A DNA stretch of 64,000 bases from an uncultured Gammaproteobacteria bacterium (lineage in GTDB: Bacteria; Patescibacteriota; Patescibacteriia; CAZSQN01). The position numbers were made by a program, and so were the translations under genes. Positions 1-64,000 of this stretch are shown here, one piece after another. The stretch spans positions 214,117 to 278,116 of the forward strand of contig CAZSQN010000001.1 in NCBI GenBank assembly GCA_964609095.1. The letters are read 5' to 3'. Position 1 is the stretch's first letter. Each line of letters starts with the position of its first letter. Below the pieces are notes generated by a model. The model saw only the letters and a list, made by a program, of their open reading frames with translations. It was not told the origin of the DNA and did not search any database.

Positions 1-19
1 TTCCGGTATTTTAGCCGGT

Positions 20-1138
20 TTGCCTTGCGCCAATAACAGCCAATGCAATTACAGCGGTTCATGCAGGTCCACGACCATTACCCAGCCGGCCGGGTATCAA
101 AAAATTCAAGATGGAGCAGGCGCGTCTATTGGCTGGGATAATCGCGAAGAGGCGACTTTGAACGAGCAGCCGTTCGCGCCGGTTATTGGTTCGCCGGACA
201 TTTCCGCTTGCGACCTGCAAAGCCAGAAGTGCCGCTTGCAAGGGCTTGCCATTGGCATAAATGATTTTGATTGCGGCGCAAGTTCTGATTGTCCAACCGG
301 CTGGACCTGCGGCGCAAGGACAACCTTTGGAGGAGGCGGCGATACTTCCGGTTCAACCTGCGTGCCGCCGCGCGGAATTGACGCTAACGCGCTCTCTATC
401 AATAACCGCGTTTCAGGGGAACTGCGCGCCGCCGGCAGTTATCGCGCGATTTTGCGCTTTTACGCTTGGGCCGATCACAATACTATGCCTATAACTTCGC
501 GTTCGGTTGACTGGGGCGACGGATTAGTGGAAAAGACGGTTGATTCCAAATATAAAAATCACAAGCCGACCTGTTCCGCCGGGGATACTGATGATGGCGC
601 CGCCAAAGAGTGCGGCGGAATGCCCGGGCTAACCTGCGCCAAGCAGGCGGACTGCCCGGCCGGCACAGGGCTTTGCGTGCCGGTTGGAAGGTGTTCAAGT
701 TCGCGGACGCGCTGCGCCGTTAACGAGGATTGTCCGCTTGGAGGAAACGGCGTTGAACGATGCGTACTCTCCCGTTTTGGCAATTCCCCAGATGCCTGCG
801 ATGAACAATACTTTGAGTTTGAGCATACTTATGTCTGCAACCGCGAGCTTATGTCCAGATTGCCTGATTGCGTTGGCGCCGATCTTGACCCGACAAATAA
901 AAACGCGCCGCACACGGCTTGCGCCAGAGACCTTGACGGCAATGGTTCCGCTGATTCGTGCCTGTTCCGTCCCAAAGTTCAGGTGCGCGATAATTGGGGA
1001 TACTGCAACGGAATTTGTCCGTCAGTCGGCAGAGACGGCTCGCCCGGCGGTTTGCGCTGTTACGAATCCGAGTGCGATGCGCACCCAGGAGCATGGACGG
1101 GCTTTGGAGGATTTATCACCATTACTCCCAGGAATTAG
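20..1138 (+). CDS. Cysteine-rich secreted protein; the ORF opens at the window edge with a non-ATG codon, so the 5' end is probably outside the window
   Basis: 372-aa ORF with about 40 Cys in recurring C-P-x-G and CxxxC contexts, Gly-rich, no TM segment; sits directly upstream of the VirB6-like gene. Confidence 0.45.
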   Translation: MPCANNSQCNYSGSCRSTTITQPAGYQKIQDGAGASIGWDNREEATLNEQPFAPVIGSPDISACDLQSQKCRLQGLAIGINDFDCGASSDCPTGWTCGARTTFGGGGDTSGSTCVPPRGIDANALSINNRVSGELRAAGSYRAILRFYAWADHNTMPITSRSVDWGDGLVEKTVDSKYKNHKPTCSAGDTDDGAAKECGGMPGLTCAKQADCPAGTGLCVPVGRCSSSRTRCAVNEDCPLGGNGVERCVLSRFGNSPDACDEQYFEFEHTYVCNRELMSRLPDCVGADLDPTNKNAPHTACARDLDGNGSADSCLFRPKVQVRDNWGYCNGICPSVGRDGSPGGLRCYESECDAHPGAWTGFGGFITITPRN

Positions 1139-1141
1139 CTT

Positions 1142-3685
1142 ATGAAATTCTTTAAACACAAATTATCAGTTCCCATAGCCGTCGCGGTGTTCGCGGCTCT
1201 CGCGGTTGCGGTCTTTAGTTTTGCCAAGCCGGTTTGGGCGCAAGGATTCTTTAGCCAGTTTGGGGCGGCAAGCATAACAAGCATAGGAGATATCATCAGA
1301 ATAATTGTCGGCTCAATAGTGTTTATCTACGTTCATTTTATCGGCCTTCTTTTGCTTATTATCATCAATGTTCTGACGCAGGTGGCAAGTTATAATGATT
1401 TTGTAAACAGCGCGGTAGTGGTAAACGGCTGGGCAATTGTGAGAGACCTTTCTAATATGTTTTTTATCCTGATTTTGCTCTACATTGCCTTTGCCACGAT
1501 TTTGGGAGTGAGCGGAATGGACTGGAAACAGCGTCTGCCAAAATTGCTCATCTTTGCGATTCTTATAAACTTTACCCGCGTGATTGCCGGACTCGCCATT
1601 GATTTTGGCCAGGTGATAATGATTACTTTTGTCAATGGCTTCAAAGACGCGGCCGGAGGGAATTTTGCCGAACTTCTGGGCATTAAGGACATGCTTGAGG
1701 TTTCCGTGCCCGGCGGCCTGCAGCAGGCGCAGCAGATTGCCACCGGCAATGTTGGCGGCGCGGCCATTGACTTCTTGCAAGTGATAGGAGGCATGATCGG
1801 CGCCGCGCTTTTTGCAACCGTTGCCTTAATCGTGATTATTGCCATCACTCTTGTGCTTGTCTATCGCATGGTCATGCTCTGGATTTATGTTGTTCTTTCT
1901 CCGCTTGCTTTTATCCTGGGCGCTTTTCCGCAGGGAGAAAGTTATTATGCCCAGTGGTGGAAGCAGTTTACCAGCGCCATTGCCGTCGGGCCGCTTTTGG
2001 CATTTTTCTTGTGGCTTTCGCTTCTCTCCGTCGGTTCCATAACGCAAGGCATAAGCCAAACCGCGATTGCGGAATTGCAGGGGGGCCAATCGGCGGCGGC
2101 GCAGGTCTCCTGCGGCGCGAGTCAAATTTGCCAGCCGGACAATGTTCTTAAATTTATCATTGGCATCGGACTTTTGATGGGCGGGCTTACCATTTCGCAA
2201 TCAATGGCCGCTTCTGCCGGAGGAGGAATGGAAGGAATCGTGGGTTGGGCAAAGAAGGCTGCGCCCGGAGCAATGAAAAAGATAACCGGGGTTGCGGCCA
2301 TTCAGCGCGGATACGCGGCGTATAAGGCGCAGCGCGAAGAATATAAAAAAGGCGGGCTTGTCACGCAGATGGGAACACGAATGGGAGCGGGCACAAATGT
2401 CATATTCGGGTTGGGCTCAAAACGCGCGAAGCAGCAGCAAAGAAACGTGTTAGAAGCGGATTTAGAGAAGAAGAAATCATATATTGACCATCTCACTAAC
2501 GCGGATTTGGCCAAGCAGAGAACAACTGAGGCGTACGCAAAACTTGCCGATCGCGGAGCTCTGACGCGCGAGTTTATCGCCGAGCATGGTTTGGATCCAA
2601 AGATGATGGAAGCCGCGTTTATGCCCGGACTTGAAAAGAGCAAGAATTCTTTTAAGAAGAGTTTGAAAGCTACAAGCCCCAGCCATGCTTTTGATATGAG
2701 CGCGGATAAAGGAAGGGAAGAGGCAGCCGTCGCGGTAATTAAGGGTGAAACATCGCTTGATAAATTTGATCCCAAAGATCTTAATGCGGCTTTTGTCGCC
2801 AAAATCCAGCAAAAGGCCAGCTGGTCGGAAGAACGGTGGAATTCCGAAAAGAGCAAATTGGGCGTTGACGCGCAAGCTAATCTGCTCGGAGCGATGGCGG
2901 CCCATACGCAAAGCGTTGATTTGGGAAAAGTGAGCGGCGCGGATTTTGCCAAAGAATTGGCCTTGAAGCGGGTTGTGGCTAAAAGTATTTCTTTAGAAAA
3001 GGCGAATTTGGGCGCGTATAGTTATACCGATCCCGTGACGGGATTAAAAAAATCCGGAGACGCTTTGCGCGAATACGTGCGCGAGCAGGGCGAACGGTTG
3101 GCTATAACTGTTCCGCCGGACGAATTTGATAAACCGCAGATCGCCGCCGCCATCCAATTGGCAATGCCCGCTGTTGAATATGAAAAGTTCTTAAAAGCTT
3201 TATCGCCGGAGATTAAGGCAAAATACCAGTCGGGCGCCGGCAAGTTAGTCAGCGACCCCACGGCTCTGGGCTTCCTTACTAACGAAGAAAGGCGCAGAGT
3301 TCGCGAGCGTTCTATGGCCGCTGGCGCTGATTTTGGAACTGCTTATGACCAAGCTCCTGGCCGGCCGTGGCCATCTAATCCGTTGGCGGCAAGCGATTTT
3401 AGAGATTCGCTCAAGGGTTCAGAGGCCTCTAAGGTTGTCTTGAATATGAAAGTGCCTGACGTGTCGGCAACGGTCGCGTTTGATATCGTGGACAATCTTG
3501 ATCCCACGCAGTTTGTAGAGGCGGCCAAAGAAGCGGTGCGAACACGTAATAAAGAACAGCTGGATGTTTTGAGAAAGATTATGGCGGAGGTGGCCAGCGC
3601 TCCTGTCGTGCCGGGTTCAAATGCCGATAAGCTCAAAGCTAAGATGGCTGGTCCCACGCGAGCCCGCATCTTTGATGAAATCTAA
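1142..3685 (+). CDS. VirB6/TrbL-like polytopic membrane protein with a long hydrophilic C-terminal extension
   Basis: N-terminal ~350 aa contain a signal/TM segment followed by at least 6 strongly hydrophobic helices. C-terminal ~500 aa are charged and Lys-rich. RBS-like aggaa before the ATG. Clustered with PrgI-like and VirB4-like genes. Confidence 0.5.
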   Translation: MKFFKHKLSVPIAVAVFAALAVAVFSFAKPVWAQGFFSQFGAASITSIGDIIRIIVGSIVFIYVHFIGLLLLIIINVLTQVASYNDFVNSAVVVNGWAIVRDLSNMFFILILLYIAFATILGVSGMDWKQRLPKLLIFAILINFTRVIAGLAIDFGQVIMITFVNGFKDAAGGNFAELLGIKDMLEVSVPGGLQQAQQIATGNVGGAAIDFLQVIGGMIGAALFATVALIVIIAITLVLVYRMVMLWIYVVLSPLAFILGAFPQGESYYAQWWKQFTSAIAVGPLLAFFLWLSLLSVGSITQGISQTAIAELQGGQSAAAQVSCGASQICQPDNVLKFIIGIGLLMGGLTISQSMAASAGGGMEGIVGWAKKAAPGAMKKITGVAAIQRGYAAYKAQREEYKKGGLVTQMGTRMGAGTNVIFGLGSKRAKQQQRNVLEADLEKKKSYIDHLTNADLAKQRTTEAYAKLADRGALTREFIAEHGLDPKMMEAAFMPGLEKSKNSFKKSLKATSPSHAFDMSADKGREEAAVAVIKGETSLDKFDPKDLNAAFVAKIQQKASWSEERWNSEKSKLGVDAQANLLGAMAAHTQSVDLGKVSGADFAKELALKRVVAKSISLEKANLGAYSYTDPVTGLKKSGDALREYVREQGERLAITVPPDEFDKPQIAAAIQLAMPAVEYEKFLKALSPEIKAKYQSGAGKLVSDPTALGFLTNEERRRVRERSMAAGADFGTAYDQAPGRPWPSNPLAASDFRDSLKGSEASKVVLNMKVPDVSATVAFDIVDNLDPTQFVEAAKEAVRTRNKEQLDVLRKIMAEVASAPVVPGSNADKLKAKMAGPTRARIFDEI

Positions 3686-3693
3686 ATTAAATT

Positions 3694-5118
3694 ATGGCTG
3701 ACAAAATAAGATCGGAAAGAATAAGCGCTTTGCCTCAAGATATTTTTGATGAATTGTTTAGAGATGACGAATCAGAGTTAATCCAGGATCTGATTAAAGA
3801 ACATAAACTTAAAAAAGGAACCGAAGATATTATCGCGGAGCTTATCAGAGAGTTATTTATAAAAGATATCAGTTTAGAAGATTTTGCTCCAAAAATTGCT
3901 AAAAAAATTAGCATGTCAGACGAACTTGGAAGAAAGATCGCGGTAGATATTGCCAAGACGCGGCTTTTGCCGCACGAAGATTATTTTGCCGGCGTGGGAA
4001 GGCAAATCGTGATTTGGGGAGGAGAGCCGATTAAAGCGGAAAAGATTAAACCAACATCCTTGCCCGCGGATGCCCCCAAGGGCAGGGAAGCCAAGGGCGC
4101 GGCTCCGGTTGCCGCTCCGACGGCGGAGAGCGCGCCGGCGGCCGCAAAATCTTCATTTGAGCAAAGGGCGGAAGTTGAGGAAGAAGCGGAAATTTTAAAA
4201 AAGCAAAAAGAAACGGCGAAAATCACCCCCGTTACCCAATCAATTGAAGATAAATTGAATGAGAAAATAAAAGCGGTAGTCAGCGAGGCAAAGATTGTTT
4301 TTGCCAATCCCGCGTTAACCAAACGATTTGAAACCATAATTTCCGCGCGGCTTCGGGACGTGCGCGACGGGGCGGAAACAAAGGAAATGCTCTTGCGGGC
4401 GGATAAGGTTGGGGGTTTGGGATTGGGCGCGGCAGAAGCGGAGCGGGTTAGTCAGATTCTAAATCGCGTTTTTGCCGAATTTAGCGGTTTATATAGGAAA
4501 GAGGAAGAGGCAAAAAGGAAAGCGTTTTTAGCCGAACAAGCCGAGCGCGAGGCCTTGCGCAAAGCGGAACGGGAGAGGCGCGAGCGCGAGGAGCGGGAGA
4601 AGCTTTACGCCCGCGTTACCGGAGTCGCGCCCAGCATTACGAAGTTAGAAGTTAGAAGTTCGAAGGTGGAACAAGTGTCAGTCAGACCTCCAGCTTCCAG
4701 CTTCTCCCGACATAAAGTCGGGATCCCGACCGAAGTGTCGGGACAAATTCCAACTACCAAGCCGCGCATGGAGGAAGTCAAGTTTACGCCAAAGATAACT
4801 GGTCCGGTGGAAGAACTGGCGCAAATGACTTTAATTGAGTTTCGCCGTCTTTCTAAAGACGCGAAAGAGGCGGTCTTGAAGATTGGGGATAAAATTGACC
4901 TTTTGGAAGAAGAAGATTTTGGGAAAAAAGTCGCCGGCATTAAGGCCTGGCAGGGATCGGGGGTAAACAAGCTTTATCTTGATTTGCTTAAGGATGGCTT
5001 GAACAGGGGTGTCGGCATTTCCGCCATTATTGATGAAAAAGCAAAAGGAGGAGCGGAAACTCTAACCAAAGCCGAATTTGATGCTATAATGGAGTTGAAC
5101 AGAAATTTAAGATTCTAA
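3694..5118 (+). CDS. Hypothetical charged/coiled-coil protein with an internal heptamer-repeat insertion
   Basis: 474-aa ORF, KE-rich, ERERREREEREK stretch. Nucleotides 4641-4707 carry (AGAAGTT)x3 plus a CCAGCTT-type inverted arm translated in frame. Confidence 0.45.
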   Translation: MADKIRSERISALPQDIFDELFRDDESELIQDLIKEHKLKKGTEDIIAELIRELFIKDISLEDFAPKIAKKISMSDELGRKIAVDIAKTRLLPHEDYFAGVGRQIVIWGGEPIKAEKIKPTSLPADAPKGREAKGAAPVAAPTAESAPAAAKSSFEQRAEVEEEAEILKKQKETAKITPVTQSIEDKLNEKIKAVVSEAKIVFANPALTKRFETIISARLRDVRDGAETKEMLLRADKVGGLGLGAAEAERVSQILNRVFAEFSGLYRKEEEAKRKAFLAEQAEREALRKAERERREREEREKLYARVTGVAPSITKLEVRSSKVEQVSVRPPASSFSRHKVGIPTEVSGQIPTTKPRMEEVKFTPKITGPVEELAQMTLIEFRRLSKDAKEAVLKIGDKIDLLEEEDFGKKVAGIKAWQGSGVNKLYLDLLKDGLNRGVGISAIIDEKAKGGAETLTKAEFDAIMELNRNLRF

Positions 5119-5127
5119 CCTTAATGT

Positions 5128-5160
5128 AGTCGCATCCCGATACAAATTATCGGGATGCGA
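5128..5160 (+). other. 11-bp perfect stem-loop (gcatcccgata-caaat-tatcgggatgc) immediately after the stop of the preceding CDS
   Basis: Seen directly. No U-run follows, so a terminator function is uncertain; possible processing or stability element. Confidence 0.4.
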
Positions 5161-5233
5161 AAGCGAGTGGCCGCGTAGCGTTATGAGGGCTACTGCAAGG
5201 AGCCCGAATATCAGCGAAGCGGGAAAAGGAGCT

Positions 5234-5671
5234 ATGCCTGAACAATTCGTCGTGCCGCAATTCCTTGATGTGGAAGATAAAATTTTGGGGCCGATAACGG
5301 CGCGCCAGTTTATTATTTTAATTGTCACTTTTTTGGTCGCGGCCATAATGTACCGCCTGCTTGCTTTCGGATATTTTATTTTTTTTGGAATACTGGTTAT
5401 TGCCGCCGGAGCCGTGATTGCTTTTGTGCGCATCAACGGCCAGCCGTTTCATTATTTTCTGCTTAATTTGGTGCAGACCTTGCGCCGGCCGCCGCTCCGC
5501 GTTTGGAACAAGCAGCTATTCGCGGCAGAATTAAAAGAATTGATGAACATCGCGCCGGCGCCGCCGCCTCCGCCAAAACCGGTAAAAGAAAAATTGGCCG
5601 CCAGCCGCATTAACGAATTGACTTTAATACTTAACACCGGCGGAGCGTATAATCCGGAACAATACAAATAA
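5234..5671 (+). CDS. PrgI-family (VirB3-like) small membrane protein of a type IV secretion/conjugation-like system
   Basis: N-terminal motif VPQFLDVEDKILGPITARQF followed by two TM helices. Strong RBS aaaaggag 5 nt before the ATG at 5234; the ORF track begins earlier at 5183. The motif matches my recollection of PrgI-family proteins. Confidence 0.55.
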   Translation: MPEQFVVPQFLDVEDKILGPITARQFIILIVTFLVAAIMYRLLAFGYFIFFGILVIAAGAVIAFVRINGQPFHYFLLNLVQTLRRPPLRVWNKQLFAAELKELMNIAPAPPPPPKPVKEKLAASRINELTLILNTGGAYNPEQYK

Positions 5672-5675
5672 AAGA

Positions 5676-5750
5676 GGGTACAGGGGACAGGGTAGAGGGT
5701 ATAGTAAATTAAAAAACTAAACCCTAAACCCTAAACCCTAAACCCTAAAA
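5676..5750 (+). repeat. Heptamer-repeat leader element, CCCTAAA class (copy A): GGGTACAGGGGACAGGGTAGAGGGTATAG + spacer + (CCCTAAA)x4, ending ...AAAAATGTG
   Basis: Near-identical copy at 6451-6525; related copies at 39576-39643, 28572-28624 (minus) and 33101-33181 (minus), all abutting start codons. Confidence 0.8.
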
Positions 5751-5761
5751 ATGTGCCTGAG

Positions 5762-6445
5762 ATGCAAAATCCAAAAATTGTTTCCTCTCGTCCGACAACT
5801 GCCACGCAGAGATATTTGGATATTTCCGAAATCAAAGACGATGCGGTGATATTAAAAGACGGCTCTTTGCGCGTCGTGCTTATCTGCTCCAGCATAAATT
5901 TTGCCTTAAAGTCCGAAGACGAGCAGAACGCGCTTATTTCCGCTTATGTGGGATTTTTAAATTCTTTGGATTTTCCCATTCAGGTGGTAGTGCAGTCGCG
6001 GCGGCTTAACATTGAGGATTATATTGAACGGTTAAAAGCGGTTGAAAAGCAGCAAAAAAACGAGCTTCTGCGCGTGCAAATAGCCGATTATCGCACTTTT
6101 ATCGCCGAACTGGTGTCATTGGGGCAGATTATGTCCAAGCGGTTTTATGCGGTCGTGCCTTACAGCCCTTTGGGCAACAAAAGAAAAGGTTTTTTCGCGC
6201 GGTTTAGCGAGGCGCTTTCTCCGGCTCTTTCGGTAAAACTCCGCGAGGAACGGTTTCAGGAAAAGAAAAAGGACATGATGCTCCGCGTAAATCAAGTTAT
6301 TTCAGGATTGGCATCGATGAGCGTGCAGGCGGTCCAGCTTGATTCGCAAGGATTAATAGAGCTTTATTATAATGTTTATAATCCGGATATTTTTGAATCC
6401 CAGCCGCTCGCGGAACTGGGCCAATTGCGGGTGGAACAAAGATAA
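5762..6445 (+). CDS. Hypothetical protein in the T4SS-like cluster (start either GTG 5753 or ATG 5762)
   Basis: ORF track 5753..6445; no TM segments; lies between the PrgI-like and VirB4-like genes. Confidence 0.45.
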   Translation: MQNPKIVSSRPTTATQRYLDISEIKDDAVILKDGSLRVVLICSSINFALKSEDEQNALISAYVGFLNSLDFPIQVVVQSRRLNIEDYIERLKAVEKQQKNELLRVQIADYRTFIAELVSLGQIMSKRFYAVVPYSPLGNKRKGFFARFSEALSPALSVKLREERFQEKKKDMMLRVNQVISGLASMSVQAVQLDSQGLIELYYNVYNPDIFESQPLAELGQLRVEQR

Positions 6446-6450
6446 AACCA

Positions 6451-6525
6451 GGTTATAGGGGACAGGGTAGAGGGTATAGTAAATTAAAAAACTAAACCCT
6501 AAACCCTAAACCCTAAACCCTAAAA
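6451..6525 (+). repeat. Heptamer-repeat leader element, CCCTAAA class (copy B), directly upstream of virB4-like
   Basis: GGTTATAGGGGACAGGGTAGAGGGTATAGTAAATTAAAAAACTAAACCCTAAACCCTAAACCCTAAACCCTAAAAATGTG; the in-frame start of the following gene is the GTG overlapping the terminal ATG. Confidence 0.8.
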
Positions 6526-6527
6526 AT

Positions 6528-8438
6528 GTGGCATTTAGACCGCTCCAAATTTTCAAGAAAAAACAGCCGGGGATAGTGGCTCCTGTTTTGGGCGAGGAGG
6601 CGCGCAAGGCGGAAGAAGCCAAAGCCAAATTGGAAAAGATCGCGCTTGAAGAAGAGCGCGTATATCGCCGCGGCGTTGTTTCTATCCGCGATATTATCGC
6701 TCCGGCCTCTCTTAAAGTTGACCCGTCAATGGTAGTTTTAGGCGACAATTATGTCCGCACTCTTTTTGTGCTTACTTATCCGAGATACATTTCCGTGGGC
6801 TGGTTTGCCCCGATATTGAATCTTTCCATGACGCTTGATGTGGGAATGTTTTTTTATCCCGTGCCGGCGGATATTATTTTGAAACAGTTAAAAAATAAAG
6901 TCGGCACATTGGAGGCGCAAATTATTTCTGATTCAGAAAAAGGCGCGCCGCGCGATCCGCTTCGCGAAACCGCGCTCCGCGATGTTGAAAGTTTGCGCGA
7001 TTCCTTAACCCAGGGCACCGAGCACTTCTTCCAATACGCGCTTTATGTGACTCTTTACGCCAAGAGCGCTGAAGAGCTGAACAAGCGCACGGAAGAGATA
7101 GAAACGCTCTTCGGCTCAAAACTTATCTACACTAAACGGACGTACTACCAATCAGAACAGGGTTTTAATTCTACCATTCCTCTTGGCAATGACGAGCTGA
7201 TGATAACCTTTAACATGAATTCATCTCCGATCGCCTCGTCGTTTCCTTTTATGTCGGCGGACCTTACTTCCGACGGGGGAGTGCTTTACGGCATCAATCG
7301 GCATAATAATTCTTTAATTTTATTTGACCGGTTTTCTCTGCAGAACGCCAATATGGTGGTGTTTGCCACTTCCGGCGCGGGCAAAAGCTACGCGGTCAAG
7401 CTGGAAGTTTTGCGGTCATTGATGATGGGAACAGATGTTATTATTATTGACCCGGAGATGGAGTACAAACATCTTTCCGACGCGGTAGGCGGCACTTATA
7501 TTTCCATTTCTTTGGCTTCGGAGAGCAAAATCAATCCTTTTGAACTGCCGCGGCCCGTGGGAGAGCAGATTAGCACGGAAGACATAATCAGAAGCGCGGT
7601 TATCACGGCCAAAGGCCTGCTGCGCATAATGTTTGGCGCCATCACCCCGGAAGAGGATTCCCTTGTAGACCGCGCCTTGCTTGAAACCTATGCCAAAAAA
7701 GACATTACGGCCGCATCTGATTTGACCAAAGTTGAACCGCCGATAATGCAGGATTTCGCGGAAGTGCTTGAAGGAATGGAGGGCACGGCCAATCTTGTTT
7801 TGAAAATTAAAAAATATACCGAAGGAACTTTTGCCGGCTTGTTTAACTCTCCCACCACGGTTGACCTTAAAAATCCTTTCGTTGTGTTTTCCGTGCGCGA
7901 TCTTGAGGATGAACTGCGGCCTATGGCCATTTACGCCATTGTCAATTTTATCTGGAATGTGGTTAGGAGCGAACGGAAAAAGAGAATCCTCGTTATTGAC
8001 GAGGCCTGGTGGCTGATGCAAAACGATGATTCCGCCAAGTTTATTTTCGCGCTGGTCAAGCGCTGCAGAAAATACTATTTGGGCATAACTACCATTACGC
8101 AGGATGTAAACGACTTTTTGCGTTCTCCATACGGCCAGGCCATAGTCACCAATTCTTCAATTCAGATGCTGTTAAAGCAATCGCCCGCGTCAATTGATTT
8201 GGTGCAAAAAACGTTTCTTTTGACCGAAGGGGAAAAGTATCTGCTCTTGGAGAGCGCGGTTGGCGAGGGCATATTTTTTGCCGGACCGCGGCACGCGGCC
8301 ATAAAGGTTGTGGCTTCTTACACCGAAGACCAGCTTATCACCACGGACCCGCGGCAATTATTGGAAATTGAACAAGCAAAGAAAGAATTTGAGGCGCAGT
8401 TAAAGGGCGGCGAACCGGAAGCGCCGGACATTGGATAG
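6528..8438 (+). CDS. virB4: VirB4/TraC-family type IV secretion ATPase
   Basis: Walker A (FATSGAGKSY) and Walker B (ILVIDEAWWLM) motifs, ~636 aa, typical VirB4 N-terminal region; GTG start overlapping the ATG of the upstream element. Confidence 0.8.
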   Translation: MAFRPLQIFKKKQPGIVAPVLGEEARKAEEAKAKLEKIALEEERVYRRGVVSIRDIIAPASLKVDPSMVVLGDNYVRTLFVLTYPRYISVGWFAPILNLSMTLDVGMFFYPVPADIILKQLKNKVGTLEAQIISDSEKGAPRDPLRETALRDVESLRDSLTQGTEHFFQYALYVTLYAKSAEELNKRTEEIETLFGSKLIYTKRTYYQSEQGFNSTIPLGNDELMITFNMNSSPIASSFPFMSADLTSDGGVLYGINRHNNSLILFDRFSLQNANMVVFATSGAGKSYAVKLEVLRSLMMGTDVIIIDPEMEYKHLSDAVGGTYISISLASESKINPFELPRPVGEQISTEDIIRSAVITAKGLLRIMFGAITPEEDSLVDRALLETYAKKDITAASDLTKVEPPIMQDFAEVLEGMEGTANLVLKIKKYTEGTFAGLFNSPTTVDLKNPFVVFSVRDLEDELRPMAIYAIVNFIWNVVRSERKKRILVIDEAWWLMQNDDSAKFIFALVKRCRKYYLGITTITQDVNDFLRSPYGQAIVTNSSIQMLLKQSPASIDLVQKTFLLTEGEKYLLLESAVGEGIFFAGPRHAAIKVVASYTEDQLITTDPRQLLEIEQAKKEFEAQLKGGEPEAPDIG

Positions 8439-8515
8439 AATCTGGAATATGGAATCTGGAATTTAGAAAAGAAAATTCTAAATTCTAAATTCTAAATTCT
8501 AAATTCAGTTCTACC
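8439..8515 (+). repeat. Heptamer-repeat leader element, ATTCTAA class: imperfect (GGAATNT)n arm + aagaaa + (ATTCTAA)x4, ending 8 nt before the ATG at 8516
   Basis: Arms are imperfect reverse complements; same architecture as the CCCTAAA class; related copy at 42981-43059. Confidence 0.75.
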
Positions 8516-9121
8516 ATGACGCGTACCCGACGCAACATACTAATAATGTCTTCCGGAGCTATCCTTATAGGGTTGGCGATATTTTTATTGCTTCGTCCGA
8601 AGAAGTCCGCGTTTGTCCCTCCATCGGCGCCGCCGGAGGCAAAATTGCCCGAAGCGATTTTGCCGGCGCCTCCGACCGCGCCGGCGGCGGCAAATCTTGC
8701 TCCTGAAGAGCGGACAGAAATTCAGAAACAGCGCAGCCGCGAGTTAGAGGCGCGAAGAGTCGCCCAGTCGTTTTTGGAGCGTTACGGCAGCTTTTCCAAT
8801 CAGGGAAATTTTGAAAATATTTCCGATTTAGAGCCGCTTATGACCGTGAATATGAAAAAAGTCGCGGCAAACTATGTGCGCGAGCAAAAATCCCTTTATC
8901 CGGCGGAGAAGGGATATTATGGAATAACCACCCGCGCGCTGACTTCAGCTCTTTCCGCTATGAGCGAATCGCGCGTTATTGTGACTATCGGAACGCAGAG
9001 GCAGGAGTCGGCGGGGAGTTCGGAGACGCCGCGGATTTTATATCAGGAAGCGACTCTTCAATTGGTTAAAATCGGTTCAGTTTGGAAAATAGACGATGTA
9101 AGCTGGGGGAGCGTAAAATAA
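8516..9121 (+). CDS. Bitopic membrane protein (N-terminal TM, Pro/Ala-rich linker, C-terminal globular domain); VirB8-like topology, identity not established
   Basis: 201-aa ORF; TM ILIMSSGAILIGLAIFLLL; immediately downstream of virB4-like. Confidence 0.4.
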   Translation: MTRTRRNILIMSSGAILIGLAIFLLLRPKKSAFVPPSAPPEAKLPEAILPAPPTAPAAANLAPEERTEIQKQRSRELEARRVAQSFLERYGSFSNQGNFENISDLEPLMTVNMKKVAANYVREQKSLYPAEKGYYGITTRALTSALSAMSESRVIVTIGTQRQESAGSSETPRILYQEATLQLVKIGSVWKIDDVSWGSVK

Positions 9122-9192
9122 ATTTCTAATGACTAATTAAACATGTGTGGATAAGTAAAAATACTTAAACTAAGTTATACTTAAAATTTTAT

Positions 9193-12100
9193 ATGAAATC
9201 TAAACTAAAAACAATTTTATTTACTTTACAGGTGTTTATGAAAAATAAACGTCGGCAAATATGCGCGTTCGCAATATTTTCTATTTTAGTTATCGTTGCC
9301 GCTCCAGTTCGGGCGGAACATCTAACAGATAGAAACGTTATCTTTTCAGAATTTAAGGGCCATATTCAATTTCGCGAGCTTCAGCCAGGCCACGGCAGTA
9401 ATTCTTACCCCGTTCCTTCAACTGAAAAAATTACTTTCTGGGATCCCGGTTATATTGACAGGTTCAGACCCGGCACCGTGGTTACCGACTTAAATGACAG
9501 CACGGTCAATCTTAACAATATCCAACTTGCCGAATGCAGCGGTTCCACCCCTTCGCTTGCTGGCGCGGGAAGCTGTGGCGGGCCCAATCTCTGCGTTTTC
9601 GCGAGAGTGATTCGTCCCAATCGAGCTAGTCCTTACATTGAGTGTACGCCACGGCATTTAAGAGCAGAAACTGTATATCGGCTTATGGCGCGAGGAGTGA
9701 CGGGCAACGGAACGGTAGATAACAATGCCGTAACCGGCATGAGTATGTGGGAGCCCGGAAGAGACGGTTCGCCTAATTCTGAAATTTTACAAACATTTTT
9801 CAAGACGCGCGCATGGACTCCGCCCACAGATTACTTATTTGATTTTGGCGACGCGGGAGTTGGTTTCCCTACGCTTCGCTCTGAAAATGGGCCGCGGCAT
9901 GATGTAAGTGGAAGAGTTTGGCTTGGAAATGACGTTGATGCCGAGTCCATGGCTTTGCGGTTCAATCTTGACGATGCGGATGGCGATGACGAAGACGGGA
10001 TGATAAGCGACAGCCCCCTTGTTGTTCGAGTAAGCTCCGGCAATATGACTGGCCCGGCTTACATCAACGCATGGGAAGATTGGAATAATAACGGCCGATG
10101 GGATATTAATGCCGACGGTAGTCCGGGCGATGAATGGATTGTGCGTAATCAACGTGTTGATGTGCGGCCAAATGCTCGGCAAGATGTTGCTTTGCTGCAG
10201 CCGCGCGTTGATGCGAACGGCAATCCCTTGAGAGCGGCGTGGTCTGACCCCTCGTTTCAGCTGCGTTTAACGGTAACAGAAAGACCAATTCCTGATGGTC
10301 GCCCCGCTATTAGCTCGTATCCAAGCGGAGAAACAGAAGATTATTATAATGGTCCTAATGATGGCGGAGGCGGAGGAGGTGGAGGCGGAGGAGGCGAGGA
10401 TGGAGATAGAGGCGGAGGTTTTGATTTTGGCGACGCGCCAGATCCGCGCTTTCCTTCGCTTCTTGCGAGCAACGGCGCCCGGCACCGCGATACTTCGGTT
10501 GTTTGGTTTGGCAATAGAGTCAGCGCCGAAGCAGACGCGCGAGTAATCGATAATGATACTGAAGATGACGGTCTTTTGTCGGCTTCTCCGTTAACCGTTC
10601 GCTTAAATACCGCCCGGAATGTCAGAGCCGGCGCGCGATTTTTCGTTAACATCCTTATTGACCGGAATAATAACGGCGTTTGGGAGCCGAATTTAGGCGA
10701 GTGGGTGGTGCAAAATCATATTTGGCGAGCATCCAGATTCCCATTTATAGAATCATTAATATTTAGACGGAATGTTTTGAAGTTTAATGTCAATTGGAAA
10801 CCCGAGCGTGAAGGGTGGCTTAGAATGACGGTTACCGAAGTTACCAAAGAGGACGGGAAATTAGTAAATTACAACGGTTCCTGGCTGACTGAATTTAGAG
10901 TCGGAGAAACCGAAGATTATAAAACTTTTAAAAAACCACCGGGTAAGCCACCGGGCAAACCGCCAAGCGAACCGCCGGGCAAACCGCCAGACAAGCCATC
11001 TACATCCACCCCTCCACTGACTCCAGTTGATAAAACTGTCAGCGCGGGTCTTAAACCCTCAAGCCCGCTTTATTTCCTGGACAAGCTTTCAGAAAAAGTA
11101 GATTTGGCGTTGACTTTTAATCCGGAAAAAAAGGTTAAAAAGGCGCTTTCTTACGCCCAGGAACGATTGGATGAAGTTGAAGCGTTGATGGTGGAAAATA
11201 AGCTGGAGGAGGCAAAAAAAGCCGGAGCGCTTTACGGTAAAAATATTGATTCGGCCGTTAAAATAATTAAAAAAATAAAAGACATTGCCCGCGCAGAAAG
11301 TTTGGTAACAAGCTTTTTTGATCAAGTAGCGCATTTCAATGAAAATATTGTCCGTTATGAAGATTCTGGACATGGCCCGTTCGTCCTCCCTCCTTGCTAT
11401 CCCGATCCCACTACTCACAGCAAAGAACCGTGCTTTCCTTATAAACCGCCAGAACCGTTTGTTCCGTTATCCGAAGGAGATCCGCGAAGCGAGGCCTCGG
11501 AAATAGATTTTCGCGCTGATAAATCAGAAATCACCTTAGGCGAAACGGTCACATTATTTTGGAAGATTACCGGTGTTGTTGAAGCAAATTATGGCAATCA
11601 AGCTCAAGGGCAGCTAGGCAATCCGCTCAACGGCTGGGAAGTGAGGCAAGGCGCTCGCGAAGAGATGCCGACTCAAATCGGAATCAATACCTATTTTATT
11701 GTCGCTAAAACACCAACTGGAGCCACGCTTGGTAAGGAAACGCAAGTTAAAGTAGTCGCACCGCCGCCTAAAGATACAGTTTCGCCGCCTCCGCCGCCCG
11801 AGCCGCCGGTCACGCCTTCAAAACCATCAGTAAGTTTAAGCTGCGATCCTGATCCTCTGGTTATATCTCATTATGATGAAGGTTTGTTAAAGATTAAGGT
11901 TTCACCCGAATCAGAAAAAATCAGTTCGCTGGACTACGAACGCGGCTTTAAAAATGTCACTGATGATCATACTGTTGTCATTCAGAAGAATAATAAAGAA
12001 ATTAAACTAATTGCGGCAAAACGGCATATTGCGCCGGATCAAAAAATAGAAATCCCGCTGGTCGCCAAATTTGAACGCAAAGAACTTGGAGAAGCAAAAG

Positions 12101-13017
12101 CAACTTGCCGGGTTATTGTAACTCATAAGCAATTAGGAACGCCCGAAAAAGAATCGTCTAAGGATACTGAACCAACCAGCGTAAAGCCAACGATTGATTC
12201 TTTCGCGAGCGACGCGTCTCAGATCGAAAAAGACCAGAAGGTAACTTTGCAATGGAAGACGAATGGCGCGGATAAAGTCACCTTGAACGGCGTTACCGTG
12301 GCCGCGAGCGGTTCCAAAACCGAAAAACCGGATGCTACCACCGCCTATAAACTTGTAGCGACGAATAAATCCGGGTCGGTTTCTAAAGAATTGACCGTTA
12401 AGGTCGTAGTTTCCACCGAGCCGACTACTCAACAGCCAGTGATTGAATCATTTACTTCGAGCGCGACTGCTGTTGAAGAAGGGCAATCTGTTATCCTGCG
12501 GTGGGATGTTGCCGGCGCTGACAGTGTCACTCTAAATGGCGCCACTGTATCGGCGAGCGGTTCCAAAACCGAAAGTCCAAGCACAATTACTACCTACACG
12601 CTTGTCGCCAAAAATAAAGACGGGTCGGTTTCTAAATCATTAACTGTCAATATCTTGATTCCCACTACACCAGCCGAATTTGACGGCTCTTATACTACGA
12701 GCGGCAGAACTCTCAACGGAAGCTTTACTATTACCGGTGAAGTAGATGTAAACGGATTTGAATTATCTTTGGTGGGTTTACCCGCGCCGGTATCTATTGA
12801 TTTGAATCTTAATAACGGAACCGGCTGGCCGGAGGATTGGAGAGCGGAAGTTGTCGGCACGAAAAAAGTTTTTCAAGGAACAACGCGATTAAACCGCAAT
12901 CAACTCCAGAGATTTTCAGTAACTTTTAACGAAACATTGCAAACTAATACCGCCATTGATTTTAATCTACTTTTTAACGGTAACAGAGTAAGATTCGGCC
13001 AATTAGATAAGCAATAA
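9193..13017 (+). CDS. Very large secreted surface protein with two GEVED-like domains, a poly-Gly tract, a PGKPP linker, a DUF5667-like module and two tandem Ig-like repeats
   Basis: Signal peptide; FDFGDA...GETEDYYNG and FDFGDAPDP...GETEDYKTF motifs (the GEVED-domain signature as I recall it); (GGN)12 at 10363-10398; PGKPPGKPPSEPPGKPPDKP; two ~80-aa tandem repeats (PTIDSF...TVKVVV and PVIESF...TVNILI). The C-terminal ~330 aa are shared with the next gene. Confidence 0.6.
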   Translation: MKSKLKTILFTLQVFMKNKRRQICAFAIFSILVIVAAPVRAEHLTDRNVIFSEFKGHIQFRELQPGHGSNSYPVPSTEKITFWDPGYIDRFRPGTVVTDLNDSTVNLNNIQLAECSGSTPSLAGAGSCGGPNLCVFARVIRPNRASPYIECTPRHLRAETVYRLMARGVTGNGTVDNNAVTGMSMWEPGRDGSPNSEILQTFFKTRAWTPPTDYLFDFGDAGVGFPTLRSENGPRHDVSGRVWLGNDVDAESMALRFNLDDADGDDEDGMISDSPLVVRVSSGNMTGPAYINAWEDWNNNGRWDINADGSPGDEWIVRNQRVDVRPNARQDVALLQPRVDANGNPLRAAWSDPSFQLRLTVTERPIPDGRPAISSYPSGETEDYYNGPNDGGGGGGGGGGGEDGDRGGGFDFGDAPDPRFPSLLASNGARHRDTSVVWFGNRVSAEADARVIDNDTEDDGLLSASPLTVRLNTARNVRAGARFFVNILIDRNNNGVWEPNLGEWVVQNHIWRASRFPFIESLIFRRNVLKFNVNWKPEREGWLRMTVTEVTKEDGKLVNYNGSWLTEFRVGETEDYKTFKKPPGKPPGKPPSEPPGKPPDKPSTSTPPLTPVDKTVSAGLKPSSPLYFLDKLSEKVDLALTFNPEKKVKKALSYAQERLDEVEALMVENKLEEAKKAGALYGKNIDSAVKIIKKIKDIARAESLVTSFFDQVAHFNENIVRYEDSGHGPFVLPPCYPDPTTHSKEPCFPYKPPEPFVPLSEGDPRSEASEIDFRADKSEITLGETVTLFWKITGVVEANYGNQAQGQLGNPLNGWEVRQGAREEMPTQIGINTYFIVAKTPTGATLGKETQVKVVAPPPKDTVSPPPPPEPPVTPSKPSVSLSCDPDPLVISHYDEGLLKIKVSPESEKISSLDYERGFKNVTDDHTVVIQKNNKEIKLIAAKRHIAPDQKIEIPLVAKFERKELGEAKATCRVIVTHKQLGTPEKESSKDTEPTSVKPTIDSFASDASQIEKDQKVTLQWKTNGADKVTLNGVTVAASGSKTEKPDATTAYKLVATNKSGSVSKELTVKVVVSTEPTTQQPVIESFTSSATAVEEGQSVILRWDVAGADSVTLNGATVSASGSKTESPSTITTYTLVAKNKDGSVSKSLTVNILIPTTPAEFDGSYTTSGRTLNGSFTITGEVDVNGFELSLVGLPAPVSIDLNLNNGTGWPEDWRAEVVGTKKVFQGTTRLNRNQLQRFSVTFNETLQTNTAIDFNLLFNGNRVRFGQLDKQ

Positions 13018-13024
13018 ACATAAT

Positions 13025-15484
13025 GTGGCAATGTTTAAAATAATCTTCCTTTCGGTGTTTATTTCGGTTCAGGCGCTGGCCGGAGTTTTTGCGCCGGTCG
13101 GAGTAATCATGGCGCAAGAAAAAAACCCGCTGGAAAACGTAAAAGTATTAACCGTGCCGCCTGATGAATTAGAAGGGCCGGCTACGGTAGACCGCCAACT
13201 AGATTCGCAAACTGTAGATACAGAAATAGTGTCGCTGAGCTTGAAGAGCCCCGAGCCAATAAATCCCGGCCTTGTGCCAAGCAGCCCGTTTTATTTTTTA
13301 GACACGCTTTTTGAAAAAATAAATCTCTTTTTTACTTTTAATCTGGAGAAAAAAGCGGTAAAAGCCCTTGCCTACTCTGAAGAACGGCTGTCGGAAGCGC
13401 TGGTGGAGGCGAATAAAGGCAATGCCAAGGAGGCAGAGAAGGCTTTAAGCGGCTATGAGCGGAGTGCCACTCAAGCGGTAGAAAACGCCAAGAAAATATC
13501 AGATCCGGCGCGAGCTTATTCTGTTCTTTCCCAGCTTTCTGATAAGCAGACCGGCCATAGGGAATTTTTGTCGGATATTCAAAGAGGGAATTCGCAAGTG
13601 AAATTTGATGTTATTCAGAATGCGGCTAATGCTGTTAAAATAACCAATCAAGCGGCTAATGAAAAAGTGGATGTCTTGCGGGAAAAAACCGGCGGGCTGG
13701 TTTTTTCGCCACCAGACCCGCGCGGCCCATACAAAGAAGTAGTTGTACCGTCTTCTGAACAAATTAAAGAGTTTATGAAAAAGGACGCTGAAATTATCAG
13801 CGGGCTAATTAACGATTTGAATCTCGTGAAGGGGAAGCTTCGGCTGGCGATACACAGGATGCATCAATATAAAGAGAGATTGAAATGGACTGATGATTGG
13901 AACGATTCCCAGGAAAAGCTTCTTGGTATTTTAGAAAAACAGCTTGAGGAGCATATAAAGATGATTGATGAAATTTCCTCTGTCTTACAAGGCATACTAA
14001 ATGAAAAAAATGAGTTGGCAAAAGCCCCGCTCGATGCTTTTAAAGATACGGATAAAATACTTGACTTGATTGAGCGTGAAAAAAGATGGCTTTCCGCTCT
14101 CCATGACGAACTTGCCCTTAAAGGGCCTTCAGCTCTTATTAACACATTAGAATCGGTTAGCATTTTCTATCCTCGGCTGGAGAAAGACGAATACCAGGCC
14201 CTGATTGGATTGCTTTGGTCAATAATTGAGAAAGTTCAAGAGAAATTGTTTTTAATAGACAGCTCTTTTATCACTAAAATATCTTGGGATCCGCCTTGGG
14301 AGCCACCTCCGCCGCTGGATGAACCGGAAAAAGAAACTGTATTTTCTGGAGATGAAGAGCGGGGAGCGTTTGCTCCCGGTCTTACCGGTTTGGATTGCGA
14401 TCCTAATCCTTTGACTATTAATCATGGCAAAGAGGGTTATATTATAATTAAAAATCGGGCGGGAGCGCCGTTTAGTTTTACCGAACTCTTTCCTTTTAAA
14501 TTTTTCAATTACAACAACGACGATAGATCGGTGGGTATAGGGAAAACGATTGGCGGTGATTGGTATGTCAGGTATAGTTCTAAAAAAGTTCATCCCATTA
14601 AACAGATTGAGAATGAAGAAGCTTGGTTTACGGTTCGGTTTGGAGCTAAGGGCGTTATGGCGTGGTCTTGTCCAGTAAAAATTATTCACGATGGCGCCGT
14701 TAAGCCGCCCCCACCTCCGCCGCCTCAACCCGAGCCGCCCGTCAAACCTTCAGAGCCTTCAGTTAGTATAAGTTGCAACCCGGACCCGCTGGTTATGAAT
14801 CACTATGATGAAGGTCTATTAAAGGTTAAGATTTTGCCCGAATCGGAAAAAGTCAGTTCGCTTGACTATGAGCGCGGTTTCAAAAACAGCACCGATGATT
14901 TTCTTTCCGTAATTCAGCCGAATCGACGGGATATTAAAATAGTGGCGTTTAGACAACATATCGCGTCGGATCAAAAAATAGAGATCCCACTGGTTGCCAA
15001 ATTTGAACGCAAAGATCTTGGAGAAGCAAAAGCAACTTGTCAGGTCGTCATAAAACATGACATCCAAGGATCATCTAAGGTAGAATCGCCCACTAAAACG
15101 TATAAAGATGAAGGAGCTGTCTCGCCAACCAGCGCCGGTATTATCTGCACCTACACCACCAGCGGCAATACATTAAACGGCAGCTTCCAGTTTTCCGAGG
15201 ATATAAAAGTGGACAGCTTTGCCTTGTCTTTGTCTGGCTTGCCGACTCCGGTGGATGCCGGCGTGACTTTAAATGGAAAAGCCGGTTGGCCGGAAGATTG
15301 GGGAGCGGAAATTTTTGGCACGGAAAAAGTTTTTCAGGGAAGCAAAACGTTGCTGGCGCGCAATCTTCAGCAAAGATTTTCCGTAACTTTCAATCAGGCC
15401 TTGGATTATCTTACCGCCCCTATCGGTTTCCGCCTGCTTTTTAACTGGAACACGGTAAAATCATGTCAATTAAATAAGCCATAA
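13025..15484 (+). CDS. Paralogous secreted protein sharing N-terminal (PSSPFYFLD...) and C-terminal (CNPDPLV...KATCQVV; YTTSGNTLNGSF...) modules with the 9193..13017 gene
   Basis: Signal peptide. Module-by-module similarity to the upstream gene is read directly from the translations (about 60-70% identity in the shared blocks). Confidence 0.6.
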   Translation: MAMFKIIFLSVFISVQALAGVFAPVGVIMAQEKNPLENVKVLTVPPDELEGPATVDRQLDSQTVDTEIVSLSLKSPEPINPGLVPSSPFYFLDTLFEKINLFFTFNLEKKAVKALAYSEERLSEALVEANKGNAKEAEKALSGYERSATQAVENAKKISDPARAYSVLSQLSDKQTGHREFLSDIQRGNSQVKFDVIQNAANAVKITNQAANEKVDVLREKTGGLVFSPPDPRGPYKEVVVPSSEQIKEFMKKDAEIISGLINDLNLVKGKLRLAIHRMHQYKERLKWTDDWNDSQEKLLGILEKQLEEHIKMIDEISSVLQGILNEKNELAKAPLDAFKDTDKILDLIEREKRWLSALHDELALKGPSALINTLESVSIFYPRLEKDEYQALIGLLWSIIEKVQEKLFLIDSSFITKISWDPPWEPPPPLDEPEKETVFSGDEERGAFAPGLTGLDCDPNPLTINHGKEGYIIIKNRAGAPFSFTELFPFKFFNYNNDDRSVGIGKTIGGDWYVRYSSKKVHPIKQIENEEAWFTVRFGAKGVMAWSCPVKIIHDGAVKPPPPPPPQPEPPVKPSEPSVSISCNPDPLVMNHYDEGLLKVKILPESEKVSSLDYERGFKNSTDDFLSVIQPNRRDIKIVAFRQHIASDQKIEIPLVAKFERKDLGEAKATCQVVIKHDIQGSSKVESPTKTYKDEGAVSPTSAGIICTYTTSGNTLNGSFQFSEDIKVDSFALSLSGLPTPVDAGVTLNGKAGWPEDWGAEIFGTEKVFQGSKTLLARNLQQRFSVTFNQALDYLTAPIGFRLLFNWNTVKSCQLNKP

Positions 15485-15522
15485 AAGGTCGCAAAATATT
15501 AATCATTAAAAAGTTATAATTT

Positions 15523-15966
15523 ATGAATTTAAATTTTTTGAATCCTCTGGAAACCAAACTGGCAGGATTGCTCGCTAAAGCGCCGCATCTCCCGGAAAAG
15601 TTCCGGCAGGGGCTGGTGAAAGCCGCGCCTTGGCTGTCTGTAGTCGGCCTTCTCTTGGTTCTGCCGCTTCTTTTAGCCACCCTAGGATTATCGGCTTACC
15701 TCTCGCGAGCGTTGCCATTTTATGGGGTTTCGTATTACGCCAGAACAAGTATCCTGACAATGATTCTTGCTATTGCCTTAGCTGTTCTTTATGCCATGGC
15801 CATCCCCGGGCTTTTTGGGCGAAAACGAATCGGCTGGCAATATCTGTTTCTGGGCTCCCTTGTTTCGGCGCTCCAAAACCTTTTATCAGGCGGCATTGTA
15901 GGCGCGCTTGTCGGCTTGGCGATCGGTCTTTATCTGCTTTTTGAAGTGCGGCAATACTACAAATAG
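15523..15966 (+). CDS. Small polytopic membrane protein
   Basis: 147 aa, about 4 hydrophobic helices. Confidence 0.45.
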   Translation: MNLNFLNPLETKLAGLLAKAPHLPEKFRQGLVKAAPWLSVVGLLLVLPLLLATLGLSAYLSRALPFYGVSYYARTSILTMILAIALAVLYAMAIPGLFGRKRIGWQYLFLGSLVSALQNLLSGGIVGALVGLAIGLYLLFEVRQYYK

Positions 15967-15991
15967 TAGAATTTGTTATAATATAAATTAT

Positions 15992-16594
15992 ATGAAACCC
16001 CCTTTAATTATCGGATTAGTAGTCGCGGTAGCCGTGGTTGGGTTTTTAGTGTGGGGATTGGGAGGGAAAAAAGGCGAAGCGCCGCCCGCGCCCACGCCTG
16101 ATTCCTCGGCGCCCGCGACGGAAACAACTATGACAAAAACAACTAACGGTGAAAATCAGAGTTTGGAATTTGTCCTGTCAGCTTCTAAAACACAAATAAA
16201 AGTTGATTCTGTGTCTGGGGTGCCTGGCGAGACAACTTTAACTTTAACTATAAGAAACCCAAACATTCCAACCGGCCGCTTTACACCTCTTGTTACGCGT
16301 AATGTACGATTAAGCGCTACCGGCGGACCGGAGGGCGGCGAACCAGAACTAAACGAAAAAAGTTCTGGCCCCAGCTTCAAAAAATCGGTTTTGAATGCCC
16401 AGAATATGAATACTTCTATAGTGCCGGGAGAGAGTGAGAGCTATGAGGTCATACTGCGAGTTGGTTCTCCGGGCACATATAAGATTACCGCAGAGCATAT
16501 TGGAGGCGAGGCAACGGACCTTAAAGGCAAAACTTACAAAGTCGGCGGAGAAAAATCAAATACGGTAACCGTGACCGCCGTTGAAGTTAAATAA
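15992..16594 (+). CDS. Membrane-anchored small secreted protein (N-terminal anchor module MKPPLIIGLVVAVAVVGFLVWGLGGKKGE)
   Basis: In-frame ATG at 15992 inside the track ORF 15908..16594; N-terminal 30 aa nearly identical to the product of 17143..17715. Confidence 0.5.
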   Translation: MKPPLIIGLVVAVAVVGFLVWGLGGKKGEAPPAPTPDSSAPATETTMTKTTNGENQSLEFVLSASKTQIKVDSVSGVPGETTLTLTIRNPNIPTGRFTPLVTRNVRLSATGGPEGGEPELNEKSSGPSFKKSVLNAQNMNTSIVPGESESYEVILRVGSPGTYKITAEHIGGEATDLKGKTYKVGGEKSNTVTVTAVEVK

Positions 16595-16645
16595 ACAAAA
16601 ACGACAATACCGTGGGACCCATCCTGTTAAACAAGCAATAAATTA

Positions 16646-17146
16646 ATGGCTAAACCAACCACGTACGCAACGCCCATTTGTGCCGTCTTAACGATTCTCG
16701 CTGTCGTAGGCATTCTTTTGGGTTTAAAATTCCAAAACGCAATTATCGCGCTTCTTTTGCTCTTGCCTTCTGTGGGTTACGAAGTTTACCGTACGGAGGG
16801 GAAATCAACTCGCTGGGCATCATGGGCGCTTCTGGCTACATTCATTGCTGAACTGATCTTCTTTATCTTTAATATTAGTCTTGACCTCGCAAAATTTTTC
16901 GGAGATTCCCAAAAATATATAGCCGGATTTTCCGTTCCCCTGGGAGATATTAAAGTAGTCGGCTCGGTGCTAATGATTGTTCTTGGCGTGATTTTGTTCA
17001 CCCGCACGCGCGGTATTTATACTAAATGGCTGGCCGTGATAATTTTTGCGACTTCGTTTGCAATTGTTTATATTTTAGCGCCGAATATGTTTGAACAACT
17101 TTTAAAATTAGGCATAAATCAAGTCTTAAATTACATCAGATTATGA
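16646..17146 (+). CDS. Polytopic membrane protein
   Basis: 166 aa, about 5 TM helices. Confidence 0.45.
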   Translation: MAKPTTYATPICAVLTILAVVGILLGLKFQNAIIALLLLLPSVGYEVYRTEGKSTRWASWALLATFIAELIFFIFNISLDLAKFFGDSQKYIAGFSVPLGDIKVVGSVLMIVLGVILFTRTRGIYTKWLAVIIFATSFAIVYILAPNMFEQLLKLGINQVLNYIRL

Positions 17147-17715
17147 AATTAAAAATTATTATCGGATTAGTAATTGCGGTAGCCGCAGTCGGGCTTTTGG
17201 TTTGGGGTTTAGGCGGAAAGAAAGGATCGGAAACACCGCCGCCATCTGTCGGGTCGCGAACTGCGCCAGCGCCTCGGAGCGGCGAGGTGGTGAATTGCAA
17301 TTCGTTTCTTACCAACAAAGATGCTCAAGCTCTTGGGTATGATAAGGTGGATGTGAAACGTTGCGATAAAAATGGGTATATTGCTACAATTGGCGATGCT
17401 TCAGTACAAGTTTATAAAAATGGAAAAGCGGGATATGAGAACAGTTTGAAAGCCAACCAAAGGTTGTTTACCGAAGAGGTCGCGCGTGGAATTCGTCCAA
17501 AGGGGACCGCAGTTGAAGAAAATAAATACGGAGAGCGCAGTTTCATTACCCATCCCGAATGGGGAGGATATATAATGCAGCTCAATATCGGAGTGCTTAA
17601 AGGACAATTAGTTTTGAGCATTTCCGCTTTTGAGCGGGACACGCTAAAAGGCGATGCGATTGAAGCGTTAGCGAGAAAATTGGCAGAGCTTTTGACACCC
17701 CGTTTGCCCGAATAA
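17143..17715 (+). CDS. Membrane-anchored protein, paralogous N-terminal anchor to 15992..16594
   Basis: MKLKIIIGLVIAVAAVGLLVWGLGGKKGSETPPP versus MKPPLIIGLVVAVAVVGFLVWGLGGKKGEAPPAP. Confidence 0.5.
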   Translation: MKLKIIIGLVIAVAAVGLLVWGLGGKKGSETPPPSVGSRTAPAPRSGEVVNCNSFLTNKDAQALGYDKVDVKRCDKNGYIATIGDASVQVYKNGKAGYENSLKANQRLFTEEVARGIRPKGTAVEENKYGERSFITHPEWGGYIMQLNIGVLKGQLVLSISAFERDTLKGDAIEALARKLAELLTPRLPE

Positions 17716-17789
17716 TTCATAATGTCTAAGGTTAATTGAGAAATTGTGAATTCAATGAAAATTGTTAAATTAGAAATTAGTCATTTCTG

Positions 17790-18488
17790 ATGGGCGTAGT
17801 CAGCTTAAACTTGTTAAGCAGAATTCAGAAGGGAATAGTTGAAGTGTTGTTTCCTGTCTTTTGCGTTTCTTGCGGCGCTGAAGGGGAATGGTGCTGCAGG
17901 CAATGCCAAGAGATGCTTTTTCGCCAGGCGATTTTAGCTTGTCCCGTTTGCGCTAAAAATACGATTGCGGGAGGAACTTGCCCGGCTTGCGGGAAACAGA
18001 GTCCCCTTAAAGGGCTGATAGCCGCTTCTTCCTATGCCGACCCGGTTTCCAGAAAACTAATCAAGGCATTAAAGTTTGACGCCGCTATGGAGGCGGCAAT
18101 TTTTCTAAAAAGAATGTCCACGCACGCCATAGGCGTGGCCGCGGCAGTGGCTAATGAAGCGATTGTTGTTCCGATGCCTCTTCATAAAAAAAGAGAAAGA
18201 TTTCGCGGATATAATCAGGCGGAAATAATCGTTGACGCTTTTTTCCCCGGAGCAAAAGCAAATGTTTTGGAGCGGATTGGATACAGGAAGCCGCAGACGG
18301 AATTGGATGAGGAGGAAAGAAGGATTAATCCGCAAGGAGTTTTTAGAGCGAAAATTAAATTAAACGGCGAAACAATAATTTTGGTTGATGATGTTTATAC
18401 AACCGGCGCGACCATGAACGAAGCCGCGCGCATTTTGAAAGAAGCCGGAGCGGGAGAGATATGGGGGTTTGTCGCGGCAAGAGGATAG
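17790..18488 (+). CDS. comF: ComF-family protein (double zinc-ribbon plus phosphoribosyltransferase domain)
   Basis: CxxC...CxxC pairs at the N-terminus; PRTase motif IILVDDVYTTGATM at the C-terminus. Confidence 0.7.
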   Translation: MGVVSLNLLSRIQKGIVEVLFPVFCVSCGAEGEWCCRQCQEMLFRQAILACPVCAKNTIAGGTCPACGKQSPLKGLIAASSYADPVSRKLIKALKFDAAMEAAIFLKRMSTHAIGVAAAVANEAIVVPMPLHKKRERFRGYNQAEIIVDAFFPGAKANVLERIGYRKPQTELDEEERRINPQGVFRAKIKLNGETIILVDDVYTTGATMNEAARILKEAGAGEIWGFVAARG

Positions 18489-18569
18489 ATTTTTAAATCT
18501 TGAAAATCGCTCAAAGCGGTGGATGCTGATTTATTAGCTTAATTGTATATGGTATTATAAAAGTATTGT

Positions 18570-18812
18570 ATGAGTTTTAAATCAAAACCGATAATTCTCG
18601 TCTCTATTGTTGTTGCGGTTATTATTGCGGTAGCCGGTTTTTGGTATTGGTCAAAGAGTAAGCAAGCTCCGCCTTCAGAAGAAGTTTCTTCACTGGGGAG
18701 CGAAATTTTTGAAAAAACACAAAATCCGCTGGAAGGAAAAGTGCCGGACACTAACCCCTTCAAAAACCAGAAAAATCCTTTGGATGCAATTTATCAAAAT
18801 CCGTTTGAGTAA
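18570..18812 (+). CDS. Small membrane-anchored protein
   Basis: 80 aa, one TM helix. Confidence 0.4.
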   Translation: MSFKSKPIILVSIVVAVIIAVAGFWYWSKSKQAPPSEEVSSLGSEIFEKTQNPLEGKVPDTNPFKNQKNPLDAIYQNPFE

Positions 18813-18814
18813 AT

Positions 18815-20473
18815 ATGAAAAAACTCCTTGCCTATTTGATAGTAATAACTGCCGCGACTATTTTGTGGAGCGGTTTTTACGTTAATACATATGATGTCCA
18901 GGCTCAATTCTTTGTTAGATACCCAGTAACAGAGCTGGGAAACTGCGCCAACCAGCAAGAGTGTAAATCCTATTGCAGCATATCAAGTAATTATTCAAAA
19001 TGCGCCGTATTTGCTCAAAAAAATAATTTGACGGTAGAAATACCCGATGATAAAAAAGTCGTTTTTGCGGCGATGCAAAAAGGGGAAAGTCCGGGCGGGT
19101 GCAAGGATGAGGTATCCTGCCGCAATTATTGCGAAGACATTGACCGCATAGAGGAATGCGTCAGTTTTGTTGAGAAATTTAATTTGGTCAGCTCTGACGA
19201 GTTAAAAGAAATACGCAAGATATCCGATATCAAAAAGGCGGGGGTGGCGTTTCCTGGTAATTGCAAAACCAAAGAAAGCTGTCTTAAATACTGCGACAAT
19301 TCGGCGAACGCGGTTGAATGCATGGAATTTGCCCAAAAAGCCGGATTTATACCAAAAGAAGATATCGAGTCAGTCAACAAAATACTTCCCTATCTGAAGA
19401 GTGGCGGGAAATTGCCTGGCGGATGCGCGACAAAAGAATCATGCGACGCATATTGCGGGAGCGACGCTAATACCATTGAATGCGTTAACTTTGCAGAAAA
19501 AGCCGGCTTTATGACAAAAGAAGACGCCGACATAGTGAGGAAGACCGGCGGTAAGGGCCCGGGAAACTGTAAGTCGCGGGAAGCATGCGACGCTTACTGC
19601 AAAGATGAAGCGCACATTGACGAATGCGTTGACTTTGCGGTAAAAGCCGGATTTATATCGGCGGAAGAAGCGGAAATGGCCAAAAAATTCAATATCCAGT
19701 CCGGTCCTGGCGGATGTAAGAGCAAGGCCGACTGTGAGGCCTTCTGTGTGGTCAATCAGGATGTTTGCTTTGAATTCGCCAAGGAGCACGGAATGTTAAA
19801 TGAAGAAGACCTTAAAAATATTGAAGAACAGAAAAAGTTCTTGGAATCGCTTGATAAGGCCAATCCGGAGTGGCTTGCCTGTATGGAGAAAGAACTGGGC
19901 CCCGACTTTTTTGGACGATTCAAAGCTGGGAAAATAACACAAGCGGAGGCAAAATCACCCGCCCTGGAAGCGGCGCAGAGAAAATGCGGGAGCGAGATGG
20001 CTCAAGAAAAACAGGCCGCCTGCCTGGCACTTTCTTGCTCTGAGTTTGAGGCCTGTCTAAAAGCTCTGGAGTCAAGCGGCGGAGATCATGGCGGAGAACA
20101 ACAGGGCACGCCGGATCCAAAAGTTGACGCAAAGGTGAAGGCCTGCCAAGCAGAAATACAAAAAGAAAAAACAAGCGCGTGTTTATCAAAATCGTGCGGT
20201 GAATTTGACGCCTGCATTAAATCTCTCCAGCAGGGCGGGGATCAAGGCGGACAGCAACAAGGACAAGGCGAGCAGGACCCGGCAGTTAACGCGAAGGCTC
20301 AGGCCTGTCAAAAAGAAAAAATCAACGCGTGTCTCGCAAAGCCGTGCGGTGAATTTCAGGCCTGCCTCAATTCTTTAGGCGCTGGAGGTGAAGGCGGAGA
20401 ACAACAGGGCACGCCGGATCCGGCTGTTCAATCCAAATTTATGTCCTGTTTCCCCCCGCCTCCAAGCGAATGA
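18815..20473 (+). CDS. Secreted cysteine-rich tandem-repeat protein
   Basis: Signal peptide; 6 repeats of ~45 aa with the pattern GxC-x5-C-x3-C-x8-C-x2-FAxKxGF; then 3 repeats of C-x9-12-C-x4-C-x5-C separated by Gly/Gln-rich linkers. Confidence 0.55.
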   Translation: MKKLLAYLIVITAATILWSGFYVNTYDVQAQFFVRYPVTELGNCANQQECKSYCSISSNYSKCAVFAQKNNLTVEIPDDKKVVFAAMQKGESPGGCKDEVSCRNYCEDIDRIEECVSFVEKFNLVSSDELKEIRKISDIKKAGVAFPGNCKTKESCLKYCDNSANAVECMEFAQKAGFIPKEDIESVNKILPYLKSGGKLPGGCATKESCDAYCGSDANTIECVNFAEKAGFMTKEDADIVRKTGGKGPGNCKSREACDAYCKDEAHIDECVDFAVKAGFISAEEAEMAKKFNIQSGPGGCKSKADCEAFCVVNQDVCFEFAKEHGMLNEEDLKNIEEQKKFLESLDKANPEWLACMEKELGPDFFGRFKAGKITQAEAKSPALEAAQRKCGSEMAQEKQAACLALSCSEFEACLKALESSGGDHGGEQQGTPDPKVDAKVKACQAEIQKEKTSACLSKSCGEFDACIKSLQQGGDQGGQQQGQGEQDPAVNAKAQACQKEKINACLAKPCGEFQACLNSLGAGGEGGEQQGTPDPAVQSKFMSCFPPPPSE

Positions 20474-20486
20474 CTTCATTTCCCAA

Positions 20487-20510
20487 CTGGCGGTGGGGGT
20501 GAGATTCCCC
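20487..20510 (-). other. tRNA 3'-end-like remnant (tggcggTgGgggtgagattc) resembling the 3' end of the tRNA-Ser(GCT) gene 180 bp away
   Basis: 18 of 20 nt match the T-arm/acceptor/CCA end of the tRNA at 20687-20776. Followed by a 10-bp GC hairpin gcccgaggcg-ggtg-cgcctcgggc at 20511-20534. Confidence 0.3.
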
Positions 20511-20560
20511 GCCCGAGGCGGGTGCGCCTCGGGCGCAGAACGCATAAAACCCTTGCAGGG

Positions 20561-20645
20561 CGGAGGGTGCAGGACTCGAACCTGCAAACCCCTTACGGAG
20601 TCCCAGTTTTCAAGACTGGTGCCTTGCCATTCGGCGCAACCCTCC
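20561..20645 (-). tRNA. tRNA-Ser (anticodon TGA), type II with long variable arm; no encoded CCA
   Basis: Reverse complement GGAGGGT-T-...CCAGT-CTTGAAA-ACTGG-(long variable arm)-GCAGG-TTCGAGT-CCTGC-ACCCTCC-G. U33, A37 and a G discriminator are present. Boundaries +/-2 nt. Confidence 0.65.
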
Positions 20646-20686
20646 GCTCTACTAGCGTCTATTCGCTATTTTAAATTTTTATCTAT

Positions 20687-20776
20687 TGGCGGAGAGGGTG
20701 AGATTCGAACTCACGAGACCTCTTACGAGGTCACAGGTTAGCAACCTGTTGCCTTAAGCCGCTCGGCCACCTCTCC
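20687..20776 (-). tRNA. tRNA-Ser (anticodon GCT), type II, CCA encoded
   Basis: Reverse complement GGAGAGG-TG-GCC...ACAGG-TTGCTAA-CCTGT-(long variable arm)-T arm GTTCGAATC-CCTCTCC-G-CCA. Confidence 0.8.
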
Positions 20777-20893
20777 ATATTTTATTTCTCTTCTTTCCAA
20801 AGACCAAGTAATCTTTTGAATAATATGCCACTGTAATATTTATTGATCTTGATGCTTTTTAGAACATACACGATAAACATATTTTAAGAAAGC

Positions 20894-20960
20894 CGCCCCC
20901 GCGTAGCGGGGTCCCGCAGTCCCGCAAAGCGGGACGGGCGCGGGATCGGCCACCCTTCCA
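20894..20960. other. GC-rich cluster of perfect hairpins (ccccgc-gta-gcgggg; gtcccgc-aaa-gcgggac) inside a ~300-nt AT-rich spacer; candidate small structured RNA or protein-binding site
   Basis: Seen directly; local GC is far above the flanks; no ORF. Confidence 0.3.
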
Positions 20961-21039
20961 TTGCCTAATTCCACAATTTATGGTTAACTTTACACATTTT
21001 AGCACAAAAAGTGATTGTTGAACAGGGTGATAGATCCTT

Positions 21040-21052
21040 TAGGTTGTGGTAT
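21040..21052 (+). promoter_or_regulatory. Extended -10 promoter (TGGTATAAT) for the 21093 gene
   Basis: tgTGGTATAATg about 40 nt upstream of the ATG at 21093. Confidence 0.45.
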
Positions 21053-21092
21053 AATGAAACCGAATAGAACTAAATATAAATAATCTAAAATT

Positions 21093-21755
21093 ATGGCAGA
21101 CACAACGCAATCGGCAAAACAGTCGGTTTTTCAAAAACCCTTAGTTAGAGTTGTTATTCTAATTATCGGCCTAGGATTGCTCGTTTCCGGAATTGTTAAA
21201 ATATTTAACAGCGGGGATAAAACTAAAGTGTCGGATGAATTTATTAATAAGTTTAATCAGGTACTGTCATTGAGCAATGAGATTGCTTCCGGCAAAACAT
21301 TAACGGAAACCTTAGCCCCTTTGCCGGAAAAGGACCAGGCTAAAGATTATTCTGGCGCCGCAAAAATACTTAGCGAAGCCGTCGACCAATTAAACGGCTG
21401 GAAATCTAAAACCAATCAATTAAAGGGTTTGTTTATTGAGTTAAAAGATTTGTCTCGGCAAATTACTGACACCGATGTTAAAACCAGCGCCCTGGAATTG
21501 GTAGATTTAATGGATCAGCGAGCTGACCTGTTTTTGGCAGTAATGGCTGATCAGCTTTCATTGCTGTCCCCGACAAAAACTTATTATGAGAATCTGGCTG
21601 CCGGCAAAAAAGCCGTGCCGCTGCCTGACCAGCAAATCGCCGCAGTCAATGCCAGGATTAACAGCGAGGTGGAGCGGATGAATCAACTCATTGAAACTAT
21701 CAATAAAAAGCAAGAGGACTTTGCTAAACTTGCCGGAATATCAGTGAGTAAATAA
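21093..21755 (+). CDS. Hypothetical membrane-anchored protein
   Basis: 220 aa, N-terminal TM helix, coiled-coil-like remainder. Confidence 0.45.
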   Translation: MADTTQSAKQSVFQKPLVRVVILIIGLGLLVSGIVKIFNSGDKTKVSDEFINKFNQVLSLSNEIASGKTLTETLAPLPEKDQAKDYSGAAKILSEAVDQLNGWKSKTNQLKGLFIELKDLSRQITDTDVKTSALELVDLMDQRADLFLAVMADQLSLLSPTKTYYENLAAGKKAVPLPDQQIAAVNARINSEVERMNQLIETINKKQEDFAKLAGISVSK

Positions 21756-21767
21756 ACCAATAATTCT

Positions 21768-22313
21768 ATGAACAAAAAAATTTTAATTGGCGTTATTGCG
21801 GTTGTCTTGGCGGGGGGCGGCGCGGGTGCCTGGTATTATTTTGGAGGTGAGAGGGGTTCAGAGGCAAAGCCGCAAGTGTCTTCCGGCATTCCTAAAACGG
21901 TCAAGGGACTTCTTTCAAAAAATGATTATGGACAATACATAATTGTATCAACTGAATCCGAACGGTCCTATTATGTAAAAAATTATTCCGACTCGAAAGT
22001 TAAGGCCGCGTTGGAACCATTAGTCGGGAAAGAGGTGGAAATATACGGAAGCGTGGCGAATCAAAATACCGGAGATTTGCTGCTTCTCTGGGTAAACGGC
22101 AAAAAAATTATTGAAGAAGCTGAAGCGGAGAGCCAAAGTTCCGGAATCGGACTATCTTTCGCGGAAATGTATAAGACACTTTCACCGGCCGTAAAAGATT
22201 GTTTAACAAAAGCATGGGGCAATGCTAGAGTTCAAGAATTTTTTAACAATCCAAGCGCTTTTCCTACGCAAGAAGAGAGTAATAAGTTTAATGCCTGCCA
22301 ATCTAACCCGTAA
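21768..22313 (+). CDS. Hypothetical secreted protein
   Basis: 181 aa with an N-terminal signal/anchor. Confidence 0.45.
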   Translation: MNKKILIGVIAVVLAGGGAGAWYYFGGERGSEAKPQVSSGIPKTVKGLLSKNDYGQYIIVSTESERSYYVKNYSDSKVKAALEPLVGKEVEIYGSVANQNTGDLLLLWVNGKKIIEEAEAESQSSGIGLSFAEMYKTLSPAVKDCLTKAWGNARVQEFFNNPSAFPTQEESNKFNACQSNP

Positions 22314-22349
22314 ATAGCAAATTCCGCAGGGTATTATATAATAAGCAAT

Positions 22350-22871
22350 ATGGACCAGATTGAGGAAAAATCTCATGAAGAGCCGGCTGGCGGCCACGCG
22401 CACGGCGCCGTCTTATTCGGCTGGAGCGTGCCTGAGTATGTCAAGTATGACCGCGGGCCTTTTTGGTATGTTGGGGCAGCAATAGCCGCCGCGCTTTTGC
22501 TTTTTTACGCTTTTCGCACGGGTAATTTTCTTTTCGCGGTTATATTGGTAATGTTTGGGATTATTATGTTTTTGAACAGCGTAGGCGCTCCGCATGAAGT
22601 AAGGTTTGAGCTTACGGAACGGGGTATAATTTGGGGAAACAAATATTATCCGTATCTTGGCGTCAGGGGGTTTTGGGTCGTCTATCAACCGCCTGAAATT
22701 AAGAATCTTTACATTGAATTTAAGTCCGCGCTTAAGCCGCGCCTGCAAGTGCCTCTTTTGGATCAAAATCCGGTTGCCATTCGCGAGGCGTTAAAAAAAG
22801 TTGCGCGCGAAGATACCACGCGCGCTGACGAGCCGCTTTCTGATTTTTTGGGGCGGGTGCTGAAATTATAA
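22350..22871 (+). CDS. Hypothetical membrane protein
   Basis: 173 aa, two TM helices. Confidence 0.45.
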   Translation: MDQIEEKSHEEPAGGHAHGAVLFGWSVPEYVKYDRGPFWYVGAAIAAALLLFYAFRTGNFLFAVILVMFGIIMFLNSVGAPHEVRFELTERGIIWGNKYYPYLGVRGFWVVYQPPEIKNLYIEFKSALKPRLQVPLLDQNPVAIREALKKVAREDTTRADEPLSDFLGRVLKL

Positions 22872-22885
22872 TTTTTGCGCAAAAA

Positions 22886-22925
22886 AGCGCCCCAAACTTA
22901 AAAAGTTTGGGGCGTCTTGTAATTT
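22886..22925 (+). terminator. Rho-independent terminator (gcgccccaaac-ttaaaaa-gtttggggcg + T-rich tail)
   Basis: Seen directly, downstream of the stop at 22871. Confidence 0.6.
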
Positions 22926-22993
22926 AAGGCAAAATATGATATAAAAAATTGTGATTGACGAATAGAATACGAGTCCCGCCCGCCATCGCTTTT

Positions 22994-23065
22994 GCCCCTG
23001 TAGTTCAACGGATAGAATGCAAGCTTGCGGAGCTTGAGATCGAAGTTCGATTCTTCGCGGGGGCA
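22994..23065 (+). tRNA. tRNA with anticodon GCG (Arg by the genetic code), 72 nt, no encoded CCA. Embedded in an 11-bp extended stem formed by the 5' leader (cccgccatcgc) and 3' trailer (gcgatggcggg)
   Basis: GCCCCTG-TA-GTTC-AACGGATA-GAAT-G-CAAGC-TTGCGGA-GCTTG-AGAT-CGAAG-TTCGATT-CTTCG-CGGGGGC-A; cloverleaf folds by hand, T-loop TTCGATT. The GCG anticodon is unusual for bacteria, so the isotype call is tentative. Confidence 0.6.
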
Positions 23066-23081
23066 TAGGCGATGGCGGGTA

Positions 23082-25175
23082 ATGTATATGAAAAATCTTT
23101 TAATGCTTGGCCAATCGGTTGAAACAGTTTCCTTTTTGGCCAGAAAACATAAAGCGGATTTGAAAAATCTTAAAATCGAGACCATTCGGGATCTCGTTTT
23201 TTATTTTCCGCGAGTATATGAAGACAGAAGCGCGATCTCCGCGATTAGAGAACTTTTTCCCGCCGGTTCCGCAACCGTGGAAGCGCGCATTAAAACAATT
23301 AAAAATCGTCCGGCCAAAAAAAGAAAAATGACGCTTACCGAAGCCGTGTTTGAAGACGCCACTGGAGCCGGCAGCGCGCTTTGGTTTAATCAGCCGTATC
23401 TTTCTAAAATGCTTTCCGCCGGCACGGCGGTTCGCATCTCCGGCTCGTATAAAAAAACTTTTTTCGGTCCTTCTTTCATTTCTCCGGCTTATGAAATTAT
23501 CCGCGGCGAGGCGATTCATACCGGGCGCATTGTTCCGGTATATCCTGCCTTGGGCGGGATTTCGCAAAAGACATTTCGCCGCGTGGTCCACCAATGTTTA
23601 CAGAGGTTTGCGCCTTCCCCCGAATGGCTGCCGGATGGAATTATAAAAAGCGATAAATTGATGCCGCAATCTTCCGCCCTGAGCGAGATTCATTTTCCCA
23701 CGAATTGGAAAAATTTAAGAGAAGCCAGCCGGAGATTTAAATTTGAAGAGTTATTTTTATTTTTAATGCGGGGAGAGATGACGCGGCAAGAGCTTAAAAG
23801 CGAGCGCTCCACGGCAGTGCCGATAGATATTCCAAAAATAAAGCAATTTATTGCCGGCCTCCCGTTTTCTCTGACTGTTTCGCAAAAGCGCGCGGCTTGG
23901 GAGATTATTCAGGATTTAAGCAAAGGTCGCCCGATGAACCGCTTGCTTGACGGCGATGTGGGCAGCGGCAAAACGGCGGTTGCCGCCATCGCCGCTCATT
24001 CGGTCGCATCTTCTTCGGGGCAAGCGGCATTTATGGCGCCGACTGAAATTCTGGCTAAACAGCATTTTGCCACTTTTTTAAAATTTTTTGAAAAAGAAAG
24101 AACAGGCATCGGCCTGCTTACCGGTTCAGGCGCCTATCTTGGCTCAGATGGAATGGGAAGAGAAGTAAAACGGACAGAATTGCTTAAAGCCATAGCGGAG
24201 AACGGAGTGGAAATTATAATTGGCACGCACGCGCTTATTTTTTGCGCCAAAGACGCGCAGCTTGTTTTTAAAAATCTGGTTTTGGCAATAATTGATGAAC
24301 AGCATCGGTTCGGCGTGGAACAACGGCACGCTCTTAAAAATTTCGGAGAAAAATCTCCGCATTTATTATCAATGACGGCGACGCCGATTCCGCGGTCTTT
24401 GGCTCTTGTTTTTTACGGAGATCTTGATGTCTCTCTCCTAAAAGAATTGCCGGCGGGCAGAAAGGCGGTAAAAACCGTTCTTGTTCCGTCGCGCAATGAG
24501 ACCCAAGTTGATGCGCAAATTCGCGAAGAAATCGCTTCCGGCAGGCAAGCGTTTGTCATTTGTCCCCTCATTGACCCATCCGATATTTTAGAAGTGAGAT
24601 CTGCCAAAGAAGAGTTTGAGCGGCTGCGGCTGGTGTTTCCCGATATAAATGTTGGCCTTTTGCACGGCAAACTCAAAGCGCAAGAAAAAGACAAGGTTAT
24701 GGCGGATTTTAAGAATAACAAAATATCAATTCTTGTTTCCACGTCCGTTGTGGAAGTGGGGGTTGACGTGCCTAACGCTACGGCGATGATTATCCGCGGG
24801 GCGGAACGGTTTGGATTATCCCAGCTTCATCAGTTTCGCGGACGCATCGGAAGAGGGGAGCAGAGGAGCGTTTGCTATGTGTTTTTTGAAAATAAAAATC
24901 CGTTGACTTTGGCGCGGTTAAAATTTTTTGCGGCGGAGGCAAGCGGATTTGCTTTGGCGGAGAAGGATTTGGCTTTTCGCGGTCCGGGCGAAATTTTTGG
25001 CACTCGCCAGTCAGGAGAAAGCGAGCTTGCTTTTTCCGGTTTTGCCGATATGGAAATCGCCTCTGCCGCGCGCGCCGCGGCCCGAACGACATTGGATAAA
25101 GACCGCCGTCTCATTCACGCGCCGCTCCTTGCGGCAAAACTGCGAGAGACAGAGAAGAAAATTCATTTGGAATAA
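23082..25175 (+). CDS. recG: ATP-dependent DNA helicase RecG
   Basis: Walker A DVGSGKTAVAA, DEQH box IIDEQHRFG, helicase C motifs, wedge-domain N-terminus. ATG at 23082 or 23088 immediately after the tRNA trailer; the track ORF 23025.. reads through the tRNA. Confidence 0.85.
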   Translation: MYMKNLLMLGQSVETVSFLARKHKADLKNLKIETIRDLVFYFPRVYEDRSAISAIRELFPAGSATVEARIKTIKNRPAKKRKMTLTEAVFEDATGAGSALWFNQPYLSKMLSAGTAVRISGSYKKTFFGPSFISPAYEIIRGEAIHTGRIVPVYPALGGISQKTFRRVVHQCLQRFAPSPEWLPDGIIKSDKLMPQSSALSEIHFPTNWKNLREASRRFKFEELFLFLMRGEMTRQELKSERSTAVPIDIPKIKQFIAGLPFSLTVSQKRAAWEIIQDLSKGRPMNRLLDGDVGSGKTAVAAIAAHSVASSSGQAAFMAPTEILAKQHFATFLKFFEKERTGIGLLTGSGAYLGSDGMGREVKRTELLKAIAENGVEIIIGTHALIFCAKDAQLVFKNLVLAIIDEQHRFGVEQRHALKNFGEKSPHLLSMTATPIPRSLALVFYGDLDVSLLKELPAGRKAVKTVLVPSRNETQVDAQIREEIASGRQAFVICPLIDPSDILEVRSAKEEFERLRLVFPDINVGLLHGKLKAQEKDKVMADFKNNKISILVSTSVVEVGVDVPNATAMIIRGAERFGLSQLHQFRGRIGRGEQRSVCYVFFENKNPLTLARLKFFAAEASGFALAEKDLAFRGPGEIFGTRQSGESELAFSGFADMEIASAARAAARTTLDKDRRLIHAPLLAAKLRETEKKIHLE

Positions 25176-25187
25176 TGGAAATCAAAT

Positions 25188-26546
25188 TTATTTCAATATC
25201 TCCAGAGCTTCAGTGACGGAGTTGATTTGGATTAAGGATTCGGACGATTCAAGTTTCGCGGCTTTGGGCACGAGCGCGTATTTGAATCCGAGTTTTTGCG
25301 CTTCGCGCACCCGGCGTTCAATTTCTTTTACCGGACGGATTTCGCCGGAGAGGCCGACCTCGCCTATAGCAGTCATATCTTTGGGAAAGGGTCTGCCTAT
25401 ATAAGCGGAAGCGATTGAAGCAAGAATGCCGAGATCGGCGGCTGGCTCGCGTATTTTAAGTCCGCCGCCAACATTCACATGCACGTCGGTATGGTCTAAA
25501 TACAAGCCGGCGCGACGGGAAAGCACGGCTAAAATCAAGTCCAATTTTTTGGGGTCAATTCCGGAGGCGCGCCTTTGCGGATATCCCCAAGATGTCTTGT
25601 GAGTTAAGGCCTGGATTTCCGCCAAAAGCGGCCGTGTGCCCTCAAGGAGCACGGTAATCACAGAGCCGGGAATGGCTGTTTTTCTTTCTTGTATAAAAAG
25701 AGCCGAGGGATTGGGCACTTCCATAAATCCGTTTTCAGTATGATTAAAAATGCCGACTTCGTCTGTCGCGCCAAACCTGTTTTTGCTTGCGCGGAGCACT
25801 CTGAAGGAATGTTGAGAATCGCCTTCAAGAGTAAGTACGACATCAACCAAGTGTTCCAGCGATTTTGGTCCGGCAACCAGCCCGTCTTTTCTGACTTGAC
25901 CCACCAGAATTATCGGAAGATTATTTTGTTTTGCGGTTTCGGTTAAAATGCTTACGGCCGCGCGAATTTCTCTCGGCGAGCCGCTTTTGCCGCCCTCTGC
26001 CCGTAAGGTGTTTACGGAATCAATGATAGAAAGCGCCGGGCGTTCTTTGGCAATGGTGGCGGCGATAGAGGCGGCGTCGGTTTCATTAAGAAAAAGCACG
26101 GAGGAGCCGATGGCGTTAATTCTCGCGAATCTGGAATAAATTTGTTCGGCTGATTCTTCGCCGGAAGTATAGAGCACCGGCCCTGATTTTTTGGCAATCG
26201 TTCCGCACACTTGCGCGAGAAGCGTGGATTTGCCTATGCCCGGTTCTCCGGAGAGGAGTATCACGCTTCCGGCCGCGATTCCTCCGTCCAACACGCGGTC
26301 AAATTCGTTAATGCCGGTTTTTATGCGCGGGGATTTGGGTAAGGATATCTCTTGGAGGGATATTGGTTTTAAGGCAGGGACTGTTGAATTTGGAATTTGG
26401 AATTTGGAATTTGATATTTTAGATTCCATATTCAAGATTCTAGATTCTGATAAAGATCCCCATTCGCCGCATTCAAAACAACGCCCAGCCCACTTTGGGG
26501 TCTGCGCGTCGCATTTGGAACAGACATAAACAATGCTCGATTTCAT
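25188..26546 (-). CDS. radA: DNA repair protein RadA/Sms, carrying an in-frame heptamer-repeat insertion in the zinc-finger/ATPase linker
   Basis: C4 zinc ribbon CSKCDAQ...CFECGEW, Walker A GEPGIGKSTLL, Lon-like C-terminus. Residues ESRILNMESKISNSKFQIPNS are encoded by the repeat at 26386-26452. Confidence 0.85.
   Translation of the reverse strand: MKSSIVYVCSKCDAQTPKWAGRCFECGEWGSLSESRILNMESKISNSKFQIPNSTVPALKPISLQEISLPKSPRIKTGINEFDRVLDGGIAAGSVILLSGEPGIGKSTLLAQVCGTIAKKSGPVLYTSGEESAEQIYSRFARINAIGSSVLFLNETDAASIAATIAKERPALSIIDSVNTLRAEGGKSGSPREIRAAVSILTETAKQNNLPIILVGQVRKDGLVAGPKSLEHLVDVVLTLEGDSQHSFRVLRASKNRFGATDEVGIFNHTENGFMEVPNPSALFIQERKTAIPGSVITVLLEGTRPLLAEIQALTHKTSWGYPQRRASGIDPKKLDLILAVLSRRAGLYLDHTDVHVNVGGGLKIREPAADLGILASIASAYIGRPFPKDMTAIGEVGLSGEIRPVKEIERRVREAQKLGFKYALVPKAAKLESSESLIQINSVTEALEILK
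26386..26452. repeat. Heptamer-repeat hairpin element (GAATTTG/AGATTCT arms) inside the radA coding sequence
   Basis: gaatttggaatttggaatttggaatttgatattttagattccatattcaagattctagattctg; same architecture as the intergenic leader elements; translated in frame. Confidence 0.7.
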
Positions 26547-26605
26547 GTCAAAAATTTATCACAATGCCGCATTAAGTCAATATAAGAAGGTATAATCAAA
26601 TTTAA

Positions 26606-27916
26606 TCATCGTCTTTGACGAGGAGCTTCGGCTCTAAAAACTGCCATAATGGGCGTAGCCCGACCGGGGCAAGCAGTATCTTTTAAGCAAACAGTTCCGC
26701 TCTTTACAAGAAGACCCCAATTACCTTGGGCTATCTTTGCGATTCCTTCACTTGCCCACCCCATGAAGAGTACGGAGTGTCCGCCGCGACCATTTGAATT
26801 AGCGTTAAAAACTATAAGATGATCGCCCTCTTTTAAATCACTTATATATGAATCCGGCCAGTTAGGTATCTCACGTTTAAATTTGGCATATACCTCGCTT
26901 TTTTTGGTCGCGACACAATTTCCATAACTTCCCGTATAACTTCCTGACAGGCATCTCATAGAGGGAAGAAAATTATTTTGAGCTGTAGGAAGACTGATGA
27001 TGCCTCTACCGGGATAGTTTTGGCCGAGTCCGGCTATGTCATAAATTATTTCAACGGTTTTACCGCAGCTTCCCAAACTTACCCCGCATTTAATCGCCGC
27101 TTCAGCTATTTGCACTGCTTTTTCACCAGGTGTTGTTCCCGTTAAAATGGAAGTAATTTCTCTTCTAAATTCCTGATTACGCGGCTGTTGCGGACCGGCT
27201 GCGCCTGAAGGAGGCGGTGGCGTATCAGTTTTTAAAATGGCAAGAGTTTCAAGAGAAATAGGACAGTTGGTGTACGAAGGCGTCGGCGCGTTTGCTTCCG
27301 GCGCAGTTGGATCGCTTGTCACCACTGTTGTTGTGAGCAATTCACTGAAAACCAGAGGTACTTTTTCTACCTGTTTTATTTTTAACGCTCCAAACCGCAC
27401 TAATTCAGGGTTTATTGTGTACAAAATCACATACGAACCCAAGGCGATGACCATGCCGATAAGCGCGTTTCTGATTTTTTCTTTTGCCGCGCCGACGCGG
27501 TCAGGGCTTCCGCCGGAAGTCAGATATTGCGCGCCGCCGACGGCGAGCATCAGGCCGGCAAAAATGCCGACAACGCCTATCAGATAGCGGTAAAGTCCGG
27601 AGAGATAGTCAGCCAAAAAAGGGAGTTTTAAAAATCCGCCTTCCTGCGTAACTTGGGAAAAATTAACAGTGGGGATATTGATTTGAAGACGGGGAACAAT
27701 TGGAGGAGTTGGCGGCGGCGCTTCAGGAGCCGCAGGCGTTGGAGTTGTTGAGGTTGATGGCGATGTTCTTTCTCTTCTGATCTCGTCTCGGGCGTCAATG
27801 TCAATGTCTTGCGTTATTCCATAAGCCGGCGGCGGACTAAACAAACTCAACGATAGAAAAACAAAAAACGCGCCAAAGAGGACGTTTAATTTAGAAAATC
27901 GCGTTTGAAGGCGCAT
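26606..27916 (-). CDS. Membrane-anchored protein with a Pro-rich linker and a C-terminal Cys/His-containing domain (possible CHAP/NlpC-like peptidoglycan hydrolase; not established)
   Basis: 436 aa, two TM helices, PTPPIVP-type linkers; C-terminal GGHSVLFMGW and several conserved Cys. Confidence 0.4.
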   Translation of the reverse strand: MRLQTRFSKLNVLFGAFFVFLSLSLFSPPPAYGITQDIDIDARDEIRRERTSPSTSTTPTPAAPEAPPPTPPIVPRLQINIPTVNFSQVTQEGGFLKLPFLADYLSGLYRYLIGVVGIFAGLMLAVGGAQYLTSGGSPDRVGAAKEKIRNALIGMVIALGSYVILYTINPELVRFGALKIKQVEKVPLVFSELLTTTVVTSDPTAPEANAPTPSYTNCPISLETLAILKTDTPPPPSGAAGPQQPRNQEFRREITSILTGTTPGEKAVQIAEAAIKCGVSLGSCGKTVEIIYDIAGLGQNYPGRGIISLPTAQNNFLPSMRCLSGSYTGSYGNCVATKKSEVYAKFKREIPNWPDSYISDLKEGDHLIVFNANSNGRGGHSVLFMGWASEGIAKIAQGNWGLLVKSGTVCLKDTACPGRATPIMAVFRAEAPRQRR

Positions 27917-27917
27917 A

Positions 27918-28571
27918 TTATTTTAATGCTTCAGAGAGCGCGGCTTGGAGCGCCTCGCGATTGATAACTCCGGAGAAGCGCTGGCCGTTTAAGAAAAAAT
28001 ACGGCACCCCGTTAATTCGCAGGCGCAAGCCTTCTTCAAAAGTTCTGTCAATTAAAGGAGCGGTAAAATCGCCGCCAAGGCAGGCGAGAAAGTTTTGGCC
28101 GTTTAAGCCGAGGGCGTCGGCAATGCCGCTTAATTCCGCTTCGCGCGGGAGATTGGGCGCATTCATTAACGCGTCATGGTATTCCCAGAATTTTCCGGCG
28201 CGTCCGGCGCAGCGGGCAGCTTCGGATGCTTCGCGGCTTCCGGGATTCATCTGCTCAATGGGAAAATCTTTCCAGACGATTCTTACCTCTCCGGGGTGGG
28301 CAAGGAGAAATTCTTTAAGAACATTTTCCGCTTCTTTGCAATGCGAGCAGCCAAAGTCGCCGAATTCAACAATTAAAAGTTTTGCCGTGGCGGCTCCGCG
28401 CGCCGGATCCGCTATGGTAACTTGCGGCGCGGAAAGAGGAGGCAGGTCCTCGGCTTTTTTAGCCGTTTTATCAACCGGCTTGGGAGGCAGGGCATTGGCG
28501 GCAAGGAGAGTGATGGAAAAGACGCCAATCAAACCAAGCGGAAGAAGAATCCAGAGATGGTTTTTGTTCAT
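27918..28571 (-). CDS. DsbA-like thiol:disulfide oxidoreductase (thioredoxin fold)
   Basis: Signal peptide plus CSHC (CxxC) active-site motif within FGDFGCSHCKEA. Confidence 0.7.
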   Translation of the reverse strand: MNKNHLWILLPLGLIGVFSITLLAANALPPKPVDKTAKKAEDLPPLSAPQVTIADPARGAATAKLLIVEFGDFGCSHCKEAENVLKEFLLAHPGEVRIVWKDFPIEQMNPGSREASEAARCAGRAGKFWEYHDALMNAPNLPREAELSGIADALGLNGQNFLACLGGDFTAPLIDRTFEEGLRLRINGVPYFFLNGQRFSGVINREALQAALSEALK

Positions 28572-28624
28572 AGGGTTTAAGGTTTAGGGTTTAGGGTCTT
28601 TTATACCCTGTACCCTGACCCATC
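28572..28624 (-). repeat. Heptamer-repeat leader element, CCCTAAA class (copy D, minus orientation), between the TolB-like stop and the dsbA-like start
   Basis: Minus strand reads GGGTCAGGGTACAGGGTATAAAAGACCCTAAACCCTAAACCTTAAACCCT-ATG. Confidence 0.75.
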
Positions 28625-28630
28625 TATCCT

Positions 28631-29839
28631 TTATTGCAATTTTATTCTATGCACGGCCTGCGTGCCGGTGTCGGTGAAATACAGCAGACGCTCGTTTTTG
28701 GAAACAATCAATTTATTGATGGAATAAGCGCCTTCCGGTTCGGCAATAAGCTGGTTCGCGCCCGTCTCTAAGTCAAGCCGGTAGATTAAATCCGCCGTAT
28801 CTGCCGAAAGCGAGGGTTGGAAGCCGATTCCTTCCGGCATTGTTTTAGGCACGGCGCAATAAATAATATTTTCATCGGCAAAAGCGCATTTATCGGCCCA
28901 AGTTGAAAGATTAAAACTGCGGCGTCCGGCGCCGATTTCGTCGCCCGAGGCAAGAGCCGTCCAAAGCTGCGGCCTGTAGCCGGTTGCTCCCGAATGGGTG
29001 CTCCAAAGCAGGCGTCTTCCGGAAGGCGACCAGAGCGGACGGAAATCCAGCCCGGCCGTCTCCAATCCCTTAAAATTTTCTCCATTCAAGCCGATAAGCA
29101 AAATTTCATTTCGGCTTAATCCAAGTTCGCGTCCGGTATCTGAAAAGGCAACAACTTGGTTGTTCGGCGACCAGCTGATTTTTACTTTATTGGCATTGTC
29201 GCCCAGCGGCTCTAAGACCCTGGCGTTTGAACCGTCGGCATCCACCGTCACCAGCCAGCGGTTTTCCGCGTCAATTCCCAAACTTTTTCCCACGATTTTT
29301 CCCCCGTCGGGAGAAAAATCAAAGTCCTCCCAGTGCTTGGGAAGCGTGACTGATTTTTCTGCTTCAAAATCGTAGACGATGTTGGAGCCGTCGGGAAATT
29401 CAATAACCGCGCGTTTGCCGTCTTTTGCCCATAGAACATTTTGGACGTTAAGAAAAGTTTTGCCGGAGAGTTCCACGGCCGTGCCGTCTTCGCGCAAACG
29501 GATGAATTTGCCGGACGAGCGGTCATAGGAAAGGAGCGTGGAACCGTCAGAAGAAATCGTCGTCCCGATTGTCGGCGCGGAAACAACGACAGAGGCGGCG
29601 GTAAGCCCCCCCCGCGCCACTGCGGACGGAGCGCCGCTTGGCGCGCCCAATCTTTCGGGCGGCCTTGGCGCTCCGGGCGCGGCCGGCGCTAATCCAGGTC
29701 TCGCGACGGGCCTTGCTCCGGGCGCAACTTCTTCAGGCGCCCGCCCTAAAGGCCTAAAAAATAAATAATAAATTCCAAAACCAAAACCAAAAGTTATAAA
29801 GGCAAAAAGCGCGATAATCAAAATTTTTCTTAGGTTCAT
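28631..29839 (-). CDS. Periplasmic beta-propeller protein (TolB-like, WD40/PD40-type repeats)
   Basis: Repeated WSP(N/S)G... blades and an N-terminal TM/signal; start at ATG 29839 (MNLRK) or GTG 29848. Confidence 0.55.
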   Translation of the reverse strand: MNLRKILIIALFAFITFGFGFGIYYLFFRPLGRAPEEVAPGARPVARPGLAPAAPGAPRPPERLGAPSGAPSAVARGGLTAASVVVSAPTIGTTISSDGSTLLSYDRSSGKFIRLREDGTAVELSGKTFLNVQNVLWAKDGKRAVIEFPDGSNIVYDFEAEKSVTLPKHWEDFDFSPDGGKIVGKSLGIDAENRWLVTVDADGSNARVLEPLGDNANKVKISWSPNNQVVAFSDTGRELGLSRNEILLIGLNGENFKGLETAGLDFRPLWSPSGRRLLWSTHSGATGYRPQLWTALASGDEIGAGRRSFNLSTWADKCAFADENIIYCAVPKTMPEGIGFQPSLSADTADLIYRLDLETGANQLIAEPEGAYSINKLIVSKNERLLYFTDTGTQAVHRIKLQ

Positions 29840-29841
29840 AT

Positions 29842-29957
29842 CCCGCACATAATTTGCTTAATACAACACATAATTTATGTTATGCGCTGTGATGGATAAA
29901 CAAATTATATTTTTTTTTAATCAGATAAACGTAAAACATAAGCAAATTATGTGCGGG
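29842..29957. repeat. Perfect 19-bp inverted repeat (cccgcacataatttgctta ... taagcaaattatgtgcggg) separated by 78 nt, immediately upstream of the TolB-like start
   Basis: Seen directly; the arms are exact reverse complements. Confidence 0.8.
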
Positions 29958-29958
29958 A

Positions 29959-30606
29959 TTATCTGCCAAACAAACTTTCAAGTATCTCGCCGAGCGGGCC
30001 TAAGACGGTTGAACCGAATTGGTAGGCAAAGATGAGCGGCGCAAAGGGCGCGATAAAGAGGATAAGAAGAATAGGGGTTAATATCATAAAAAGCACGCCC
30101 ATAGCCAGTTTGTTCACTAATCCGTAAAAAGGAGTGACGAATTTGGCAACATTCGGCGGAGGCGGCGGCACAATCCCAAGCAGGCCGTCTTCGCCCGGTT
30201 CGGGAAGTTTGCCGGCTATCGCCTCCGGAAAAAATTTCTTCCCCAGCCATGAAAAAATGAGCACATAGATAAGAAGCAGTGAAAGGCCGAAGGTGGGAGC
30301 AAAGGCGTCCCAGATTATCTGCCAAACGGCATATTGGCCTGTTGCCACGGCTTTGGCCGCGGCATCCAATGTCTTTCCTGTTTTTTGAGTTTTTTTGCCC
30401 AATCTTTCCAAAATGCCGCCCGCGCTTTCTTTTTCTTGCGCGGCTTCCCCTGAATCTTCCTGGTCGGGCGGGTCGGCTAAACTTTCTTCAAGGCGGGATT
30501 GTTCAAGCCGCGCCGCATAATCATTTTCAATTGTAGCACGGAGCATATTCTTTATTATAACAAAAATTCCGCACTTTGGTGAGGCGGGATTGGCAATTTT
30601 TGTCAA
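29959..30606 (-). CDS. Hypothetical membrane protein
   Basis: 215 aa, acidic N-terminal region and 3 C-terminal TM helices. Confidence 0.45.
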   Translation of the reverse strand: MTKIANPASPKCGIFVIIKNMLRATIENDYAARLEQSRLEESLADPPDQEDSGEAAQEKESAGGILERLGKKTQKTGKTLDAAAKAVATGQYAVWQIIWDAFAPTFGLSLLLIYVLIFSWLGKKFFPEAIAGKLPEPGEDGLLGIVPPPPPNVAKFVTPFYGLVNKLAMGVLFMILTPILLILFIAPFAPLIFAYQFGSTVLGPLGEILESLFGR

Positions 30607-30622
30607 CTTGTCCGCTTTAAGT

Positions 30623-33100
30623 TTATCTTTTTTGTTCTATGCCCACATTGCCTTTGGCGCATTTGACGGTAAAAACAGAGCCGGGAGCGATTTTTTGGGT
30701 TAAAAGCGTATTGGCCAGCGCTGATTCCACGCGGGTTTCAATAACGCGCCTTACGGCCCGCGCTCCTTCTTTTTTGGCCATTGCTTCTTCTGCCAGCATG
30801 GCGGCAGCCGTTGGGGAGAGCGTCAGACGGATGCCCTTTTCTCTGATGCGCCAGTTAAGCTCTTCCAAACGAAGTTCAACTATCTCCTCCATGGCGCTGA
30901 CGGTAAGTTCGCGAAAAATGTGTATCTGGTCAAGGCGGTTTATAAATTCCGGCCGCAAAATATTTTTAACTTCATCCAAAACACATTTTTTTACTTCCTC
31001 GTTTTCACCTCCGCCTGCGGCTGGTCCGCCTTGGGCGGAAAAACCCAAAGCTGATTTTTTGAAAAGGTTGCCGCCGAGATTTGAGGTAAGGATAATAATG
31101 GTGTTGCGGAAATTTATTTTTCTGCCAACGGAGTCGGTAAGCTCTCCCTCTTCCAGGATTTGCAGAAGGAGGTTCAAAACGTCACTGTGAGCTTTTTCTA
31201 TTTCGTCAAAGAGGACAAGAGAATACGGCCGGGCTTTAACAAGGTCGGTGAGCTTGGTTGCTTCGCGATAACCGACATAGCCGGCCGGAGCGCCTATTAG
31301 CTTGCTCATCTGAAACGGCTCGCGGAACTCTGACATATCAATCCTGATAAACGCGTCTTTGCGCCCAAAGTATTCGGCCGCGAGGCATTTGGCTAATTCT
31401 GTTTTGCCCACTCCGGTCGGGCCGAGAAACAGGAACGAGGCCAAGGGCCGTTCCGCGGCGCGCAAATCCGCTCTGGCTCTCCCTAGCGTCTCCGCCACAA
31501 GTTTTATTATTTCATCCTGGCCGCGTATTTTTGCGCGAAGCCGCGTTTCAATTTCGGCCATGGGAGCGCCGTTGCCCAAAAGATCCGCCTCCGGTATGCG
31601 GGTGATGCGGGATACTGTTTTGGCAATGTCATAACCGTTTACTTCCGGCCAGTCCTTTTCTTTGTTTTGGGATTTTTGCGCTTCGGAGATATTCATGTTC
31701 AAGTCCGATTCCCGCGCTTTAAGCTCCAGCGCCAGTTTAAAGTTTTCATCAAGCACGGCTTTTTGTTTTTCTTCCGCCAGTTTTTCGCGCTCTTGGAGGA
31801 GCGAACGGACTTGATTCGCGCCCGAATTTTGCCGCGAGATTTTTTTCGCGGCCGCGGCCTCATCAATTAAATCAATGGCCTTATCGGGAAAATATTTTTC
31901 TTGAATATAGCGGCCGGCTAGCTCCACGGCTTTATTTATGGCCTCCTCGCTGATGCGGACGCGATGATATGATTCATATTTTTCTTTAAGGGCGCGGAGG
32001 ATGTTTGAGGTTTCATCATTTGTCGGTTCGGCGATAATCACGCTTTGAAAGCGGCGTTCCAGGGCCGCGTCCGTTTCTATGTGTTTTTTGTATTCGGCAA
32101 AAGTGGTGGCGCCGATGCAGCGGATTTCGCCCCGCGCCAGAGCCGGTTTTAATATATTGGCGGCGTCTAACGAGCCGGAAGCCGCGCCAGCGCCGACAAT
32201 CATATGGACTTCATCAATAAAAAGAATGATGTCGGGATCGTTTTTGGCCTCGTCTAAAATTTGTTTCAAGCGCGATTCAAATTCGCCCCGATAAACGGCG
32301 CCGGAAATTAAAAGCGCCAAATCAACCGTTAATATCCGCTTGCCCAAAAGCGTGTCGGGCACGTTGCTTTGGGCAATCCGCTGGGCAAGCCCTTCCACGA
32401 TGGCTGTTTTGCCGACTCCTGGGTCGCCCAAAAGAATAGGATTATTTTTTGTTCTCCGCGAAAGAATCTGGATAACCCGTTCCAGCTCCGCTTCGCGGCC
32501 GAAGATGGGGTCAAGGCGCGAAAGCGTCTCGCTTTTGCTCAAATCAACGGCAAAAAAGTCCAAAGCCGGAGTTTTGCTGCGGCGCTGTTTATGTTCTTTA
32601 ATGCCGACGGCTTTTGCTCCTTTGGTTTCGCGAAAATTCGAAGCAATATCCGGAAATTTAGAAGTTGTTTTTAAGACCGTCTGAAGTTCGTGTTTGATTA
32701 TTTTTATATCGCTTTCGGCAACGCCCAGCGATGAAGGCAAATCTTTTTCCGCCGCCGCCACGGCCGCCAGCAAGTGCTCCGTGCCCACATAAGAATGGTC
32801 GTAAAGCGAAGCGGTCAGCACCGCTTTTTGCAGTATTTTTTTTGCCGCGGCGGAAAATTCCGGCATGTTGTTTGTTTCGCCGCCGATCCTCTTTTCATCG
32901 TTGATTTTTTTAAATATGTCTTCCGGTTTAAATTTTGTTTTTTGCAAAATTTCCGCTCCCAAAGAACCGCGCTCGGAACTAAGCGCGTAAAGAAGATGGT
33001 TTAATTCCACGGTTTTGGCAAATCCTTCTTCGGCAAATGTAACCGAGCGGACAAGGACGCTTCGCAAGTGGGTGGTAAATTTTTCTACGATGTCATTCAT
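30623..33100 (-). CDS. clpC: Clp/Hsp100 AAA+ chaperone (ClpC-type: two AAA modules, Clp_N repeats, short middle domain)
   Basis: Walker A1 GDPGVGKTAIVEGLA, Walker A2 GPTGVGKTELAKCLA, sensor/arginine-finger motifs, N-terminal Clp_N repeats, ~60-aa coiled-coil linker. Confidence 0.8.
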   Translation of the reverse strand: MNDIVEKFTTHLRSVLVRSVTFAEEGFAKTVELNHLLYALSSERGSLGAEILQKTKFKPEDIFKKINDEKRIGGETNNMPEFSAAAKKILQKAVLTASLYDHSYVGTEHLLAAVAAAEKDLPSSLGVAESDIKIIKHELQTVLKTTSKFPDIASNFRETKGAKAVGIKEHKQRRSKTPALDFFAVDLSKSETLSRLDPIFGREAELERVIQILSRRTKNNPILLGDPGVGKTAIVEGLAQRIAQSNVPDTLLGKRILTVDLALLISGAVYRGEFESRLKQILDEAKNDPDIILFIDEVHMIVGAGAASGSLDAANILKPALARGEIRCIGATTFAEYKKHIETDAALERRFQSVIIAEPTNDETSNILRALKEKYESYHRVRISEEAINKAVELAGRYIQEKYFPDKAIDLIDEAAAAKKISRQNSGANQVRSLLQEREKLAEEKQKAVLDENFKLALELKARESDLNMNISEAQKSQNKEKDWPEVNGYDIAKTVSRITRIPEADLLGNGAPMAEIETRLRAKIRGQDEIIKLVAETLGRARADLRAAERPLASFLFLGPTGVGKTELAKCLAAEYFGRKDAFIRIDMSEFREPFQMSKLIGAPAGYVGYREATKLTDLVKARPYSLVLFDEIEKAHSDVLNLLLQILEEGELTDSVGRKINFRNTIIILTSNLGGNLFKKSALGFSAQGGPAAGGGENEEVKKCVLDEVKNILRPEFINRLDQIHIFRELTVSAMEEIVELRLEELNWRIREKGIRLTLSPTAAAMLAEEAMAKKEGARAVRRVIETRVESALANTLLTQKIAPGSVFTVKCAKGNVGIEQKR

Positions 33101-33181
33101 TGTTTTGAGGGTATAGGGTTTAGCGTTTAGGGTTTAGGGAAATTCACTAAACGCTATACGCTAACCGCTAAACGCTTTGGT
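33101..33181 (-). repeat. Heptamer-repeat leader element (copy E; GCGTTTA-type arm + CCCTAAA-type arm), filling the entire htpX-stop to clpC-start spacer
   Basis: Minus strand: TAA-ACCAAAGCGTTTAGCGGTTAGCGTATAGCGTTTAGTGAATTTCCCTAAACCCTAAACGCTAAACCCTATACCCTCAAAACA-ATG. Confidence 0.75.
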
Positions 33182-34057
33182 TTAAGCCATTTGGCGCAAA
33201 GTTTTTATTCTCTCCTCAATCGGCGGATGGGTGGAGAAGAGTGTGCGCAATCGCGAAGCGCCGAAAGGGTTGGAGATAAAGAGATGGGCGGTGGCCGTGT
33301 TGGCGCGCGTCAAGGGTTTTTTTTCCAGATTTATTTTTTCCAGCGCGCGAGCCAGTCCTTCCGGAAATCTGGTTAAAAGCGCGCCGGAAGCGTCAGCCAG
33401 GTATTCGCGGCGGCGCGACACGGCCAGTTGGATAAGCTGGGCGATTAAAGGAGTTAAAATCGCCAAGAGGAGTCCGATTAACAAAAAGATGGGATGCGCG
33501 CCGCGGTCTCGGTCGCGGCGTCCCATAAGAAAATGCGCGCGGAACATCCAGTCAGAGAGAAGGGCGATGGTGCCCACCAGCACGATTACGATGGTCATCA
33601 CGCGGATATCATAATTTTTAACGTGTGAAAGTTCGTGGGCTAGAACGCCTTCCAACTCTTCATTTTCCAATTTTTCAATCGCGCCGGTGGTGACGGCGAC
33701 CGAAGCGTGAGACGGATCGCGGCCGGTGGCAAAAGCATTGATGGCGCCGTCGTTTATAATATGGAGTTTGGGCATTGGCAAGCCGGCGGCGATAGAGAGA
33801 TTTTCCACAATTCTCCAAAGATAAGGATTATCCGTCTTTTCTATTTTTTTGGCGCCGGAAGTCGCCAAGGCCAATTTGTCTCCGCCGTAATAAGAAATCA
33901 GCGTCATTAAAAATGAAATGCCTACGGCAATCAAAATTCCCTCGTTGCCATAGCCGGAAGTTTGTCCCAAAACATAGCCAAGGCCTAAAATTATTCCGAC
34001 GAAAATCGAAATTAAAAGAAAAGTTTTCCGCTTGTTAGAAGAGATTTGAGAATACAT
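33182..34057 (-). CDS. htpX: Zinc metalloprotease HtpX (M48 family)
   Basis: HELSHVKNYD (HExxH) motif, 4 TM helices, ~291 aa. Confidence 0.8.
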   Translation of the reverse strand: MYSQISSNKRKTFLLISIFVGIILGLGYVLGQTSGYGNEGILIAVGISFLMTLISYYGGDKLALATSGAKKIEKTDNPYLWRIVENLSIAAGLPMPKLHIINDGAINAFATGRDPSHASVAVTTGAIEKLENEELEGVLAHELSHVKNYDIRVMTIVIVLVGTIALLSDWMFRAHFLMGRRDRDRGAHPIFLLIGLLLAILTPLIAQLIQLAVSRRREYLADASGALLTRFPEGLARALEKINLEKKPLTRANTATAHLFISNPFGASRLRTLFSTHPPIEERIKTLRQMA

Positions 34058-34109
34058 AGTTATAAAATCCTCAATTCCGAAGTCCGAATACCGAAAAAAT
34101 AACTAATAC

Positions 34110-34300
34110 CCAATAAATGTCTAATGTCTAATTGCTCTAATTTCTAATCAATGACTAAATCCTAATTTGCAATTCTCAATTTAACAATTTTCATTGAATT
34201 TACAATTTTCCAATTGACATTTATGATTGAATCATTGAGAATTTATTGAAAATTAGAAATTAGAAATTGATAATTGGAGTTTGTTTAGAAATTAGGAATT
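34110..34300. repeat. ~190-bp imperfect palindrome built from AATTAGA/TCTAATT and CAATT heptamer/pentamer units between htpX and lemA
   Basis: Left arm ctaatgtctaattgctctaatttctaat...; right arm ...aattagaaattagaaattgataatt; symmetric about ~34200. Confidence 0.65.
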
Positions 34301-34337
34301 AGAAATTTCTTCGTGATTCTGGTTTCGGGATTGGTTA

Positions 34338-34907
34338 TTAGAATTGCACTTTAGGCGCAATTCTCGCCGCTTCTTCCTGCAGTTCAAAAAAGTCGCGGGC
34401 GGCAAAACCAAAGATGGAAGCCACTAAATTTCTGGGAAATGTCTGAATGGCGGTATTAAAATCGCGCACATTGCCGTTATAGAAGCGGCGGGCGGCTTGG
34501 ATTTTGTCTTCGGCGTCTTTGAGCTCGTCTTGGAGCTGGAGAAAGTTTTGCGAGGCCTTAAGGTCTGGATAATTTTCCGCCACGGCAAAAAGCGATTTTA
34601 GCGCGCCGGTAAGCATATTTTCCGCGGCCCCGTGTTCATCCAAGGTTTTGGCGCCCATGGCGGCGGCGCGCGCCGCCGTTACTTTTTCAAACACGCTTGT
34701 CTCGTGTTTCATATATCCTTTGACCGCTTCCACTAAATTGGGAATAAGGTCATAGCGGCGTTTAAGCTGCACGTCAATATCCGACCATGATTCGTCAACG
34801 CGGTTTCTGCGGGTAATAAGCGAGTTATAGGTGGCCACAAGCCATGTGGCGAGGAGAACGGCGACAATAATCGCCGCCCAGGCGGTGGCAGATAGGCCTA
34901 AAGGCAT
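34338..34907 (-). CDS. lemA: LemA-family membrane protein
   Basis: N-terminal TM plus the conserved LemA core (RRYDLIPNLVE...FYNGNVRDFN). Confidence 0.7.
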   Translation of the reverse strand: MPLGLSATAWAAIIVAVLLATWLVATYNSLITRRNRVDESWSDIDVQLKRRYDLIPNLVEAVKGYMKHETSVFEKVTAARAAAMGAKTLDEHGAAENMLTGALKSLFAVAENYPDLKASQNFLQLQDELKDAEDKIQAARRFYNGNVRDFNTAIQTFPRNLVASIFGFAARDFFELQEEAARIAPKVQF

Positions 34908-35045
34908 AATGTTGGTTTGAGGGTTGAGTATTGAGGTTTGAGGGCTTTATATAGTCCTAAAATCTCATACCTCATTTCTCAAATCTTTTAGAGAATAATC
35001 TTAAACTTATTATATTCCTGTGTCAAGAGATTGTAAATTAAAAAA

Positions 35046-35068
35046 AGACGGCTTTTAGCCGTCTCGGA
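35046..35068 (-). terminator. Rho-independent terminator for the 35069..35497 gene (gagacggc-taaaa-gccgtctc + T7)
   Basis: Seen directly on the minus strand. Confidence 0.6.
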
Positions 35069-35497
35069 TTACCAGTACATTGTGATTTGCATACTAGTAA
35101 AATAACGCTGACCCCAAAATGTAACTTCTGTTTGCAACCCAGGGTTTTGGCTTTTTAGAAGTTTTACAACTTCATCCGCCACTATTCTATTTGTATTTTT
35201 ATCAGCAGTACAAAGGCCGCGTTCACCTCCCTCGGTATAGTCATTTTCTCCGGGGCCGCACCATTCAGGAGACCAGCTGGTCCAGATATCAAGACCAGCG
35301 ATGTTATGGCCAGTCTCGGCGTACGCTCGCGCTATCTCAATACACTTTGAATAAATTGTTGGAACGAATTGTTTTGCCTCTTCTATTTGTTGTAATCTCT
35401 TTTGTTCCTCTTGTTCTCCATGTTCTCTTTTAGCGGCGTTTTCCTTCTCTCTGTGTTTACGCGTAAGCATTTGTAATTCGTCTTTTAAAGGACACAT
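35069..35497 (-). CDS. Hypothetical protein
   Basis: 142 aa; charged N-terminus; C-terminal Trp/Cys-containing domain. Confidence 0.4.
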   Translation of the reverse strand: MCPLKDELQMLTRKHREKENAAKREHGEQEEQKRLQQIEEAKQFVPTIYSKCIEIARAYAETGHNIAGLDIWTSWSPEWCGPGENDYTEGGERGLCTADKNTNRIVADEVVKLLKSQNPGLQTEVTFWGQRYFTSMQITMYW

Positions 35498-35782
35498 TTG
35501 GCCCTCCTTGGTCGGGTTTTGTTGGCGGAAAATTAAGATAAGAAAGAACGCGGGTTAAGCTTACTTATATGACCCAAAATTGTCAACATAATATATCGCC
35601 ACGAAAGAATCAAAGTGTCTTCTTTTGAAGAGTATTTGCGCGAGTGCCACGGAGACGCAGGAACTCCGAAAGGAAGATAAAAAACAACCCCGATTTAGGT
35701 CGGGGTTTTGTAATCTTACAATGATAAAATAGCTAATTTCAGCCATTTTCCGTTTATTTTAGTCTAAAACTGTCATACAACT

Positions 35783-35811
35783 CTTGACAACTTATCAACA
35801 ATCTGCTATTG
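35783..35811 (+). promoter_or_regulatory. Sigma70-like promoter (TTGACA-17-TATTGT) for the DGR target gene
   Basis: cTTGACAacttatcaacaatctgcTATTGTatg; RBS agaaagg 8 nt before the ATG at 35891. Confidence 0.5.
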
Positions 35812-35890
35812 TATGCTTACGATCAAGCTCTTTTGGGCGACCGAAATAGGTTCGGTTACCCTCAAAAACCAACAAAAGAAAGGCAGAACA

Positions 35891-36301
35891 ATGGACAAGA
35901 TAGTTCTTTCTCTCCCGACCGATCTCATCTACGACAAGCGCAAGGACGGCTGGACGCTTCTGGAAGATGCACCTTTGGTCGGCACGCCCATCCTGGAGCT
36001 CGCCGAGTTCCTCCGTGACAGCGAATCGTACGTGAACGGCGAGGTCATGCTTTCCCGAGCCAAGGAGCTCGGCAACCTGGCTGGTCAGCGCCACGCCGAG
36101 CGGATGCTCGCTTGTGCCAGTCAGATTCCCGAGAGTTGGCGAAGCTTCTACCTCGTCTTCCCCGGAACGGTCTGGCGGGGTGGGAGCGGCGGCCGCGGCG
36201 TTCCGTACCTCGACTGGGGCGGCGACGGGTGGAGCCTGTACTGGGATTGGCTTGGCCGCGACTGGTACGGGGACGGTCGCGTCGTCCGTCTCAGCAAGTA
36301 G
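35891..36301 (+). CDS. DGR target (variable) protein; the C-terminal ~43 aa are encoded by the variable repeat
   Basis: 137 aa from MDKIVLS. The C-terminus ...TVWRGGSGGRGVPYLDWGGDGWSLYWDWLGRDWYGDGRVVRLSK aligns with the TR-encoded ...LVWRDGSGNRNVPYLNWNGDKWNLNWNWLDNDWNRNNRVVRLGN. The GC-rich, A-depleted 3' end is expected after adenine mutagenesis. Confidence 0.7.
   Translation: MDKIVLSLPTDLIYDKRKDGWTLLEDAPLVGTPILELAEFLRDSESYVNGEVMLSRAKELGNLAGQRHAERMLACASQIPESWRSFYLVFPGTVWRGGSGGRGVPYLDWGGDGWSLYWDWLGRDWYGDGRVVRLSK
36169..36297 (+). repeat. DGR variable repeat (VR)
   Basis: Pairs with 36650-36778; differs only at positions where the TR has A. Confidence 0.8.
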
Positions 36302-36363
36302 CTGAACCTTGGGATCTTGAATCCTTGCCACGCTTGGATCCTTGATCCCTTGAAACCTTGGTC

Positions 36364-36397
36364 CTCGCACCTGCGTTATCGGTGCGAGGGCTTTTTC
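36364..36397 (+). terminator. Hairpin (ctcgcacc-tgcgttatc-ggtgcgag) + T5 downstream of the VR: terminator and/or DGR target-recognition stem-loop
   Basis: Seen directly, 60 nt after the target stop. Confidence 0.55.
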
Positions 36398-36649
36398 TAA
36401 ATTAGAAATTTCTGATATTCTATTCTTTGGATAGTAGGCTCTTAAGTTCACGGCTACGGCTTTGAACGGCCGAATTTCGAAATTAATAAACGCGGAGCGA
36501 AAGCGGGCAAGCCTTCTTTCGGAGTCGGTTATTAGTTTCTTTAAAATGAAGCTACTTGGTGCGAAATATTAGAGGGCTTTTAGGCCCCGAATTAGATTCA
36601 GCTCCGAGAGCAATCAAAGAGCGGTGATTTTGGCGATATTTCGTACATT

Positions 36650-36778
36650 GGTCTGGCGGGATGGGAGCGGCAACCGCAACGTTCCGTACCTCAACTGGAA
36701 CGGCGACAAGTGGAACCTGAACTGGAATTGGCTTGACAACGACTGGAACAGGAACAATCGCGTCGTCCGTCTCGGCAA
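36650..36778 (+). repeat. DGR template repeat (TR), AAC-codon rich
   Basis: Invariant template; TR adenines correspond to the variable VR positions. The spurious ORFs 36624..36929 (+) and 36552..36920 (-) are its translations. Confidence 0.8.
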
Positions 36779-36789
36779 CTCGCTTCGTT

Positions 36790-36815
36790 CTCCTCCGACA
36801 ACCGTCGGAGGAGTT
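36790..36815. terminator. 10-bp hairpin ctcctccgac-aacc-gtcggaggag + T-run directly after the TR and abutting the avd stop; bidirectional terminator or DGR RNA 3' structure
   Basis: Seen directly. Confidence 0.5.
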
Positions 36816-37222
36816 TATTTTTGGAGCCCCTTTATCCATCCTCCAAGCATTTTGCCGATTTCGTTTAAATGCTCCGAAAGCATAATGTATTTTTTGTTGT
36901 CTATATTTTTTAGCTCCCAAGCGATCTGAAGAAAGAATTTTAGCAAATTCAATTTTCCGCTTGCCTTATACAACAACGGCAATTTTTGTTCTTTGCTTAA
37001 AGAGCCGGAGATGAACAAGAGTTCTAAAATATCAAGAAAACAAAGTTCAATTTTTGTTCCCAGCGCGTATTTTGATTTTTTAGGAAGATGATTTTTAAAT
37101 TCATCCCAAAGCTTATATACCGAGACAAATCTTTGGATTATCGGTAGTGTGTGTGTGTGTGTGTGTGTGTGTGGAAGCTTTTTCTCTGATTCGTTTATAT
37201 TATGAAAATCCAATTGAGCCAT
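36815..37222 (-). CDS. avd: Avd-like accessory variability determinant (four-helix-bundle protein), encoded divergently to the RT. The N-terminal region contains a (HT)n stretch encoded by the (GT)13 microsatellite
   Basis: C-terminal EHLNEIGKMLGGWIKGLQK and internal KSKYALGTKIELCFLDILELL match the four-helix-bundle/Avd family as I recall it. 135 aa from the ATG at 37222, which overlaps the RT start by 21 nt on the other strand. Confidence 0.55.
   Translation of the reverse strand: MAQLDFHNINESEKKLPHTHTHTHTLPIIQRFVSVYKLWDEFKNHLPKKSKYALGTKIELCFLDILELLFISGSLSKEQKLPLLYKASGKLNLLKFFLQIAWELKNIDNKKYIMLSEHLNEIGKMLGGWIKGLQK
37147..37172. repeat. (GT)13 dinucleotide microsatellite
   Basis: tgtgtgtgtgtgtgtgtgtgtgtgtg, 30 nt upstream of the RT start codon and inside the avd 5' coding region. 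Confidence 0.95.
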
Positions 37223-38224
37223 AAGTTTGAAGATATAATTAGTATTGATAATCTGTTGGAAGCCTGGAAAGAGTTTGCGAAAGGGAAGAAGGGCAAGCGT
37301 GATGTTCAGGAGTTTTCTTTTCGTTTGATGGATAACATTCTGGCTTTAAACGCCGAACTTTTTAATCATACCTATTGCCATGGCGGGTATCAAGCATTTA
37401 ACATTTCCGACCCCAAGCCGAGGAATATCCATAAAGCCAGCGTGAGAGACCGTCTTTTGCACCATGCCATTTACAGAATTTTATATCCTTTTTTTGATAA
37501 AACCTTTATCAGCGATTCTTATTCGTGCCGGATTGATAAGGGAACGCACAAGGCCTTAAACCGTTTCCGTTCATTCGCTTATAAAGCCGGCAGAAACAAG
37601 ACCGGAACCTGTTGGGTATTAAAGTGCGATATCAGGAAGTTCTTTGCCAATATTAACCATGAGATTTTGCTAAACATCCTTAAGAGCTATATTCCGGACA
37701 AAGATATTCTATGGCTGCTCAATGAGATTATAGGGAGTTTTCATTCTTTCTCGCATGGTATTGGATTGCCGCTCGGCAACCTTACCTCCCAACTGCTTGT
37801 TAATATCTATATGAATGAGTTTGACCAGTTCGCGAAGCATAAGCTCAAAGTCAAATACTATATCCGCTATGCCGATGATTTTGCGATTTTGTCTCCAAAC
37901 AAGAGGGAGCTTGAAGAGTTGGTGTCTCAAATCGCTTTGTTTTTGGGCGAACGGCTAAAACTAACTCTTCATCCAAACAAGACCTTTATTAAAACTTTGG
38001 CTTCGGGCGTTGATTTTCTGGGTTGGGTGCATTTTAGCGACCATAGAGTGCTCCGAACCGCGACTAAGAGGAGGGTGATTGCCATGCTGAGGGAACACCC
38101 GGCTAAAGAAACCCGAGCTTCGTATCTCGGATTATTGAGTCATGGGAATACGAATCTCATTAAAGCAAAGATTTTGGATAAAAGAGATTTTTTGGACTTT
38201 ACGACTGATTTTATAGTAAAGTAA
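37202..38224 (+). CDS. DGR-type reverse transcriptase
   Basis: RT motifs including LPLGNLTSQ (the DGR-typical LGxxxSQ) and YADDF (YxDD); ~340 aa, no maturase/endonuclease extension; adjacent to the TR. Confidence 0.8.
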   Translation: MKIQLSHKFEDIISIDNLLEAWKEFAKGKKGKRDVQEFSFRLMDNILALNAELFNHTYCHGGYQAFNISDPKPRNIHKASVRDRLLHHAIYRILYPFFDKTFISDSYSCRIDKGTHKALNRFRSFAYKAGRNKTGTCWVLKCDIRKFFANINHEILLNILKSYIPDKDILWLLNEIIGSFHSFSHGIGLPLGNLTSQLLVNIYMNEFDQFAKHKLKVKYYIRYADDFAILSPNKRELEELVSQIALFLGERLKLTLHPNKTFIKTLASGVDFLGWVHFSDHRVLRTATKRRVIAMLREHPAKETRASYLGLLSHGNTNLIKAKILDKRDFLDFTTDFIVK

Positions 38225-38230
38225 AAAGGT

Positions 38231-39583
38231 ATGAAATTCCCTGTTTCCATATTTAAGGCCTACGACATAAGAGGCGAGTCGCCGGGCGAGATTACTTCAG
38301 AATTTGCCGAGCGGTTAGGCCGGGCGTTTCCTCATTTTACGGACGCCAAAACGGTTGTGGTTGGCCGCGACGCGCGCAAGACATCGCCGGAATTGGCAGA
38401 CGCGCTTATAAAAGGAATAATCTCGCAGGGCGTGGATGTGATTGATATTGGTATGGTTTCCACTCCCATGTTTTATTTTGCGGTCGGTGAATACGAGCTA
38501 CATGATGCCGGCATTATGGTGACGGCCTCGCATAATCCGGCAAAGTACAACGGGTTCAAGCTGGTGCGCGGTGACGCTTTTCCCATAGGCGCCAATTCCG
38601 GAATGTATGAGTTGCGGGATTTGGTCACCTCCGACGCCGAATTTCCGAACCAAAAAATCGGGAATGTTGTGGAGACGGATATTTCCGAAGCGTATTTGGA
38701 AAAGATTTTTTCTTTGGTTGATCCGGAGACATTAAAACAATTTAATTTGGCAATTGATAACGGCAACGGCATGGGCGGCGTTATCCTGCCGCGCTTGCTT
38801 AAAGCCATACCCGGATGGAACTCAGTTTTGTATATGGAGCCGGACGGCAATTTTCCAAACCACGAGGCCAATCCTTTGAAAGAAGAAACCCTTGACGATC
38901 TAAAAAAATTGATAAAAGAAAAAAAATCCGATCTGGGCGCGGCTTTTGACGGAGACGCTGACAGAATAGGATTTGTTGACGAGAACGGAGCAATCGTGTC
39001 TGGAGATTTGATTACCGGCATACTGGCGGCGCGAATTTTGGAAGAGCATCCCGGCAGTCCCGTCCTCTACGATGTTCGTTCCAGCTGGGCGACCAAAGAA
39101 GCGATTCTCGTGGCTGGCGGAAAGCCAATAATGTGTCCAGTGGGACACGCGCTGGTTAAAAAGATGCTCCGCGATACCGGCGCGGCCTTTGGCGGAGAAG
39201 TATCCATGCATTATTACTTCCGTGATTTTTACAATGGAATGGAGTCGTCTGACCTCGCGTTTTTGATTTTGCTTTCCATTTTAACTGATGCGGGCAAAAC
39301 GCTTTCCGAACTTGTCGCGCCGCATCGGAAATATTTCCATTCCGGGGAAATAAATTTTAAAGTGGAAGACAAAGAAGGAAAGTTTAAGGAGATTGAGGAA
39401 AAATATAAAAGCGGCGCCAAAGAGATTATCCGCATTGACGGAATACGAATGGAATTTAACGATTGGTGGCTTAATTTGCGCGCGTCCAATACCGAACCGC
39501 TGATGCGGCTCAATTTGGAGGCAAAATCAGAAAGCAAGATGCGTGAAATGAAAGAGGAAATAAGCAATTTATTAAGGGTATAG
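38231..39583 (+). CDS. Phosphoglucomutase/phosphomannomutase family protein
   Basis: Active-site TASHNP(A) (phosphoserine loop), Mg-binding DGDADR, ~450 aa. Confidence 0.75.
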   Translation: MKFPVSIFKAYDIRGESPGEITSEFAERLGRAFPHFTDAKTVVVGRDARKTSPELADALIKGIISQGVDVIDIGMVSTPMFYFAVGEYELHDAGIMVTASHNPAKYNGFKLVRGDAFPIGANSGMYELRDLVTSDAEFPNQKIGNVVETDISEAYLEKIFSLVDPETLKQFNLAIDNGNGMGGVILPRLLKAIPGWNSVLYMEPDGNFPNHEANPLKEETLDDLKKLIKEKKSDLGAAFDGDADRIGFVDENGAIVSGDLITGILAARILEEHPGSPVLYDVRSSWATKEAILVAGGKPIMCPVGHALVKKMLRDTGAAFGGEVSMHYYFRDFYNGMESSDLAFLILLSILTDAGKTLSELVAPHRKYFHSGEINFKVEDKEGKFKEIEEKYKSGAKEIIRIDGIRMEFNDWWLNLRASNTEPLMRLNLEAKSESKMREMKEEISNLLRV

Positions 39584-39643
39584 GGGATAGGGTAGAGGGT
39601 ATAGAAACTACTAAACCCTAAACCCTAAACCCTAAACCCTAAA
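39576..39643 (+). repeat. Heptamer-repeat leader element, CCCTAAA class (copy C), overlapping the PGM stop codon and ending at the murI ATG
   Basis: GGGTATAGGGGATAGGGTAGAGGGTATAGAAACTACTAAACCCTAAACCCTAAACCCTAAATTG-ATG. Confidence 0.8.
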
Positions 39644-40429
39644 TTGATGATTGGCGTTTTTGATTCCGGCATCGGCGGCCTGACAGTGCTAAAAGCTCTC
39701 CGGGAAAAATTGCCGGAGTATTCTTTTATATACTTTGGCGACACTGCCCGAACCCCTTATGGCAGTAAAAGTCCGGAAACAGTGGTGCGCTATGGACGCG
39801 AAGACGCAGCTTTGTTATTGAAAGAGGGGGTAAAACTGATAGTTATCGCTTGCAACACTGTTTCCGCGCTTGCTTATCAGGTATTAAAGCAAGAATTTAA
39901 TCTGCCTATTTTTGAAGTGGTTAATCCGGCCGTGAGAGAGGCAATTAAAATGACCAAATCCGGCCGAGTCGGCGTCATTGGCACAAGAGCGACCATTGGG
40001 AGCGGTGCGTATCAAGAATTACTGAAAGCAAATTCGGTTGTGACGGAAGTTTGCGGCCTTGCCTGTCCGCTCTTTGTCCCGCTAGTTGAGGAGGGGTGGG
40101 AGAGGGAGGAAGAGGCGGCCGCGATTGTCAAAAAGTCGCTTTATCCGCTAAAATTAAGAGGAATTGACACTTTGATTTTGGGCTGTACGCATTATCCGGT
40201 TTTGCGCTCCGCGATTGAAGAATTTATGGGGCCGGAGGTGCGTTTGATTGATTCCGCTGATGCCGTGGCTCAAGAGGTATCAGAATTTTTGGCCGCTAAT
40301 GCCCAATTGGATAGTTTGATGAAAAAACAAGGGGATATTAGGATTTTGGTCAGCGACAAAACCGAACAAATGGAAAAAGCCGCCGCTTCTTGGCTTGGCG
40401 ATTTAAAAATTGAACAGATTACAACATGA
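39644..40429 (+). CDS. murI: Glutamate racemase
   Basis: FDSGIGGLTV, IACNTVSA and GCTHYP motifs. Confidence 0.85.
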   Translation: MMIGVFDSGIGGLTVLKALREKLPEYSFIYFGDTARTPYGSKSPETVVRYGREDAALLLKEGVKLIVIACNTVSALAYQVLKQEFNLPIFEVVNPAVREAIKMTKSGRVGVIGTRATIGSGAYQELLKANSVVTEVCGLACPLFVPLVEEGWEREEEAAAIVKKSLYPLKLRGIDTLILGCTHYPVLRSAIEEFMGPEVRLIDSADAVAQEVSEFLAANAQLDSLMKKQGDIRILVSDKTEQMEKAAASWLGDLKIEQITT

Positions 40430-41520
40430 GCATTGTTACTATTTTAATTTTTCTTGCCGTTTTGTCTCTTTTGGTTTTTGTCCATGAGTTTGGCCATTTT
40501 ATCACTGCCAAACGCGCCGGCGTCAAAGTGGAAGAGTTTGGATTCGGGTTTCCTCCGTGCGCTTTTGGCATTAAAAAAGGAGGCACGGTTTATTCCATAA
40601 ATTGGCTGCCGCTGGGAGGTTTTGTGAAAATCAAGGGCGAGAGCGGGCAGGATTGGGAAGATAAAGACAGTTTTTCCAATAAAAAAATTTGGAAAAGAAT
40701 GTTGATTGTCGGAGCGGGCGTTTTAATGAATGTTTTTCTTACCGCCGTTCTTCTTGCTATCGGCGCCGGAGCGGGTATGCCGCGAGTGGTGCCGGAAGAG
40801 GACAGGTTTGCGCGGGTTAAAGACGATTCCATTGAAGTGGTCTCGGTGCTTTCCAACTCTCCGGCCGAGAAGGCGGGTATAATGGAGGGCGATGCGGTGG
40901 CGGCCATTGACGGCGTTTCTTTTGGAAAAATTGAGGAAGCGCGCGCTTATATCGCTTCAAAGGAAGAGGTTCAGATTAAAATCAAGCGCGAGGAGCTGGA
41001 ACTTGTTAAGTCCATTAAAACGGAAGAACTGAAAGAGGCGGGAAGGCGGGGGATCGGAGTCGCGCTTTTGCATACCGGCATTGTAAGCTATCCTTGGTAC
41101 ATAGCCCCGCTTAAAGGCATTGAAGAAACGGGGATTTATATCAGAGAAATATCTTTTGCCTTTGGACGGATAATCGGAGATATGTTTGTCGGACGGCCGG
41201 TTTCCGTGGATTTGCAGGGGCCGGTGGGCATAGCCGTGCTTACCGGTAGGGTGGCCCGTCTCGGTTTTGTTTATCTTCTGCAGTTTACCGCGCTTCTTTC
41301 CATCAATCTGGCTTTTATAAATATATTTCCGTTTCCGGCGCTTGACGGGGGCAGAATATTATTTTTGGCCATTGAGGGAATCAGGAAGAAGCCGGTGCCT
41401 AAAAAAGTGGAAGCAATGATCCATAACATAGGATTTATTTTGCTTATAACTCTCGTGATTATTGTGACTTTTAGAGACATATTGAGATATGGAGGCGGAT
41501 TTTTGGACAGATTTAATTAA
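40426..41520 (+). CDS. rseP: RseP-like site-2 protease (M50 zinc metalloprotease with PDZ domain)
   Basis: HEFGHF (HExxH), central PDZ-like region, C-terminal LDGG motif, 4 TM helices. Confidence 0.75.
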   Translation: MSIVTILIFLAVLSLLVFVHEFGHFITAKRAGVKVEEFGFGFPPCAFGIKKGGTVYSINWLPLGGFVKIKGESGQDWEDKDSFSNKKIWKRMLIVGAGVLMNVFLTAVLLAIGAGAGMPRVVPEEDRFARVKDDSIEVVSVLSNSPAEKAGIMEGDAVAAIDGVSFGKIEEARAYIASKEEVQIKIKREELELVKSIKTEELKEAGRRGIGVALLHTGIVSYPWYIAPLKGIEETGIYIREISFAFGRIIGDMFVGRPVSVDLQGPVGIAVLTGRVARLGFVYLLQFTALLSINLAFINIFPFPALDGGRILFLAIEGIRKKPVPKKVEAMIHNIGFILLITLVIIVTFRDILRYGGGFLDRFN

Positions 41521-41583
41521 TTTCAAATTTATGATTTCAAATTTCAGAATTTTGAAATCAACAATCTGAAATCTGAAATTAAA
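41521..41583 (+). repeat. Heptamer-repeat leader element, CTGAAAT/TTTCAAA class, spanning the rseP stop to the pheS ATG
   Basis: tttcaaatttatgatttcaaatttcagaattttgaaatcaacaatctgaaatctgaaattaaa-ATG; arms are imperfect complements. Confidence 0.75.
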
Positions 41584-42645
41584 ATGATGGAAGCAGAACT
41601 AAAAAATCTAAAAGATAAATCTATTGCCGAGCTTGGCGGCTTAAAGAGCACGGCCGAACTTGGAGATTTTGAAATCCGCGTTTTGGGCCGCAAAGGCGAG
41701 CTTACAATGCTGCTTCGCGGGCTTTCCGCTTTAAGCGCGGAGGAGCGGCCAAAAGCCGGAGCGTTGGCCAATGAAATAAAAAAAGAAATTGAAGCGGCGC
41801 TGAATGATAAAAAATCCAAATTGCGGGAGAAAATATTGGGCAATTTAGCCGAATCAGAATGGATAGACACGAGTTTGCCCGGAGAGCGTTTGCCTAACGG
41901 CTCGCTCCATCTTGTCACCCGCGCCATAAGAGAAATCACGGATATTTTTTCGCGCATCGGTTTTACGCGGGTGCGATACCCGGAAGTTGAATGGGATTAT
42001 TACGCTTTTGAGGCGTTGAATATGCCAGAGGGGCACCCGGCGCGCGACGAATGGGAGACGTTTTTTATTGACGCTCCGGCGCATTCTAAATGGGGAAAGA
42101 TGATTTTAACCCCGCATACCTCCTCCGGGCAGGTGCGCGAGATGGAACGGAAAGAGCTGCCGATTCGGATGATAAATATTGGCAAAACATATCGCCGCCA
42201 ATCCGATATTTCTCACGTGCCGATGTTCCACCAGTTTGAAGGGCTTTTTATTGACAAAGACGTTTCCGTGGCCAATTTAAAAGGCGTGCTTGATTATTTT
42301 GTGCGAGAGTTTTTTGGAAAAGAACGCAAAATCCGTCTGCGCCCGTTTCATTTTCGTTTTACCGAGCCAAGTTTTGAGATTGACATTTCCTGCGGGGTTT
42401 GCGGAGGAGGAGGCAAGGTGGAAGGAATCCGCTGCCGGCTCTGCAAAGAAGGATGGCTGGAGCTTGGAGGAGCCGGGATGGTGCATCCGAATGTTTTGAA
42501 AGCGGGCAAAATTGACCCTAAAAAATGGAGCGGGTTTGCTTTCGGCTGGGGAGTGGAGAGGACGGCGATGATGCGAAGCGGAGTAAAAATAGATGATGTG
42601 AGGATTTTGTACGAAAATGATTTGAGATTTTTGAAACAATTTTAA
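41584..42645 (+). CDS. pheS: Phenylalanine--tRNA ligase alpha subunit
   Basis: Class II aaRS motifs (FRFTEPSFEID, GAGMVHPNVL), ~353 aa, followed by pheT. Confidence 0.85.
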   Translation: MMEAELKNLKDKSIAELGGLKSTAELGDFEIRVLGRKGELTMLLRGLSALSAEERPKAGALANEIKKEIEAALNDKKSKLREKILGNLAESEWIDTSLPGERLPNGSLHLVTRAIREITDIFSRIGFTRVRYPEVEWDYYAFEALNMPEGHPARDEWETFFIDAPAHSKWGKMILTPHTSSGQVREMERKELPIRMINIGKTYRRQSDISHVPMFHQFEGLFIDKDVSVANLKGVLDYFVREFFGKERKIRLRPFHFRFTEPSFEIDISCGVCGGGGKVEGIRCRLCKEGWLELGGAGMVHPNVLKAGKIDPKKWSGFAFGWGVERTAMMRSGVKIDDVRILYENDLRFLKQF

Positions 42646-42646
42646 T

Positions 42647-42979
42647 ATGCCGGTGATTTATATCTTTTTAGCCCAGCTCATATACAGCCTTTCCGACTTG
42701 GGAAAGAAGATTATTTTAAATAAAGCCGGTTTCGGATGGGGATTGCTCACAAACGCGGCATTCCTGGCCATAACTGCGGTTTCGGTCATTGGATTTGCCC
42801 TGCAGATGTTCGCGCTTTCCCGCTACGACCTTTCGCGCACCATAATATTGCTCGGGGTTTTCGCGGTGCTTATTTCAAGCGTTTTGGGCGTATTGGTTTT
42901 ACACGAAAGGTTGTCGCCAATAAATTATCTTGGTTTAGGTTTTGCTGTTATAGCGATTGTGCTGGTGCAATTAAAATAG
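42647..42979 (+). CDS. Small 4-TM membrane protein (EamA/SMR-like half-transporter topology)
   Basis: 110 aa, four hydrophobic helices. Confidence 0.4.
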   Translation: MPVIYIFLAQLIYSLSDLGKKIILNKAGFGWGLLTNAAFLAITAVSVIGFALQMFALSRYDLSRTIILLGVFAVLISSVLGVLVLHERLSPINYLGLGFAVIAIVLVQLK

Positions 42980-42980
42980 A

Positions 42981-43059
42981 TGAATTTGGAATCTGGAATC
43001 TTGAATTTTGATTTAATTAAATTCTAGATTCTAATTTCTAAATTCTAGATTCTTGAAAG
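42981..43059 (+). repeat. Heptamer-repeat leader element, ATTCTAA/GGAATNT class, upstream of pheT
   Basis: gaatttggaatctggaatcttgaattttgatttaattaaattctagattctaatttctaaattctagattcttgaaag-ATG. Confidence 0.75.
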
Positions 43060-45501
43060 ATGAATATCAACATTTCTTACAACTGGCTTAAAGAGTATCT
43101 TTCGACGAAAAAATCGCCGGCAGATTTGGCGCGCCTGCTCTCTCTTTCCGGCCCATCGGTTGAGAGAATCCATCATTTTGGGAGCGAATGGGATAAAATC
43201 GTGGTTGGCAAGGTTTTGGAGATTAAACCGCATCCCAACGCGGATAAATTAAGAATTGCGATTACTGATATTGGCAGTAGAAAAATGGAGATTGTCTGCG
43301 GCGGAACAAATCTTCAAAAAGAAATGAAGGTGGCGGTGGCGCTCTCCGGCGCTCGCGTGCGCTGGCACGGAGAAGGGGAATTGATTGAGCTTAAGCCAAC
43401 GGAAATCCGCGGCGTAAAGTCCGAGGCCATGATCGCGGCCGCCAATGAAATAGGATTATTTGAGCTTTTTCCGCACAAAGAAAGGGAAGTGATGGATTTA
43501 AGCGGACTAAAGGCAAAACCCGGCGCGGCCCTGACTCTTGCTTTGGGTCTTGAAGATTATGTTTATGACACGGAAGTGACCACCAACAGGCCGGACCTTT
43601 TGGGGATAATCGGCTTTGCCCGCGAGGCCAGCGCCATCACGCGCGAGAAATTTGACGAGAAAAAGATTTTGTCTTTGGAAAAATATCCCAAGCCGGGTTT
43701 AAAAGACGCGATTGCGGTTAAGGTCTTGGATAAGAGACATTGTCCGCGCTACACGGCCGCGGTTGTGCGTGGCGTAAAAGTTGGTCCGTCTCCTTTGTGG
43801 ATGAGGATTCGTCTTGCCCGCGCCGGCATAAGACCGATTTCAAATATCGTTGACATTACAAATTATGTGATGCTGGAGATGGGAGAGCCAATGCACGCGT
43901 TTGATTTAAAAAAGCTTAACGGCGGCATTGTTGCGCGCAAAGCCCGCGCCGGAGAAAAGATTAAAGTTTTAAATGGGGCCGATTATAAGCTTTCCGATGA
44001 AACATTAGTTATTGCCGACGCGGAAAAACCCATTGCCATTGCCGGCATTATGGGCGGAGCGGAAACCGGAGTCAGCGGTGAAACAACCGACATTGTTTTG
44101 GAAGCGGCGACTTTTGATCCTGTGAGTATCAGGAGGAGTTCGCGTTTATTAAATCTCCGAAGCGAGTCGTCATTGCGGTTTGAAAAGGGTCTCTCAACCG
44201 ACTTGCCGCACCGCGCGTTGGCTAGAGCTCTTCAGCTTGTGCTGGAGATTGCCGGCGGAACTTGTGGGCCGATGTCTGACATTCGTTCCGCGGTTTATAA
44301 ACCGTTCAAATTTTCCATAGGCGTGGAAGAAGCGCAAAGGTTAATCGGCGCTCCCATTGCCGTCGGAGAGATGAAACGGATTTTGACCTCATTGGGCTTT
44401 AAGCTACAAGCTACAAGCTACCCCGCACCAGAACAAGTTCGGTACGGGGCAGGCAAGCTACAAGCTCGTGTGCCCTATTTCCGCGACCACGATATTGAAT
44501 CTGGACGGGATTTGGCAGAGGAAGTGGCGCGCGTTTACGGCTATCATAAACTTCCGTCAGTTCTGCCTGAAGGCAAAATCCCGTTGCGCGAGCGCCCCGA
44601 TGAACTTATTTGGGAGGACAAAATTAAAGAAGCGCTGGCCGGAGCGGGAGGAACAGAAATAATCACTTATTCTTTCACCTCGGCGGGCGCGATGAGAAAA
44701 GTTGATTTTGATGAAAAAAGCGCAACGCGCATTGCCAATCCTCTGACTTCTGATTTTGAATATATGCGGACTAGTTTAATCCCGTCGGCCCTGGAAGTTG
44801 TGTCAAAAAATCAGGAAAATTTTCCAACGGTGAAACTTTTTGAAATCGCCAATACTTATCATCCGCGGAAAAATGATTTGCCGGAAGAGTCGCCAAATCT
44901 TCTTGTGGCCGTTTCCGCAAAGAAAAATGAGCCCTCGCCTTACTACACGGTAAAAGGAATACTGGAATTGGTTTCTTGCAGGTTGGGGTTAGATTTTGAT
45001 TTTGAAAATAAATGTCTCCAAGCCGAACTTTGGCATCGGGGAAGGAGCGTTTGTGTTAGAAATAACGGGAAGATTGTCGGCGCCATGGGCGAACTGCATC
45101 CAAAAGTTCTTGCCAATTTTGGCATAGAACATCGGCTGGCCGCGCTTGAACTTCATCTTGGCGAGCTCTATGGGGCAATGAGAGAGATTGGCGCATATAT
45201 TCCGGTTCCGGAGTTTCCGGCCGCAAAAAGGGACGTTTCTTTCATTATTTCCGAGCGTACGCCGTATGAAGAGGTTGTAAAAATAATGAAGGCGGCGGAT
45301 AAACTGATTGTTGGCGCGGAGCTTTTTGATATTTTCACTGGCCCCTCAACTGCGCTCGGGGCGGGCAAAAAGAGCATGGCGTTTCATATAACCTATCAAT
45401 CAAAAGAACGGACGCTTTCTTCGGAAGAGGTGGAAGCGGCGCACAAAAGATTGGCTGATATGCTTAAATTGAAGATTAGAGCGGAAGTGAGAAAGGGTTA
45501 A
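43060..45501 (+). CDS. pheT: Phenylalanine--tRNA ligase beta subunit, with an in-frame palindromic repeat insertion in the B5-like region
   Basis: tRNA-binding N-terminus, B3/4, B5 and anticodon-binding C-terminus recognisable. The conserved LGF...VPYFR...DLAEEVARVYGY block is interrupted by ATSYPAPEQVRYGAGKLQ, encoded by the element at 44401-44468. Confidence 0.85.
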   Translation: MNINISYNWLKEYLSTKKSPADLARLLSLSGPSVERIHHFGSEWDKIVVGKVLEIKPHPNADKLRIAITDIGSRKMEIVCGGTNLQKEMKVAVALSGARVRWHGEGELIELKPTEIRGVKSEAMIAAANEIGLFELFPHKEREVMDLSGLKAKPGAALTLALGLEDYVYDTEVTTNRPDLLGIIGFAREASAITREKFDEKKILSLEKYPKPGLKDAIAVKVLDKRHCPRYTAAVVRGVKVGPSPLWMRIRLARAGIRPISNIVDITNYVMLEMGEPMHAFDLKKLNGGIVARKARAGEKIKVLNGADYKLSDETLVIADAEKPIAIAGIMGGAETGVSGETTDIVLEAATFDPVSIRRSSRLLNLRSESSLRFEKGLSTDLPHRALARALQLVLEIAGGTCGPMSDIRSAVYKPFKFSIGVEEAQRLIGAPIAVGEMKRILTSLGFKLQATSYPAPEQVRYGAGKLQARVPYFRDHDIESGRDLAEEVARVYGYHKLPSVLPEGKIPLRERPDELIWEDKIKEALAGAGGTEIITYSFTSAGAMRKVDFDEKSATRIANPLTSDFEYMRTSLIPSALEVVSKNQENFPTVKLFEIANTYHPRKNDLPEESPNLLVAVSAKKNEPSPYYTVKGILELVSCRLGLDFDFENKCLQAELWHRGRSVCVRNNGKIVGAMGELHPKVLANFGIEHRLAALELHLGELYGAMREIGAYIPVPEFPAAKRDVSFIISERTPYEEVVKIMKAADKLIVGAELFDIFTGPSTALGAGKKSMAFHITYQSKERTLSSEEVEAAHKRLADMLKLKIRAEVRKG
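44401..44468. repeat. Palindromic heptamer-repeat element inside pheT: (AAGCTAC)x2-3, a ccccg...cgggg hairpin, then (CAAGCTA)x2
   Basis: aagctacaagctacaagctaccccgcaccagaacaagttcggtacggggcaggcaagctacaagct; duplicated KLQA codons flank it. Confidence 0.7.
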
Positions 45502-45542
45502 GGGGTTGATTTACATATTTAAGTTTTTGTTTGTTTAAACAT

Positions 45543-45570
45543 AAAAATGGCTTAAATCGGCCATTTTTAT
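45543..45570 (+). terminator. Rho-independent terminator after pheT (aaaaatggc-ttaaatc-gccattttt)
   Basis: Seen directly. Confidence 0.55.
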
Positions 45571-45656
45571 TTATCCCCTTAAAATTGGCCTTTTCCATAT
45601 CCACATTTTTTGAATTTTGATATAATAAAGACATAATAATTAAGTGAGAAGATATG

Positions 45657-45974
45657 CCAGGTAGTGAAAGTTTGACCTCGCGATTATGTTCTATTATGTC
45701 TATGTGTTAAAGAGTAAGAAGACAGGAGGATTGTATATTGGTTTTACTACAGATTTAAAAAGACATTTTCAAGAACATAATCACGGACAAGTTTTTTCAA
45801 CAAAACCATATCTGCCTTGGCAACTAATCTATTACGAAGCGATGCTTAATCAAGATGATGCGAAACGGCGTGAAAAGTATCTTAAAACCAACCAAGGAGC
45901 AAGAATGCTCAAAAGGAAATTAAAAGAATATTTTTACTCACTAAAATAATTTAAGTCAAACTTCTACTACCTGG
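45657..45974 (+). mobile_element. Candidate mini mobile element: GIY-YIG gene bracketed by 20-bp imperfect inverted repeats (CCAGGTAGTGAAAGTTTGAC ... GTCAAACTTCTACTACCTGG)
   Basis: 18 of 20 positions complementary; the arms lie at 45657-45676 and 45955-45974, flanking the ORF 45686..45949. Confidence 0.35.
45686..45949 (+). CDS. GIY-YIG nuclease-family small protein
   Basis: N-terminal YYVYVLKSKKTGGLYIGFTTDLKRHFQEH (GIY-YIG core), 87 aa. Confidence 0.7.
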   Translation: MFYYVYVLKSKKTGGLYIGFTTDLKRHFQEHNHGQVFSTKPYLPWQLIYYEAMLNQDDAKRREKYLKTNQGARMLKRKLKEYFYSLK

Positions 45975-45975
45975 T

Positions 45976-46275
45976 ATGTTCCAATCATCAAGCGATTTAT
46001 TAAATGTCGTCCTCGCGTTTTCGGTCTTGTGGGTGGCGATATTTTTGTCTTTGGCCTTGTTTTACCTCATATTGCTCTTGCGCGAGGCGCACAGGACCGT
46101 CCACGGCATCAGGGAGAAAACGGAAAAGTTCCACAAAGCTATTGAGAACATAAGAGAAAAGATAGAAAATTCCGCCACCTATATCACGCTCGGCATGGAA
46201 GGCGTAAAAGAGCTCGTGAAATACGTGATGGAGAAAAGGGAGGAGAAGAAAGAACGGAAACTGGCTAAGAAATGA
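45976..46275 (+). CDS. Hypothetical small membrane-anchored coiled-coil protein
   Basis: 99 aa, one TM helix, KE-rich tail. Confidence 0.4.
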   Translation: MFQSSSDLLNVVLAFSVLWVAIFLSLALFYLILLLREAHRTVHGIREKTEKFHKAIENIREKIENSATYITLGMEGVKELVKYVMEKREEKKERKLAKK

Positions 46276-46325
46276 TAAGCTGTTAGCTTTAAGCCGTTAG
46301 AAATTCGTTATCTATAAGCTGATAA

Positions 46326-49300
46326 ATGAAGTTCGTCCACCTTCACAACCACTCTCATTATTCTCTTTTAGACGGGCTGGGGAAAATCCCCGAGCTGGTT
46401 AACCGCGCCAAAGAATTGGGAATGGAAGCGCTTGCCATTACCGACCACGGCAATATGTACGGCGCGATTGAGTTTTATGAGGAATGCGTCAAGGCCGGCA
46501 TTAAGCCGATTATCGGGATGGAGACCTATGTGGCCCCGAATAAAATGGGTGATAAAAGGCCAAAAATTGACGACCATAATTCGCATTTGATTTTGCTCGC
46601 GCGAAATCTGGCCGGTTATAAAAATTTAATGTTTCTCTCTTCCAAAGCGCATTTGGAAGGTTTTTATTATAAGCCGCGCGTGGACAAAGAATTGCTCCGC
46701 GCTCGCCATGAAGGGTTAATCGCGCTCTCCGGCTGTTTGAATTCAGAAGTTTCCAAAGCCATCCAGTCAAATGATTTGGAAAGGGCGGAACGGCTGGCAT
46801 TGGAATACCGCGATATTTTCGGACCGGATAATTTTTATTTAGAAGTACAAGACCATCCGGAAATGCCTTTGCAAATGTCGGTAAACGAGGAGATTTTTAA
46901 ATTATCTCTGCGCGCGGGCATTCCGGTTGCGGCCACCAAAGATTGCCATTATATCCGCAAAGAAGACGCGGAAGCGCAGGATCTGATGCTTTGCATTCAG
47001 ATGGGCAAAACGGTTGACGACCCGACGAGGATGAGCATGCGCGATTGCGATTACTCTCTGGCCTCCGGAGAAGAAATGGCCGCGGCTTTTATCGCTCATC
47101 CGGAAGCGGTGGAAAATACCTGGAAGATAGCGGAAAAATGCGACCTTAAACTGGAACTTAACAAATGGAATTTTCCGGTATTTCCGGAATTGGAAGGGCG
47201 CGACGCCGACTCGTATCTGCGTGAATCGGCTTTACGCGGACTCGCGTCCAAATTTGGAGAGCTAAATCAAGAAATCCTTTCACGGTTGGATTATGAATTG
47301 GATATTATTGCTAAAAAGGGCTATGCCACTTATTTTTTAGTCGTGGCCGATTACGTGAATTGGGCCCGGAGCCGCGGCATCATTGCCACCACCCGCGGTA
47401 GCGCCGCCGGCTCATTGGTTTCTTTTGCCATCGGCATCATCACCATCAATCCTCTTGATTACAAGCTTCCCTTTGAAAGATTTCTAAATCCTTACAGGCC
47501 ATCGCCGCCTGATATTGACGTTGATTTTGCCGATAACCGGCGCGATGAAGTGCTGGAATACGTGACGGCTCGCTACGGCGCCGATAAAGTGGCGCAGATC
47601 TGCACTTTTGGAACCATGGCCGCGCGCGGCTCCGTGCGTGATGTTGCCCGCGCGCTGGGCTATCCCTACGGCTTTGGCGACAGGGTCGCCAAGCTTATTC
47701 CATTTGGCTCGCAAGGGTTTCCCATGACTTTGGAGCGGGCGTTGGTTGAAAGTCCGGAGCTCGCCGAGGCCTATAAGGAACCGGACGTCAAAAGAGTGAT
47801 AGATCTGGCGCGAAAGATGGAAGGATGCGCCAGGCACACGTCCGTGCACGCGGCCGGCGTGGTCATCGGGTCGCGGGCTTTGACCGAATTCACGCCTTTG
47901 CAAAAAGAAACCGGAGGCGAAAAAATTATTACGCAGTACGAGATGAACGCTGTGGAAAAGGCGGGCGTGCTCAAAATGGATTTTCTCGGAATCAGGAACC
48001 TTTCCATTTTGGGGCAGGCGGTGGATTTGGTTAAAAAAACAAAAAACGTTGAAGTCAATCTTCTTAATTTGCCTCTTGACGACCAAAAGACATTTGAGCT
48101 TTTGGCGGCCGGAGACACCATTGGACTCTTTCAGCTTAACGGCTCCGGCATGACGCGGTATCTCCGCGAGCTTAAGCCGTCGTCAATTTTTGACATTATG
48201 GCCATGGTGGCTCTTTATCGTCCGGGGCCGATTGAAAGCATTCCGGAATACGTAAGAAGAAAGCACAATCCCGCTCTGGTTAAATATCTTGACCCGAGAA
48301 TGAAGGACATTTTGCAAACGTCTTACGGAATCATAACTTATCAGGATGACGTCTTGCTCATCTCCATTCATCTCGCCGGTTATTCATGGGAAGAGGCGGA
48401 CAAATTGCGCAAGGCCATCGGCAAAAAAATACCGGAGGAGATGGCCAAACAAAAGGAAAAATTTATTTCCGGCTGCGTTAAAAACGGAATGGAAGAGATA
48501 CCGGCGCGCGAGCTCTGGGCTTTAATTGAGCCGTTTGCCGCTTACGGATTTAACAAAGCGCACGCCGCAAGCTACGCCATGGTGGCCTATCAGACCGCTT
48601 ATATGAAAGCGAACTTTCCGGCGGAATATATGACCGCGGTTATGACCGCCGAAGAAGGCGATTTGGAAAAAATCGCCGAAGCGGTGGCCGAATGCAAAAG
48701 AATGAGAATTGAAGTTTTGCCCCCGTCCATTAACGAAAGCAACGGCAATTTTACCTACATTGACGACAGGCATATAAGATTCGGGCTTTTGGCAATTAAA
48801 AATCTGGGCGCGGATGTGACCGATGCCATTATTGCCGAACGGCGCAAAAACGGAATTTTCGCCTCTTTATCAGATTTTGCTTCCCGTCTTTCGGTAAAAT
48901 ATTTTAATAAAAGGTCATTAGAGGCGCTGATTAAATCAGGCGCCATGGATTCGTTGGACGAAAGAAACGCGATGCTGTCAAATTTGCCGGAAATACAGAA
49001 TTTTAACAAAGACATCCAGTCCTCCTCTTTGGCCGGACAGGGAAACTTGTTCGCGGCTTCTGATTCCACGGTTGGTTTGCTAAAATTAAAGCATATCCCG
49101 CCGGCCGGGAAAGCCGAAATGCTTTCATGGGAAAAAGAGCTTCTCGGCCTTTATGTGACAGAACATCCGTTTACTGATTATGCGGCCGCGTTAGACGGGC
49201 ACGCGGAAAAAATCCAAAATCTTAAATCGCTGCCAAAAGGATACGGATGCAATCTGGGTGGCATAGTTGCCTCGGCGAAAAAGATTTTAACCAAGAAGAA

Positions 49301-49757
49301 CGAAACAATGCTTTTTGCCAAAATTGAAGACGAAACCGGAACAATAGAGGCGATTGTTTTTCCGCGGGTTTACGCGGAGGAACCGCAATTATGGAAGGAG
49401 GGAGAGCCGCTGTTTTTGGCCGGAAAGATTTCAGAAAAAGAAGAAGAGCTGCGTTTTATAGTTGAACGCGCGCAAACCCTTGCGAATCGCAAATTGGCAG
49501 ATTGGAGGCAGACGGCTTCTCCCGCCGCTCCGGCGGCGATTATGGTAAAGATTGAAGAAATGGCGGACCCGCATTTTTTTGAGGACTTGCGGCGAGTGCT
49601 GATACGGTATCCGGGAGAGCGGCGCGTGGTATTATTCCTTCCCGAAGGGGAAGAAACCAGAAAAATTGAAACGGATTTTCGCGTTGCCGACAGCGATGAA
49701 CTGCGGCTGGCCATAGAACAGCTGGCGGGCAGCGGCAGCATTTTGGCGGCAAATTGA
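46326..49757 (+). CDS. dnaE: DNA polymerase III alpha subunit
   Basis: PHP domain HLHNHSHYSLLDG, polymerase core, OB-fold C-terminus; 1143 aa. Confidence 0.9.
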   Translation: MKFVHLHNHSHYSLLDGLGKIPELVNRAKELGMEALAITDHGNMYGAIEFYEECVKAGIKPIIGMETYVAPNKMGDKRPKIDDHNSHLILLARNLAGYKNLMFLSSKAHLEGFYYKPRVDKELLRARHEGLIALSGCLNSEVSKAIQSNDLERAERLALEYRDIFGPDNFYLEVQDHPEMPLQMSVNEEIFKLSLRAGIPVAATKDCHYIRKEDAEAQDLMLCIQMGKTVDDPTRMSMRDCDYSLASGEEMAAAFIAHPEAVENTWKIAEKCDLKLELNKWNFPVFPELEGRDADSYLRESALRGLASKFGELNQEILSRLDYELDIIAKKGYATYFLVVADYVNWARSRGIIATTRGSAAGSLVSFAIGIITINPLDYKLPFERFLNPYRPSPPDIDVDFADNRRDEVLEYVTARYGADKVAQICTFGTMAARGSVRDVARALGYPYGFGDRVAKLIPFGSQGFPMTLERALVESPELAEAYKEPDVKRVIDLARKMEGCARHTSVHAAGVVIGSRALTEFTPLQKETGGEKIITQYEMNAVEKAGVLKMDFLGIRNLSILGQAVDLVKKTKNVEVNLLNLPLDDQKTFELLAAGDTIGLFQLNGSGMTRYLRELKPSSIFDIMAMVALYRPGPIESIPEYVRRKHNPALVKYLDPRMKDILQTSYGIITYQDDVLLISIHLAGYSWEEADKLRKAIGKKIPEEMAKQKEKFISGCVKNGMEEIPARELWALIEPFAAYGFNKAHAASYAMVAYQTAYMKANFPAEYMTAVMTAEEGDLEKIAEAVAECKRMRIEVLPPSINESNGNFTYIDDRHIRFGLLAIKNLGADVTDAIIAERRKNGIFASLSDFASRLSVKYFNKRSLEALIKSGAMDSLDERNAMLSNLPEIQNFNKDIQSSSLAGQGNLFAASDSTVGLLKLKHIPPAGKAEMLSWEKELLGLYVTEHPFTDYAAALDGHAEKIQNLKSLPKGYGCNLGGIVASAKKILTKKNETMLFAKIEDETGTIEAIVFPRVYAEEPQLWKEGEPLFLAGKISEKEEELRFIVERAQTLANRKLADWRQTASPAAPAAIMVKIEEMADPHFFEDLRRVLIRYPGERRVVLFLPEGEETRKIETDFRVADSDELRLAIEQLAGSGSILAAN

Positions 49758-49872
49758 ACCCCGCGCATAAATTTGTTGAGCGCGAATAGGGTGTGGAAAA
49801 ACTAATAAAATAATTCATTAACGCAGAAGCGTCTGTCGTACAGACGCTTAGCGCGGCGAGACACGAGCAAAA

Positions 49873-51099
49873 GTGAGGGCGAAGCCCGAACGGGCGCGAG
49901 TGTCGGAAGCGAGCATGCCGAAGCGAATTTCAGGCAAAAAAAGGACAGCGGACGAGGAGGCGCCGCGGATTTCGCAGCCCGAACATTTATCATTGCGCGC
50001 TTATAAAAAGACAGCCGTTGCGTTTTTGGCTTTGGTTTTTGTTTTGCTCGCGGCCATTGCCTATGTTTCTTTTGCCAAAGCCACGGTTATTATTAAAGCC
50101 AGAACAACAGACGCGGAGGCGGAATTTAGAGCGGACGCGAGAAGCGACCCCAATCAAAGCGAAGTAAGGGGAGAAGTCAGAGAAATCGCCTTGGAAGGAG
50201 AAAGCGCGGCGCAAATTTCCGCCGATGTCAAAGAACTGCCTAGCGCGGCCACAGGCACGGTTAGAATATTAAATGAGATGAAACGTTCGCAAACTTTGGT
50301 GGTGAAAACGCGCCTGCTCTCCCCGGATGGAGTTCTTTTCCGCCTTAAGAAGACCGTTTCGGTGCCGGCCGGAGGAGAGATAAAAACGGAGGTTTATGCC
50401 GATAAAGAAGGCGCGAGCGGCGATATCGGGCCGACAAGGTTTGTCATCCCCGGCCTTAATGCGGAAAATCAAAAAAAAGTTTATGCCGTCTCTGACGCCC
50501 CTATGACCGGCGGGCTTACTTTGAAAATCGGCGTGGGGCAGGCGGATATTGATCGCGCCTTGGAGGAAATCGGTAACCGATTACTGGAAGAAGGAAAGCA
50601 GAAATTGGGCGCGCAGTGGTCTCCCGGGGCCGGCAATGCCGAAATTTATCAGAAAAAGATAATCTCCTGGAAAGCGGACCAGAAAATAGGCGGACAGGCG
50701 GAGAATGTGAAAGTGAAAGCAAAAGTGGCTATTACCGGAGTGCGCTACGACCGGGAAAAATTATTGGAATTAGCCGAAGCCAAACTGCGCGAGCGGGCCA
50801 AAGATGAGGAAGAGCTGCGCGATATAGACAGGGAAGGGTTTGAGGTAAACATAATCTCCGCTGACTCCATCGTTAATGCCGCGGTGCTTTCCGCCCGGCT
50901 TAAGGGCAAGCTCGCCATTTCTTCTAAGAGCAAGGTTTTGGATCCGGACCAGCTTATCGGGCTGACAAAATCGTCGGCCGAAGAATATCTGCGCGGATTT
51001 AACGCCGTGGAAGACGCTCAAATCAAGGTACGGCCTTTCTGGCTCCGCCGATTGCCAAATTTGCGGGAGAGGATTAAGATAAAGGTCATAACGGAGTAG
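49873..51099 (+). CDS. Hypothetical membrane-anchored protein (start uncertain: 49873 or the ATG near 49915)
   Basis: Basic N-terminus, one TM helix, ~350-aa extracytoplasmic region. Confidence 0.4.
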   Translation: MRAKPERARVSEASMPKRISGKKRTADEEAPRISQPEHLSLRAYKKTAVAFLALVFVLLAAIAYVSFAKATVIIKARTTDAEAEFRADARSDPNQSEVRGEVREIALEGESAAQISADVKELPSAATGTVRILNEMKRSQTLVVKTRLLSPDGVLFRLKKTVSVPAGGEIKTEVYADKEGASGDIGPTRFVIPGLNAENQKKVYAVSDAPMTGGLTLKIGVGQADIDRALEEIGNRLLEEGKQKLGAQWSPGAGNAEIYQKKIISWKADQKIGGQAENVKVKAKVAITGVRYDREKLLELAEAKLRERAKDEEELRDIDREGFEVNIISADSIVNAAVLSARLKGKLAISSKSKVLDPDQLIGLTKSSAEEYLRGFNAVEDAQIKVRPFWLRRLPNLRERIKIKVITE

Positions 51100-51183
51100 A
51101 GCTTGTAGCTTTTAGCTGTTAGCTTTTAGTTGTTTTGGTTTATTTCTATCAGTTAAAAGCTAAAAGCTAAAAGCTTTTTTATT
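51100..51183 (+). repeat. Heptamer-repeat leader element, AAAAGCT class, upstream of thrS
   Basis: gagcttgtagcttttagctgttagcttttag...ttaaaagctaaaagctaaaagctttttt-att-ATG; arms are complementary. Confidence 0.75.
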
Positions 51184-52986
51184 ATGTCCAAAAAAGAAAC
51201 TTATCCAATTGAAACCGTCCGCCACTCCACCGCCCATGTTCTGGCCGCGGCTGTCTCCGAACTTTATCCGGGAACAAAATTTGGCGTCGGACCGGTGATT
51301 GAAAACGGATTTTTTTACGACCTTGATTTGCCCGCGCCAATCACGCCGCAGGATTTGCTGCGCATAGAAAAAAGAATGAAAGAAATAATCAGGCGCCGGG
51401 AGAAATTTGTGAGAAAAGAAATGCCTTTAACCAAGGCCATATCTTTTTTTGAAAATCTCGGTCAGGGCTACAAAGTGGAATTGCTCCGTGATTTAATGGC
51501 TCGCGGCACGACTTCGATGCGGCCGGAAGAAGCTCAGGACGTGAATCTGGAGAAACCAACATCAGTTTCCGTATACGAAACCGGAAAATTTGTTGATCTT
51601 TGCCGCGGACCGCATATTGGCGACTCTGGCGAGGTTGGCGCTTTTAAATTAACCAAAATCGCCGGAGCTTATTGGCGCGGAAGCGAAAAAAATAAAATGC
51701 TTACCCGCATTTACGGTTTGGCATTTAAGAGCGAAGCCGAACTTAAGGCCTATTTGGTTTTGCTGGAAGAAGCGGAAAAACGAGACCACAGAAAACTCGG
51801 AGCCGAACTTGAACTTTTTATGATCTCCCCGGACGTTGGCATGGGGCTTCCTATCTGGCTGCCCAAGGGCGCGTTTATTAGGAGAAAAATGGCCGATTTG
51901 GTGCGCGCATTTGAAGAAAAAAAGGGCTATCAATATGTGGATACGCCTCACATAGGCAGAAAGCGTCTTTATGAAACATCCGGCCATTGGCAGCATTACA
52001 GGGAAACAATGTATTCGCCTTTGGATATTGAAGGCGAGGAGTATATTTTAAAGCCGATGAATTGCCCGCATCATATTCAGGTCTATGCCCTTCGCCCGAG
52101 GAGCTACCGGGAACTTCCCATTAAATTGGCCGAAGACGGAACCGTCTATCGTTTTGAAAAATCAGGCGAACTTTCAGGATTATCGCGAGTGCGCGGTTTT
52201 ACCCAAAACGACGCGCATATATTTTGCGCTCCCGAGCAGATTAAAAAAGAAGTGGCTCTGCTCATAGGTTTAACCAAGGCGATTTATAAAGCATTGGGAA
52301 TAAAAAATGTGTGGCTGCGCCTTTCTCTCCGCGATCCCAAGGACACGGTAAAGTATGTCGCTGACGGCAAAATGTGGGAAAGAGCCGAGAAAGCTCTGCG
52401 GGACGCGTTGGATAGCCGCAAGGCAAAATATGTTGAGGCCGAGGGAGAGGCGGCTTTTTACGGTCCGAAGATTGATTTTCAGGCTAAGGATGTGCTGGGG
52501 CGCGAGTTCACGGTTTCCACAATCCAGCTTGATTTTTCCCTGCCTCTTAAATTTGGGCTGGAATACATAGGAGACGACGGCGAAAAACATCGTCCGGTGA
52601 TGATTCATCGCGCGTATTTCGGGTCGTTTGAACGTTTTTTCGCTTTTTTGATTGAGCATTACGGAGGCGCGTTCCCGCTCTGGCTCTCTTCGGTACAAGT
52701 CGCCATTTTGCCGGTAGGCAAAGACCATTGGAAGGCGAGCGCGAAACTTGAGGCAATGTTAAAAAAACAGGGAATTAGAGCCGAGGCGGACGCTTCCAGA
52801 GAAACGGTTGGATATAAAATCAGAAAAGCGGAAAAGATGAAGGTGCCTTATATGCTGGTTATCGGCGATAAGGAAAAAGATTTGCGGACTCTTGCGGTGC
52901 GCAAGCGCGGTGAGGCGGAAATAAAAAAGATGACTTTGGCCGGATTCGTTAAAAAACTGCAAACGGATTTAAAAAAGATGAAATAA
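51184..52986 (+). CDS. thrS: Threonine--tRNA ligase
   Basis: TGS/second-additional domain, class II core (HRAYFGSFERF), anticodon-binding C-terminus; 600 aa. Confidence 0.9.
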   Translation: MSKKETYPIETVRHSTAHVLAAAVSELYPGTKFGVGPVIENGFFYDLDLPAPITPQDLLRIEKRMKEIIRRREKFVRKEMPLTKAISFFENLGQGYKVELLRDLMARGTTSMRPEEAQDVNLEKPTSVSVYETGKFVDLCRGPHIGDSGEVGAFKLTKIAGAYWRGSEKNKMLTRIYGLAFKSEAELKAYLVLLEEAEKRDHRKLGAELELFMISPDVGMGLPIWLPKGAFIRRKMADLVRAFEEKKGYQYVDTPHIGRKRLYETSGHWQHYRETMYSPLDIEGEEYILKPMNCPHHIQVYALRPRSYRELPIKLAEDGTVYRFEKSGELSGLSRVRGFTQNDAHIFCAPEQIKKEVALLIGLTKAIYKALGIKNVWLRLSLRDPKDTVKYVADGKMWERAEKALRDALDSRKAKYVEAEGEAAFYGPKIDFQAKDVLGREFTVSTIQLDFSLPLKFGLEYIGDDGEKHRPVMIHRAYFGSFERFFAFLIEHYGGAFPLWLSSVQVAILPVGKDHWKASAKLEAMLKKQGIRAEADASRETVGYKIRKAEKMKVPYMLVIGDKEKDLRTLAVRKRGEAEIKKMTLAGFVKKLQTDLKKMK

Positions 52987-53023
52987 AAAATTCCCCCGGC
53001 ATACGCTCGGGGGAATTTTTTTA
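52985..53023. terminator. Bidirectional rho-independent terminator (A-run, ttcccccg-gcatacgct-cgggggaa, T-run) between convergent genes
   Basis: Seen directly. Confidence 0.7.
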
Positions 53024-53031
53024 CATATCCG

Positions 53032-54285
53032 CTATCTTGTCATAAATTTGGACGCCTGTTCCTCCAATCTTTTTATGTCGCCTTTGTGCGAGAGCCTAAT
53101 CTTGGCCGCGAGTTTGCTTTTGCCGGCGTCCACATAATCAGCGATTTTTTTTTGCATCTCATCAAGCTCTTGCCTGGCTTTTCGCAGTTCTAACTCCGGT
53201 ATGGAGACGCCGCCAAAAAGACGTTTTAATTTTCCGCCCCAGCCGGCTTTTTTCTTTTCTTTTTCAACCGTTTCTTCAAGTAAGGACGTTTGTTTCCTTT
53301 TATCCTCAAAATCTTTGCCCGTGAAAGGAAATAGCTCTGGAAATTCTTTGTGGGCCTCATCAATTGCTTCCAAGCGGTTTTTTCTTAGCGCGGTTTCGAA
53401 TTTGAAAAGCGCCTGCGTTCTTTCCTGCTCGGTTTCCGTTTTCATCGGGATTTGTTTGCCGCCTTCTTCCGCGCTTCGCAAATCGTTTACCGTCTCCAGC
53501 CAGTCGCTAAAGCCGATTTTTGCGTCGCTTGCCCTTTTTTCCATATCAACTGATTCTTGCGCCGCTTCCCGCCTCGCGAGTAAAAGAGGGATTTCGCCGG
53601 AAATAAAGAAAGCGCGTTCAACCGGGTCGCGGTCAAGCTCATCCAATTGTTCATCGGAAAGAATCTTTTCCGCAAAGGCCCGCGCTTGAAGGTCTTCGTT
53701 GACCGCCGCATCCGCCTCGGCCTTGCTTATTTCCGCGATGCCTTGAAGTATTTTAAGATCTTCCGCAATTTCTTTTCTGTACAAGGCCTCTTTGTCTTCC
53801 TCTTCCATCGCTCTCTCTTTCGTCATTTCTAACGCTTCCGCCATCGCGGCTTCAGCTTCGGTTGGCGCAGGCGCTTCTTTCGGCTTTGCGGTCTCTTCAG
53901 CTGCTTTTTCAGCAGTCATTTTCAAAACCTCCGCCACCGCTGTTTCCGCTTCCCGGGGTTCTCTTTCTTTATAGCGCGCTGCTAGCTCTGCCCGCGCTTC
54001 TTCAATAAGTTTTTCTTCCTCCCGCCTTTTTGCTTCCGTTGCTTTTAATTTTTCCAAACCCTTTTTAAAACGCGCTTCCTTGGCTCGTTCGTCAGCTTCT
54101 TTTTTTGTCTGTTCCGCCGCCACTCTTTCGCGCTCCATTTTTAAAATATCCCGCACTTCGGTTTCGGCTTCGGACGGGCCTTTAAGAGCCCTGTCGGAAG
54201 CTTCGCCGGCGGCTCCTTTTTTTCGTTTCTTTTTCTCGTATTGAGCTATTTCCTTTTGATATTCCGGGCTGATTTCTACGGACAT
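53032..54285 (-). CDS. Hypothetical highly charged coiled-coil protein
   Basis: 417 aa, KE/AE-rich, no TM. Confidence 0.45.
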   Translation of the reverse strand: MSVEISPEYQKEIAQYEKKKRKKGAAGEASDRALKGPSEAETEVRDILKMERERVAAEQTKKEADERAKEARFKKGLEKLKATEAKRREEEKLIEEARAELAARYKEREPREAETAVAEVLKMTAEKAAEETAKPKEAPAPTEAEAAMAEALEMTKERAMEEEDKEALYRKEIAEDLKILQGIAEISKAEADAAVNEDLQARAFAEKILSDEQLDELDRDPVERAFFISGEIPLLLARREAAQESVDMEKRASDAKIGFSDWLETVNDLRSAEEGGKQIPMKTETEQERTQALFKFETALRKNRLEAIDEAHKEFPELFPFTGKDFEDKRKQTSLLEETVEKEKKKAGWGGKLKRLFGGVSIPELELRKARQELDEMQKKIADYVDAGKSKLAAKIRLSHKGDIKRLEEQASKFMTR

Positions 54286-54338
54286 AGATTAAAAATTATA
54301 AATTATATAATATATTATAGCACAAAAACGGCTGAAAA

Positions 54339-56078
54339 TCAAGTCAAAACCGATTTACGGAGTTGTTTTAGTATTTTGAGGCGGTCTTTGCGCATCTTTT
54401 TTTCATAATCATGGCCGTATCCTTGAGATAAAATTTGTTCTATGGCCGTTATGGTTTGCGGCGTCAAAGCCAGCTTTTCTTTGGAAGCGGCTTCAAAAAT
54501 CCAGTTGACCGTTTCCAAAGGCGCTTTAGCTTTTATGTCCTCCTCAAGACGGGCGGCAAGCAGTTCTGGTTTGATTCCCGGAGCGGGGATGAGTTCAAGC
54601 CGTTCCCCGAGTTCGTCAAGATTTTGCGCGGCCTCAATTACCGCATAAAGATTTTTAAGATTAATTCCCGAGGTTTGGAGCCGCCGCATCTGGTTTTTCA
54701 CCCGCTCCATTGACTGGATAAGCGGATGGGAATACTCAAGTTCAAGAACTTTGGACGCGTAGGAGCCGAAAAGCTGCCCGTAGCCGTATTGGTATCTTCC
54801 CGCTTTCATATAAGCGGCGAATTCGTCCAAGGCATACGCTTCCATTCGCGGGTCAATTTCGTCGCGCGCCGGCGCGCTCGCGCGCTCTTTCTCCGGCCGG
54901 ATAAAACGGTTGAAAATAACATGCTGAAATTCATGAATTTTTGTTTTTTTCTGTTTTTCCGGCGCGGAGGCCTTGAGAAGGCATATTGCTTTATCCAACG
55001 GCTTGATTCTTTCCGCTTCTTCTCCTTCAAATGCTTTGGAAAAATCTATGTTTAAAAAAGCGCCCGCCACGGTTTCAATAAGAATGCTTTCGCGGGAACC
55101 GGCCATTTCTTTTAGGTATCGTTTCATTTTTTCCGGGTCGGCGACTTCAATGGCAAGGGCAATAGGCAGATCGGTTTGGACGGTTACGTCTTCCGGAGAA
55201 AGATGTTTATCCATCCCGATATCTTTAAGAAACTGCGTTTTGGCGGAAAAATCCGTTTCCAATACGTCTAATGGATTCTCCGGAGGCGCAACCCCTGCTT
55301 TTTTTGCCAGATCTTTAGTGTATTCTACGATTCTTTGACGCGCCTCCGCGTATTTTTCCGCCGCGCGCTCCAGGGCCAGCCGTCCTGCCGGCGTGAGCGG
55401 CAGCGCGCGCTCCGGATTATTGCGGACGGTTTTAACGATATCTTCTTTTGACGCGTCAGGGCTCTCCATCACAAACGTTTCGGCGTCGCGAATGGCCTGC
55501 TCCATTCTGGCGGTATAACGAAATTTTTTTATTTTGCGAAGTATTTGCTTTTGCTCTTGCGCGTATTCTTCCTCGGTCATGTTTTCTGCTTTTTTTCTTT
55601 CTTTAAGGCCGGATAATATCTGTTGCGCGACCTCGGACGCGCCTTGCTCCAAAGACAGCGATTCCTGATTGAGGAGCTCTATTTCTTTTTGCAGCCGTTC
55701 GCGCTCTTCTTTTTCGCGTTCCGCTTCCACGGTTTGTTTTTCGCGGCCGAATAAAGATTGAACGACTTCTATGGCGGCTTTGGAGATTTCCCGGAGTTTG
55801 TTTAACAGTCCGGTTTTTTGCCGTTCATAATCCGCGTTTAATTTGGCGGCTTCAATGTCGGACGCGTCCAGGCCGAGATTTTTTGCCGCCTCCAAAATAG
55901 CCGCTTCTCCCTCCGCTTCCATTGCCGCCGGGTCCGCCTCCGTTTCAATTTGTCTGATTCTTTCGGCGATTAATTTCTCCAAAGAATACGCTTCTTCCGG
56001 CAGCTCCTGATTTCTCATATCTGTTTCCGGCGCGCTCTCCTCTTTGGGGAGAAGTGATTTTTTAACAGGTTTTTCCAT
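54339..56078 (-). CDS. Hypothetical protein
   Basis: 579 aa, charged helical N-terminus, no recognisable catalytic motif. Confidence 0.45.
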   Translation of the reverse strand: MEKPVKKSLLPKEESAPETDMRNQELPEEAYSLEKLIAERIRQIETEADPAAMEAEGEAAILEAAKNLGLDASDIEAAKLNADYERQKTGLLNKLREISKAAIEVVQSLFGREKQTVEAEREKEERERLQKEIELLNQESLSLEQGASEVAQQILSGLKERKKAENMTEEEYAQEQKQILRKIKKFRYTARMEQAIRDAETFVMESPDASKEDIVKTVRNNPERALPLTPAGRLALERAAEKYAEARQRIVEYTKDLAKKAGVAPPENPLDVLETDFSAKTQFLKDIGMDKHLSPEDVTVQTDLPIALAIEVADPEKMKRYLKEMAGSRESILIETVAGAFLNIDFSKAFEGEEAERIKPLDKAICLLKASAPEKQKKTKIHEFQHVIFNRFIRPEKERASAPARDEIDPRMEAYALDEFAAYMKAGRYQYGYGQLFGSYASKVLELEYSHPLIQSMERVKNQMRRLQTSGINLKNLYAVIEAAQNLDELGERLELIPAPGIKPELLAARLEEDIKAKAPLETVNWIFEAASKEKLALTPQTITAIEQILSQGYGHDYEKKMRKDRLKILKQLRKSVLT

Positions 56079-56081
56079 AGA

Positions 56082-56450
56082 TTACAGCGCTTCTTTGATT
56101 TTTTCAGCTTTTATTTTTTCTAACTCTTTCTGCGTTTTTTCCACAAGTTTTTTATATTCGCGTCTGATTTTTTGAATCTTGCCTCGGTGAAGATTAATGG
56201 TTTCCATAAGCTCTGTTTTTTTTGAGGCGGAGGAGACGGAAGAGCGTTTTGTCGTTTCGGACGATAAAGTTTTGGACATAGCGATAATGCCGTCCATTGA
56301 AGCATTTTTGGCAGCCGTTTTTGGCGGCGCGGAAAACCCGGGCGCGGCCGGAATCACGGTGCCGATGGTCGCTTTAATTAAGACCTTCCAAAATCTCATA
56401 AATGAATCGCTTAATCTTTTCAAATTCATAAGCAAAGAGTATACTGCCAC
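56082..56450 (-). CDS. Hypothetical small basic protein
   Basis: 122 aa. Confidence 0.35.
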   Translation of the reverse strand: MAVYSLLMNLKRLSDSFMRFWKVLIKATIGTVIPAAPGFSAPPKTAAKNASMDGIIAMSKTLSSETTKRSSVSSASKKTELMETINLHRGKIQKIRREYKKLVEKTQKELEKIKAEKIKEAL

Positions 56451-56472
56451 AGATTGGATTATATCAATATTT

Positions 56473-57804
56473 ATGCCCCATGGCTACCATATTATAACCT
56501 TTGGCTGTCAAATGAATAAGAATGATTCCGAGCGCGCGGCGGCGCTTTTGGAGGGCTTGGGTTTTTCGTCAAAAGACAAGCCGGAAGATTCCGATTTGGT
56601 CATCATCAATACTTGTTCGGTGCGGCAAACGGCGGAAGACAGGGTTTACGGCATGGTTGAGAAGTTGGCTAAATTGAAGGAGAAAAATTCGCATTTTGTT
56701 TTGGCTGTTATGGGCTGTATGCCCGGGCGCGATAAAGACGGCTCTTTGCGCAAGAAATTGCCGGCAGTTGACTTCTTCTTCCCGACCGCGAGAATTACGG
56801 AGTTGCCGAAATGGATAGCGGAAACCTTTCCGGAAATTGTTAATTCGGATGTTCTGGCCGAAGATTATCTTAAGCTCGCGCCAAAGAGAGAAACGCGGGT
56901 CAGCGGATACTTGACCATCCAGACGGGCTGCAATTATTTTTGCACTTATTGCGTTGTGCCTTTTGCCCGCGGACTGGAGCGGAACAGGCCGGTTGCCGAT
57001 ATTTTGGAAGAGGCGCGCGCTCTGGCGGAGTCCGGGTGCCTGGAAATTACGCTTTTGGGCCAAACGGTTAATTCTTTCCGCGCCGCCGATCCGGAGAACT
57101 TCTCCAAAAATAATCCTTATCACGACCATTTTGCCGCTCTGCTTTGGGAAATAAACCAGATTCCGGGCATTAGCCGCGTACATTGGACGGCGCCGCACCC
57201 GCGCCATATGACCGATGAGGTAATTAACGCGCTTGCTCTTCCCAAACAGGTTAATTTTCTCCATCTGCCGGTGCAATCGGGCGATAACGAAATATTGCGG
57301 AAAATGAATCGGCGCTACAAGGCGGAGGAGTATCTGGAACTTGTAGAAAAGATAAACGCCCGCAGGCCCGGGATAGCTTTGGGCACGGATATAATCGTCG
57401 GGTTTTGCGGAGAGACAGAGGAGCAGTTTGCGCGTACCGTGGAATTATACAAAAAGGCGGATTTTGATATAGCGTTTTTGGCGATGTATTCGCCGCGCTC
57501 CGGCACGGCTGCCAAAACGGCTTTTGCCGACACTGTGCCGCGCGAGGAAAAACGCCGCCGCTGGAGGGTGCTCCAAGATTTGATGGAAGAGATTGTCTTG
57601 GCTAAGAATCAGAAGTTTGTCGGCAACACCGCGGAAGTATTGGTTGATAAATGCGACTCCCGCGGACCGGCTCAAATTTGTTTGGGAAATTCCAATGAGA
57701 TGAAGGTTGTGCAGTTTAACGGCACGCCGGATGATGTGGGCAAGATTGTTAAAGTTAAAATAACCAAAGCGCGCGAATGGGTGCTGGAAGGAACAAAAAT
57801 TTAA
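56473..57804 (+). CDS. miaB: Radical-SAM methylthiotransferase (MiaB/RimO family: MTTase N-terminal domain, CxxxCxxC, TRAM)
   Basis: HIITFGCQMN (MTTase N-terminus), CNYFCTYC radical-SAM cluster, TRAM-like C-terminus. ATG at 56473 inside the longer track ORF. Confidence 0.7.
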   Translation: MPHGYHIITFGCQMNKNDSERAAALLEGLGFSSKDKPEDSDLVIINTCSVRQTAEDRVYGMVEKLAKLKEKNSHFVLAVMGCMPGRDKDGSLRKKLPAVDFFFPTARITELPKWIAETFPEIVNSDVLAEDYLKLAPKRETRVSGYLTIQTGCNYFCTYCVVPFARGLERNRPVADILEEARALAESGCLEITLLGQTVNSFRAADPENFSKNNPYHDHFAALLWEINQIPGISRVHWTAPHPRHMTDEVINALALPKQVNFLHLPVQSGDNEILRKMNRRYKAEEYLELVEKINARRPGIALGTDIIVGFCGETEEQFARTVELYKKADFDIAFLAMYSPRSGTAAKTAFADTVPREEKRRRWRVLQDLMEEIVLAKNQKFVGNTAEVLVDKCDSRGPAQICLGNSNEMKVVQFNGTPDDVGKIVKVKITKAREWVLEGTKI

Positions 57805-57836
57805 ATATTTAAATTTGTTTATTCCTTGTGGCTTGC

Positions 57837-57905
57837 CATAAGACCGTTGACAAAAGCCATTACATTCATTGACAAGCATTTTTTCCTTTGATAATCTGGT
57901 TTCAG
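57837..57905 (+). promoter_or_regulatory. Promoter with tandem TTGACA boxes and a strong RBS (taaggagga) for the small RHH-like gene
   Basis: ccgTTGACAaaagccattacattcaTTGACAagcattttttcctttgaTAATCT...taaggaggaaacaATG. Confidence 0.45.
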
Positions 57906-57924
57906 CCCTTTTAAGGAGGAAACA

Positions 57925-58125
57925 ATGGAAAAATTGACTGTTTCGTTCGATGACGCAACCTGGAGGCAACTGGACACCATCTCGGTAGAAACGGCACTTC
58001 CTAAGGCCGGGGTTCTTCGTCGAGCTATCCGTATTCTGGCCTGGCTGCTCAAGAAACAGGATGAAGGATACAAAGTCGCGCTGCTCAAGGAAGGTGAGCC
58101 GCCGCTTCTTGTGGAGCTTGTCTAA
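57925..58125 (+). CDS. Small ribbon-helix-helix-like DNA-binding protein (antitoxin-like), orphan
   Basis: N-terminal beta-strand KLTVSFDDATWRQL followed by two helices; 66 aa; GC higher than the surroundings; no adjacent toxin ORF. Confidence 0.45.
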   Translation: MEKLTVSFDDATWRQLDTISVETALPKAGVLRRAIRILAWLLKKQDEGYKVALLKEGEPPLLVELV

Positions 58126-58189
58126 TCTGGGAGCGCAGGCTATTCGCTCGGCATGTAGTTGAGTCTTATCCGCCTAAGGGCGGATAGTC

Positions 58190-58218
58190 CCCACATCCAA
58201 ACACTGGTGTGGTTTTTT
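58190..58218 (+). terminator. Rho-independent terminator (ccacatccaaacactggtgtgg + T8)
   Basis: Seen directly. Confidence 0.65.
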
Positions 58219-58272
58219 TTAAAAATTATTTAAGATAAATTGTCCCATTTAAAAATAAATTTGCCTAAATTA

Positions 58273-58305
58273 AAATACTTTGATAATTTGAATAATCAAA
58301 GTAAA
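58273..58305 (+). promoter_or_regulatory. 33-bp palindromic operator-like box AAATACTTTGATAATTTGAATAATCAAAGTAAA (copy 1, upstream of the yerC-like gene)
   Basis: Identical copy at 58778-58810; internal dyad TTTGATAATT/AATAATCAAA. Confidence 0.6.
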
Positions 58306-58324
58306 TCATTAACCTTTAAAATTT

Positions 58325-58768
58325 ATGCCTAAAGTTAATCCAAGACAATTAGACCGATTGCAGAGAATGAAATATCTGGATATTTTATGGACTTCCATTG
58401 CCGGACTGGAAACTCGCGCTGAAGTCAAAGCGTTTTTTAAAGATTTATTAAGCGAAAGCGAAGCTATTATGCTTGGCCGGAGGATTCAGGTAGCCAAGAG
58501 TTTATTGGAAGGGAAGAAGTATGAAGAGATTATTGATGATTTGCATGTCGGAGACGACACCATTGGCAGGGTCCAGCGTTGGCTGACGTCCGGTTTCGGC
58601 GGATATGAGCAAGCGATTAAAAGTTTTGAAAGAGTATTGAATTACAGAGAAGAAATTGAAAGAAATAAAAATATCCAGCCCTACAGTTTTGAATGGTTGA
58701 AAAAGAAATATCCTCTTCATTTTTTGTTGTTTAATATTATGGATAAGGTTGATCGTAAAAAGAAATGA
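58325..58768 (+). CDS. TrpR-like YerC/YecD-family regulatory protein
   Basis: SESEAIMLGRRIQVAKSLLEGKKYEEIIDDLHVGDDTIGRVQRWL resembles the YerC/YecD (Trp repressor-like) signature as I recall it. Confidence 0.55.
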   Translation: MPKVNPRQLDRLQRMKYLDILWTSIAGLETRAEVKAFFKDLLSESEAIMLGRRIQVAKSLLEGKKYEEIIDDLHVGDDTIGRVQRWLTSGFGGYEQAIKSFERVLNYREEIERNKNIQPYSFEWLKKKYPLHFLLFNIMDKVDRKKK

Positions 58769-58777
58769 TCAAAATTT

Positions 58778-58810
58778 AAATACTTTGATAATTTGAATAA
58801 TCAAAGTAAA
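58778..58810 (+). promoter_or_regulatory. 33-bp palindromic operator-like box (copy 2, upstream of miaA)
   Basis: Exact repeat of 58273-58305, 20 nt upstream of the miaA ATG. Confidence 0.6.
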
Positions 58811-58830
58811 GTGTGAGGGTGGTTTATATT

Positions 58831-59772
58831 ATGAGGAAATTACCAAAGATTATCGTTATAGCCGGGCCGACCGCAACGGGTAAGACCGATTTGGGTATTA
58901 AGATTGCCAAAAAATTTAATGGAGAAGTAATTAGCGCTGACTCAAGACAGATTTATCGTGGAATGGATATAGGGACGGGCAAACCTAAAATTTCAGATTT
59001 CAGATTTCAGATTTCAGAAGTTGATGGCATAAAACATCACTTGATAAGTATCGTGGATCCGGATGAAGAATTTACCGTTGCGCTTTGGAAACAAGAAGCA
59101 ATCGCGGCGATTAAAAATATCTTAACGCGCAATAAATTGCCGATAATTGTCGGCGGTACGGGACTTTATATTAAATCATTGGTGGAAAATTTGGATATTC
59201 CTCAAGTGCCGCCGGATTTTGCTTTGCGCAAGAAGCTGGAATTAAGAATTAAGAAGCAAGGATTGAAAGTTTTATATAAAGAACTTTTGAAATTAGATCC
59301 GGGAGCAAAAGGCGTTGTTGACCAGCGTAATTCCCGGCGAGTCATCAGGGCGCTGGAGGTCTGCCTTATAACGGGCAAGCCGTTTAGTTCGCTTCAAAAA
59401 CAAGGTGAGCCGATGTTTGAAGTTTTAGAGCTGGGAATAGACGTCCCGAGAGAAAAACTTTATAAGCGCATAGATAGACGCGTTTTGGAAATGTACAAGG
59501 AAGGGTTGCTTAAAGAAACAAAAAAATTTTTGAAAAGATATTCGCCGCATATTCCCGCAATGAGCGGGATTGGCTATAAGGAAGCAGGGGAGCATTTGGC
59601 CGGTAAAATCAGTTTGGAAGAAGCAATTGTTAAAACGCAGCTTCGTACCCATGCTTATGCCCGCCGCCAGCTTATCTGGTTTAGGAAGGATAAGAAGATC
59701 AAATGGATAAAGACTCAAGAACAGGCGGAAAAGCTGGTTGAGATTTGCCTTTTAGCTCTAAATGTGTTATAG
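58831..59772 (+). CDS. miaA: tRNA dimethylallyltransferase, carrying an in-frame (ATTTCAG)x4 heptamer insertion
   Basis: P-loop IVIAGPTATGKT, conserved QIYRGMDIGT. The block between GT(G/A)KP and HHLI is lengthened by ISDFRFQISE, encoded by 58989-59018. Confidence 0.85.
   Translation: MRKLPKIIVIAGPTATGKTDLGIKIAKKFNGEVISADSRQIYRGMDIGTGKPKISDFRFQISEVDGIKHHLISIVDPDEEFTVALWKQEAIAAIKNILTRNKLPIIVGGTGLYIKSLVENLDIPQVPPDFALRKKLELRIKKQGLKVLYKELLKLDPGAKGVVDQRNSRRVIRALEVCLITGKPFSSLQKQGEPMFEVLELGIDVPREKLYKRIDRRVLEMYKEGLLKETKKFLKRYSPHIPAMSGIGYKEAGEHLAGKISLEEAIVKTQLRTHAYARRQLIWFRKDKKIKWIKTQEQAEKLVEICLLALNVL
58989..59018. repeat. (TTTCAGA)x4 heptamer tandem repeat inside miaA
   Basis: aatttcagatttcagatttcagatttcaga; same heptamer class as the pheS leader element. 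Confidence 0.8.
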
Positions 59773-59803
59773 TATGTAAAGCTATTATTAAGACCTCTTA
59801 TAT

Positions 59804-59980
59804 ATGGCCAATGTTCAAGCAGAACCAGTTGTTGGTTACTGCGTTAAGTGCAAGGAAAAGCGGGAAATGAAGGACCCCAAAGAGGTGGAAATGCCGGGCA
59901 AAGGCGGTCCTCGCCGCGCCATGAAGGGCACTTGCCCTGTCTGCGGCACAGGCATGTTCAGAATTTTGGGGAAAAAGTAA
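59804..59980 (+). CDS. Small zinc-ribbon protein (58 aa; below the ORF-track length cutoff)
   Basis: MANVQAEPVVGYCVKCKEKREMKDP...CPVCGTGMFRILGKK with two CxxC pairs; terminator immediately downstream. Confidence 0.45.
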   Translation: MANVQAEPVVGYCVKCKEKREMKDPKEVEMPGKGGPRRAMKGTCPVCGTGMFRILGKK

Positions 59981-59989
59981 GCATTTATC

Positions 59990-60020
59990 AAAAAATCCGC
60001 CAATTTTGGCGGATTTTTTG
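59990..60020. terminator. Bidirectional terminator (aaaaaatccgcc-aatttt-ggcggatttttt)
   Basis: Seen directly, between convergent genes. Confidence 0.7.
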
Positions 60021-60030
60021 ATATATTTTT

Positions 60031-61545
60031 TTAGGCAAGCCTGTCTTTGAGCAGTTTTTCCGCCACTTGGGGATTTGCCGTGCCGTGAGTTTCTTTCATA
60101 ACCACGCCTTTTAGGAACTGAATGACCTGGATTTTCCCGGCCTTATATTCGGCAACCTGCTCCGGGTGGTGGGCAAGAACCCTTTCCACAACCGGTATAA
60201 GCTCTTCATCGCCGGAAACTTGTCCCAAACCTTTATCCTCAATTATTTCTTCCGGCTCCGCCCCTGTTTTAAGCATTTCTTCCAGAACGGTCTGCGCGGC
60301 CGAGGAGGATATTTTATTGGCGTAAATCATGGTAATGAATTCGGCGAAATTTTCCGGTGTTATTTTAATGTCTTTAATTTCCGTCCCGTCTGCTCCAAGC
60401 AATCCGCCAAGTTTTGACAAGAGCCAGCCGGAGACAAGTTTGGCAAGTTTTTTTCCTTCTTTTTGCCAGACCTCTTCGCCCGAACCCTCAATCTCCGGCA
60501 GGGTGGAAAGCCATTCTTTGAGCTCGGAGATAACCTTTTCCGCATAGTTGGAGAGCTCAAGATCTTCGGAGACGGTTCTGGCGTCTTCGGACGAGAAGAA
60601 GTATTCATTTTTAAATCTTTCTCTTTTTTGCGCCGGAAGCTCCGGCAATTCTCTGCTAAGCCGTGAAGACATTTCAGATAGTTCCAGCGGCGGCAGGTCC
60701 GGTTCCGGAAAATAGCGATAATCGTGCGCTTCTTCTTTTGTCCGTTGCAGCACGGTTATCTGCCGGCTGTCGTCCCAGCCGCGGGTCGTTGTGGCTTCCT
60801 GCGGAGCGCCCTCTTCCCAAAGCTTTGTTTGTCTCATTATTTCGTATTCCAAGGCGCGCTCCACGGCGCGGAAAGAATTGATATTTTTGATTTCTGTTTT
60901 GGGATAGAGTTTGGTTTCGCCCAGGGGACGCAGAGATATATTGGCGTCGCAGCGAAGATGCCCTTTTTCCATATCAGCGTCCGAAACGGCTAAATATCTC
61001 ATCATCAGCCGCAATTCCTGCAGGAATGACTTTGCCTCCAGCGGGCTTCGCATATCCGGCTCGGTGACGATTTCGGCAAGCGGCGTGCCGGCGCGGTTAT
61101 AATCGACTAAAGATGTTTTTTTGTCGGCGGAGTGCAGCAATTTAGCCGCGTCTTCTTCCAAGTGAAGGCGGGTTATGCCGATTCTGGCCGAAGTTCTCTC
61201 GTTTTTTTTAGCCGGAATCTCAATATTGAGAAAACCATTAATCGCTACGGGCTCGTCATACTGGGATATCTGGTATCCCTTGGGGAGATCCGGATAAAAA
61301 TAATTTTTTCTGTCAAATTTGGAACTGTCCGGTATTTGACAATTTAAGGCAAGTCCGGCAAGAACGCCAAAGCGCAGGGCCTGATTATTGATTACCGGCA
61401 AAGTGCCCGGATGTCCTAGGCAGATGGGGCAGATGACGGTATTGGGCGGCAGGTTTTCTCCGCTATTGTCGCAGCCGCAGAACATTTTTGATTTGGTTTT
61501 TAGCTGGACGTGAATTTCCAAACCGATAATTGATTCAAATTTCAT
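60031..61545 (-). CDS. gatB: Asp-tRNA(Asn)/Glu-tRNA(Gln) amidotransferase subunit B
   Basis: N-terminal ESIIGLEIHVQL...FCGC, ~504 aa, GatB/YqeY C-terminal domain. Confidence 0.9.
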   Translation of the reverse strand: MKFESIIGLEIHVQLKTKSKMFCGCDNSGENLPPNTVICPICLGHPGTLPVINNQALRFGVLAGLALNCQIPDSSKFDRKNYFYPDLPKGYQISQYDEPVAINGFLNIEIPAKKNERTSARIGITRLHLEEDAAKLLHSADKKTSLVDYNRAGTPLAEIVTEPDMRSPLEAKSFLQELRLMMRYLAVSDADMEKGHLRCDANISLRPLGETKLYPKTEIKNINSFRAVERALEYEIMRQTKLWEEGAPQEATTTRGWDDSRQITVLQRTKEEAHDYRYFPEPDLPPLELSEMSSRLSRELPELPAQKRERFKNEYFFSSEDARTVSEDLELSNYAEKVISELKEWLSTLPEIEGSGEEVWQKEGKKLAKLVSGWLLSKLGGLLGADGTEIKDIKITPENFAEFITMIYANKISSSAAQTVLEEMLKTGAEPEEIIEDKGLGQVSGDEELIPVVERVLAHHPEQVAEYKAGKIQVIQFLKGVVMKETHGTANPQVAEKLLKDRLA

Positions 61546-61581
61546 AAAATACGAAACATACTGCGGGATTTTCGAATTCGC

Positions 61582-62379
61582 TTATTGAGCCGCCGTTGCC
61601 GTTGTTTCCGTTCCGCTCTCTTTTAGCGCCCGATAGAGCAGGACGCCAACGGCGGTAAGAAGCGGAGCGGAAAGTGATTGAATTAAATTACTGATGGCGT
61701 CCAAAATTGCCGATAAATAAGCCGAGCCCGGCCCCGTGCTTATGATTTCTTTCCACGGAATGGTGGCGGCGGAGAAAAGCTGGAAGATGGCGCTCGTGGC
61801 AAGCCAGACGACAACCGACCAGAAAGCGGCCGGAGCCGCGAGCCGCCAAAGCGCTGCCCAAAATCTGCCGCGCGAGAGGCGGCGGCTTTTTTTAAGAGCG
61901 TCCGCGCCTTTGGCGCCATGGAGAATCGCCTCATAGTAGGCAAACGCAAACCAGATGGAAAAGATTATGCCGGGAATGACGAAAAGCAAAAATCCGCCAA
62001 GCATGGCGAGTCCCGCGAGAATGGAAACGATTAAAACCGGAAGAAACTTTCTGGCCGCGTCTTCGCCAAGCTTTTTAACGTCAAATTCCTGTTTTTGGAT
62101 GGCGGCGTCAAGCGCTAGAACCAGAATTATCGCGGCCCAAAACCTGATTAAATATGATGGGATTGAAACCAAAAGCGAAGTGATGATGGCGGCAATTTCT
62201 CCGACCGAGAGCAGCCGCAAAAGCAGATTGACGGAAGTGACAACAACCGTCGGCGCGAACATCCATAAGGCCACCCTCATCAACGGCTTGCGGTTAGTTT
62301 TATAAAGCAGCCAGGAACCTTCTATAATATCTCCGGCGCCTAAAAGTTTGTTCATAATAAGCGGGACCCTTTGGACCAA
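61582..62379 (-). CDS. Hypothetical polytopic membrane protein
   Basis: 265 aa, about 6 TM helices. Confidence 0.45.
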   Translation of the reverse strand: MVQRVPLIMNKLLGAGDIIEGSWLLYKTNRKPLMRVALWMFAPTVVVTSVNLLLRLLSVGEIAAIITSLLVSIPSYLIRFWAAIILVLALDAAIQKQEFDVKKLGEDAARKFLPVLIVSILAGLAMLGGFLLFVIPGIIFSIWFAFAYYEAILHGAKGADALKKSRRLSRGRFWAALWRLAAPAAFWSVVVWLATSAIFQLFSAATIPWKEIISTGPGSAYLSAILDAISNLIQSLSAPLLTAVGVLLYRALKESGTETTATAAQ

Positions 62380-62472
62380 TAGGTCATATAGGTCTTATTT
62401 AATTATTTTTCTTCAAAAGACACGCTTTATCTTTTGGAGAAAAATCCCGAAAACGGTTTCGGGACGGTTTTA

Positions 62473-63195
62473 TTATTTGTTTGGAAAGATCTTTTGGACT
62501 AGTTTGGCGACTTCCGCGGTTACATCTTCAATGGTTCCGTCATTTCGCAGAATAATCCGTTCAATGCCCTTGCGCTTAAGGTATCCGAGAAACCAATGTC
62601 CCATAAAGGCATTTCGGAGCTTTTCAAGCACTTCAGCGCGTTCAAAAATGGAATCATCCTTTTTTCCGGAACGCCCTTCCAGCCGCTTCATCGCAATCGC
62701 CGGTGAACAATCAATTTGAATAAAATATCCTGGACAATGTTCGTCGGCAAGAGCGTTTCCTGGGAGAGTCAGGATTTTTTGTTCCGTAATTCCGCCTTGG
62801 ACCGGCTGATAAACCAGGGTTGTGAGGTAACTTCTGTCCTGAAGGACGATTCGTCCGTCGGCAAGCGCCGGCAGGATAACGCGGTTATAGAGAATATGGC
62901 GGTCAAGGGCGAAAAGCTGCGCTGTTTCAAGCGCGCCATACGCGGCCTTGTTGCTGATGAGCTCGTTTCTGATGGCCGCGCCGGTCCATGCATGGGTTGG
63001 CTCCGCCGAAAGCAGAATGCCGGCTTTGGGCAGGTCTTCATAGCGTGGAATAGCCCCGGTACTTTTAATGTGTCCGGCCAGGTCAAACGAAGTCAGGCCT
63101 TTTCTTTTTTCCAATTCTTTTTGAATGAGCTTTAAGACAGTGCTTTTGCCGCACCCGTCTATACCGTCCAAGACCAAAAGATTTTTTTGCGGCAT
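62473..63195 (-). CDS. tmk: Thymidylate kinase
   Basis: P-loop LDGIDGCGKST, DRH/DRY-like motif; 240 aa. Confidence 0.8.
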   Translation of the reverse strand: MPQKNLLVLDGIDGCGKSTVLKLIQKELEKRKGLTSFDLAGHIKSTGAIPRYEDLPKAGILLSAEPTHAWTGAAIRNELISNKAAYGALETAQLFALDRHILYNRVILPALADGRIVLQDRSYLTTLVYQPVQGGITEQKILTLPGNALADEHCPGYFIQIDCSPAIAMKRLEGRSGKKDDSIFERAEVLEKLRNAFMGHWFLGYLKRKGIERIILRNDGTIEDVTAEVAKLVQKIFPNK

Positions 63196-63348
63196 AACGC
63201 GTTCCTTTGCTAAAAGACGCCACCCAGGCGCCTTTTTATATTATCATATCTGGTTTCGCGGGGCGAGGCCCCGCACATAGTTTATGGAAATATTTTTATA
63301 GCTTTGTAACTCTATGTTAAGACAGGTTCGCGCTAAATTTAATGTATT

Positions 63349-63816
63349 TTAAGAGTCTATGTGCGGGGCGAGGTGTCCCGCGTATCCTCCGGTAGAGCCG
63401 AATCCGCCTCTGGACTTTGATTGCATCTCGGGAACTTCTTGCCAGTCGGCGCGTTCCATTTTTACAAATATCCCTTGAGCTATGCGCTCGCCGCGGGAAA
63501 TTTGCGCCGGAGCCGATTTGATGTTTAAAATCTGTATTTTTAATTCATCATCCGGACCGCAATAGTCCTGATCAACGATGCCGATGCCGTTAGGCACGAC
63601 CAGCCCCTTTTTAAGCGGAAGCGAGGAGCGGGACGCCAGGATAAGCATATAACCCGGCGGGGTTTGCACAATAACATTTACCGGCACGAGCGCGATTTCT
63701 CCGCCCGGCACCAGCGCGTCTTCTCTCGCGAGCAAATCAAAAGCCACCGCGCCTTCTGACTCATAGCGCGGCAGGGGCAGAGAGTTGTCAACTCGTTTAA
63801 TTTTTATGGACAACAT
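63349..63816 (-). CDS. dut: dUTP diphosphatase
   Basis: dUTPase motifs (GAVAFDL, ASRSSL, GIVDQDYCG, RGGFGSTG); 155 aa. Confidence 0.8.
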   Translation of the reverse strand: MLSIKIKRVDNSLPLPRYESEGAVAFDLLAREDALVPGGEIALVPVNVIVQTPPGYMLILASRSSLPLKKGLVVPNGIGIVDQDYCGPDDELKIQILNIKSAPAQISRGERIAQGIFVKMERADWQEVPEMQSKSRGGFGSTGGYAGHLAPHIDS

Positions 63817-64000
63817 AAATATAACGCAAATCTCGCGAATGAATGCAAATGACGCGAATGCGCGAATACCTTATTTGCATATTCGCATGATATTGGCATG
63901 GGATTCGCATCATTCGCGTTATGGTTATTTAAAGTTTTTCCACATCTGGCTGGCTTGCGGCTCTTTGGCGCCGTAATATTTTGATTGGAGTTTTCCGGAA

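What the first reader, a model, noticed from the sequence alone, without database searches (positions are those of the whole stretch)
1142..9121. VirB6-like, PrgI-like and VirB4-like genes forming a minimal type IV secretion/conjugation-like module next to giant surface proteins
The co-directional block reads: a Cys-rich secreted protein; an 847-aa VirB6/TrbL-like polytopic protein with a large soluble C-terminal extension; a charged protein; a PrgI/VirB3-like protein; an unknown protein; a VirB4 ATPase; and a bitopic VirB8-topology protein. It is followed by the GEVED-domain giants. No relaxase or coupling protein (VirD4) is visible in the window. That would fit a secretion or host-interaction apparatus rather than a conjugative element, as proposed for episymbiotic small-genome bacteria. 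Two of its genes are preceded by the CCCTAAA leader elements and use GTG starts.
Basis: partly seen in the sequence, partly recalled or inferred. Interest (0 to 1): 0.55.

Follow-up and report, generated by a model that had tools for sequence, protein, structure and literature searches.

The report
Patescibacteria chromosomal type IV secretion locus
This is the chromosomal type IV secretion gene cluster typical of ultra-small Patescibacteria (CPR) bacteria, a system already described in papers from 2023 and 2025; it is thought to serve contact with a host bacterium rather than plasmid conjugation, so the finding is correct but not new.

Summary
The gene block is real. Window 1142-9121 encodes, all on the + strand:
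- an extended VirB6-like membrane protein;
- a conserved charged protein of unknown fold ('p474');
- PrgI/VirB3;
- the VirB4 ATPase;
- a bitopic protein with the VirB8/PrgL fold.

HMM hits, two AlphaFold models and gene order in 80 related species support these calls. The locus matches the published Patescibacteria T4SS (Wang 2023; Quinonero-Coronel 2025). It shows the arrangement reported for class ABY1: T4SS genes with comF, recG, radA and a VirB2-like pilin gene.

I found no relaxase, coupling protein or integrase in the 64-kb window or in the 10 kb upstream. The context is housekeeping genes.

- The 'Cys-rich secreted protein' is the tail of a 3215-aa giant.
- The giants downstream are a lineage-specific insertion. 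It splits a junction between the virB8-like gene and comFC that is otherwise conserved.
- The 'CCCTAAA leaders' are the 3' arms of hairpins built from 7-nt repeats.

Function is unproven. A host-contact channel or pilus is most likely; DNA import remains an open alternative. This is a new member of a known kind, of modest interest.

The parts
20..1138 (+). C-terminal 372 aa (7% Cys) of a 3215-aa secreted giant protein. Its stop lies 3 nt before the virB6-like start.
   Evidence: One search gives the full gene as L001:350-9997. CBM_4_9 carbohydrate-binding domain, E 2.7e-9. The Cys-rich C-terminal module recurs in 16 related loci directly upstream of virB6-like, with a gap of -89 to +312 nt in 15 of them.
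1142..3685 (+). Extended VirB6/TrbL-like protein. The polytopic domain is about residues 1-360 (nt 1142-2221). The variable, charged, helical C-terminal extension is about residues 361-847.
   Evidence: Pfam TrbL is sub-threshold but covers nearly the full model. Homologs P0159, P0165 and P0168 pass the TrbL cut-off. The AF2 model has pLDDT 78.7. The top 5 Foldseek PDB hits are all TrwI/VirB6 of R388, prob 0.99-1.0, E about 0.02. The N-domain is conserved in 52 of 80 loci; the C-extension in 1-2.
3694..5118 (+). 'p474': a conserved, charged protein without TM segments and without known homology. It has a variable N-terminus, a central motif RLKDxRDxxET..GGxGL, a Pro-rich linker and a conserved C-terminal domain of about 110 aa.
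   Evidence: Present between virB6-like and prgI in 70 of 80 loci. 2258 clusters at 50% identity match at E<=1e-3. No Pfam, NCBIfam or PDB-sequence match. The central motif occurs 1-3 times per protein in relatives.
5183..5671 (+). PrgI/VirB3-like small membrane protein. The true start is probably ATG 5234, giving 145 aa.
   Evidence: Pfam PrgI 40.8 bits, above the 27 cut-off. Orthologs are 141-150 aa. Present in 74 of 80 loci.
5672..5752 (+). Intercistronic hairpin built of 7-nt units: a G-rich arm, then (AAACCCT)4 ending 3 nt before the GTG.
   Evidence: MFE -33.4 kcal/mol, z -4.7. The sequence is read.
5753..6445 (+). TrsD-like protein, the detached N-terminal segment of VirB4.
   Evidence: NCBIfam VirB4_plasma positions 102-224 (E 1.9e-8) and TrsD/TraD family (E 4.9e-6). 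Pfam TraC-like on the public gene call. It is a separate ORF next to virB4 in 78 of 80 loci. 29% identical (E 2e-29) to the equivalent ORF of a Pontibacillus plasmid.
6446..6527 (+). Second copy of the same 7-nt-repeat hairpin, ending 3 nt before the virB4 GTG.
   Evidence: MFE -30.7 kcal/mol, z -3.7. Identical over at least 43 nt to the first copy.
6528..8438 (+). VirB4 ATPase (MPF_FATA / CD1110 type) lacking its first ~170 residues.
   Evidence: NCBIfam conju_CD1110 347 bits, above the 325 cut-off. Pfam P-loop_TraG E 2.5e-29. More than 8000 homologs; the top 120 are 74-87% identical and, where the source names the organism, the name is nearly always Patescibacteria. The best plasmid homologs are at most 35% identical.
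8439..8515 (+). Intercistronic 7-nt-repeat hairpin of another sequence class (GGAATNT / AAATTCT).
   Evidence: MFE -25.5 kcal/mol, z -5.95.
8516..9121 (+). Bitopic VirB8/PrgL-like protein: TM helix at residues 3-25, a disordered Pro-rich linker, and an NTF2-like domain at residues 63-200.
   Evidence: AF2 pLDDT 82.3. The top Foldseek PDB hit is 7aed, the PrgL VirB8 domain of pCF10 (E 2.3e-4, 21% id). CagV (6iqt, TM-score 0.74 normalised by target length) and Rickettsia VirB8 (4o3v) also match. Found directly after virB4 in 68 of 80 loci.
9193..17715 (+). Lineage-specific insertion: 1274-aa and 819-aa DUF5667 surface proteins plus three small membrane or secreted proteins. Not part of the conserved system.
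   Evidence: 0 of 80 related loci have homologs. In the sister species, comF directly follows the virB8-like gene. DUF5667 E 6e-18 and 7.5e-16; the GEVED hit is sub-threshold.
17790..18488 (+). ComFC-like protein (zinc ribbon plus phosphoribosyltransferase domain). In relatives it is the gene immediately after the virB8-like gene.
   Evidence: Pfam Pribosyltran and DZR_2. Same strand and adjacent in 70 of 74 eligible loci. The gap is at most 60 nt in 48 of 54, median -13.5 nt.
23025..26546 (.). recG (+ strand) and radA (- strand), conserved neighbours of the locus.
   Evidence: Pfam. Present in 26 and 21 of the loci with a long enough flank. Reported as typical for ABY1 T4SS loci (PMC12102498).
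26606..28571 (-). VirB2-like T4SS pilin-domain protein (436 aa: signal peptide, Pro-rich region, pilin hairpin at residues 106-165, and a C-terminal domain of about 270 aa) followed by DsbA.
   Evidence: Pfam T4SS_pilin 32.3 bits, above the 26.6 cut-off. NCBIfam Mbov_0395 pilin-like, weak. Orthologs lie beside radA in 17 loci.

Best explanation
[quoted passage not shown] It descends from the conjugation machinery of single-membrane bacteria (class MPF_FATA) but is not a conjugative element.

Likely mechanism (inferred from the roles of the homologous parts in studied T4SSs, not shown here):
- The VirB4 ATPase is encoded in two pieces, TrsD-like plus VirB4. It docks on the membrane through PrgI/VirB3 and the polytopic VirB6-like protein, which together form the membrane channel.
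- The bitopic VirB8/PrgL-like protein scaffolds the passage through the cell wall.
- VirB4 also drives assembly of a VirB2-like pilin encoded nearby.
- The co-transcribed Cys-rich giant with a carbohydrate-binding module, and the DsbA gene, suggest a disulfide-bonded surface adhesin.
- The apparatus is used at the contact with a host cell. The cargo (protein, nucleic acid or other) is unknown.
For: Component identities:
- VirB4 is above the NCBIfam CD1110 cut-off.
- PrgI is above the Pfam cut-off.
- TrsD-like N-terminal VirB4 piece.
- VirB6: homologs above the TrbL cut-off, and the top 5 PDB fold hits are the only solved VirB6.
- VirB8: the best PDB fold hit is PrgL of pCF10.
- T4SS_pilin is above the Pfam cut-off.

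Gene order:
- The order virB6 - prgI - (trsD) - virB4 - virB8-like parallels prgH-I-J-(K)-L of pCF10.
- The order is conserved in 80 species-level relatives, although the accessory proteins are only 25-60% identical.

Conservation of VirB4:
- It is 72-87% identical among Patescibacteria relatives and at most 35% identical to any plasmid VirB4.
- That pattern indicates strong purifying selection and vertical descent.

Context:
- The neighbours are housekeeping genes (recG, radA, pheST, dnaE, thrS, miaAB, gatB and others). No relaxase, T4CP or integrase was found in the window or in the 10 kb upstream.
- A related contig shows rsmA upstream of the giant's homolog.

Literature:
- The same component set, the lack of a relaxase, and comF/recG/radA neighbours in ABY1 are described in PMC12102498.
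- The T4SS of S. epibionticum is essential for epibiotic growth (PMC10633639).
Against: - No functional data exist for this organism or for any ABY1 member.
- Only 74 kb of a 200-kb contig was seen. The published survey found VirD4-like T4CP genes in most Patescibacteria genomes, usually far from virB4, so one may exist elsewhere in this genome. DNA transfer therefore cannot be excluded.
- The sequence evidence for VirB6 and VirB8 is weak when taken alone. The window's own TrbL hit is below cut-off. Foldseek E is about 0.02 for VirB6. NTF2-like folds unrelated to T4SS also match p201.
- No VirB1-type hydrolase was detected.
- The tight link to comFC hints at DNA handling rather than protein secretion.
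Confidence: 0.75

Rival explanations
1. DNA-import machine. The ABY1 version of the system would take up DNA (or export it) and hand single strands to ComFC, RadA and RecG. It would work like the Helicobacter pylori ComB T4SS or the archaeal Ced system, which also operate without a relaxase or coupling protein.
For: - comFC lies on the same strand directly after the virB8-like gene in 70 of 74 eligible related loci, abutting or overlapping it (median gap -13.5 nt).
- recG and radA are conserved neighbours (PMC12102498).
- The ancestry is a DNA-conjugation machine.
- There is no T4CP or relaxase, as in ComB (own knowledge of ComB; PMC7366825 is listed but was not read).
- Patescibacteria lack nucleotide synthesis (PMC10633639).
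Against: - In S. epibionticum the T4SS is essential, whereas comEC, comF and dprA are dispensable, and transformation depends on ComEC (PMC12857230).
- In this very genome an 8.6-kb insertion separates comFC from the T4SS genes, so tight co-expression is not obligatory.
- Gene adjacency alone does not show a shared pathway.
- No comEC or dprA is in the window.
Confidence: 0.17
2. Part of an ordinary integrative conjugative element whose relaxase, coupling protein and integrase lie outside the sequence seen.
For: - VirB4 belongs to a conjugation-type family, CD1110.
- One of 80 related loci (L035) has a bona fide T4CP next to virB6-like.
- Only 10 kb upstream of the window could be read.
Against: - There are 55 kb of housekeeping genes downstream. 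Upstream there is a giant surface protein plus a small gene whose homolog sits next to rsmA.
- The same chromosomal neighbours (comF, recG, radA, dsbA) recur across 80 species.
- GC content does not differ from the surroundings.
- VirB4 is 74-87% identical across thousands of Patescibacteria homologs but at most 35% to plasmid copies.
- Relaxases were found in only 103 of 3035 Patescibacteria genomes.
Confidence: 0.05
3. A decaying, non-functional remnant of an ancient conjugation system.
For: - VirB4 is split into two ORFs.
- Hairpin repeats are inserted in the spacers, displacing Shine-Dalgarno sequences.
- No hydrolase or T4CP was found.
Against: - The split is ancestral and present in 78 of 80 relatives, and also in a Bacillota plasmid.
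- All ORFs are intact. The Walker motifs are intact.
- Sequence and gene order are very well conserved.
- The homologous system is essential in S. epibionticum.
Confidence: 0.03

Closest known systems
Patescibacteria (CPR) T4SS as described by Wang et al. 2023 (Cell; S. epibionticum SEML1_0006-0019) and Quinonero-Coronel et al. 2025 (Microb Genom), ABY1-class arrangement
   Same: - VirB4 of the MPF_FATA-derived type, with TrsD, PrgI/VirB3, VirB6, rare VirB8 (mostly in ABY1) and a VirB2-like pilin (PF18895).
- Chromosomal location, with no relaxase or T4CP nearby.
- comF, recG and radA as neighbours in ABY1.
   Different: - Nothing essential differs.
- This genome has an 8.6-kb insertion of DUF5667 giants between the virB8-like gene and comF.
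- A 3215-aa Cys-rich giant is translationally abutted to virB6.
- There is a single distant pilin gene rather than a pilin array.
- No adjacent hydrolase was found.
- The conserved p474 family is not named in those papers, as far as I read them.
MPF_FATA conjugative T4SSs of Gram-positive plasmids: pCF10 Prg/Pcf (PrgH-PrgI-PrgJ-PrgK-PrgL) and pGO1/pSK41 Trs (TrsC-TrsD-TrsE)
   Same: - Same order: VirB6-like, VirB3-like, VirB4, VirB8-like.
- A TrsD-type separate N-terminal VirB4 homolog, as in pGO1.
- p201 has the PrgL fold.
   Different: - No T4CP (PcfC), relaxase (PcfG), PrgK hydrolase or PrgB adhesin.
- It has a VirB2-like pilin.
- VirB6 carries a roughly 490-aa extension.
- There is an extra conserved p474 protein, with no similarity to PrgD, PrgF or PrgG.
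- It is chromosomal and vertically inherited.
Pontibacillus sp. ALD_SL1 megaplasmid NZ_CP062975 cluster (closest plasmid-borne VirB4, 35% identity)
   Same: The order is T4SS_pilin, extended VirB6-like (779 aa), VirB3-like, TrsD-like (29% id, E 2e-29), short VirB4 (621 aa). The plasmid is typed non-mobilizable.
   Different: - It has a 1050-aa peptidoglycan endopeptidase after virB4.
- It has no p474, no VirB8-like gene after virB4 and no comF.
- The host is a Bacillota megaplasmid, and the cluster lies beside flagellar genes.
Helicobacter pylori ComB DNA-uptake T4SS (and the archaeal Ced system)
   Same: It works without a relaxase or coupling protein. It is functionally tied to ComFC (own knowledge; the review PMC7366825 is listed but was not read).
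   Different: - ComB is a diderm system with VirB7/9/10.
- There is no evidence here for DNA uptake.
- In S. epibionticum transformation depends on ComEC, and comEC, comF and dprA are dispensable for growth while the T4SS is essential.
'Extended VirB6' proteins (for example in Rickettsiales)
   Same: A polytopic VirB6 core plus a large hydrophilic C-proximal domain (PMC12857230).
   Different: The extension here is a charged, helical, fast-evolving sequence, conserved in only 1-2 of 80 relatives. No homology to the rickettsial extensions was tested.

Membership tests
Patescibacteria-clade T4SS (MPF_FATA-derived) | VirB4 of the monoderm FATA/CD1110 type, closest to other Patescibacteria VirB4s | tested here: met
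   NCBIfam conju_CD1110 347 bits, above the 325 cut-off. The top 120 homologs are 74-87% identical and, where the source names the organism, the name is nearly always Patescibacteria. Plasmid VirB4s are at most 35% identical. No phylogenetic tree was built.
Patescibacteria-clade T4SS (MPF_FATA-derived) | TrsD-like protein (N-terminal VirB4 homolog) encoded next to virB4 | tested here: met
   Adjacent in 78 of 80 related loci.
Patescibacteria-clade T4SS (MPF_FATA-derived) | VirB3/PrgI homolog near virB4 | tested here: met
   Pfam PrgI 40.8 bits, above the 27 cut-off.
Patescibacteria-clade T4SS (MPF_FATA-derived) | VirB6 homolog near virB4 | tested here: met
   The window's own Pfam hit is below cut-off (20.1 vs 25.9 bits). 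However, homologs at E 1e-51 to 1e-23 pass the cut-off, and the AF2 model's top 5 PDB matches are TrwI/VirB6. hhalign against the single sequences PrgH and Pontibacillus VirB6 was not significant.
Patescibacteria-clade T4SS (MPF_FATA-derived) | VirB8/PrgL-like bitopic protein (reported mainly in class ABY1) | tested here: met
   No HMM hit. AF2 pLDDT 82.3. The best Foldseek hit is the PrgL VirB8 domain, and CagV and Rickettsia VirB8 also match. Generic NTF2-fold proteins match as well, so the call rests on fold, topology and gene position together.
Patescibacteria-clade T4SS (MPF_FATA-derived) | VirB2-like pilin (PF18895) within about 20 genes of virB4 | tested here: met
   26606-27916 (- strand), T4SS_pilin 32.3 bits, above the 26.6 cut-off. 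About 14 coding genes lie between it and virB4.
Patescibacteria-clade T4SS (MPF_FATA-derived) | No relaxase near virB4; chromosomal context (ABY1: comF, recG, radA) | tested here: met
   Pfam scans of window ORFs, the upstream 10 kb, and the presence of comF, recG and radA.
Conjugative element (ICE or plasmid) | Relaxase (MOB) and oriT | tested here: not met
   No relaxase family hit in the window. tblastn with the pCF10 relaxase PcfG was negative. oriT was not searched. The rest of the genome was not available.
Conjugative element (ICE or plasmid) | Type IV coupling protein (VirD4/TcpA) | tested here: not met
   None in the window or in L001. Only 1 of 80 related loci has one beside the cluster (L035). 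The rest of the genome could not be tested with these tools.
Conjugative element (ICE or plasmid) | Integrase or excisionase and delimiting repeats; patchy distribution | tested here: not met
   No integrase in the window. The same neighbours recur across 80 species. GC content is not distinct. Flanking direct repeats were not searched.
ComB/Ced-type DNA-uptake T4SS | Demonstrated or genetically linked DNA import (ComEC, DprA, ComFC partners) | tested here: inconclusive
   The ComFC linkage is strong in relatives. There is no comEC or dprA in the window. Function cannot be tested here. Data from S. epibionticum argue against this as the essential role.

The most novel reading that the evidence does not exclude
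In class ABY1 the relaxase-less T4SS may be one functional unit with comFC (and with recG and radA). It would be a pilus-bearing, monoderm DNA-import or DNA-exchange machine analogous to H. pylori ComB or archaeal Ced. The conserved cytoplasmic p474 protein and the VirB6 extension would replace the coupling protein as the docking platform. This would give host-dependent bacteria a contact-dependent route to acquire host DNA or nucleotides.
Probability: 0.17. Interest if true: 0.65.

Novelty: new member of a known kind. Interest (0 to 1): 0.3.

Why it matters
Patescibacteria make up a large share of bacterial diversity and depend on host cells. Their T4SS is the first T4SS shown to be essential for the bacterium that carries it (in S. 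epibionticum), and its cargo is unknown.

This locus adds no new kind of system. It does give a clean ABY1 example, and three points are worth having:
- It adds fold-level support for the VirB6 and VirB8 components. VirB8 homologs were hard to find by sequence in the published survey.
- It points to a large conserved unknown family (p474, more than 2000 clusters at 50% identity) inside the operon.
- It documents how tightly comFC abuts the virB8-like gene across species, which is a testable lead to the system's function.

Tried and rejected
VirB6:
- A profile of full-length VirB6 orthologs against PDB sequences gave only coiled-coil noise from the charged C-extension.
- A profile of the N-domain alone found nothing.
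- hhalign of the VirB6 N-domain profile against PrgH and against the Pontibacillus VirB6-like protein was not significant, although both aligned at the same conserved helix.
- Only 4 of 40 orthologs hit Pfam TrbL at E<0.01.

p201:
- hhalign against PrgL was weak (E 0.014, 27% id over the whole domain).

p474:
- No Pfam hit among 42 orthologs.
- No PDB-sequence hit for the C-domain profile.
- No similarity to pCF10 PrgD, PrgF or PrgG.

Is the giant a VirB5-like tip protein?
- Weak N-terminal hits to DUF4141 (E 0.01) and VirB5 PRK13860 (E 0.05), plus its position before virB6, suggested this.
- The motif AQWVVTDP is not conserved in the only N-terminal homolog found (L089).
- It is absent from all ORFs in the related loci.
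- I rejected the idea as unsupported.

Other dead ends:
- tblastn with a Patescibacteria T4CP (from L035) and with pCF10 PcfC, PcfG and PrgK found nothing in the window, in L001 or in the other loci.
- The promoter-like sites at 5624 and 6353 come from a conserved 'YNPE/D' coding motif and are not evidence of promoters.
- The assembly accession was not found in the held supplementary text of PMC12102498, so I cannot say whether this MAG was in that survey.
- I could not walk further upstream than 10 kb.

Full report
**Observation.** ORF listing shows a tight co-directional block on the + strand: 20-1138, 1142-3685, 3694-5118, 5183-5671, 5753-6445, 6528-8438 and 8516-9121. Two large ORFs follow (9193-13017 and 13025-15484). 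An exact-sequence look-up places the window on NCBI assembly GCA_016181485.1, contig JACOZF010000007.1 (200,570 bp), at roughly 91.6-155.6 kb. It also provided 10 kb of upstream sequence as L001.

**Component identification.**

- *VirB4.* The 636-aa protein passes NCBIfam's cut-off for the CD1110 family of VirB4-like conjugal ATPases (347 vs 325 bits). It covers only model positions 172-729 of 752. Walker A (SGAGKS) and Walker B (ILVIDE) can be read in the translation.
- *TrsD.* The missing N-terminus is the 230-aa ORF upstream. It matches positions 102-224 of a Mycoplasma VirB4 model (E 1.9e-8), positions 25-95 of CD1110, and the TrsD/TraD family (E 4.9e-6). The public gene call carries Pfam 'TraC-like'.
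- *PrgI.* The 162-aa protein passes the Pfam PrgI cut-off (40.8 vs 27 bits). Orthologs are 141-150 aa, so ATG 5234 is the likelier start.
- *VirB6-like.* The 847-aa protein has about seven hydrophobic segments in residues 1-352 and a hydrophilic tail.
  - Its own TrbL/VirB6 hit is sub-threshold (20.1 vs 25.9 bits) but spans nearly the whole model.
  - Homologs of its N-domain at E 1e-51 to 1e-23 do pass the cut-off: P0159 at 37.2, P0165 at 29.4 and P0168 at 29.1 bits.
  - An AlphaFold model of residues 1-420 (pLDDT 78.7) has the five TrwI/VirB6 chains of the R388 T4SS as its five best PDB matches. Those have prob 0.99-1.0, E about 0.02 and target-normalised TM-score (TMt) 0.39-0.46. The next hits are designed helical repeats at prob 0.38 or less.
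- *VirB8-like.* The 201-aa protein has no HMM hit. Its model (pLDDT 82.3) shows a TM helix, a disordered Pro-rich linker and an NTF2-like domain. The best PDB match is the VirB8 domain of PrgL from pCF10 (7aed, E 2.3e-4, 21% identity). CagV (TMt 0.74) and a Rickettsia VirB8 follow, alongside unrelated NTF2-fold proteins.
- *p474.* The 474-aa protein has no TM segment, is rich in K, E and R, and matches nothing in Pfam, NCBIfam or PDB sequences.

**Comparative evidence.** A scan of one genome per species returned 80 loci with VirB4 72-82% identical. Where the records name the organism, it is Uhrbacteria, Magasanikbacteria, Falkowbacteria or Patescibacteria.

tblastn and ORF calling show a conserved order:

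- large upstream protein;
- virB6-like (744-1708 aa);
- 0-3 extra ORFs;
- p474;
- prgI;
- trsD;
- virB4;
- virB8-like;
- comF.

Counts out of 80 loci are below. They are lower bounds, because many contigs are short.

| Gene | Loci with a hit |
|---|---|
| VirB6 N-domain | 52 |
| p474 | 70 |
| PrgI | 74 |
| TrsD | 78 |
| VirB8-like | 68 |
| ComF | 70 |

Other points from the comparison:

- TrsD and VirB4 are separate ORFs wherever both are seen, usually 0-30 nt apart. The split is therefore ancestral and not a frameshift.
- The VirB6 C-extension is conserved in only 1-2 loci.
- The 1274-aa and 819-aa DUF5667 proteins and the three small ORFs after them have no homolog in any of the 80 loci.
- In the sister species (VirB4 87% identical), comF follows the virB8-like gene directly. 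So 9193-17715 is a lineage-specific insertion.
- Across relatives, comF is on the same strand in 70 of 74 eligible loci. It abuts or overlaps the virB8-like gene, with a median gap of -13.5 nt.
- Further downstream, a conserved two-TM protein, recG, radA, a VirB2-like pilin gene and dsbA recur. All are present in the window.
- The Cys-rich C-terminal module of the upstream giant recurs in 16 loci immediately before virB6-like. The giant also carries a CBM_4_9 carbohydrate-binding domain.
- p474 belongs to a large family: 2258 representative clusters at E<=1e-3. Its members have one to three copies of a central motif and a conserved C-terminal domain.

**Is it an ICE?** Pfam scans of the 44 ORFs that I judged to be real genes (nearly all of at least 150 aa) found only housekeeping and surface proteins, a reverse transcriptase, and no relaxase, T4CP or integrase. 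The 10 kb upstream hold only the giant and the end of a 199-aa gene.

A related metagenomic contig has a homolog of that small gene, and rsmA, upstream of the giant's homolog. tblastn with a genuine Patescibacteria T4CP (found beside the cluster in just one of 80 loci, L035) and with the pCF10 T4CP, relaxase and hydrolase found nothing. GC content is uniform.

The nearest plasmid VirB4s are at most 35% identical and come from Bacillota and Actinobacteria. The best is on a Pontibacillus megaplasmid. It sits in a similar pilin - VirB6-like - VirB3 - TrsD - VirB4 cluster.

**Comparison with the literature.**

- Quinonero-Coronel et al. 2025 (PMC12102498) surveyed 3035 Patescibacteria genomes.
  - They found a monophyletic VirB4 clade nested in MPF_FATA.
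  - TrsD was the most frequent accessory protein, followed by PrgI/VirB3, VirB6 and VirB2-like pilins.
  - VirB8 homologs were few and almost confined to class ABY1.
  - Relaxases were rare, and T4CP genes were usually far from virB4.
  - In ABY1, comF, recG and radA lay in the T4SS neighbourhood.
- Wang et al. 2023 (PMC10633639) showed that the T4SS of S. epibionticum is essential for epibiotic growth, resembles Gram-positive conjugative systems, and lacks recognisable coupling and relaxase proteins. They also showed that comEC, comF and dprA are dispensable.
- A 2025 review repeats these points and describes 'extended VirB6' proteins (PMC12857230).

The window matches this description feature by feature, so it is a further member of a known kind. 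I could not establish whether this MAG was in the published dataset.

**Mechanism.**

- *Shown here:* the identities, topology, gene order and conservation of the parts, and the absence of conjugation-specific genes nearby.
- *Inferred from studied T4SSs:* VirB4 (with TrsD) docks on PrgI and VirB6 at the membrane. The VirB8-like protein scaffolds the wall passage. A VirB2-like pilus is assembled. The CBM-bearing Cys-rich giant and DsbA provide a disulfide-bonded surface adhesin.
- *Unresolved:* whether the VirB6 tail is cytoplasmic. The K/R-rich segment after the last hydrophobic stretch, and the N-out/C-in paradigm of Agrobacterium VirB6 (own knowledge), favour the cytoplasm. In that case the tail and p474 could form a docking platform.
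- *Unknown:* the cargo. The conserved comFC junction keeps a DNA-handling role open, although the S. epibionticum data argue against it as the essential function.

**The 'CCCTAAA leader elements'.**

- They are the 3' arms of long imperfect hairpins built of 7-nt units: (AGGGTWT)n, a loop, then (AAACCCT)n. These fill the prgI-trsD and trsD-virB4 spacers and end 3 nt before the GTG. MFEs are -33 and -31 kcal/mol, with z -4.7 and -3.7.
- Three more copies precede murI, dsbA and clp. One of them has matching GCG/CGC changes on both arms.
- The virB4-virB8-like spacer and the spacer before the giant hold hairpins of a second 7-nt class. The spacer before thrS holds a third class.
- None of the 80 related loci has (CCCTAAA)2.
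- The sister species has hairpins at the same positions built of a different 7-nt unit (TTNTAGC / GCTAACA). Another relative uses GCTCGAA/GCTCGCA.
- No Rfam family matches.
- They are therefore not specific to the T4SS. They are a genome-wide, genome-specific class of intercistronic hairpins of unknown role.
- The virB4 GTG at 6528 is a real start, because it aligns with ATG and 'MAF.P' in 49 relatives. The public gene calls start later, at 6549 or 6588.

**Verdict.** This is a new member of a known kind, of modest interest (0.3). The most novel reading still open is a comFC-coupled DNA-import machine (probability about 0.17).

Noticed in passing
window 5672-5752, 6446-6527, 8439-8515, 28566-28640(-), 33094-33178(-), 39572-39646, 42990-43059, 51098-51183; L001:265-349; L090:9162-9240, 9928-9995; L029:9087-9155: Spacers between co-directional genes are filled by stable hairpins whose two arms are tandem 7-nt units.
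- There are at least three sequence classes in this genome: AGGGTWT/AAACCCT, GGAATNT/AAATTCT and TAGCTTT/AAAGCTA.
- The 3' arm ends 0-10 nt before the start codon in the copies I checked, leaving no Shine-Dalgarno sequence there.
- A sister species has hairpins at the same positions but built of a different 7-nt unit.
- No Rfam family matches.
- The architecture is conserved while the sequence is genome-specific. The function is unknown.
   Followed up: partly
window 35813-38224 (+): A diversity-generating retroelement.
- Reverse transcriptase at 37202-38224.
- Template repeat at 36650-36784.
- Variable repeat at 36169-36303, at the 3' end of ORF 35813-36301.
- Within the repeat, all mismatches lie at template adenines.
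   Followed up: partly
L087 (Pontibacillus sp. ALD_SL1 plasmid NZ_CP062975, 351.8-361.4 kb): The closest VirB4 outside Patescibacteria (35% identity) sits in a cluster with similar parts: T4SS_pilin (PF18895), a 779-aa VirB6-like protein, VirB3-like, TrsD-like, a short VirB4 and a large peptidoglycan endopeptidase. It is on a 'non-mobilizable' 898-kb megaplasmid beside flagellar genes. This shows that pilin-bearing, split-VirB4 systems also occur in Bacillota.
   Followed up: partly
window 26606-27916 (-): The VirB2-like pilin domain (residues 106-165) is embedded in a 436-aa protein. That protein also has a signal peptide, a Pro-rich region and a Cys-containing C-terminal domain of about 270 aa with no family hit. 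The gene lies directly upstream of dsbA, in the same direction.
   Followed up: no
window 6528-6590 and 5183-5234: Public gene calls start virB4 at 6549 (an ATT codon) or at 6588 (TTG). Conservation of 'MAF.P' in 49 relatives shows the start is GTG 6528. prgI is probably called 17 codons too long.
   Followed up: partly
window 18815-20473 (+): A 552-aa secreted protein with 6.9% Cys, built of repeated 'GxCxxxxxCxxYC...ECxxFA' units. It has no family hit and no homolog in the 80 related loci. It is one of several lineage-specific secreted proteins between comF and recG.
   Followed up: no
L035:2706-4316: One related genome (1 of 80) has a true coupling protein directly upstream of the virB6-like gene, with TrwB_AAD_bind, T4SS-DNA_transf and TraG-D_C domains. 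This shows that the cluster can be associated with a T4CP in some lineages.
   Followed up: partly
window 22994-23065 vs 23025-25175; 20561-20776 (-): There are three tRNA genes. The longest recG ORF (TTG start at 23025) overlaps the tRNA at 22994-23065, so recG must start further downstream.
   Followed up: no
L009, L010, L012 and many other loci: Many public MAG records that carry this Patescibacteria-type locus are titled 'uncultured Gammaproteobacteria bacterium' (the binchicken and SRP co-assembly bins), or Binatia, or Methylomirabilis. These are probably mislabelled records.
   Followed up: no

Follow-up and report, generated by a model that had tools for sequence, protein, structure and literature searches.

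Five copies (A–E) of a repeat element built from GGGTAnA- and CCCTAAA-type heptamers lie between genes in the window, by which we mean the whole 64-kb stretch of DNA that was analysed. All five had been listed in the initial annotation and were recovered at the same coordinates, which are given in Table 1 together with those of the other heptamer arrays in the window. Their abundance is far above chance: a search with CCCTAAACCCTAAA allowing up to 2 mismatches gave 20 matches compared to 0.55 expected, and a search with the G-arm pattern gave 34 matches compared to 7.8 expected. TRF reported (CTAAACC)x4.7 at 100% identity in copies A, B, and C, and alignment showed these three copies to be near-identical to one another. 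Copies A and B have two differences, both in the first unit, and are identical from the second 5′ unit through the AATGTG sequence. The genes flanked by elements of this kind, here and in other genomes, are of mixed class: they encode T4SS components, aminoacyl-tRNA synthetases, proteases, chaperones, and ATP synthase.

The copies are less uniform than the consensus first proposed for them. The shared sequence of the G-rich arm is exact in A and C, but B opens with GGTTATA, the number of G-tracts in D is three, and the unit of E is the variant GCGTTTA. Similarly, the CCCTAAA array does end near the downstream start codon, but not exactly at it as had been stated, the actual distance being 0–8 nt. 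Three nucleotides separate the element from the GTG in both A and B, copy C is 0 nt from a TTG or 6 nt from a likely ATG, the last CCCTA of copy D overlaps the ATG of the DsbA-like gene, and copy E ends 8 nt short of the downstream start. The upstream stop codon was said to be abutted or overlapped in two cases, and this holds for C (TAG at 39581–39583, within the first unit) and for E as first delimited; in A, B, and D the stop is found 3–14 nt ahead of the 5′ arm. The proposed in-frame GTG starts after A and B (5753 and 6528) are supported by orthologues, which keep the N-terminal codons with synonymous changes. The gene calls of the source contig start both flanking genes further downstream, with the consequence for annotation that both called starts lie downstream of the orthologue-supported ones.

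Table 1. Heptamer arrays in the window, with their arms, neighbouring or host genes, and predicted folding.
Feature	Coordinates	Strand	Arms or units	Genes	MFE (kcal/mol)	z
Copy A	5676–5750	+	four GGGTAnA units, A-rich loop, (CCCTAAA)x4	PrgI-family gene (stop 5669–5671), then TraC-like gene (GTG 5753)	−33.4	−4.65
Copy B	6451–6525	+		TraC-like gene (stop 6443–6445), then VirB4/TraG-P-loop ATPase gene (GTG 6528)	−30.7	−3.79
Copy C	39576–39643	+		phosphoglucomutase-family gene, then Asp/Glu racemase (MurI-like) gene	−29.5	−4.82
Copy D	28572–28624	−	shorter, ~3 units per arm	PD40-repeat protein gene / DsbA-like thioredoxin gene	−20	−2.0
Copy E	33101–33181	−	hybrid or degenerate: AGCGTTT-type (5′) / CCCTAAA and CGCTAAA units (3′)	between M48 peptidase and ClpB-like ATPase genes	−23.7	−6.0
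Element F	8438–8506	+	(GAATCTG)x3.6, loop, (AAATTCT)x4.9	fills the spacer from the VirB4-like stop to the next start	−25.5	−5.8
Element G	41519–41579	+	AATTTCA / AATCTGA	M50 protease gene / pheS		
Element H	42982–43053	+	GAATCTG / TAAATTC	small EamA-like ORF / pheT		
Element I	51100–51175	+	(AGCTTnT)x4–5, loop, (TAAAAGC)x3, then TTTTTT (sole copy with a terminator-like T-run)	followed by the thrS start	−31.9	−5.3
Element J	34914–34985	−	TTTGAGA-type / CCTCAAA	5′ leader of LemA gene; promoter-like TTGACA...TAAGAT site upstream of element		
Composite spacer	34058–34337	−	280 nt, several arrays (AATTTCT / AGAAATT)	LemA / M48 peptidase genes	−65.2	−5.1
In-frame radA copy	26386–26448	−	AGAATCT-type, (CAAATTC)x4	radA, linker after zinc ribbon		
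In-frame two-arm array	4641–4704	+	GAAGTTA x3 / CCAGCTT x2	within 474-aa ORF 3694–5118 (T4SS)		
In-frame single array	58990–59018	+	(ATTTCAG)x4.1	miaA (IPP transferase)		
In-frame single array	44401–44421	+	(AAGCTAC)x3	pheT, B5 domain region		

Paired heptamer arrays in the window

The two arms of the CCCTAAA elements had been described as imperfectly complementary and potentially able to form a leader hairpin. RNA folding agrees with that description, with MFE values of −20 to −33 kcal/mol for A–E. Judged against dinucleotide shuffles, the structures of A, B, C, and E are clearly more stable than expected (z −3.8 to −6.0), with a smaller value for D (−2.0). Sense and antisense strands fold about equally well. 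We considered G-U pairs as a marker of the functional RNA strand, and this was abandoned as no consistent difference in energy was seen between the two strands. Because both strands fold about equally well and G-U pairs do not consistently favour the sense strand, the palindrome could be maintained at the DNA level.

The CCCTAAA copies are part of a larger population. The window contains 19 arrays with a period of 7, compared to 0 in shuffles, and 0–5 arrays for each of the periods 5, 6, and 8–15. Period-7 arrays of other units, which the initial annotation had missed, are equally abundant, some of them inside ORFs, and at least five unrelated units coexist in this one small genome. Most arrays in the window are paired such that two complementary arms form one imperfect hairpin reaching from a stop codon to the next start. 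Such period-7 hairpins account for 12 of the 33 co-directional spacers of at least 35 nt, and the widest helix in those 12 leaves only 0–11 nt unpaired on the 5′ side and 0–14 nt on the 3′ side. The composite LemA–M48 peptidase spacer also gives a single long hairpin, which begins 8 nt past the stop and ends 17 nt short of the start. The two convergent spacers of the window have hairpins of another, non-heptamer kind.

Four arrays lie in frame inside genes (radA, miaA, pheT, and ORF 3694–5118), as RPEs also do, and all four translate without stops. In radA, a C that replaces a T removes a TAA stop; in the array at 4641–4704, a change in the third unit removes a TAG that would otherwise arise at the junction with the next unit. 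The radA orthologue of a relative (L003) has (CGAAATC)x3 at the same place, which is a different unit. These four arrays may have originated by insertion.

A search of the window with Rfam 15 returned three tRNAs and no element at gathering score, and a permissive Rfam search of positions 5500–8700 gave only sub-threshold chance matches (mir-1252, Six3os1). A promoter within or ahead of the element was also considered, and rejected: what look like TATAAT sites at 5648 and 6377 encode the Tyr-Asn of a conserved YNP motif. The number of promoter-like sites (35) is less than 2 standard deviations above the shuffle mean of 25.6.

Distribution, turnover, and conservation

The GGGTAnA/CCCTAAA hairpin was found at 61 loci in about 45 species-representative genomes, whereas about 2 would be expected by chance. 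By their MAG taxon labels, on which the phylum counts rest, these genomes belong to more than 10 phyla and include many CPR classes; the labels comprise Planctomycetota, Elusimicrobia, Chloroflexi, Gammaproteobacteria, Rickettsiales, Methylomirabilota, and Cyanobacteria. The association with start codons that was suspected from the window is found here as well. When distances were tabulated for 66 copies from about 45 genomes using ORFs of at least 70 aa, 43 ended between −4 and +5 nt from a same-strand ORF start. A same-strand stop codon was present at or inside the 5′ arm in 57 of the 66, and is often the TAG of a TAGGGTA unit. With respect to transcription, 30 copies are sense and 2 antisense. 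The 3′ arm most often has 5 units (31 of 63 copies), followed by 4, and the mode for the 5′ arm is 4–5. A correlation between the unit numbers of the two arms was looked for and not found, both being narrowly fixed at 4–5. At those loci from other phyla that have a visible AGGAG-like motif, the motif is located between the element and the ATG.

We also surveyed 510 kb of unselected Patescibacteria contigs, in which 63 period-7 and 15 period-8 arrays were detected compared to 0 in shuffles. Of 93 arrays examined for position, 75 are outside the interiors of long ORFs, and about one third of the surveyed arrays have a complementary partner arm, compared to most in the window. One regularity of the window did not extend further: the start-proximal arm is always A/C-rich and perfect in the window, but a survey of 80 loci gave 8 versus 6 cases, with several junctions of reverse composition.

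Comparison of orthologous junctions revealed turnover of the elements. The B junction of L003 has a 2-nt spacer and no element, and the content of the A and B junctions in relatives ranges from nothing, through a seed hairpin of a single unit (in L147), to hairpins built of GGGTAnA, AGCT-type, ACGAAT-type, or 8-mer units. Of 78 junctions between TraC-like and VirB4 genes, 48 have spacers of 20 nt or less; of the roughly 20 long spacers, nearly all consist of a hairpin made from 7- or 8-nt arrays, and their units are unrelated. Since L003 has no element at A/B and 48 of 78 relatives have short spacers, the element is dispensable at such junctions. No target-site duplication was evident when filled sites were compared with the empty sites of L003. 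We considered the possibility that element B had split a VirB4 gene, but the TraC-like protein (230 aa) is separate in all of the 120 best homologues listed, which are about 225–240 aa in length. Translational bypassing across B, suggested by an AGA before the stop and an AGA after the GTG, was dropped on the grounds that the ORFs are separate genes in all relatives.

Yet some families are well conserved in sequence. Bearing in mind that identities on low-complexity repeats are inflated, four near-identical AGCTTnT/AGCTAAC copies at different junctions of one genome (L001) are 84–97% identical, AGCT-family elements are 82–97% identical between species with only 36–48% identity at 4-fold sites, and the atpD-atpC element keeps a length of exactly 58 nt and an identity of 90–97% across three species with a 4-fold identity of 0.47–0.49. 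Because this conservation exceeds the neutral expectation, it supports constraint on the elements. As is the case for REP/REPIN-type repeats, the elements are multi-copy imperfect palindromes that are intergenic and alike within a genome. A tblastn search of 1.09 Mb of loci (genome fragments) with approximate queries, IS200 TnpA and E. coli RAYT, gave no match to a Y1/RAYT transposase, and no match to the elements was found among 2.9 million viral contigs.

Proposed mechanism and alternative explanations

With about even confidence, we interpret copies A–E as one family of dispersed non-coding palindromic heptamer repeats that resemble REP and RPE sequences and that likely couple or mask translation initiation. 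The dispersed, REP/RPE-like character is favoured because of the presence/absence pattern, the replacement of units, the multiple families, and the in-frame copies within genes. Each element comprises two arrays of about 4–5 heptamer units of largely complementary type, with 5-bp helices such as UAGGG:CCCUA alternating with 1–2 mismatched positions. Several families with unrelated units coexist in this genome; the copies within a genome would be kept alike by copying or gene conversion, with arrays homogenised unit by unit, and between related species families are gained, lost, or replaced at a given junction. Copies inside genes survive if the frame is kept and in-frame stops are absent. In this respect the element behaves like selfish hairpin DNA of the REP/RPE type.

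The proposed effect on translation follows from the position of the hairpin. Since the element is sense-oriented in a co-directional gene junction, it is probably part of an operon mRNA, in which it is predicted to fold into a single long imperfect hairpin with a foot that joins the upstream stop and the downstream start. An SD-like motif at proper spacing was seen for only 1–2 of 54 ORF starts. Because the genome has almost no Shine-Dalgarno sites, we infer that ribosomes have to start from a leader that is A-rich and unpaired. With the hairpin formed, the 30 nt ahead of the start codon would be masked, and a ribosome that terminates in or beside the 5′-most unit would open the hairpin at its foot, thereby exposing the start region. 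As a result, the downstream gene would be kept translationally coupled across a spacer of 60–100 nt, a length that without the hairpin would be expected to put an end to termination-reinitiation coupling. Termination-reinitiation coupling has been shown to be nearly abolished at an intergenic distance of about 20 nt (PMC10666635), and in Bacteroidetes, which do not use SD sequences, initiation is tuned by mRNA structure and upstream A residues (PMC6847099). What is observed is the geometry, one predicted hairpin whose 5′ foot is at the stop and whose 3′ foot is at the start. Its action as a translational-coupling element belongs to the model, as do transcription through the elements, folding in vivo, and an effect on translation. 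The initial annotation had suggested a dedicated expression-control or coupling element from the filling of entire stop-to-start spacers. That suggestion remains plausible, but in a compact genome any insert would be expected to fill its spacer exactly, and selfish spread accounts better than a dedicated device for the copies within ORFs and for the presence of multiple families in one genome.

A somewhat unlikely alternative is that the elements are purely selfish or neutral hairpin SSRs with no role in expression. They might arise by slippage and template switching, or be spread by some transposase or by gene conversion, and would be retained only at sites where they do no harm: spacers, the tolerated orientation, or, when in frame, protein linkers. 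The turnover at orthologous junctions, the one-unit seed hairpin in L147, the unrelated families within each genome, the four in-frame copies, and the absence of a link to gene class all agree with this explanation. It does not readily account for the identity across species in which synonymous sites are saturated, nor for the constant 58-nt length in three of them. Furthermore, free slippage predicts a broad distribution of unit numbers rather than the narrow one of 4–5 seen across phyla, and the 30:2 sense bias is unexpected given that in either orientation the G-rich arm would precede the C-rich one. The searches for a transposase in the genome fragments and for a viral carrier, both without a match, also count against it.

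Less probable again, and in our view unlikely, is a device shared across phyla, either by convergence or by ancient descent, in which spacers of 60–280 nt are folded such that the stop meets the start and the ribosome unmasks or shunts across the hairpin. This would provide coupling free of both SD sequences and gene overlap, and the 7-nt period and the 4–5 units would reflect the dimensions of the translation machinery or of an RNA chaperone that binds heptamers.

Intercistronic hairpins are also known from the early genes of phage T7 and, as REP hairpins, from E. coli operons. By analogy, the elements could be sites for RNase III or another nuclease, or protective hairpins that set the half-lives of individual cistrons. 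We consider such a processing or stability function improbable. In its favour, the stems of 20–30 bp with regular internal loops are located exactly between cistrons, are restricted to co-directional junctions, and have a constrained arm length; on the other hand, elements are also found in a 5′ leader (J) and inside ORFs, and cleavage would leave the downstream cistron almost leaderless.

Slightly more doubtful still is the possibility that the arrays are bound by a protein whose site spans seven nucleotides, such as a cold-shock-domain protein or ribosomal protein S1, and that this binding opens or closes the leader. Binding of this kind has been proposed for the TAACTGA repeats of Beggiatoaceae (PMC4679880). 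It would explain the sharp preference for period 7, with period 8 a distant second, the typical number of about 4–5 units per arm, and the recurrence of GGGTAnA/CCCTAAA across phyla. At least five unrelated units in one small genome argue against sequence-specific recognition, and a single-strand binder would have no need for the complementary pairing of arms.

G-quadruplex formation had been put forward for both strands, with the G-rich arm as a canonical G3N1-7 x4 motif and the complement of the CCCTAAA array as a plant-telomere motif. The canonical motif is present on the + strand in A and C, where four G3 tracts are separated by 4-nt loops, but B and D have three tracts and E none; (TTTAGGG)4+ is present on the opposite strand in A–C. 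A switch in which a quadruplex of the G-arm, in the mRNA or the non-template strand, acts with one formed by the opposite (TTTAGGG)4 to control expression could draw on these motifs, and the related G-rich heptamer repeats of Xanthomonas and Nostoc do form quadruplexes in vitro (PMC4692102). Nevertheless, ViennaRNA with G-quadruplex support returned a hairpin for all 14 elements. Moreover, sister families with the same architecture and the same 4–5-unit preference are free of G-runs (GAATCTG/AAATTCT, AGCTTTT/TAAAAGC, and TTTGAGA/CCTCAAA), so that the quadruplex is not supported as an organising principle and a switch of this kind is very improbable. Quadruplex potential is a by-product of the sequence of one unit, and the resemblance to plant telomeres is a coincidence of a short unit.

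Least probable of all are factor-independent terminators that separate transcription units: the hairpins are stable, lie at gene ends, and in element I are followed by a T-run, but A–E have no T-run on their 3′ side, a scan of positions 1–20000 for terminators did not flag A, B, or F, the start codon 0–8 nt downstream leaves no room for a promoter, and the convergent spacers where terminators are expected carry hairpins of the non-heptamer kind.

Comparison with known systems

REP, BIME, and REPIN sequences of Proteobacteria and the RPEs of Rickettsia are short, non-autonomous palindromic repeats that form homogeneous, genome-specific families in transcribed intergenic spacers of operons, and RPEs are also found in frame within protein-coding genes. 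The elements described here differ in that their arms are tandem heptamer arrays with periodic mismatches, their orientation with respect to transcription is strict, and they lie next to start codons, not at the 3′ ends of genes or in convergent spacers; a RAYT/Y1 transposase, as noted, had no match in the 1.09 Mb of genome fragments. If the elements are selfish DNA, they are REP/RPE-like repeats of a new style, successful in bacteria with the smallest genomes. MIRUs, attributed to Supply et al. in 1997, are reportedly intercistronic operon repeats with ends that overlap the flanking stop and start codons, and are said to have been interpreted as preserving translational coupling. Unlike the elements in the window, they are direct repeats of 40–100 bp that encode small peptides, with neither a hairpin nor a heptamer period. 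The cyanobacterial STRR sequences, attributed to Mazel et al. in 1990, are said to comprise several tandem heptamer families dispersed in the intergenic DNA of one genome, and were reportedly described as direct arrays and used for fingerprinting. Comparing by description only, we know of no report of STRR hairpins that bridge stop and start codons.

Tandem heptamer repeats near bacterial start codons have been noted in Cyanobacteria, Xanthomonas, and Beggiatoaceae, with no established function. The elements are best read as a partly known kind that belongs to this intergenic heptamer-repeat class of Xanthomonas, Nostoc, and Beggiatoa; a literature search for CCCTAAA repeats or intergenic repeats of CPR bacteria found no prior description. 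What appears to be new is that the phenomenon is pervasive in CPR/Patescibacteria, with reduced genomes in which little room for junk is expected, and that some copies are conserved far beyond the divergence of synonymous sites. The findings also provide a testable hypothesis for gene coupling or insulation in bacteria without Shine-Dalgarno sites.

The characteristics of the intergenic heptamer SSR class (Rehm 2015; MacGregor 2015), namely period-7 enrichment, placement and polarity between co-oriented genes, and a length of about four units, were all found. The TAACTGA direct repeats of marine Beggiatoaceae and some Cyanobacteria and Bacteroidetes (MacGregor 2015, PMC4679880) are likewise forward heptamer arrays, of 2–6 units, that mostly end 1 nt before the start codon. 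The spacers concerned seldom have an SD sequence, the units give stop codons in all frames, a few copies overlap ORF ends or are within ORFs, and a translational role has been proposed (PMC4679880). They differ in being direct repeats without predicted structure, with one inverted case only, and in that one heptamer dominates each genome, whereas complementary pairs and many families are found here.

Also similar in design are the GGGAATC repeats of Xanthomonas and the GGGGA(C/T)T repeats of Nostoc, G-rich heptamer SSRs that include convergent "inverted repeat" pairs (Rehm et al. 2015, PMC4692102). Their units are likewise seven bases long and contain a G3-4 tract, arrays of about four units are preferred, and the repeats are enriched between co-oriented ORFs, with a polarity in which the sense strand has a G-rich array just after the stop and a C-rich array just before the start; in 70–75 cases per genome, two arrays converge and could pair as a stem-loop (PMC4692102). 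Besides the sequence of the unit, the difference is that the two-arm hairpin spanning the whole stop-to-start spacer is the rule here. Units without G-runs build the same design in the same genome, and the common denominator is the bridging hairpin of two arms and not G-quadruplex potential. Finally, SD sites are almost absent from the CPR bacterium that carries the elements here, and the GGGTAnA/CCCTAAA pair recurs with the same polarity and length in more than 10 labelled phyla.

Heptamer arrays in the window

All five CCCTAAA copies described in the initial annotation were recovered, and they align as a single family in which a 5' G-rich GGGTAnA arm and a 3' CCCTAAA arm enclose a loop. With up to two mismatches, CCCTAAACCCTAAA gave 20 matches against 0.55 expected, and the G-arm pattern gave 34 against 7.8. 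Copies A and B lie on either side of the TraC-like gene in a PrgI/TraC-like/VirB4-like operon. Their sequences differ at two sites, which fall within the first 5' unit, the rest being identical through AATGTG; the genes next to C, D and E are housekeeping genes. The elements had been said to end exactly at the start codon; the adjacency held but the exactness did not, the distance being 0-8 nt. A split of one gene by copy B was rejected, since the TraC-like ORF is separate in all 120 best homologues listed. The window is identical to contig JACOZF010000007.1 (GCA_016181485.1) over the 16,445 bases compared, and the identical TraC-like protein carries the name Candidatus Uhrbacteria bacterium (CPR/Patescibacteria).

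Tandem arrays of period 7 were uniquely enriched (19 in the window versus 0 in shuffles), and the majority were paired, with two arrays of mutually complementary units. Of the co-directional spacers 35 nt or longer, 33 in all, 12 are two-arm period-7 hairpins in which the unpaired ends beyond the widest helix measure 0-11 nt (5') and 0-14 nt (3'); both convergent spacers carry hairpins of other, non-heptamer kinds. Within the window, orientation follows gene direction and not replichore, as cumulative GC skew is essentially monotonic there. The four in-ORF arrays have units without in-frame stops. A unit of 7 nt is not a whole number of codons: adding or losing one would put the gene out of frame, and these arrays could therefore be phase-variable (contingency) sites. 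The radA linker array recurs at the same place with a different unit in the relative L003, which points to unit-by-unit homogenisation of heptamer arrays.

Heptamer elements and neighbouring features of the window
Feature	Coordinates	Strand	Detail
Copy A	5676-5750	+	PrgI/TraC-like junction
Copy B	6451-6525	+	TraC-like/VirB4-like junction
Copy C	39576-39643	+	differs from A/B mainly in loop; upstream TAG stop inside first unit
Copy D	28572-28624	-	shorter copy
Copy E	33101-33181	-	hybrid; 5' arm AGCGTTT-like
Element F	8438-8506	+	GAATCTG/AAATTCT paired arrays
Element H	42982-43053	+	GAATCTG/AAATTCT paired arrays
Element I	51100-51175	+	AGCTTnT/TAAAAGC paired arrays
Element J	34914-34985	-	TTTGAGA/CCTCAAA paired arrays
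Composite heptamer element	34058-34337		280 nt
Array in radA	26386-26448	-	in-frame
Array in miaA	58990-59018	+	in-frame
Array in pheT	44401-44421	+	in-frame
Array in T4SS-operon ORF 3694-5118	4641-4704	+	in-frame
G+C-rich hairpin, different family	5119-5182		GCATCCCGAT...ATCGGGATGC then GAAAGCGA; spacer before PrgI gene
Convergent spacer, miaA/60031-61545	59773-60030		258 nt; MFE -88.7 kcal/mol, z -6.1; no heptamer period, no Rfam match
tRNA-Arg	22993-23066		anticodon GCG (ARAGORN)
Perfect (GT)13.5 repeat	37147-37173		~28 nt upstream of gene 37202-38224 start; also inside end of divergent ORF 36815-37222

The G+C-rich hairpin family recurs at two junctions of the relative L147 (4670-4785 and 5947-5980). 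The usual bacterial tRNA-Arg anticodon in place of GCG is the ACG (inosine) form.

Distribution, turnover and conservation

An exact-pattern scan with one genome per species found GGGTAnA/CCCTAAA at 61 loci, where our own calculation gives an expectation of about 2. These span many CPR classes, with other contigs labelled Planctomycetota, Elusimicrobia, Chloroflexi, Gammaproteobacteria, Rickettsiales, Methylomirabilota and Chamaesiphon; contig GC is 0.43-0.64, some contigs are around a megabase, and none of the viral contigs searched had the pattern. The proposed bias toward starts was borne out, 43 of 66 copies ending -4 to +5 nt from a same-strand ORF start. In 57/66 the 5' arm adjoins or contains a same-strand stop, often the TAG of a TAGGGTA unit, and orientation relative to flanking frames was sense in 30 cases and antisense in 2. 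Unit number is narrow (3' arm mode 5, 31/63; 5' arm 4-5). The elements form a dispersed palindromic family of heptamer-array repeats, strict in polarity and in stop-to-start placement.

Five Elusimicrobia-labelled loci (L016, L026, L033, L054, L056) have GGGTAGA/CCCTAAA hairpins with a common palindromic loop, (T)AAGGAGCTCCTT(A), whose conservation suggests a lineage-specific subfamily. Very long arrays (>200 nt) occur at L054 and L060. At the Planctomycetia-labelled locus L064 (1529-1600), the unit variants run GCG, GCG, GGG, GGG then CGC, CGC, CCC, CCC, an order (5' to 3') repeated in both arms instead of mirrored as expected of a simple hairpin, which hints that the two arrays may gain units at the same end.

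Elements are homogeneous within a genome and turn over between genomes, with some conservation. In relatives whose TraC-like and VirB4-like proteins are 85-90% identical to those of the window (L001, L002, L003, L146), or in which the TraC-like protein shows about 80% identity (L145, L147), the two operon junctions hold AGCTTnT/AGCTAAC hairpins, 8-mer versions, ACGAAT-type hairpins, or nothing. An L147 junction has a one-unit seed hairpin; L003 has no element at either, its genes overlapping at the first junction and lying 2 nt apart at the second. Among 78 more distant TraC-like/VirB4 junctions, the spacer is at most 20 nt in 48, and the roughly 20 long spacers are nearly all 7- or 8-nt array hairpins of unrelated units. 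The 510 kb from those loci, unselected for repeats, contained 63 period-7 and 15 period-8 arrays versus 0 in shuffles; 75 of 93 arrays lay outside ORF interiors, and a strongly complementary flank accompanied 28/93 versus 1/93 controls.

AGCT-family elements of L001, L146 and L003 are 82-97% identical, loop and non-orthologous junctions included, a figure inflated, like all element identities here, by low-complexity alignment; identity at four-fold degenerate sites in the neighbouring genes is only 36-48%. Between the ATP synthase beta and epsilon genes (atpD-atpC; L017, L018, L035 and L052, one genome being labelled Kaiserbacteria), a 58-nt element is 90-97% identical in three related CPR species (four-fold identity 0.47-0.49), and the version in a Saccharibacterium (about 0.2) is 80 nt long and 83-90% identical where it aligns. 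The first TAG in the 5' arm serves as the atpD stop, and the last CCCTA shares bases with the atpC ATG. That lengths are equal and loops shared argues for real constraint, or for recent spread of a family.

Predicted folding, translation starts and alternative readings

The suggested hairpin potential was supported by predicted RNA folds of -20 to -33 kcal/mol, with z scores against dinucleotide shuffles of -4.65 (A), -3.79 (B), -4.82 (C), -2.0 (D), -6.0 (E), -5.8 (F) and -5.3 (I). In the predicted fold, 5-bp helices (UAGGG:CCCUA) alternate with 1x1 or 2x2 internal loops in ladder fashion, stability being about equal for sense and antisense strands. No Rfam match to the elements was found.

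Orthologues keep the first codons after GTG 5753 and GTG 6528 with synonymous changes, supporting these starts; gene calls on JACOZF010000007.1 place the TraC-like start at 5762 and the VirB4-like start at 6549, downstream of both, and start-codon prediction may be misled by the hairpins. Shine-Dalgarno (SD) motifs are essentially absent (about 1-2 of 54 starts with GGAG/GAGG at -5 to -13, e.g. 35497); leaders are A/T-rich and G-poor. The ORF starts surveyed include those at 3694, 9193, 16646 and 21093. Where loci of other phyla show an AGGAG-like motif, it lies between element and ATG.

Since the space is too short for a promoter, the elements would be transcribed together with the flanking genes and would fold in the mRNA. 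The hairpin could mask the A-rich leader needed by an SD-less genome, and a ribosome terminating at its foot would open that leader, which would preserve coupling over a spacer well in excess of ~20 nt. A spacing of ~20 nt already almost abolishes termination-reinitiation coupling (PMC10666635), and in SD-less Bacteroidetes initiation depends on leader structure and upstream A (PMC6847099).

The main rival to such translational coupling is that the elements are purely selfish or neutral DNA. In its favour are the turnover, the multiple families in one genome and the copies inside ORFs; conservation, fixed length and polarity bias speak against it. Processing sites and protein-binding arrays are less likely, as are G4 switches: quadruplexes had been emphasised on both strands, but G4-enabled folding never picks one, and four G-tracts in the G-arm, present in other copies, are lacking in B, D and E, so that G4 potential is incidental and the emphasis unsupported. 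Terminators are likewise less likely; A, B and F were not flagged by a terminator scan of positions 1-20000, and no T-run follows the elements except at I, the exception to their non-terminator-like character.

Relation to known repeats

The feature is real and robust, and of a kind already known but unexplained. In the literature searched we found neither the GGGTAnA/CCCTAAA pair nor the occurrence of such elements in CPR described. Its stop-start-bridging hairpin, cross-phylum recurrence and minimal-genome abundance make a long-standing curiosity experimentally testable. REP/REPIN, RPE and MIRU we take to be functional or evolutionary analogues, a comparison that does not assign the elements to any of them; a RAYT search of 1.09 Mb of genome fragments found none.

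Intergenic heptamer SSRs are the closest described class, and according to a 2022 Nostoc preprint the role of such repeats is still not well worked out. In Beggiatoaceae, TAACTGA arrays stop 1 nt short of starts that lack SD motifs (PMC4679880). The GGGAATC repeats of Xanthomonas and GGGGA(C/T)T repeats of Nostoc show a preference for four units and a location between co-oriented ORFs, have the same polarity as the window elements, with G after the stop and C before the start, and include 70-75 convergent pairs per genome (PMC4692102).
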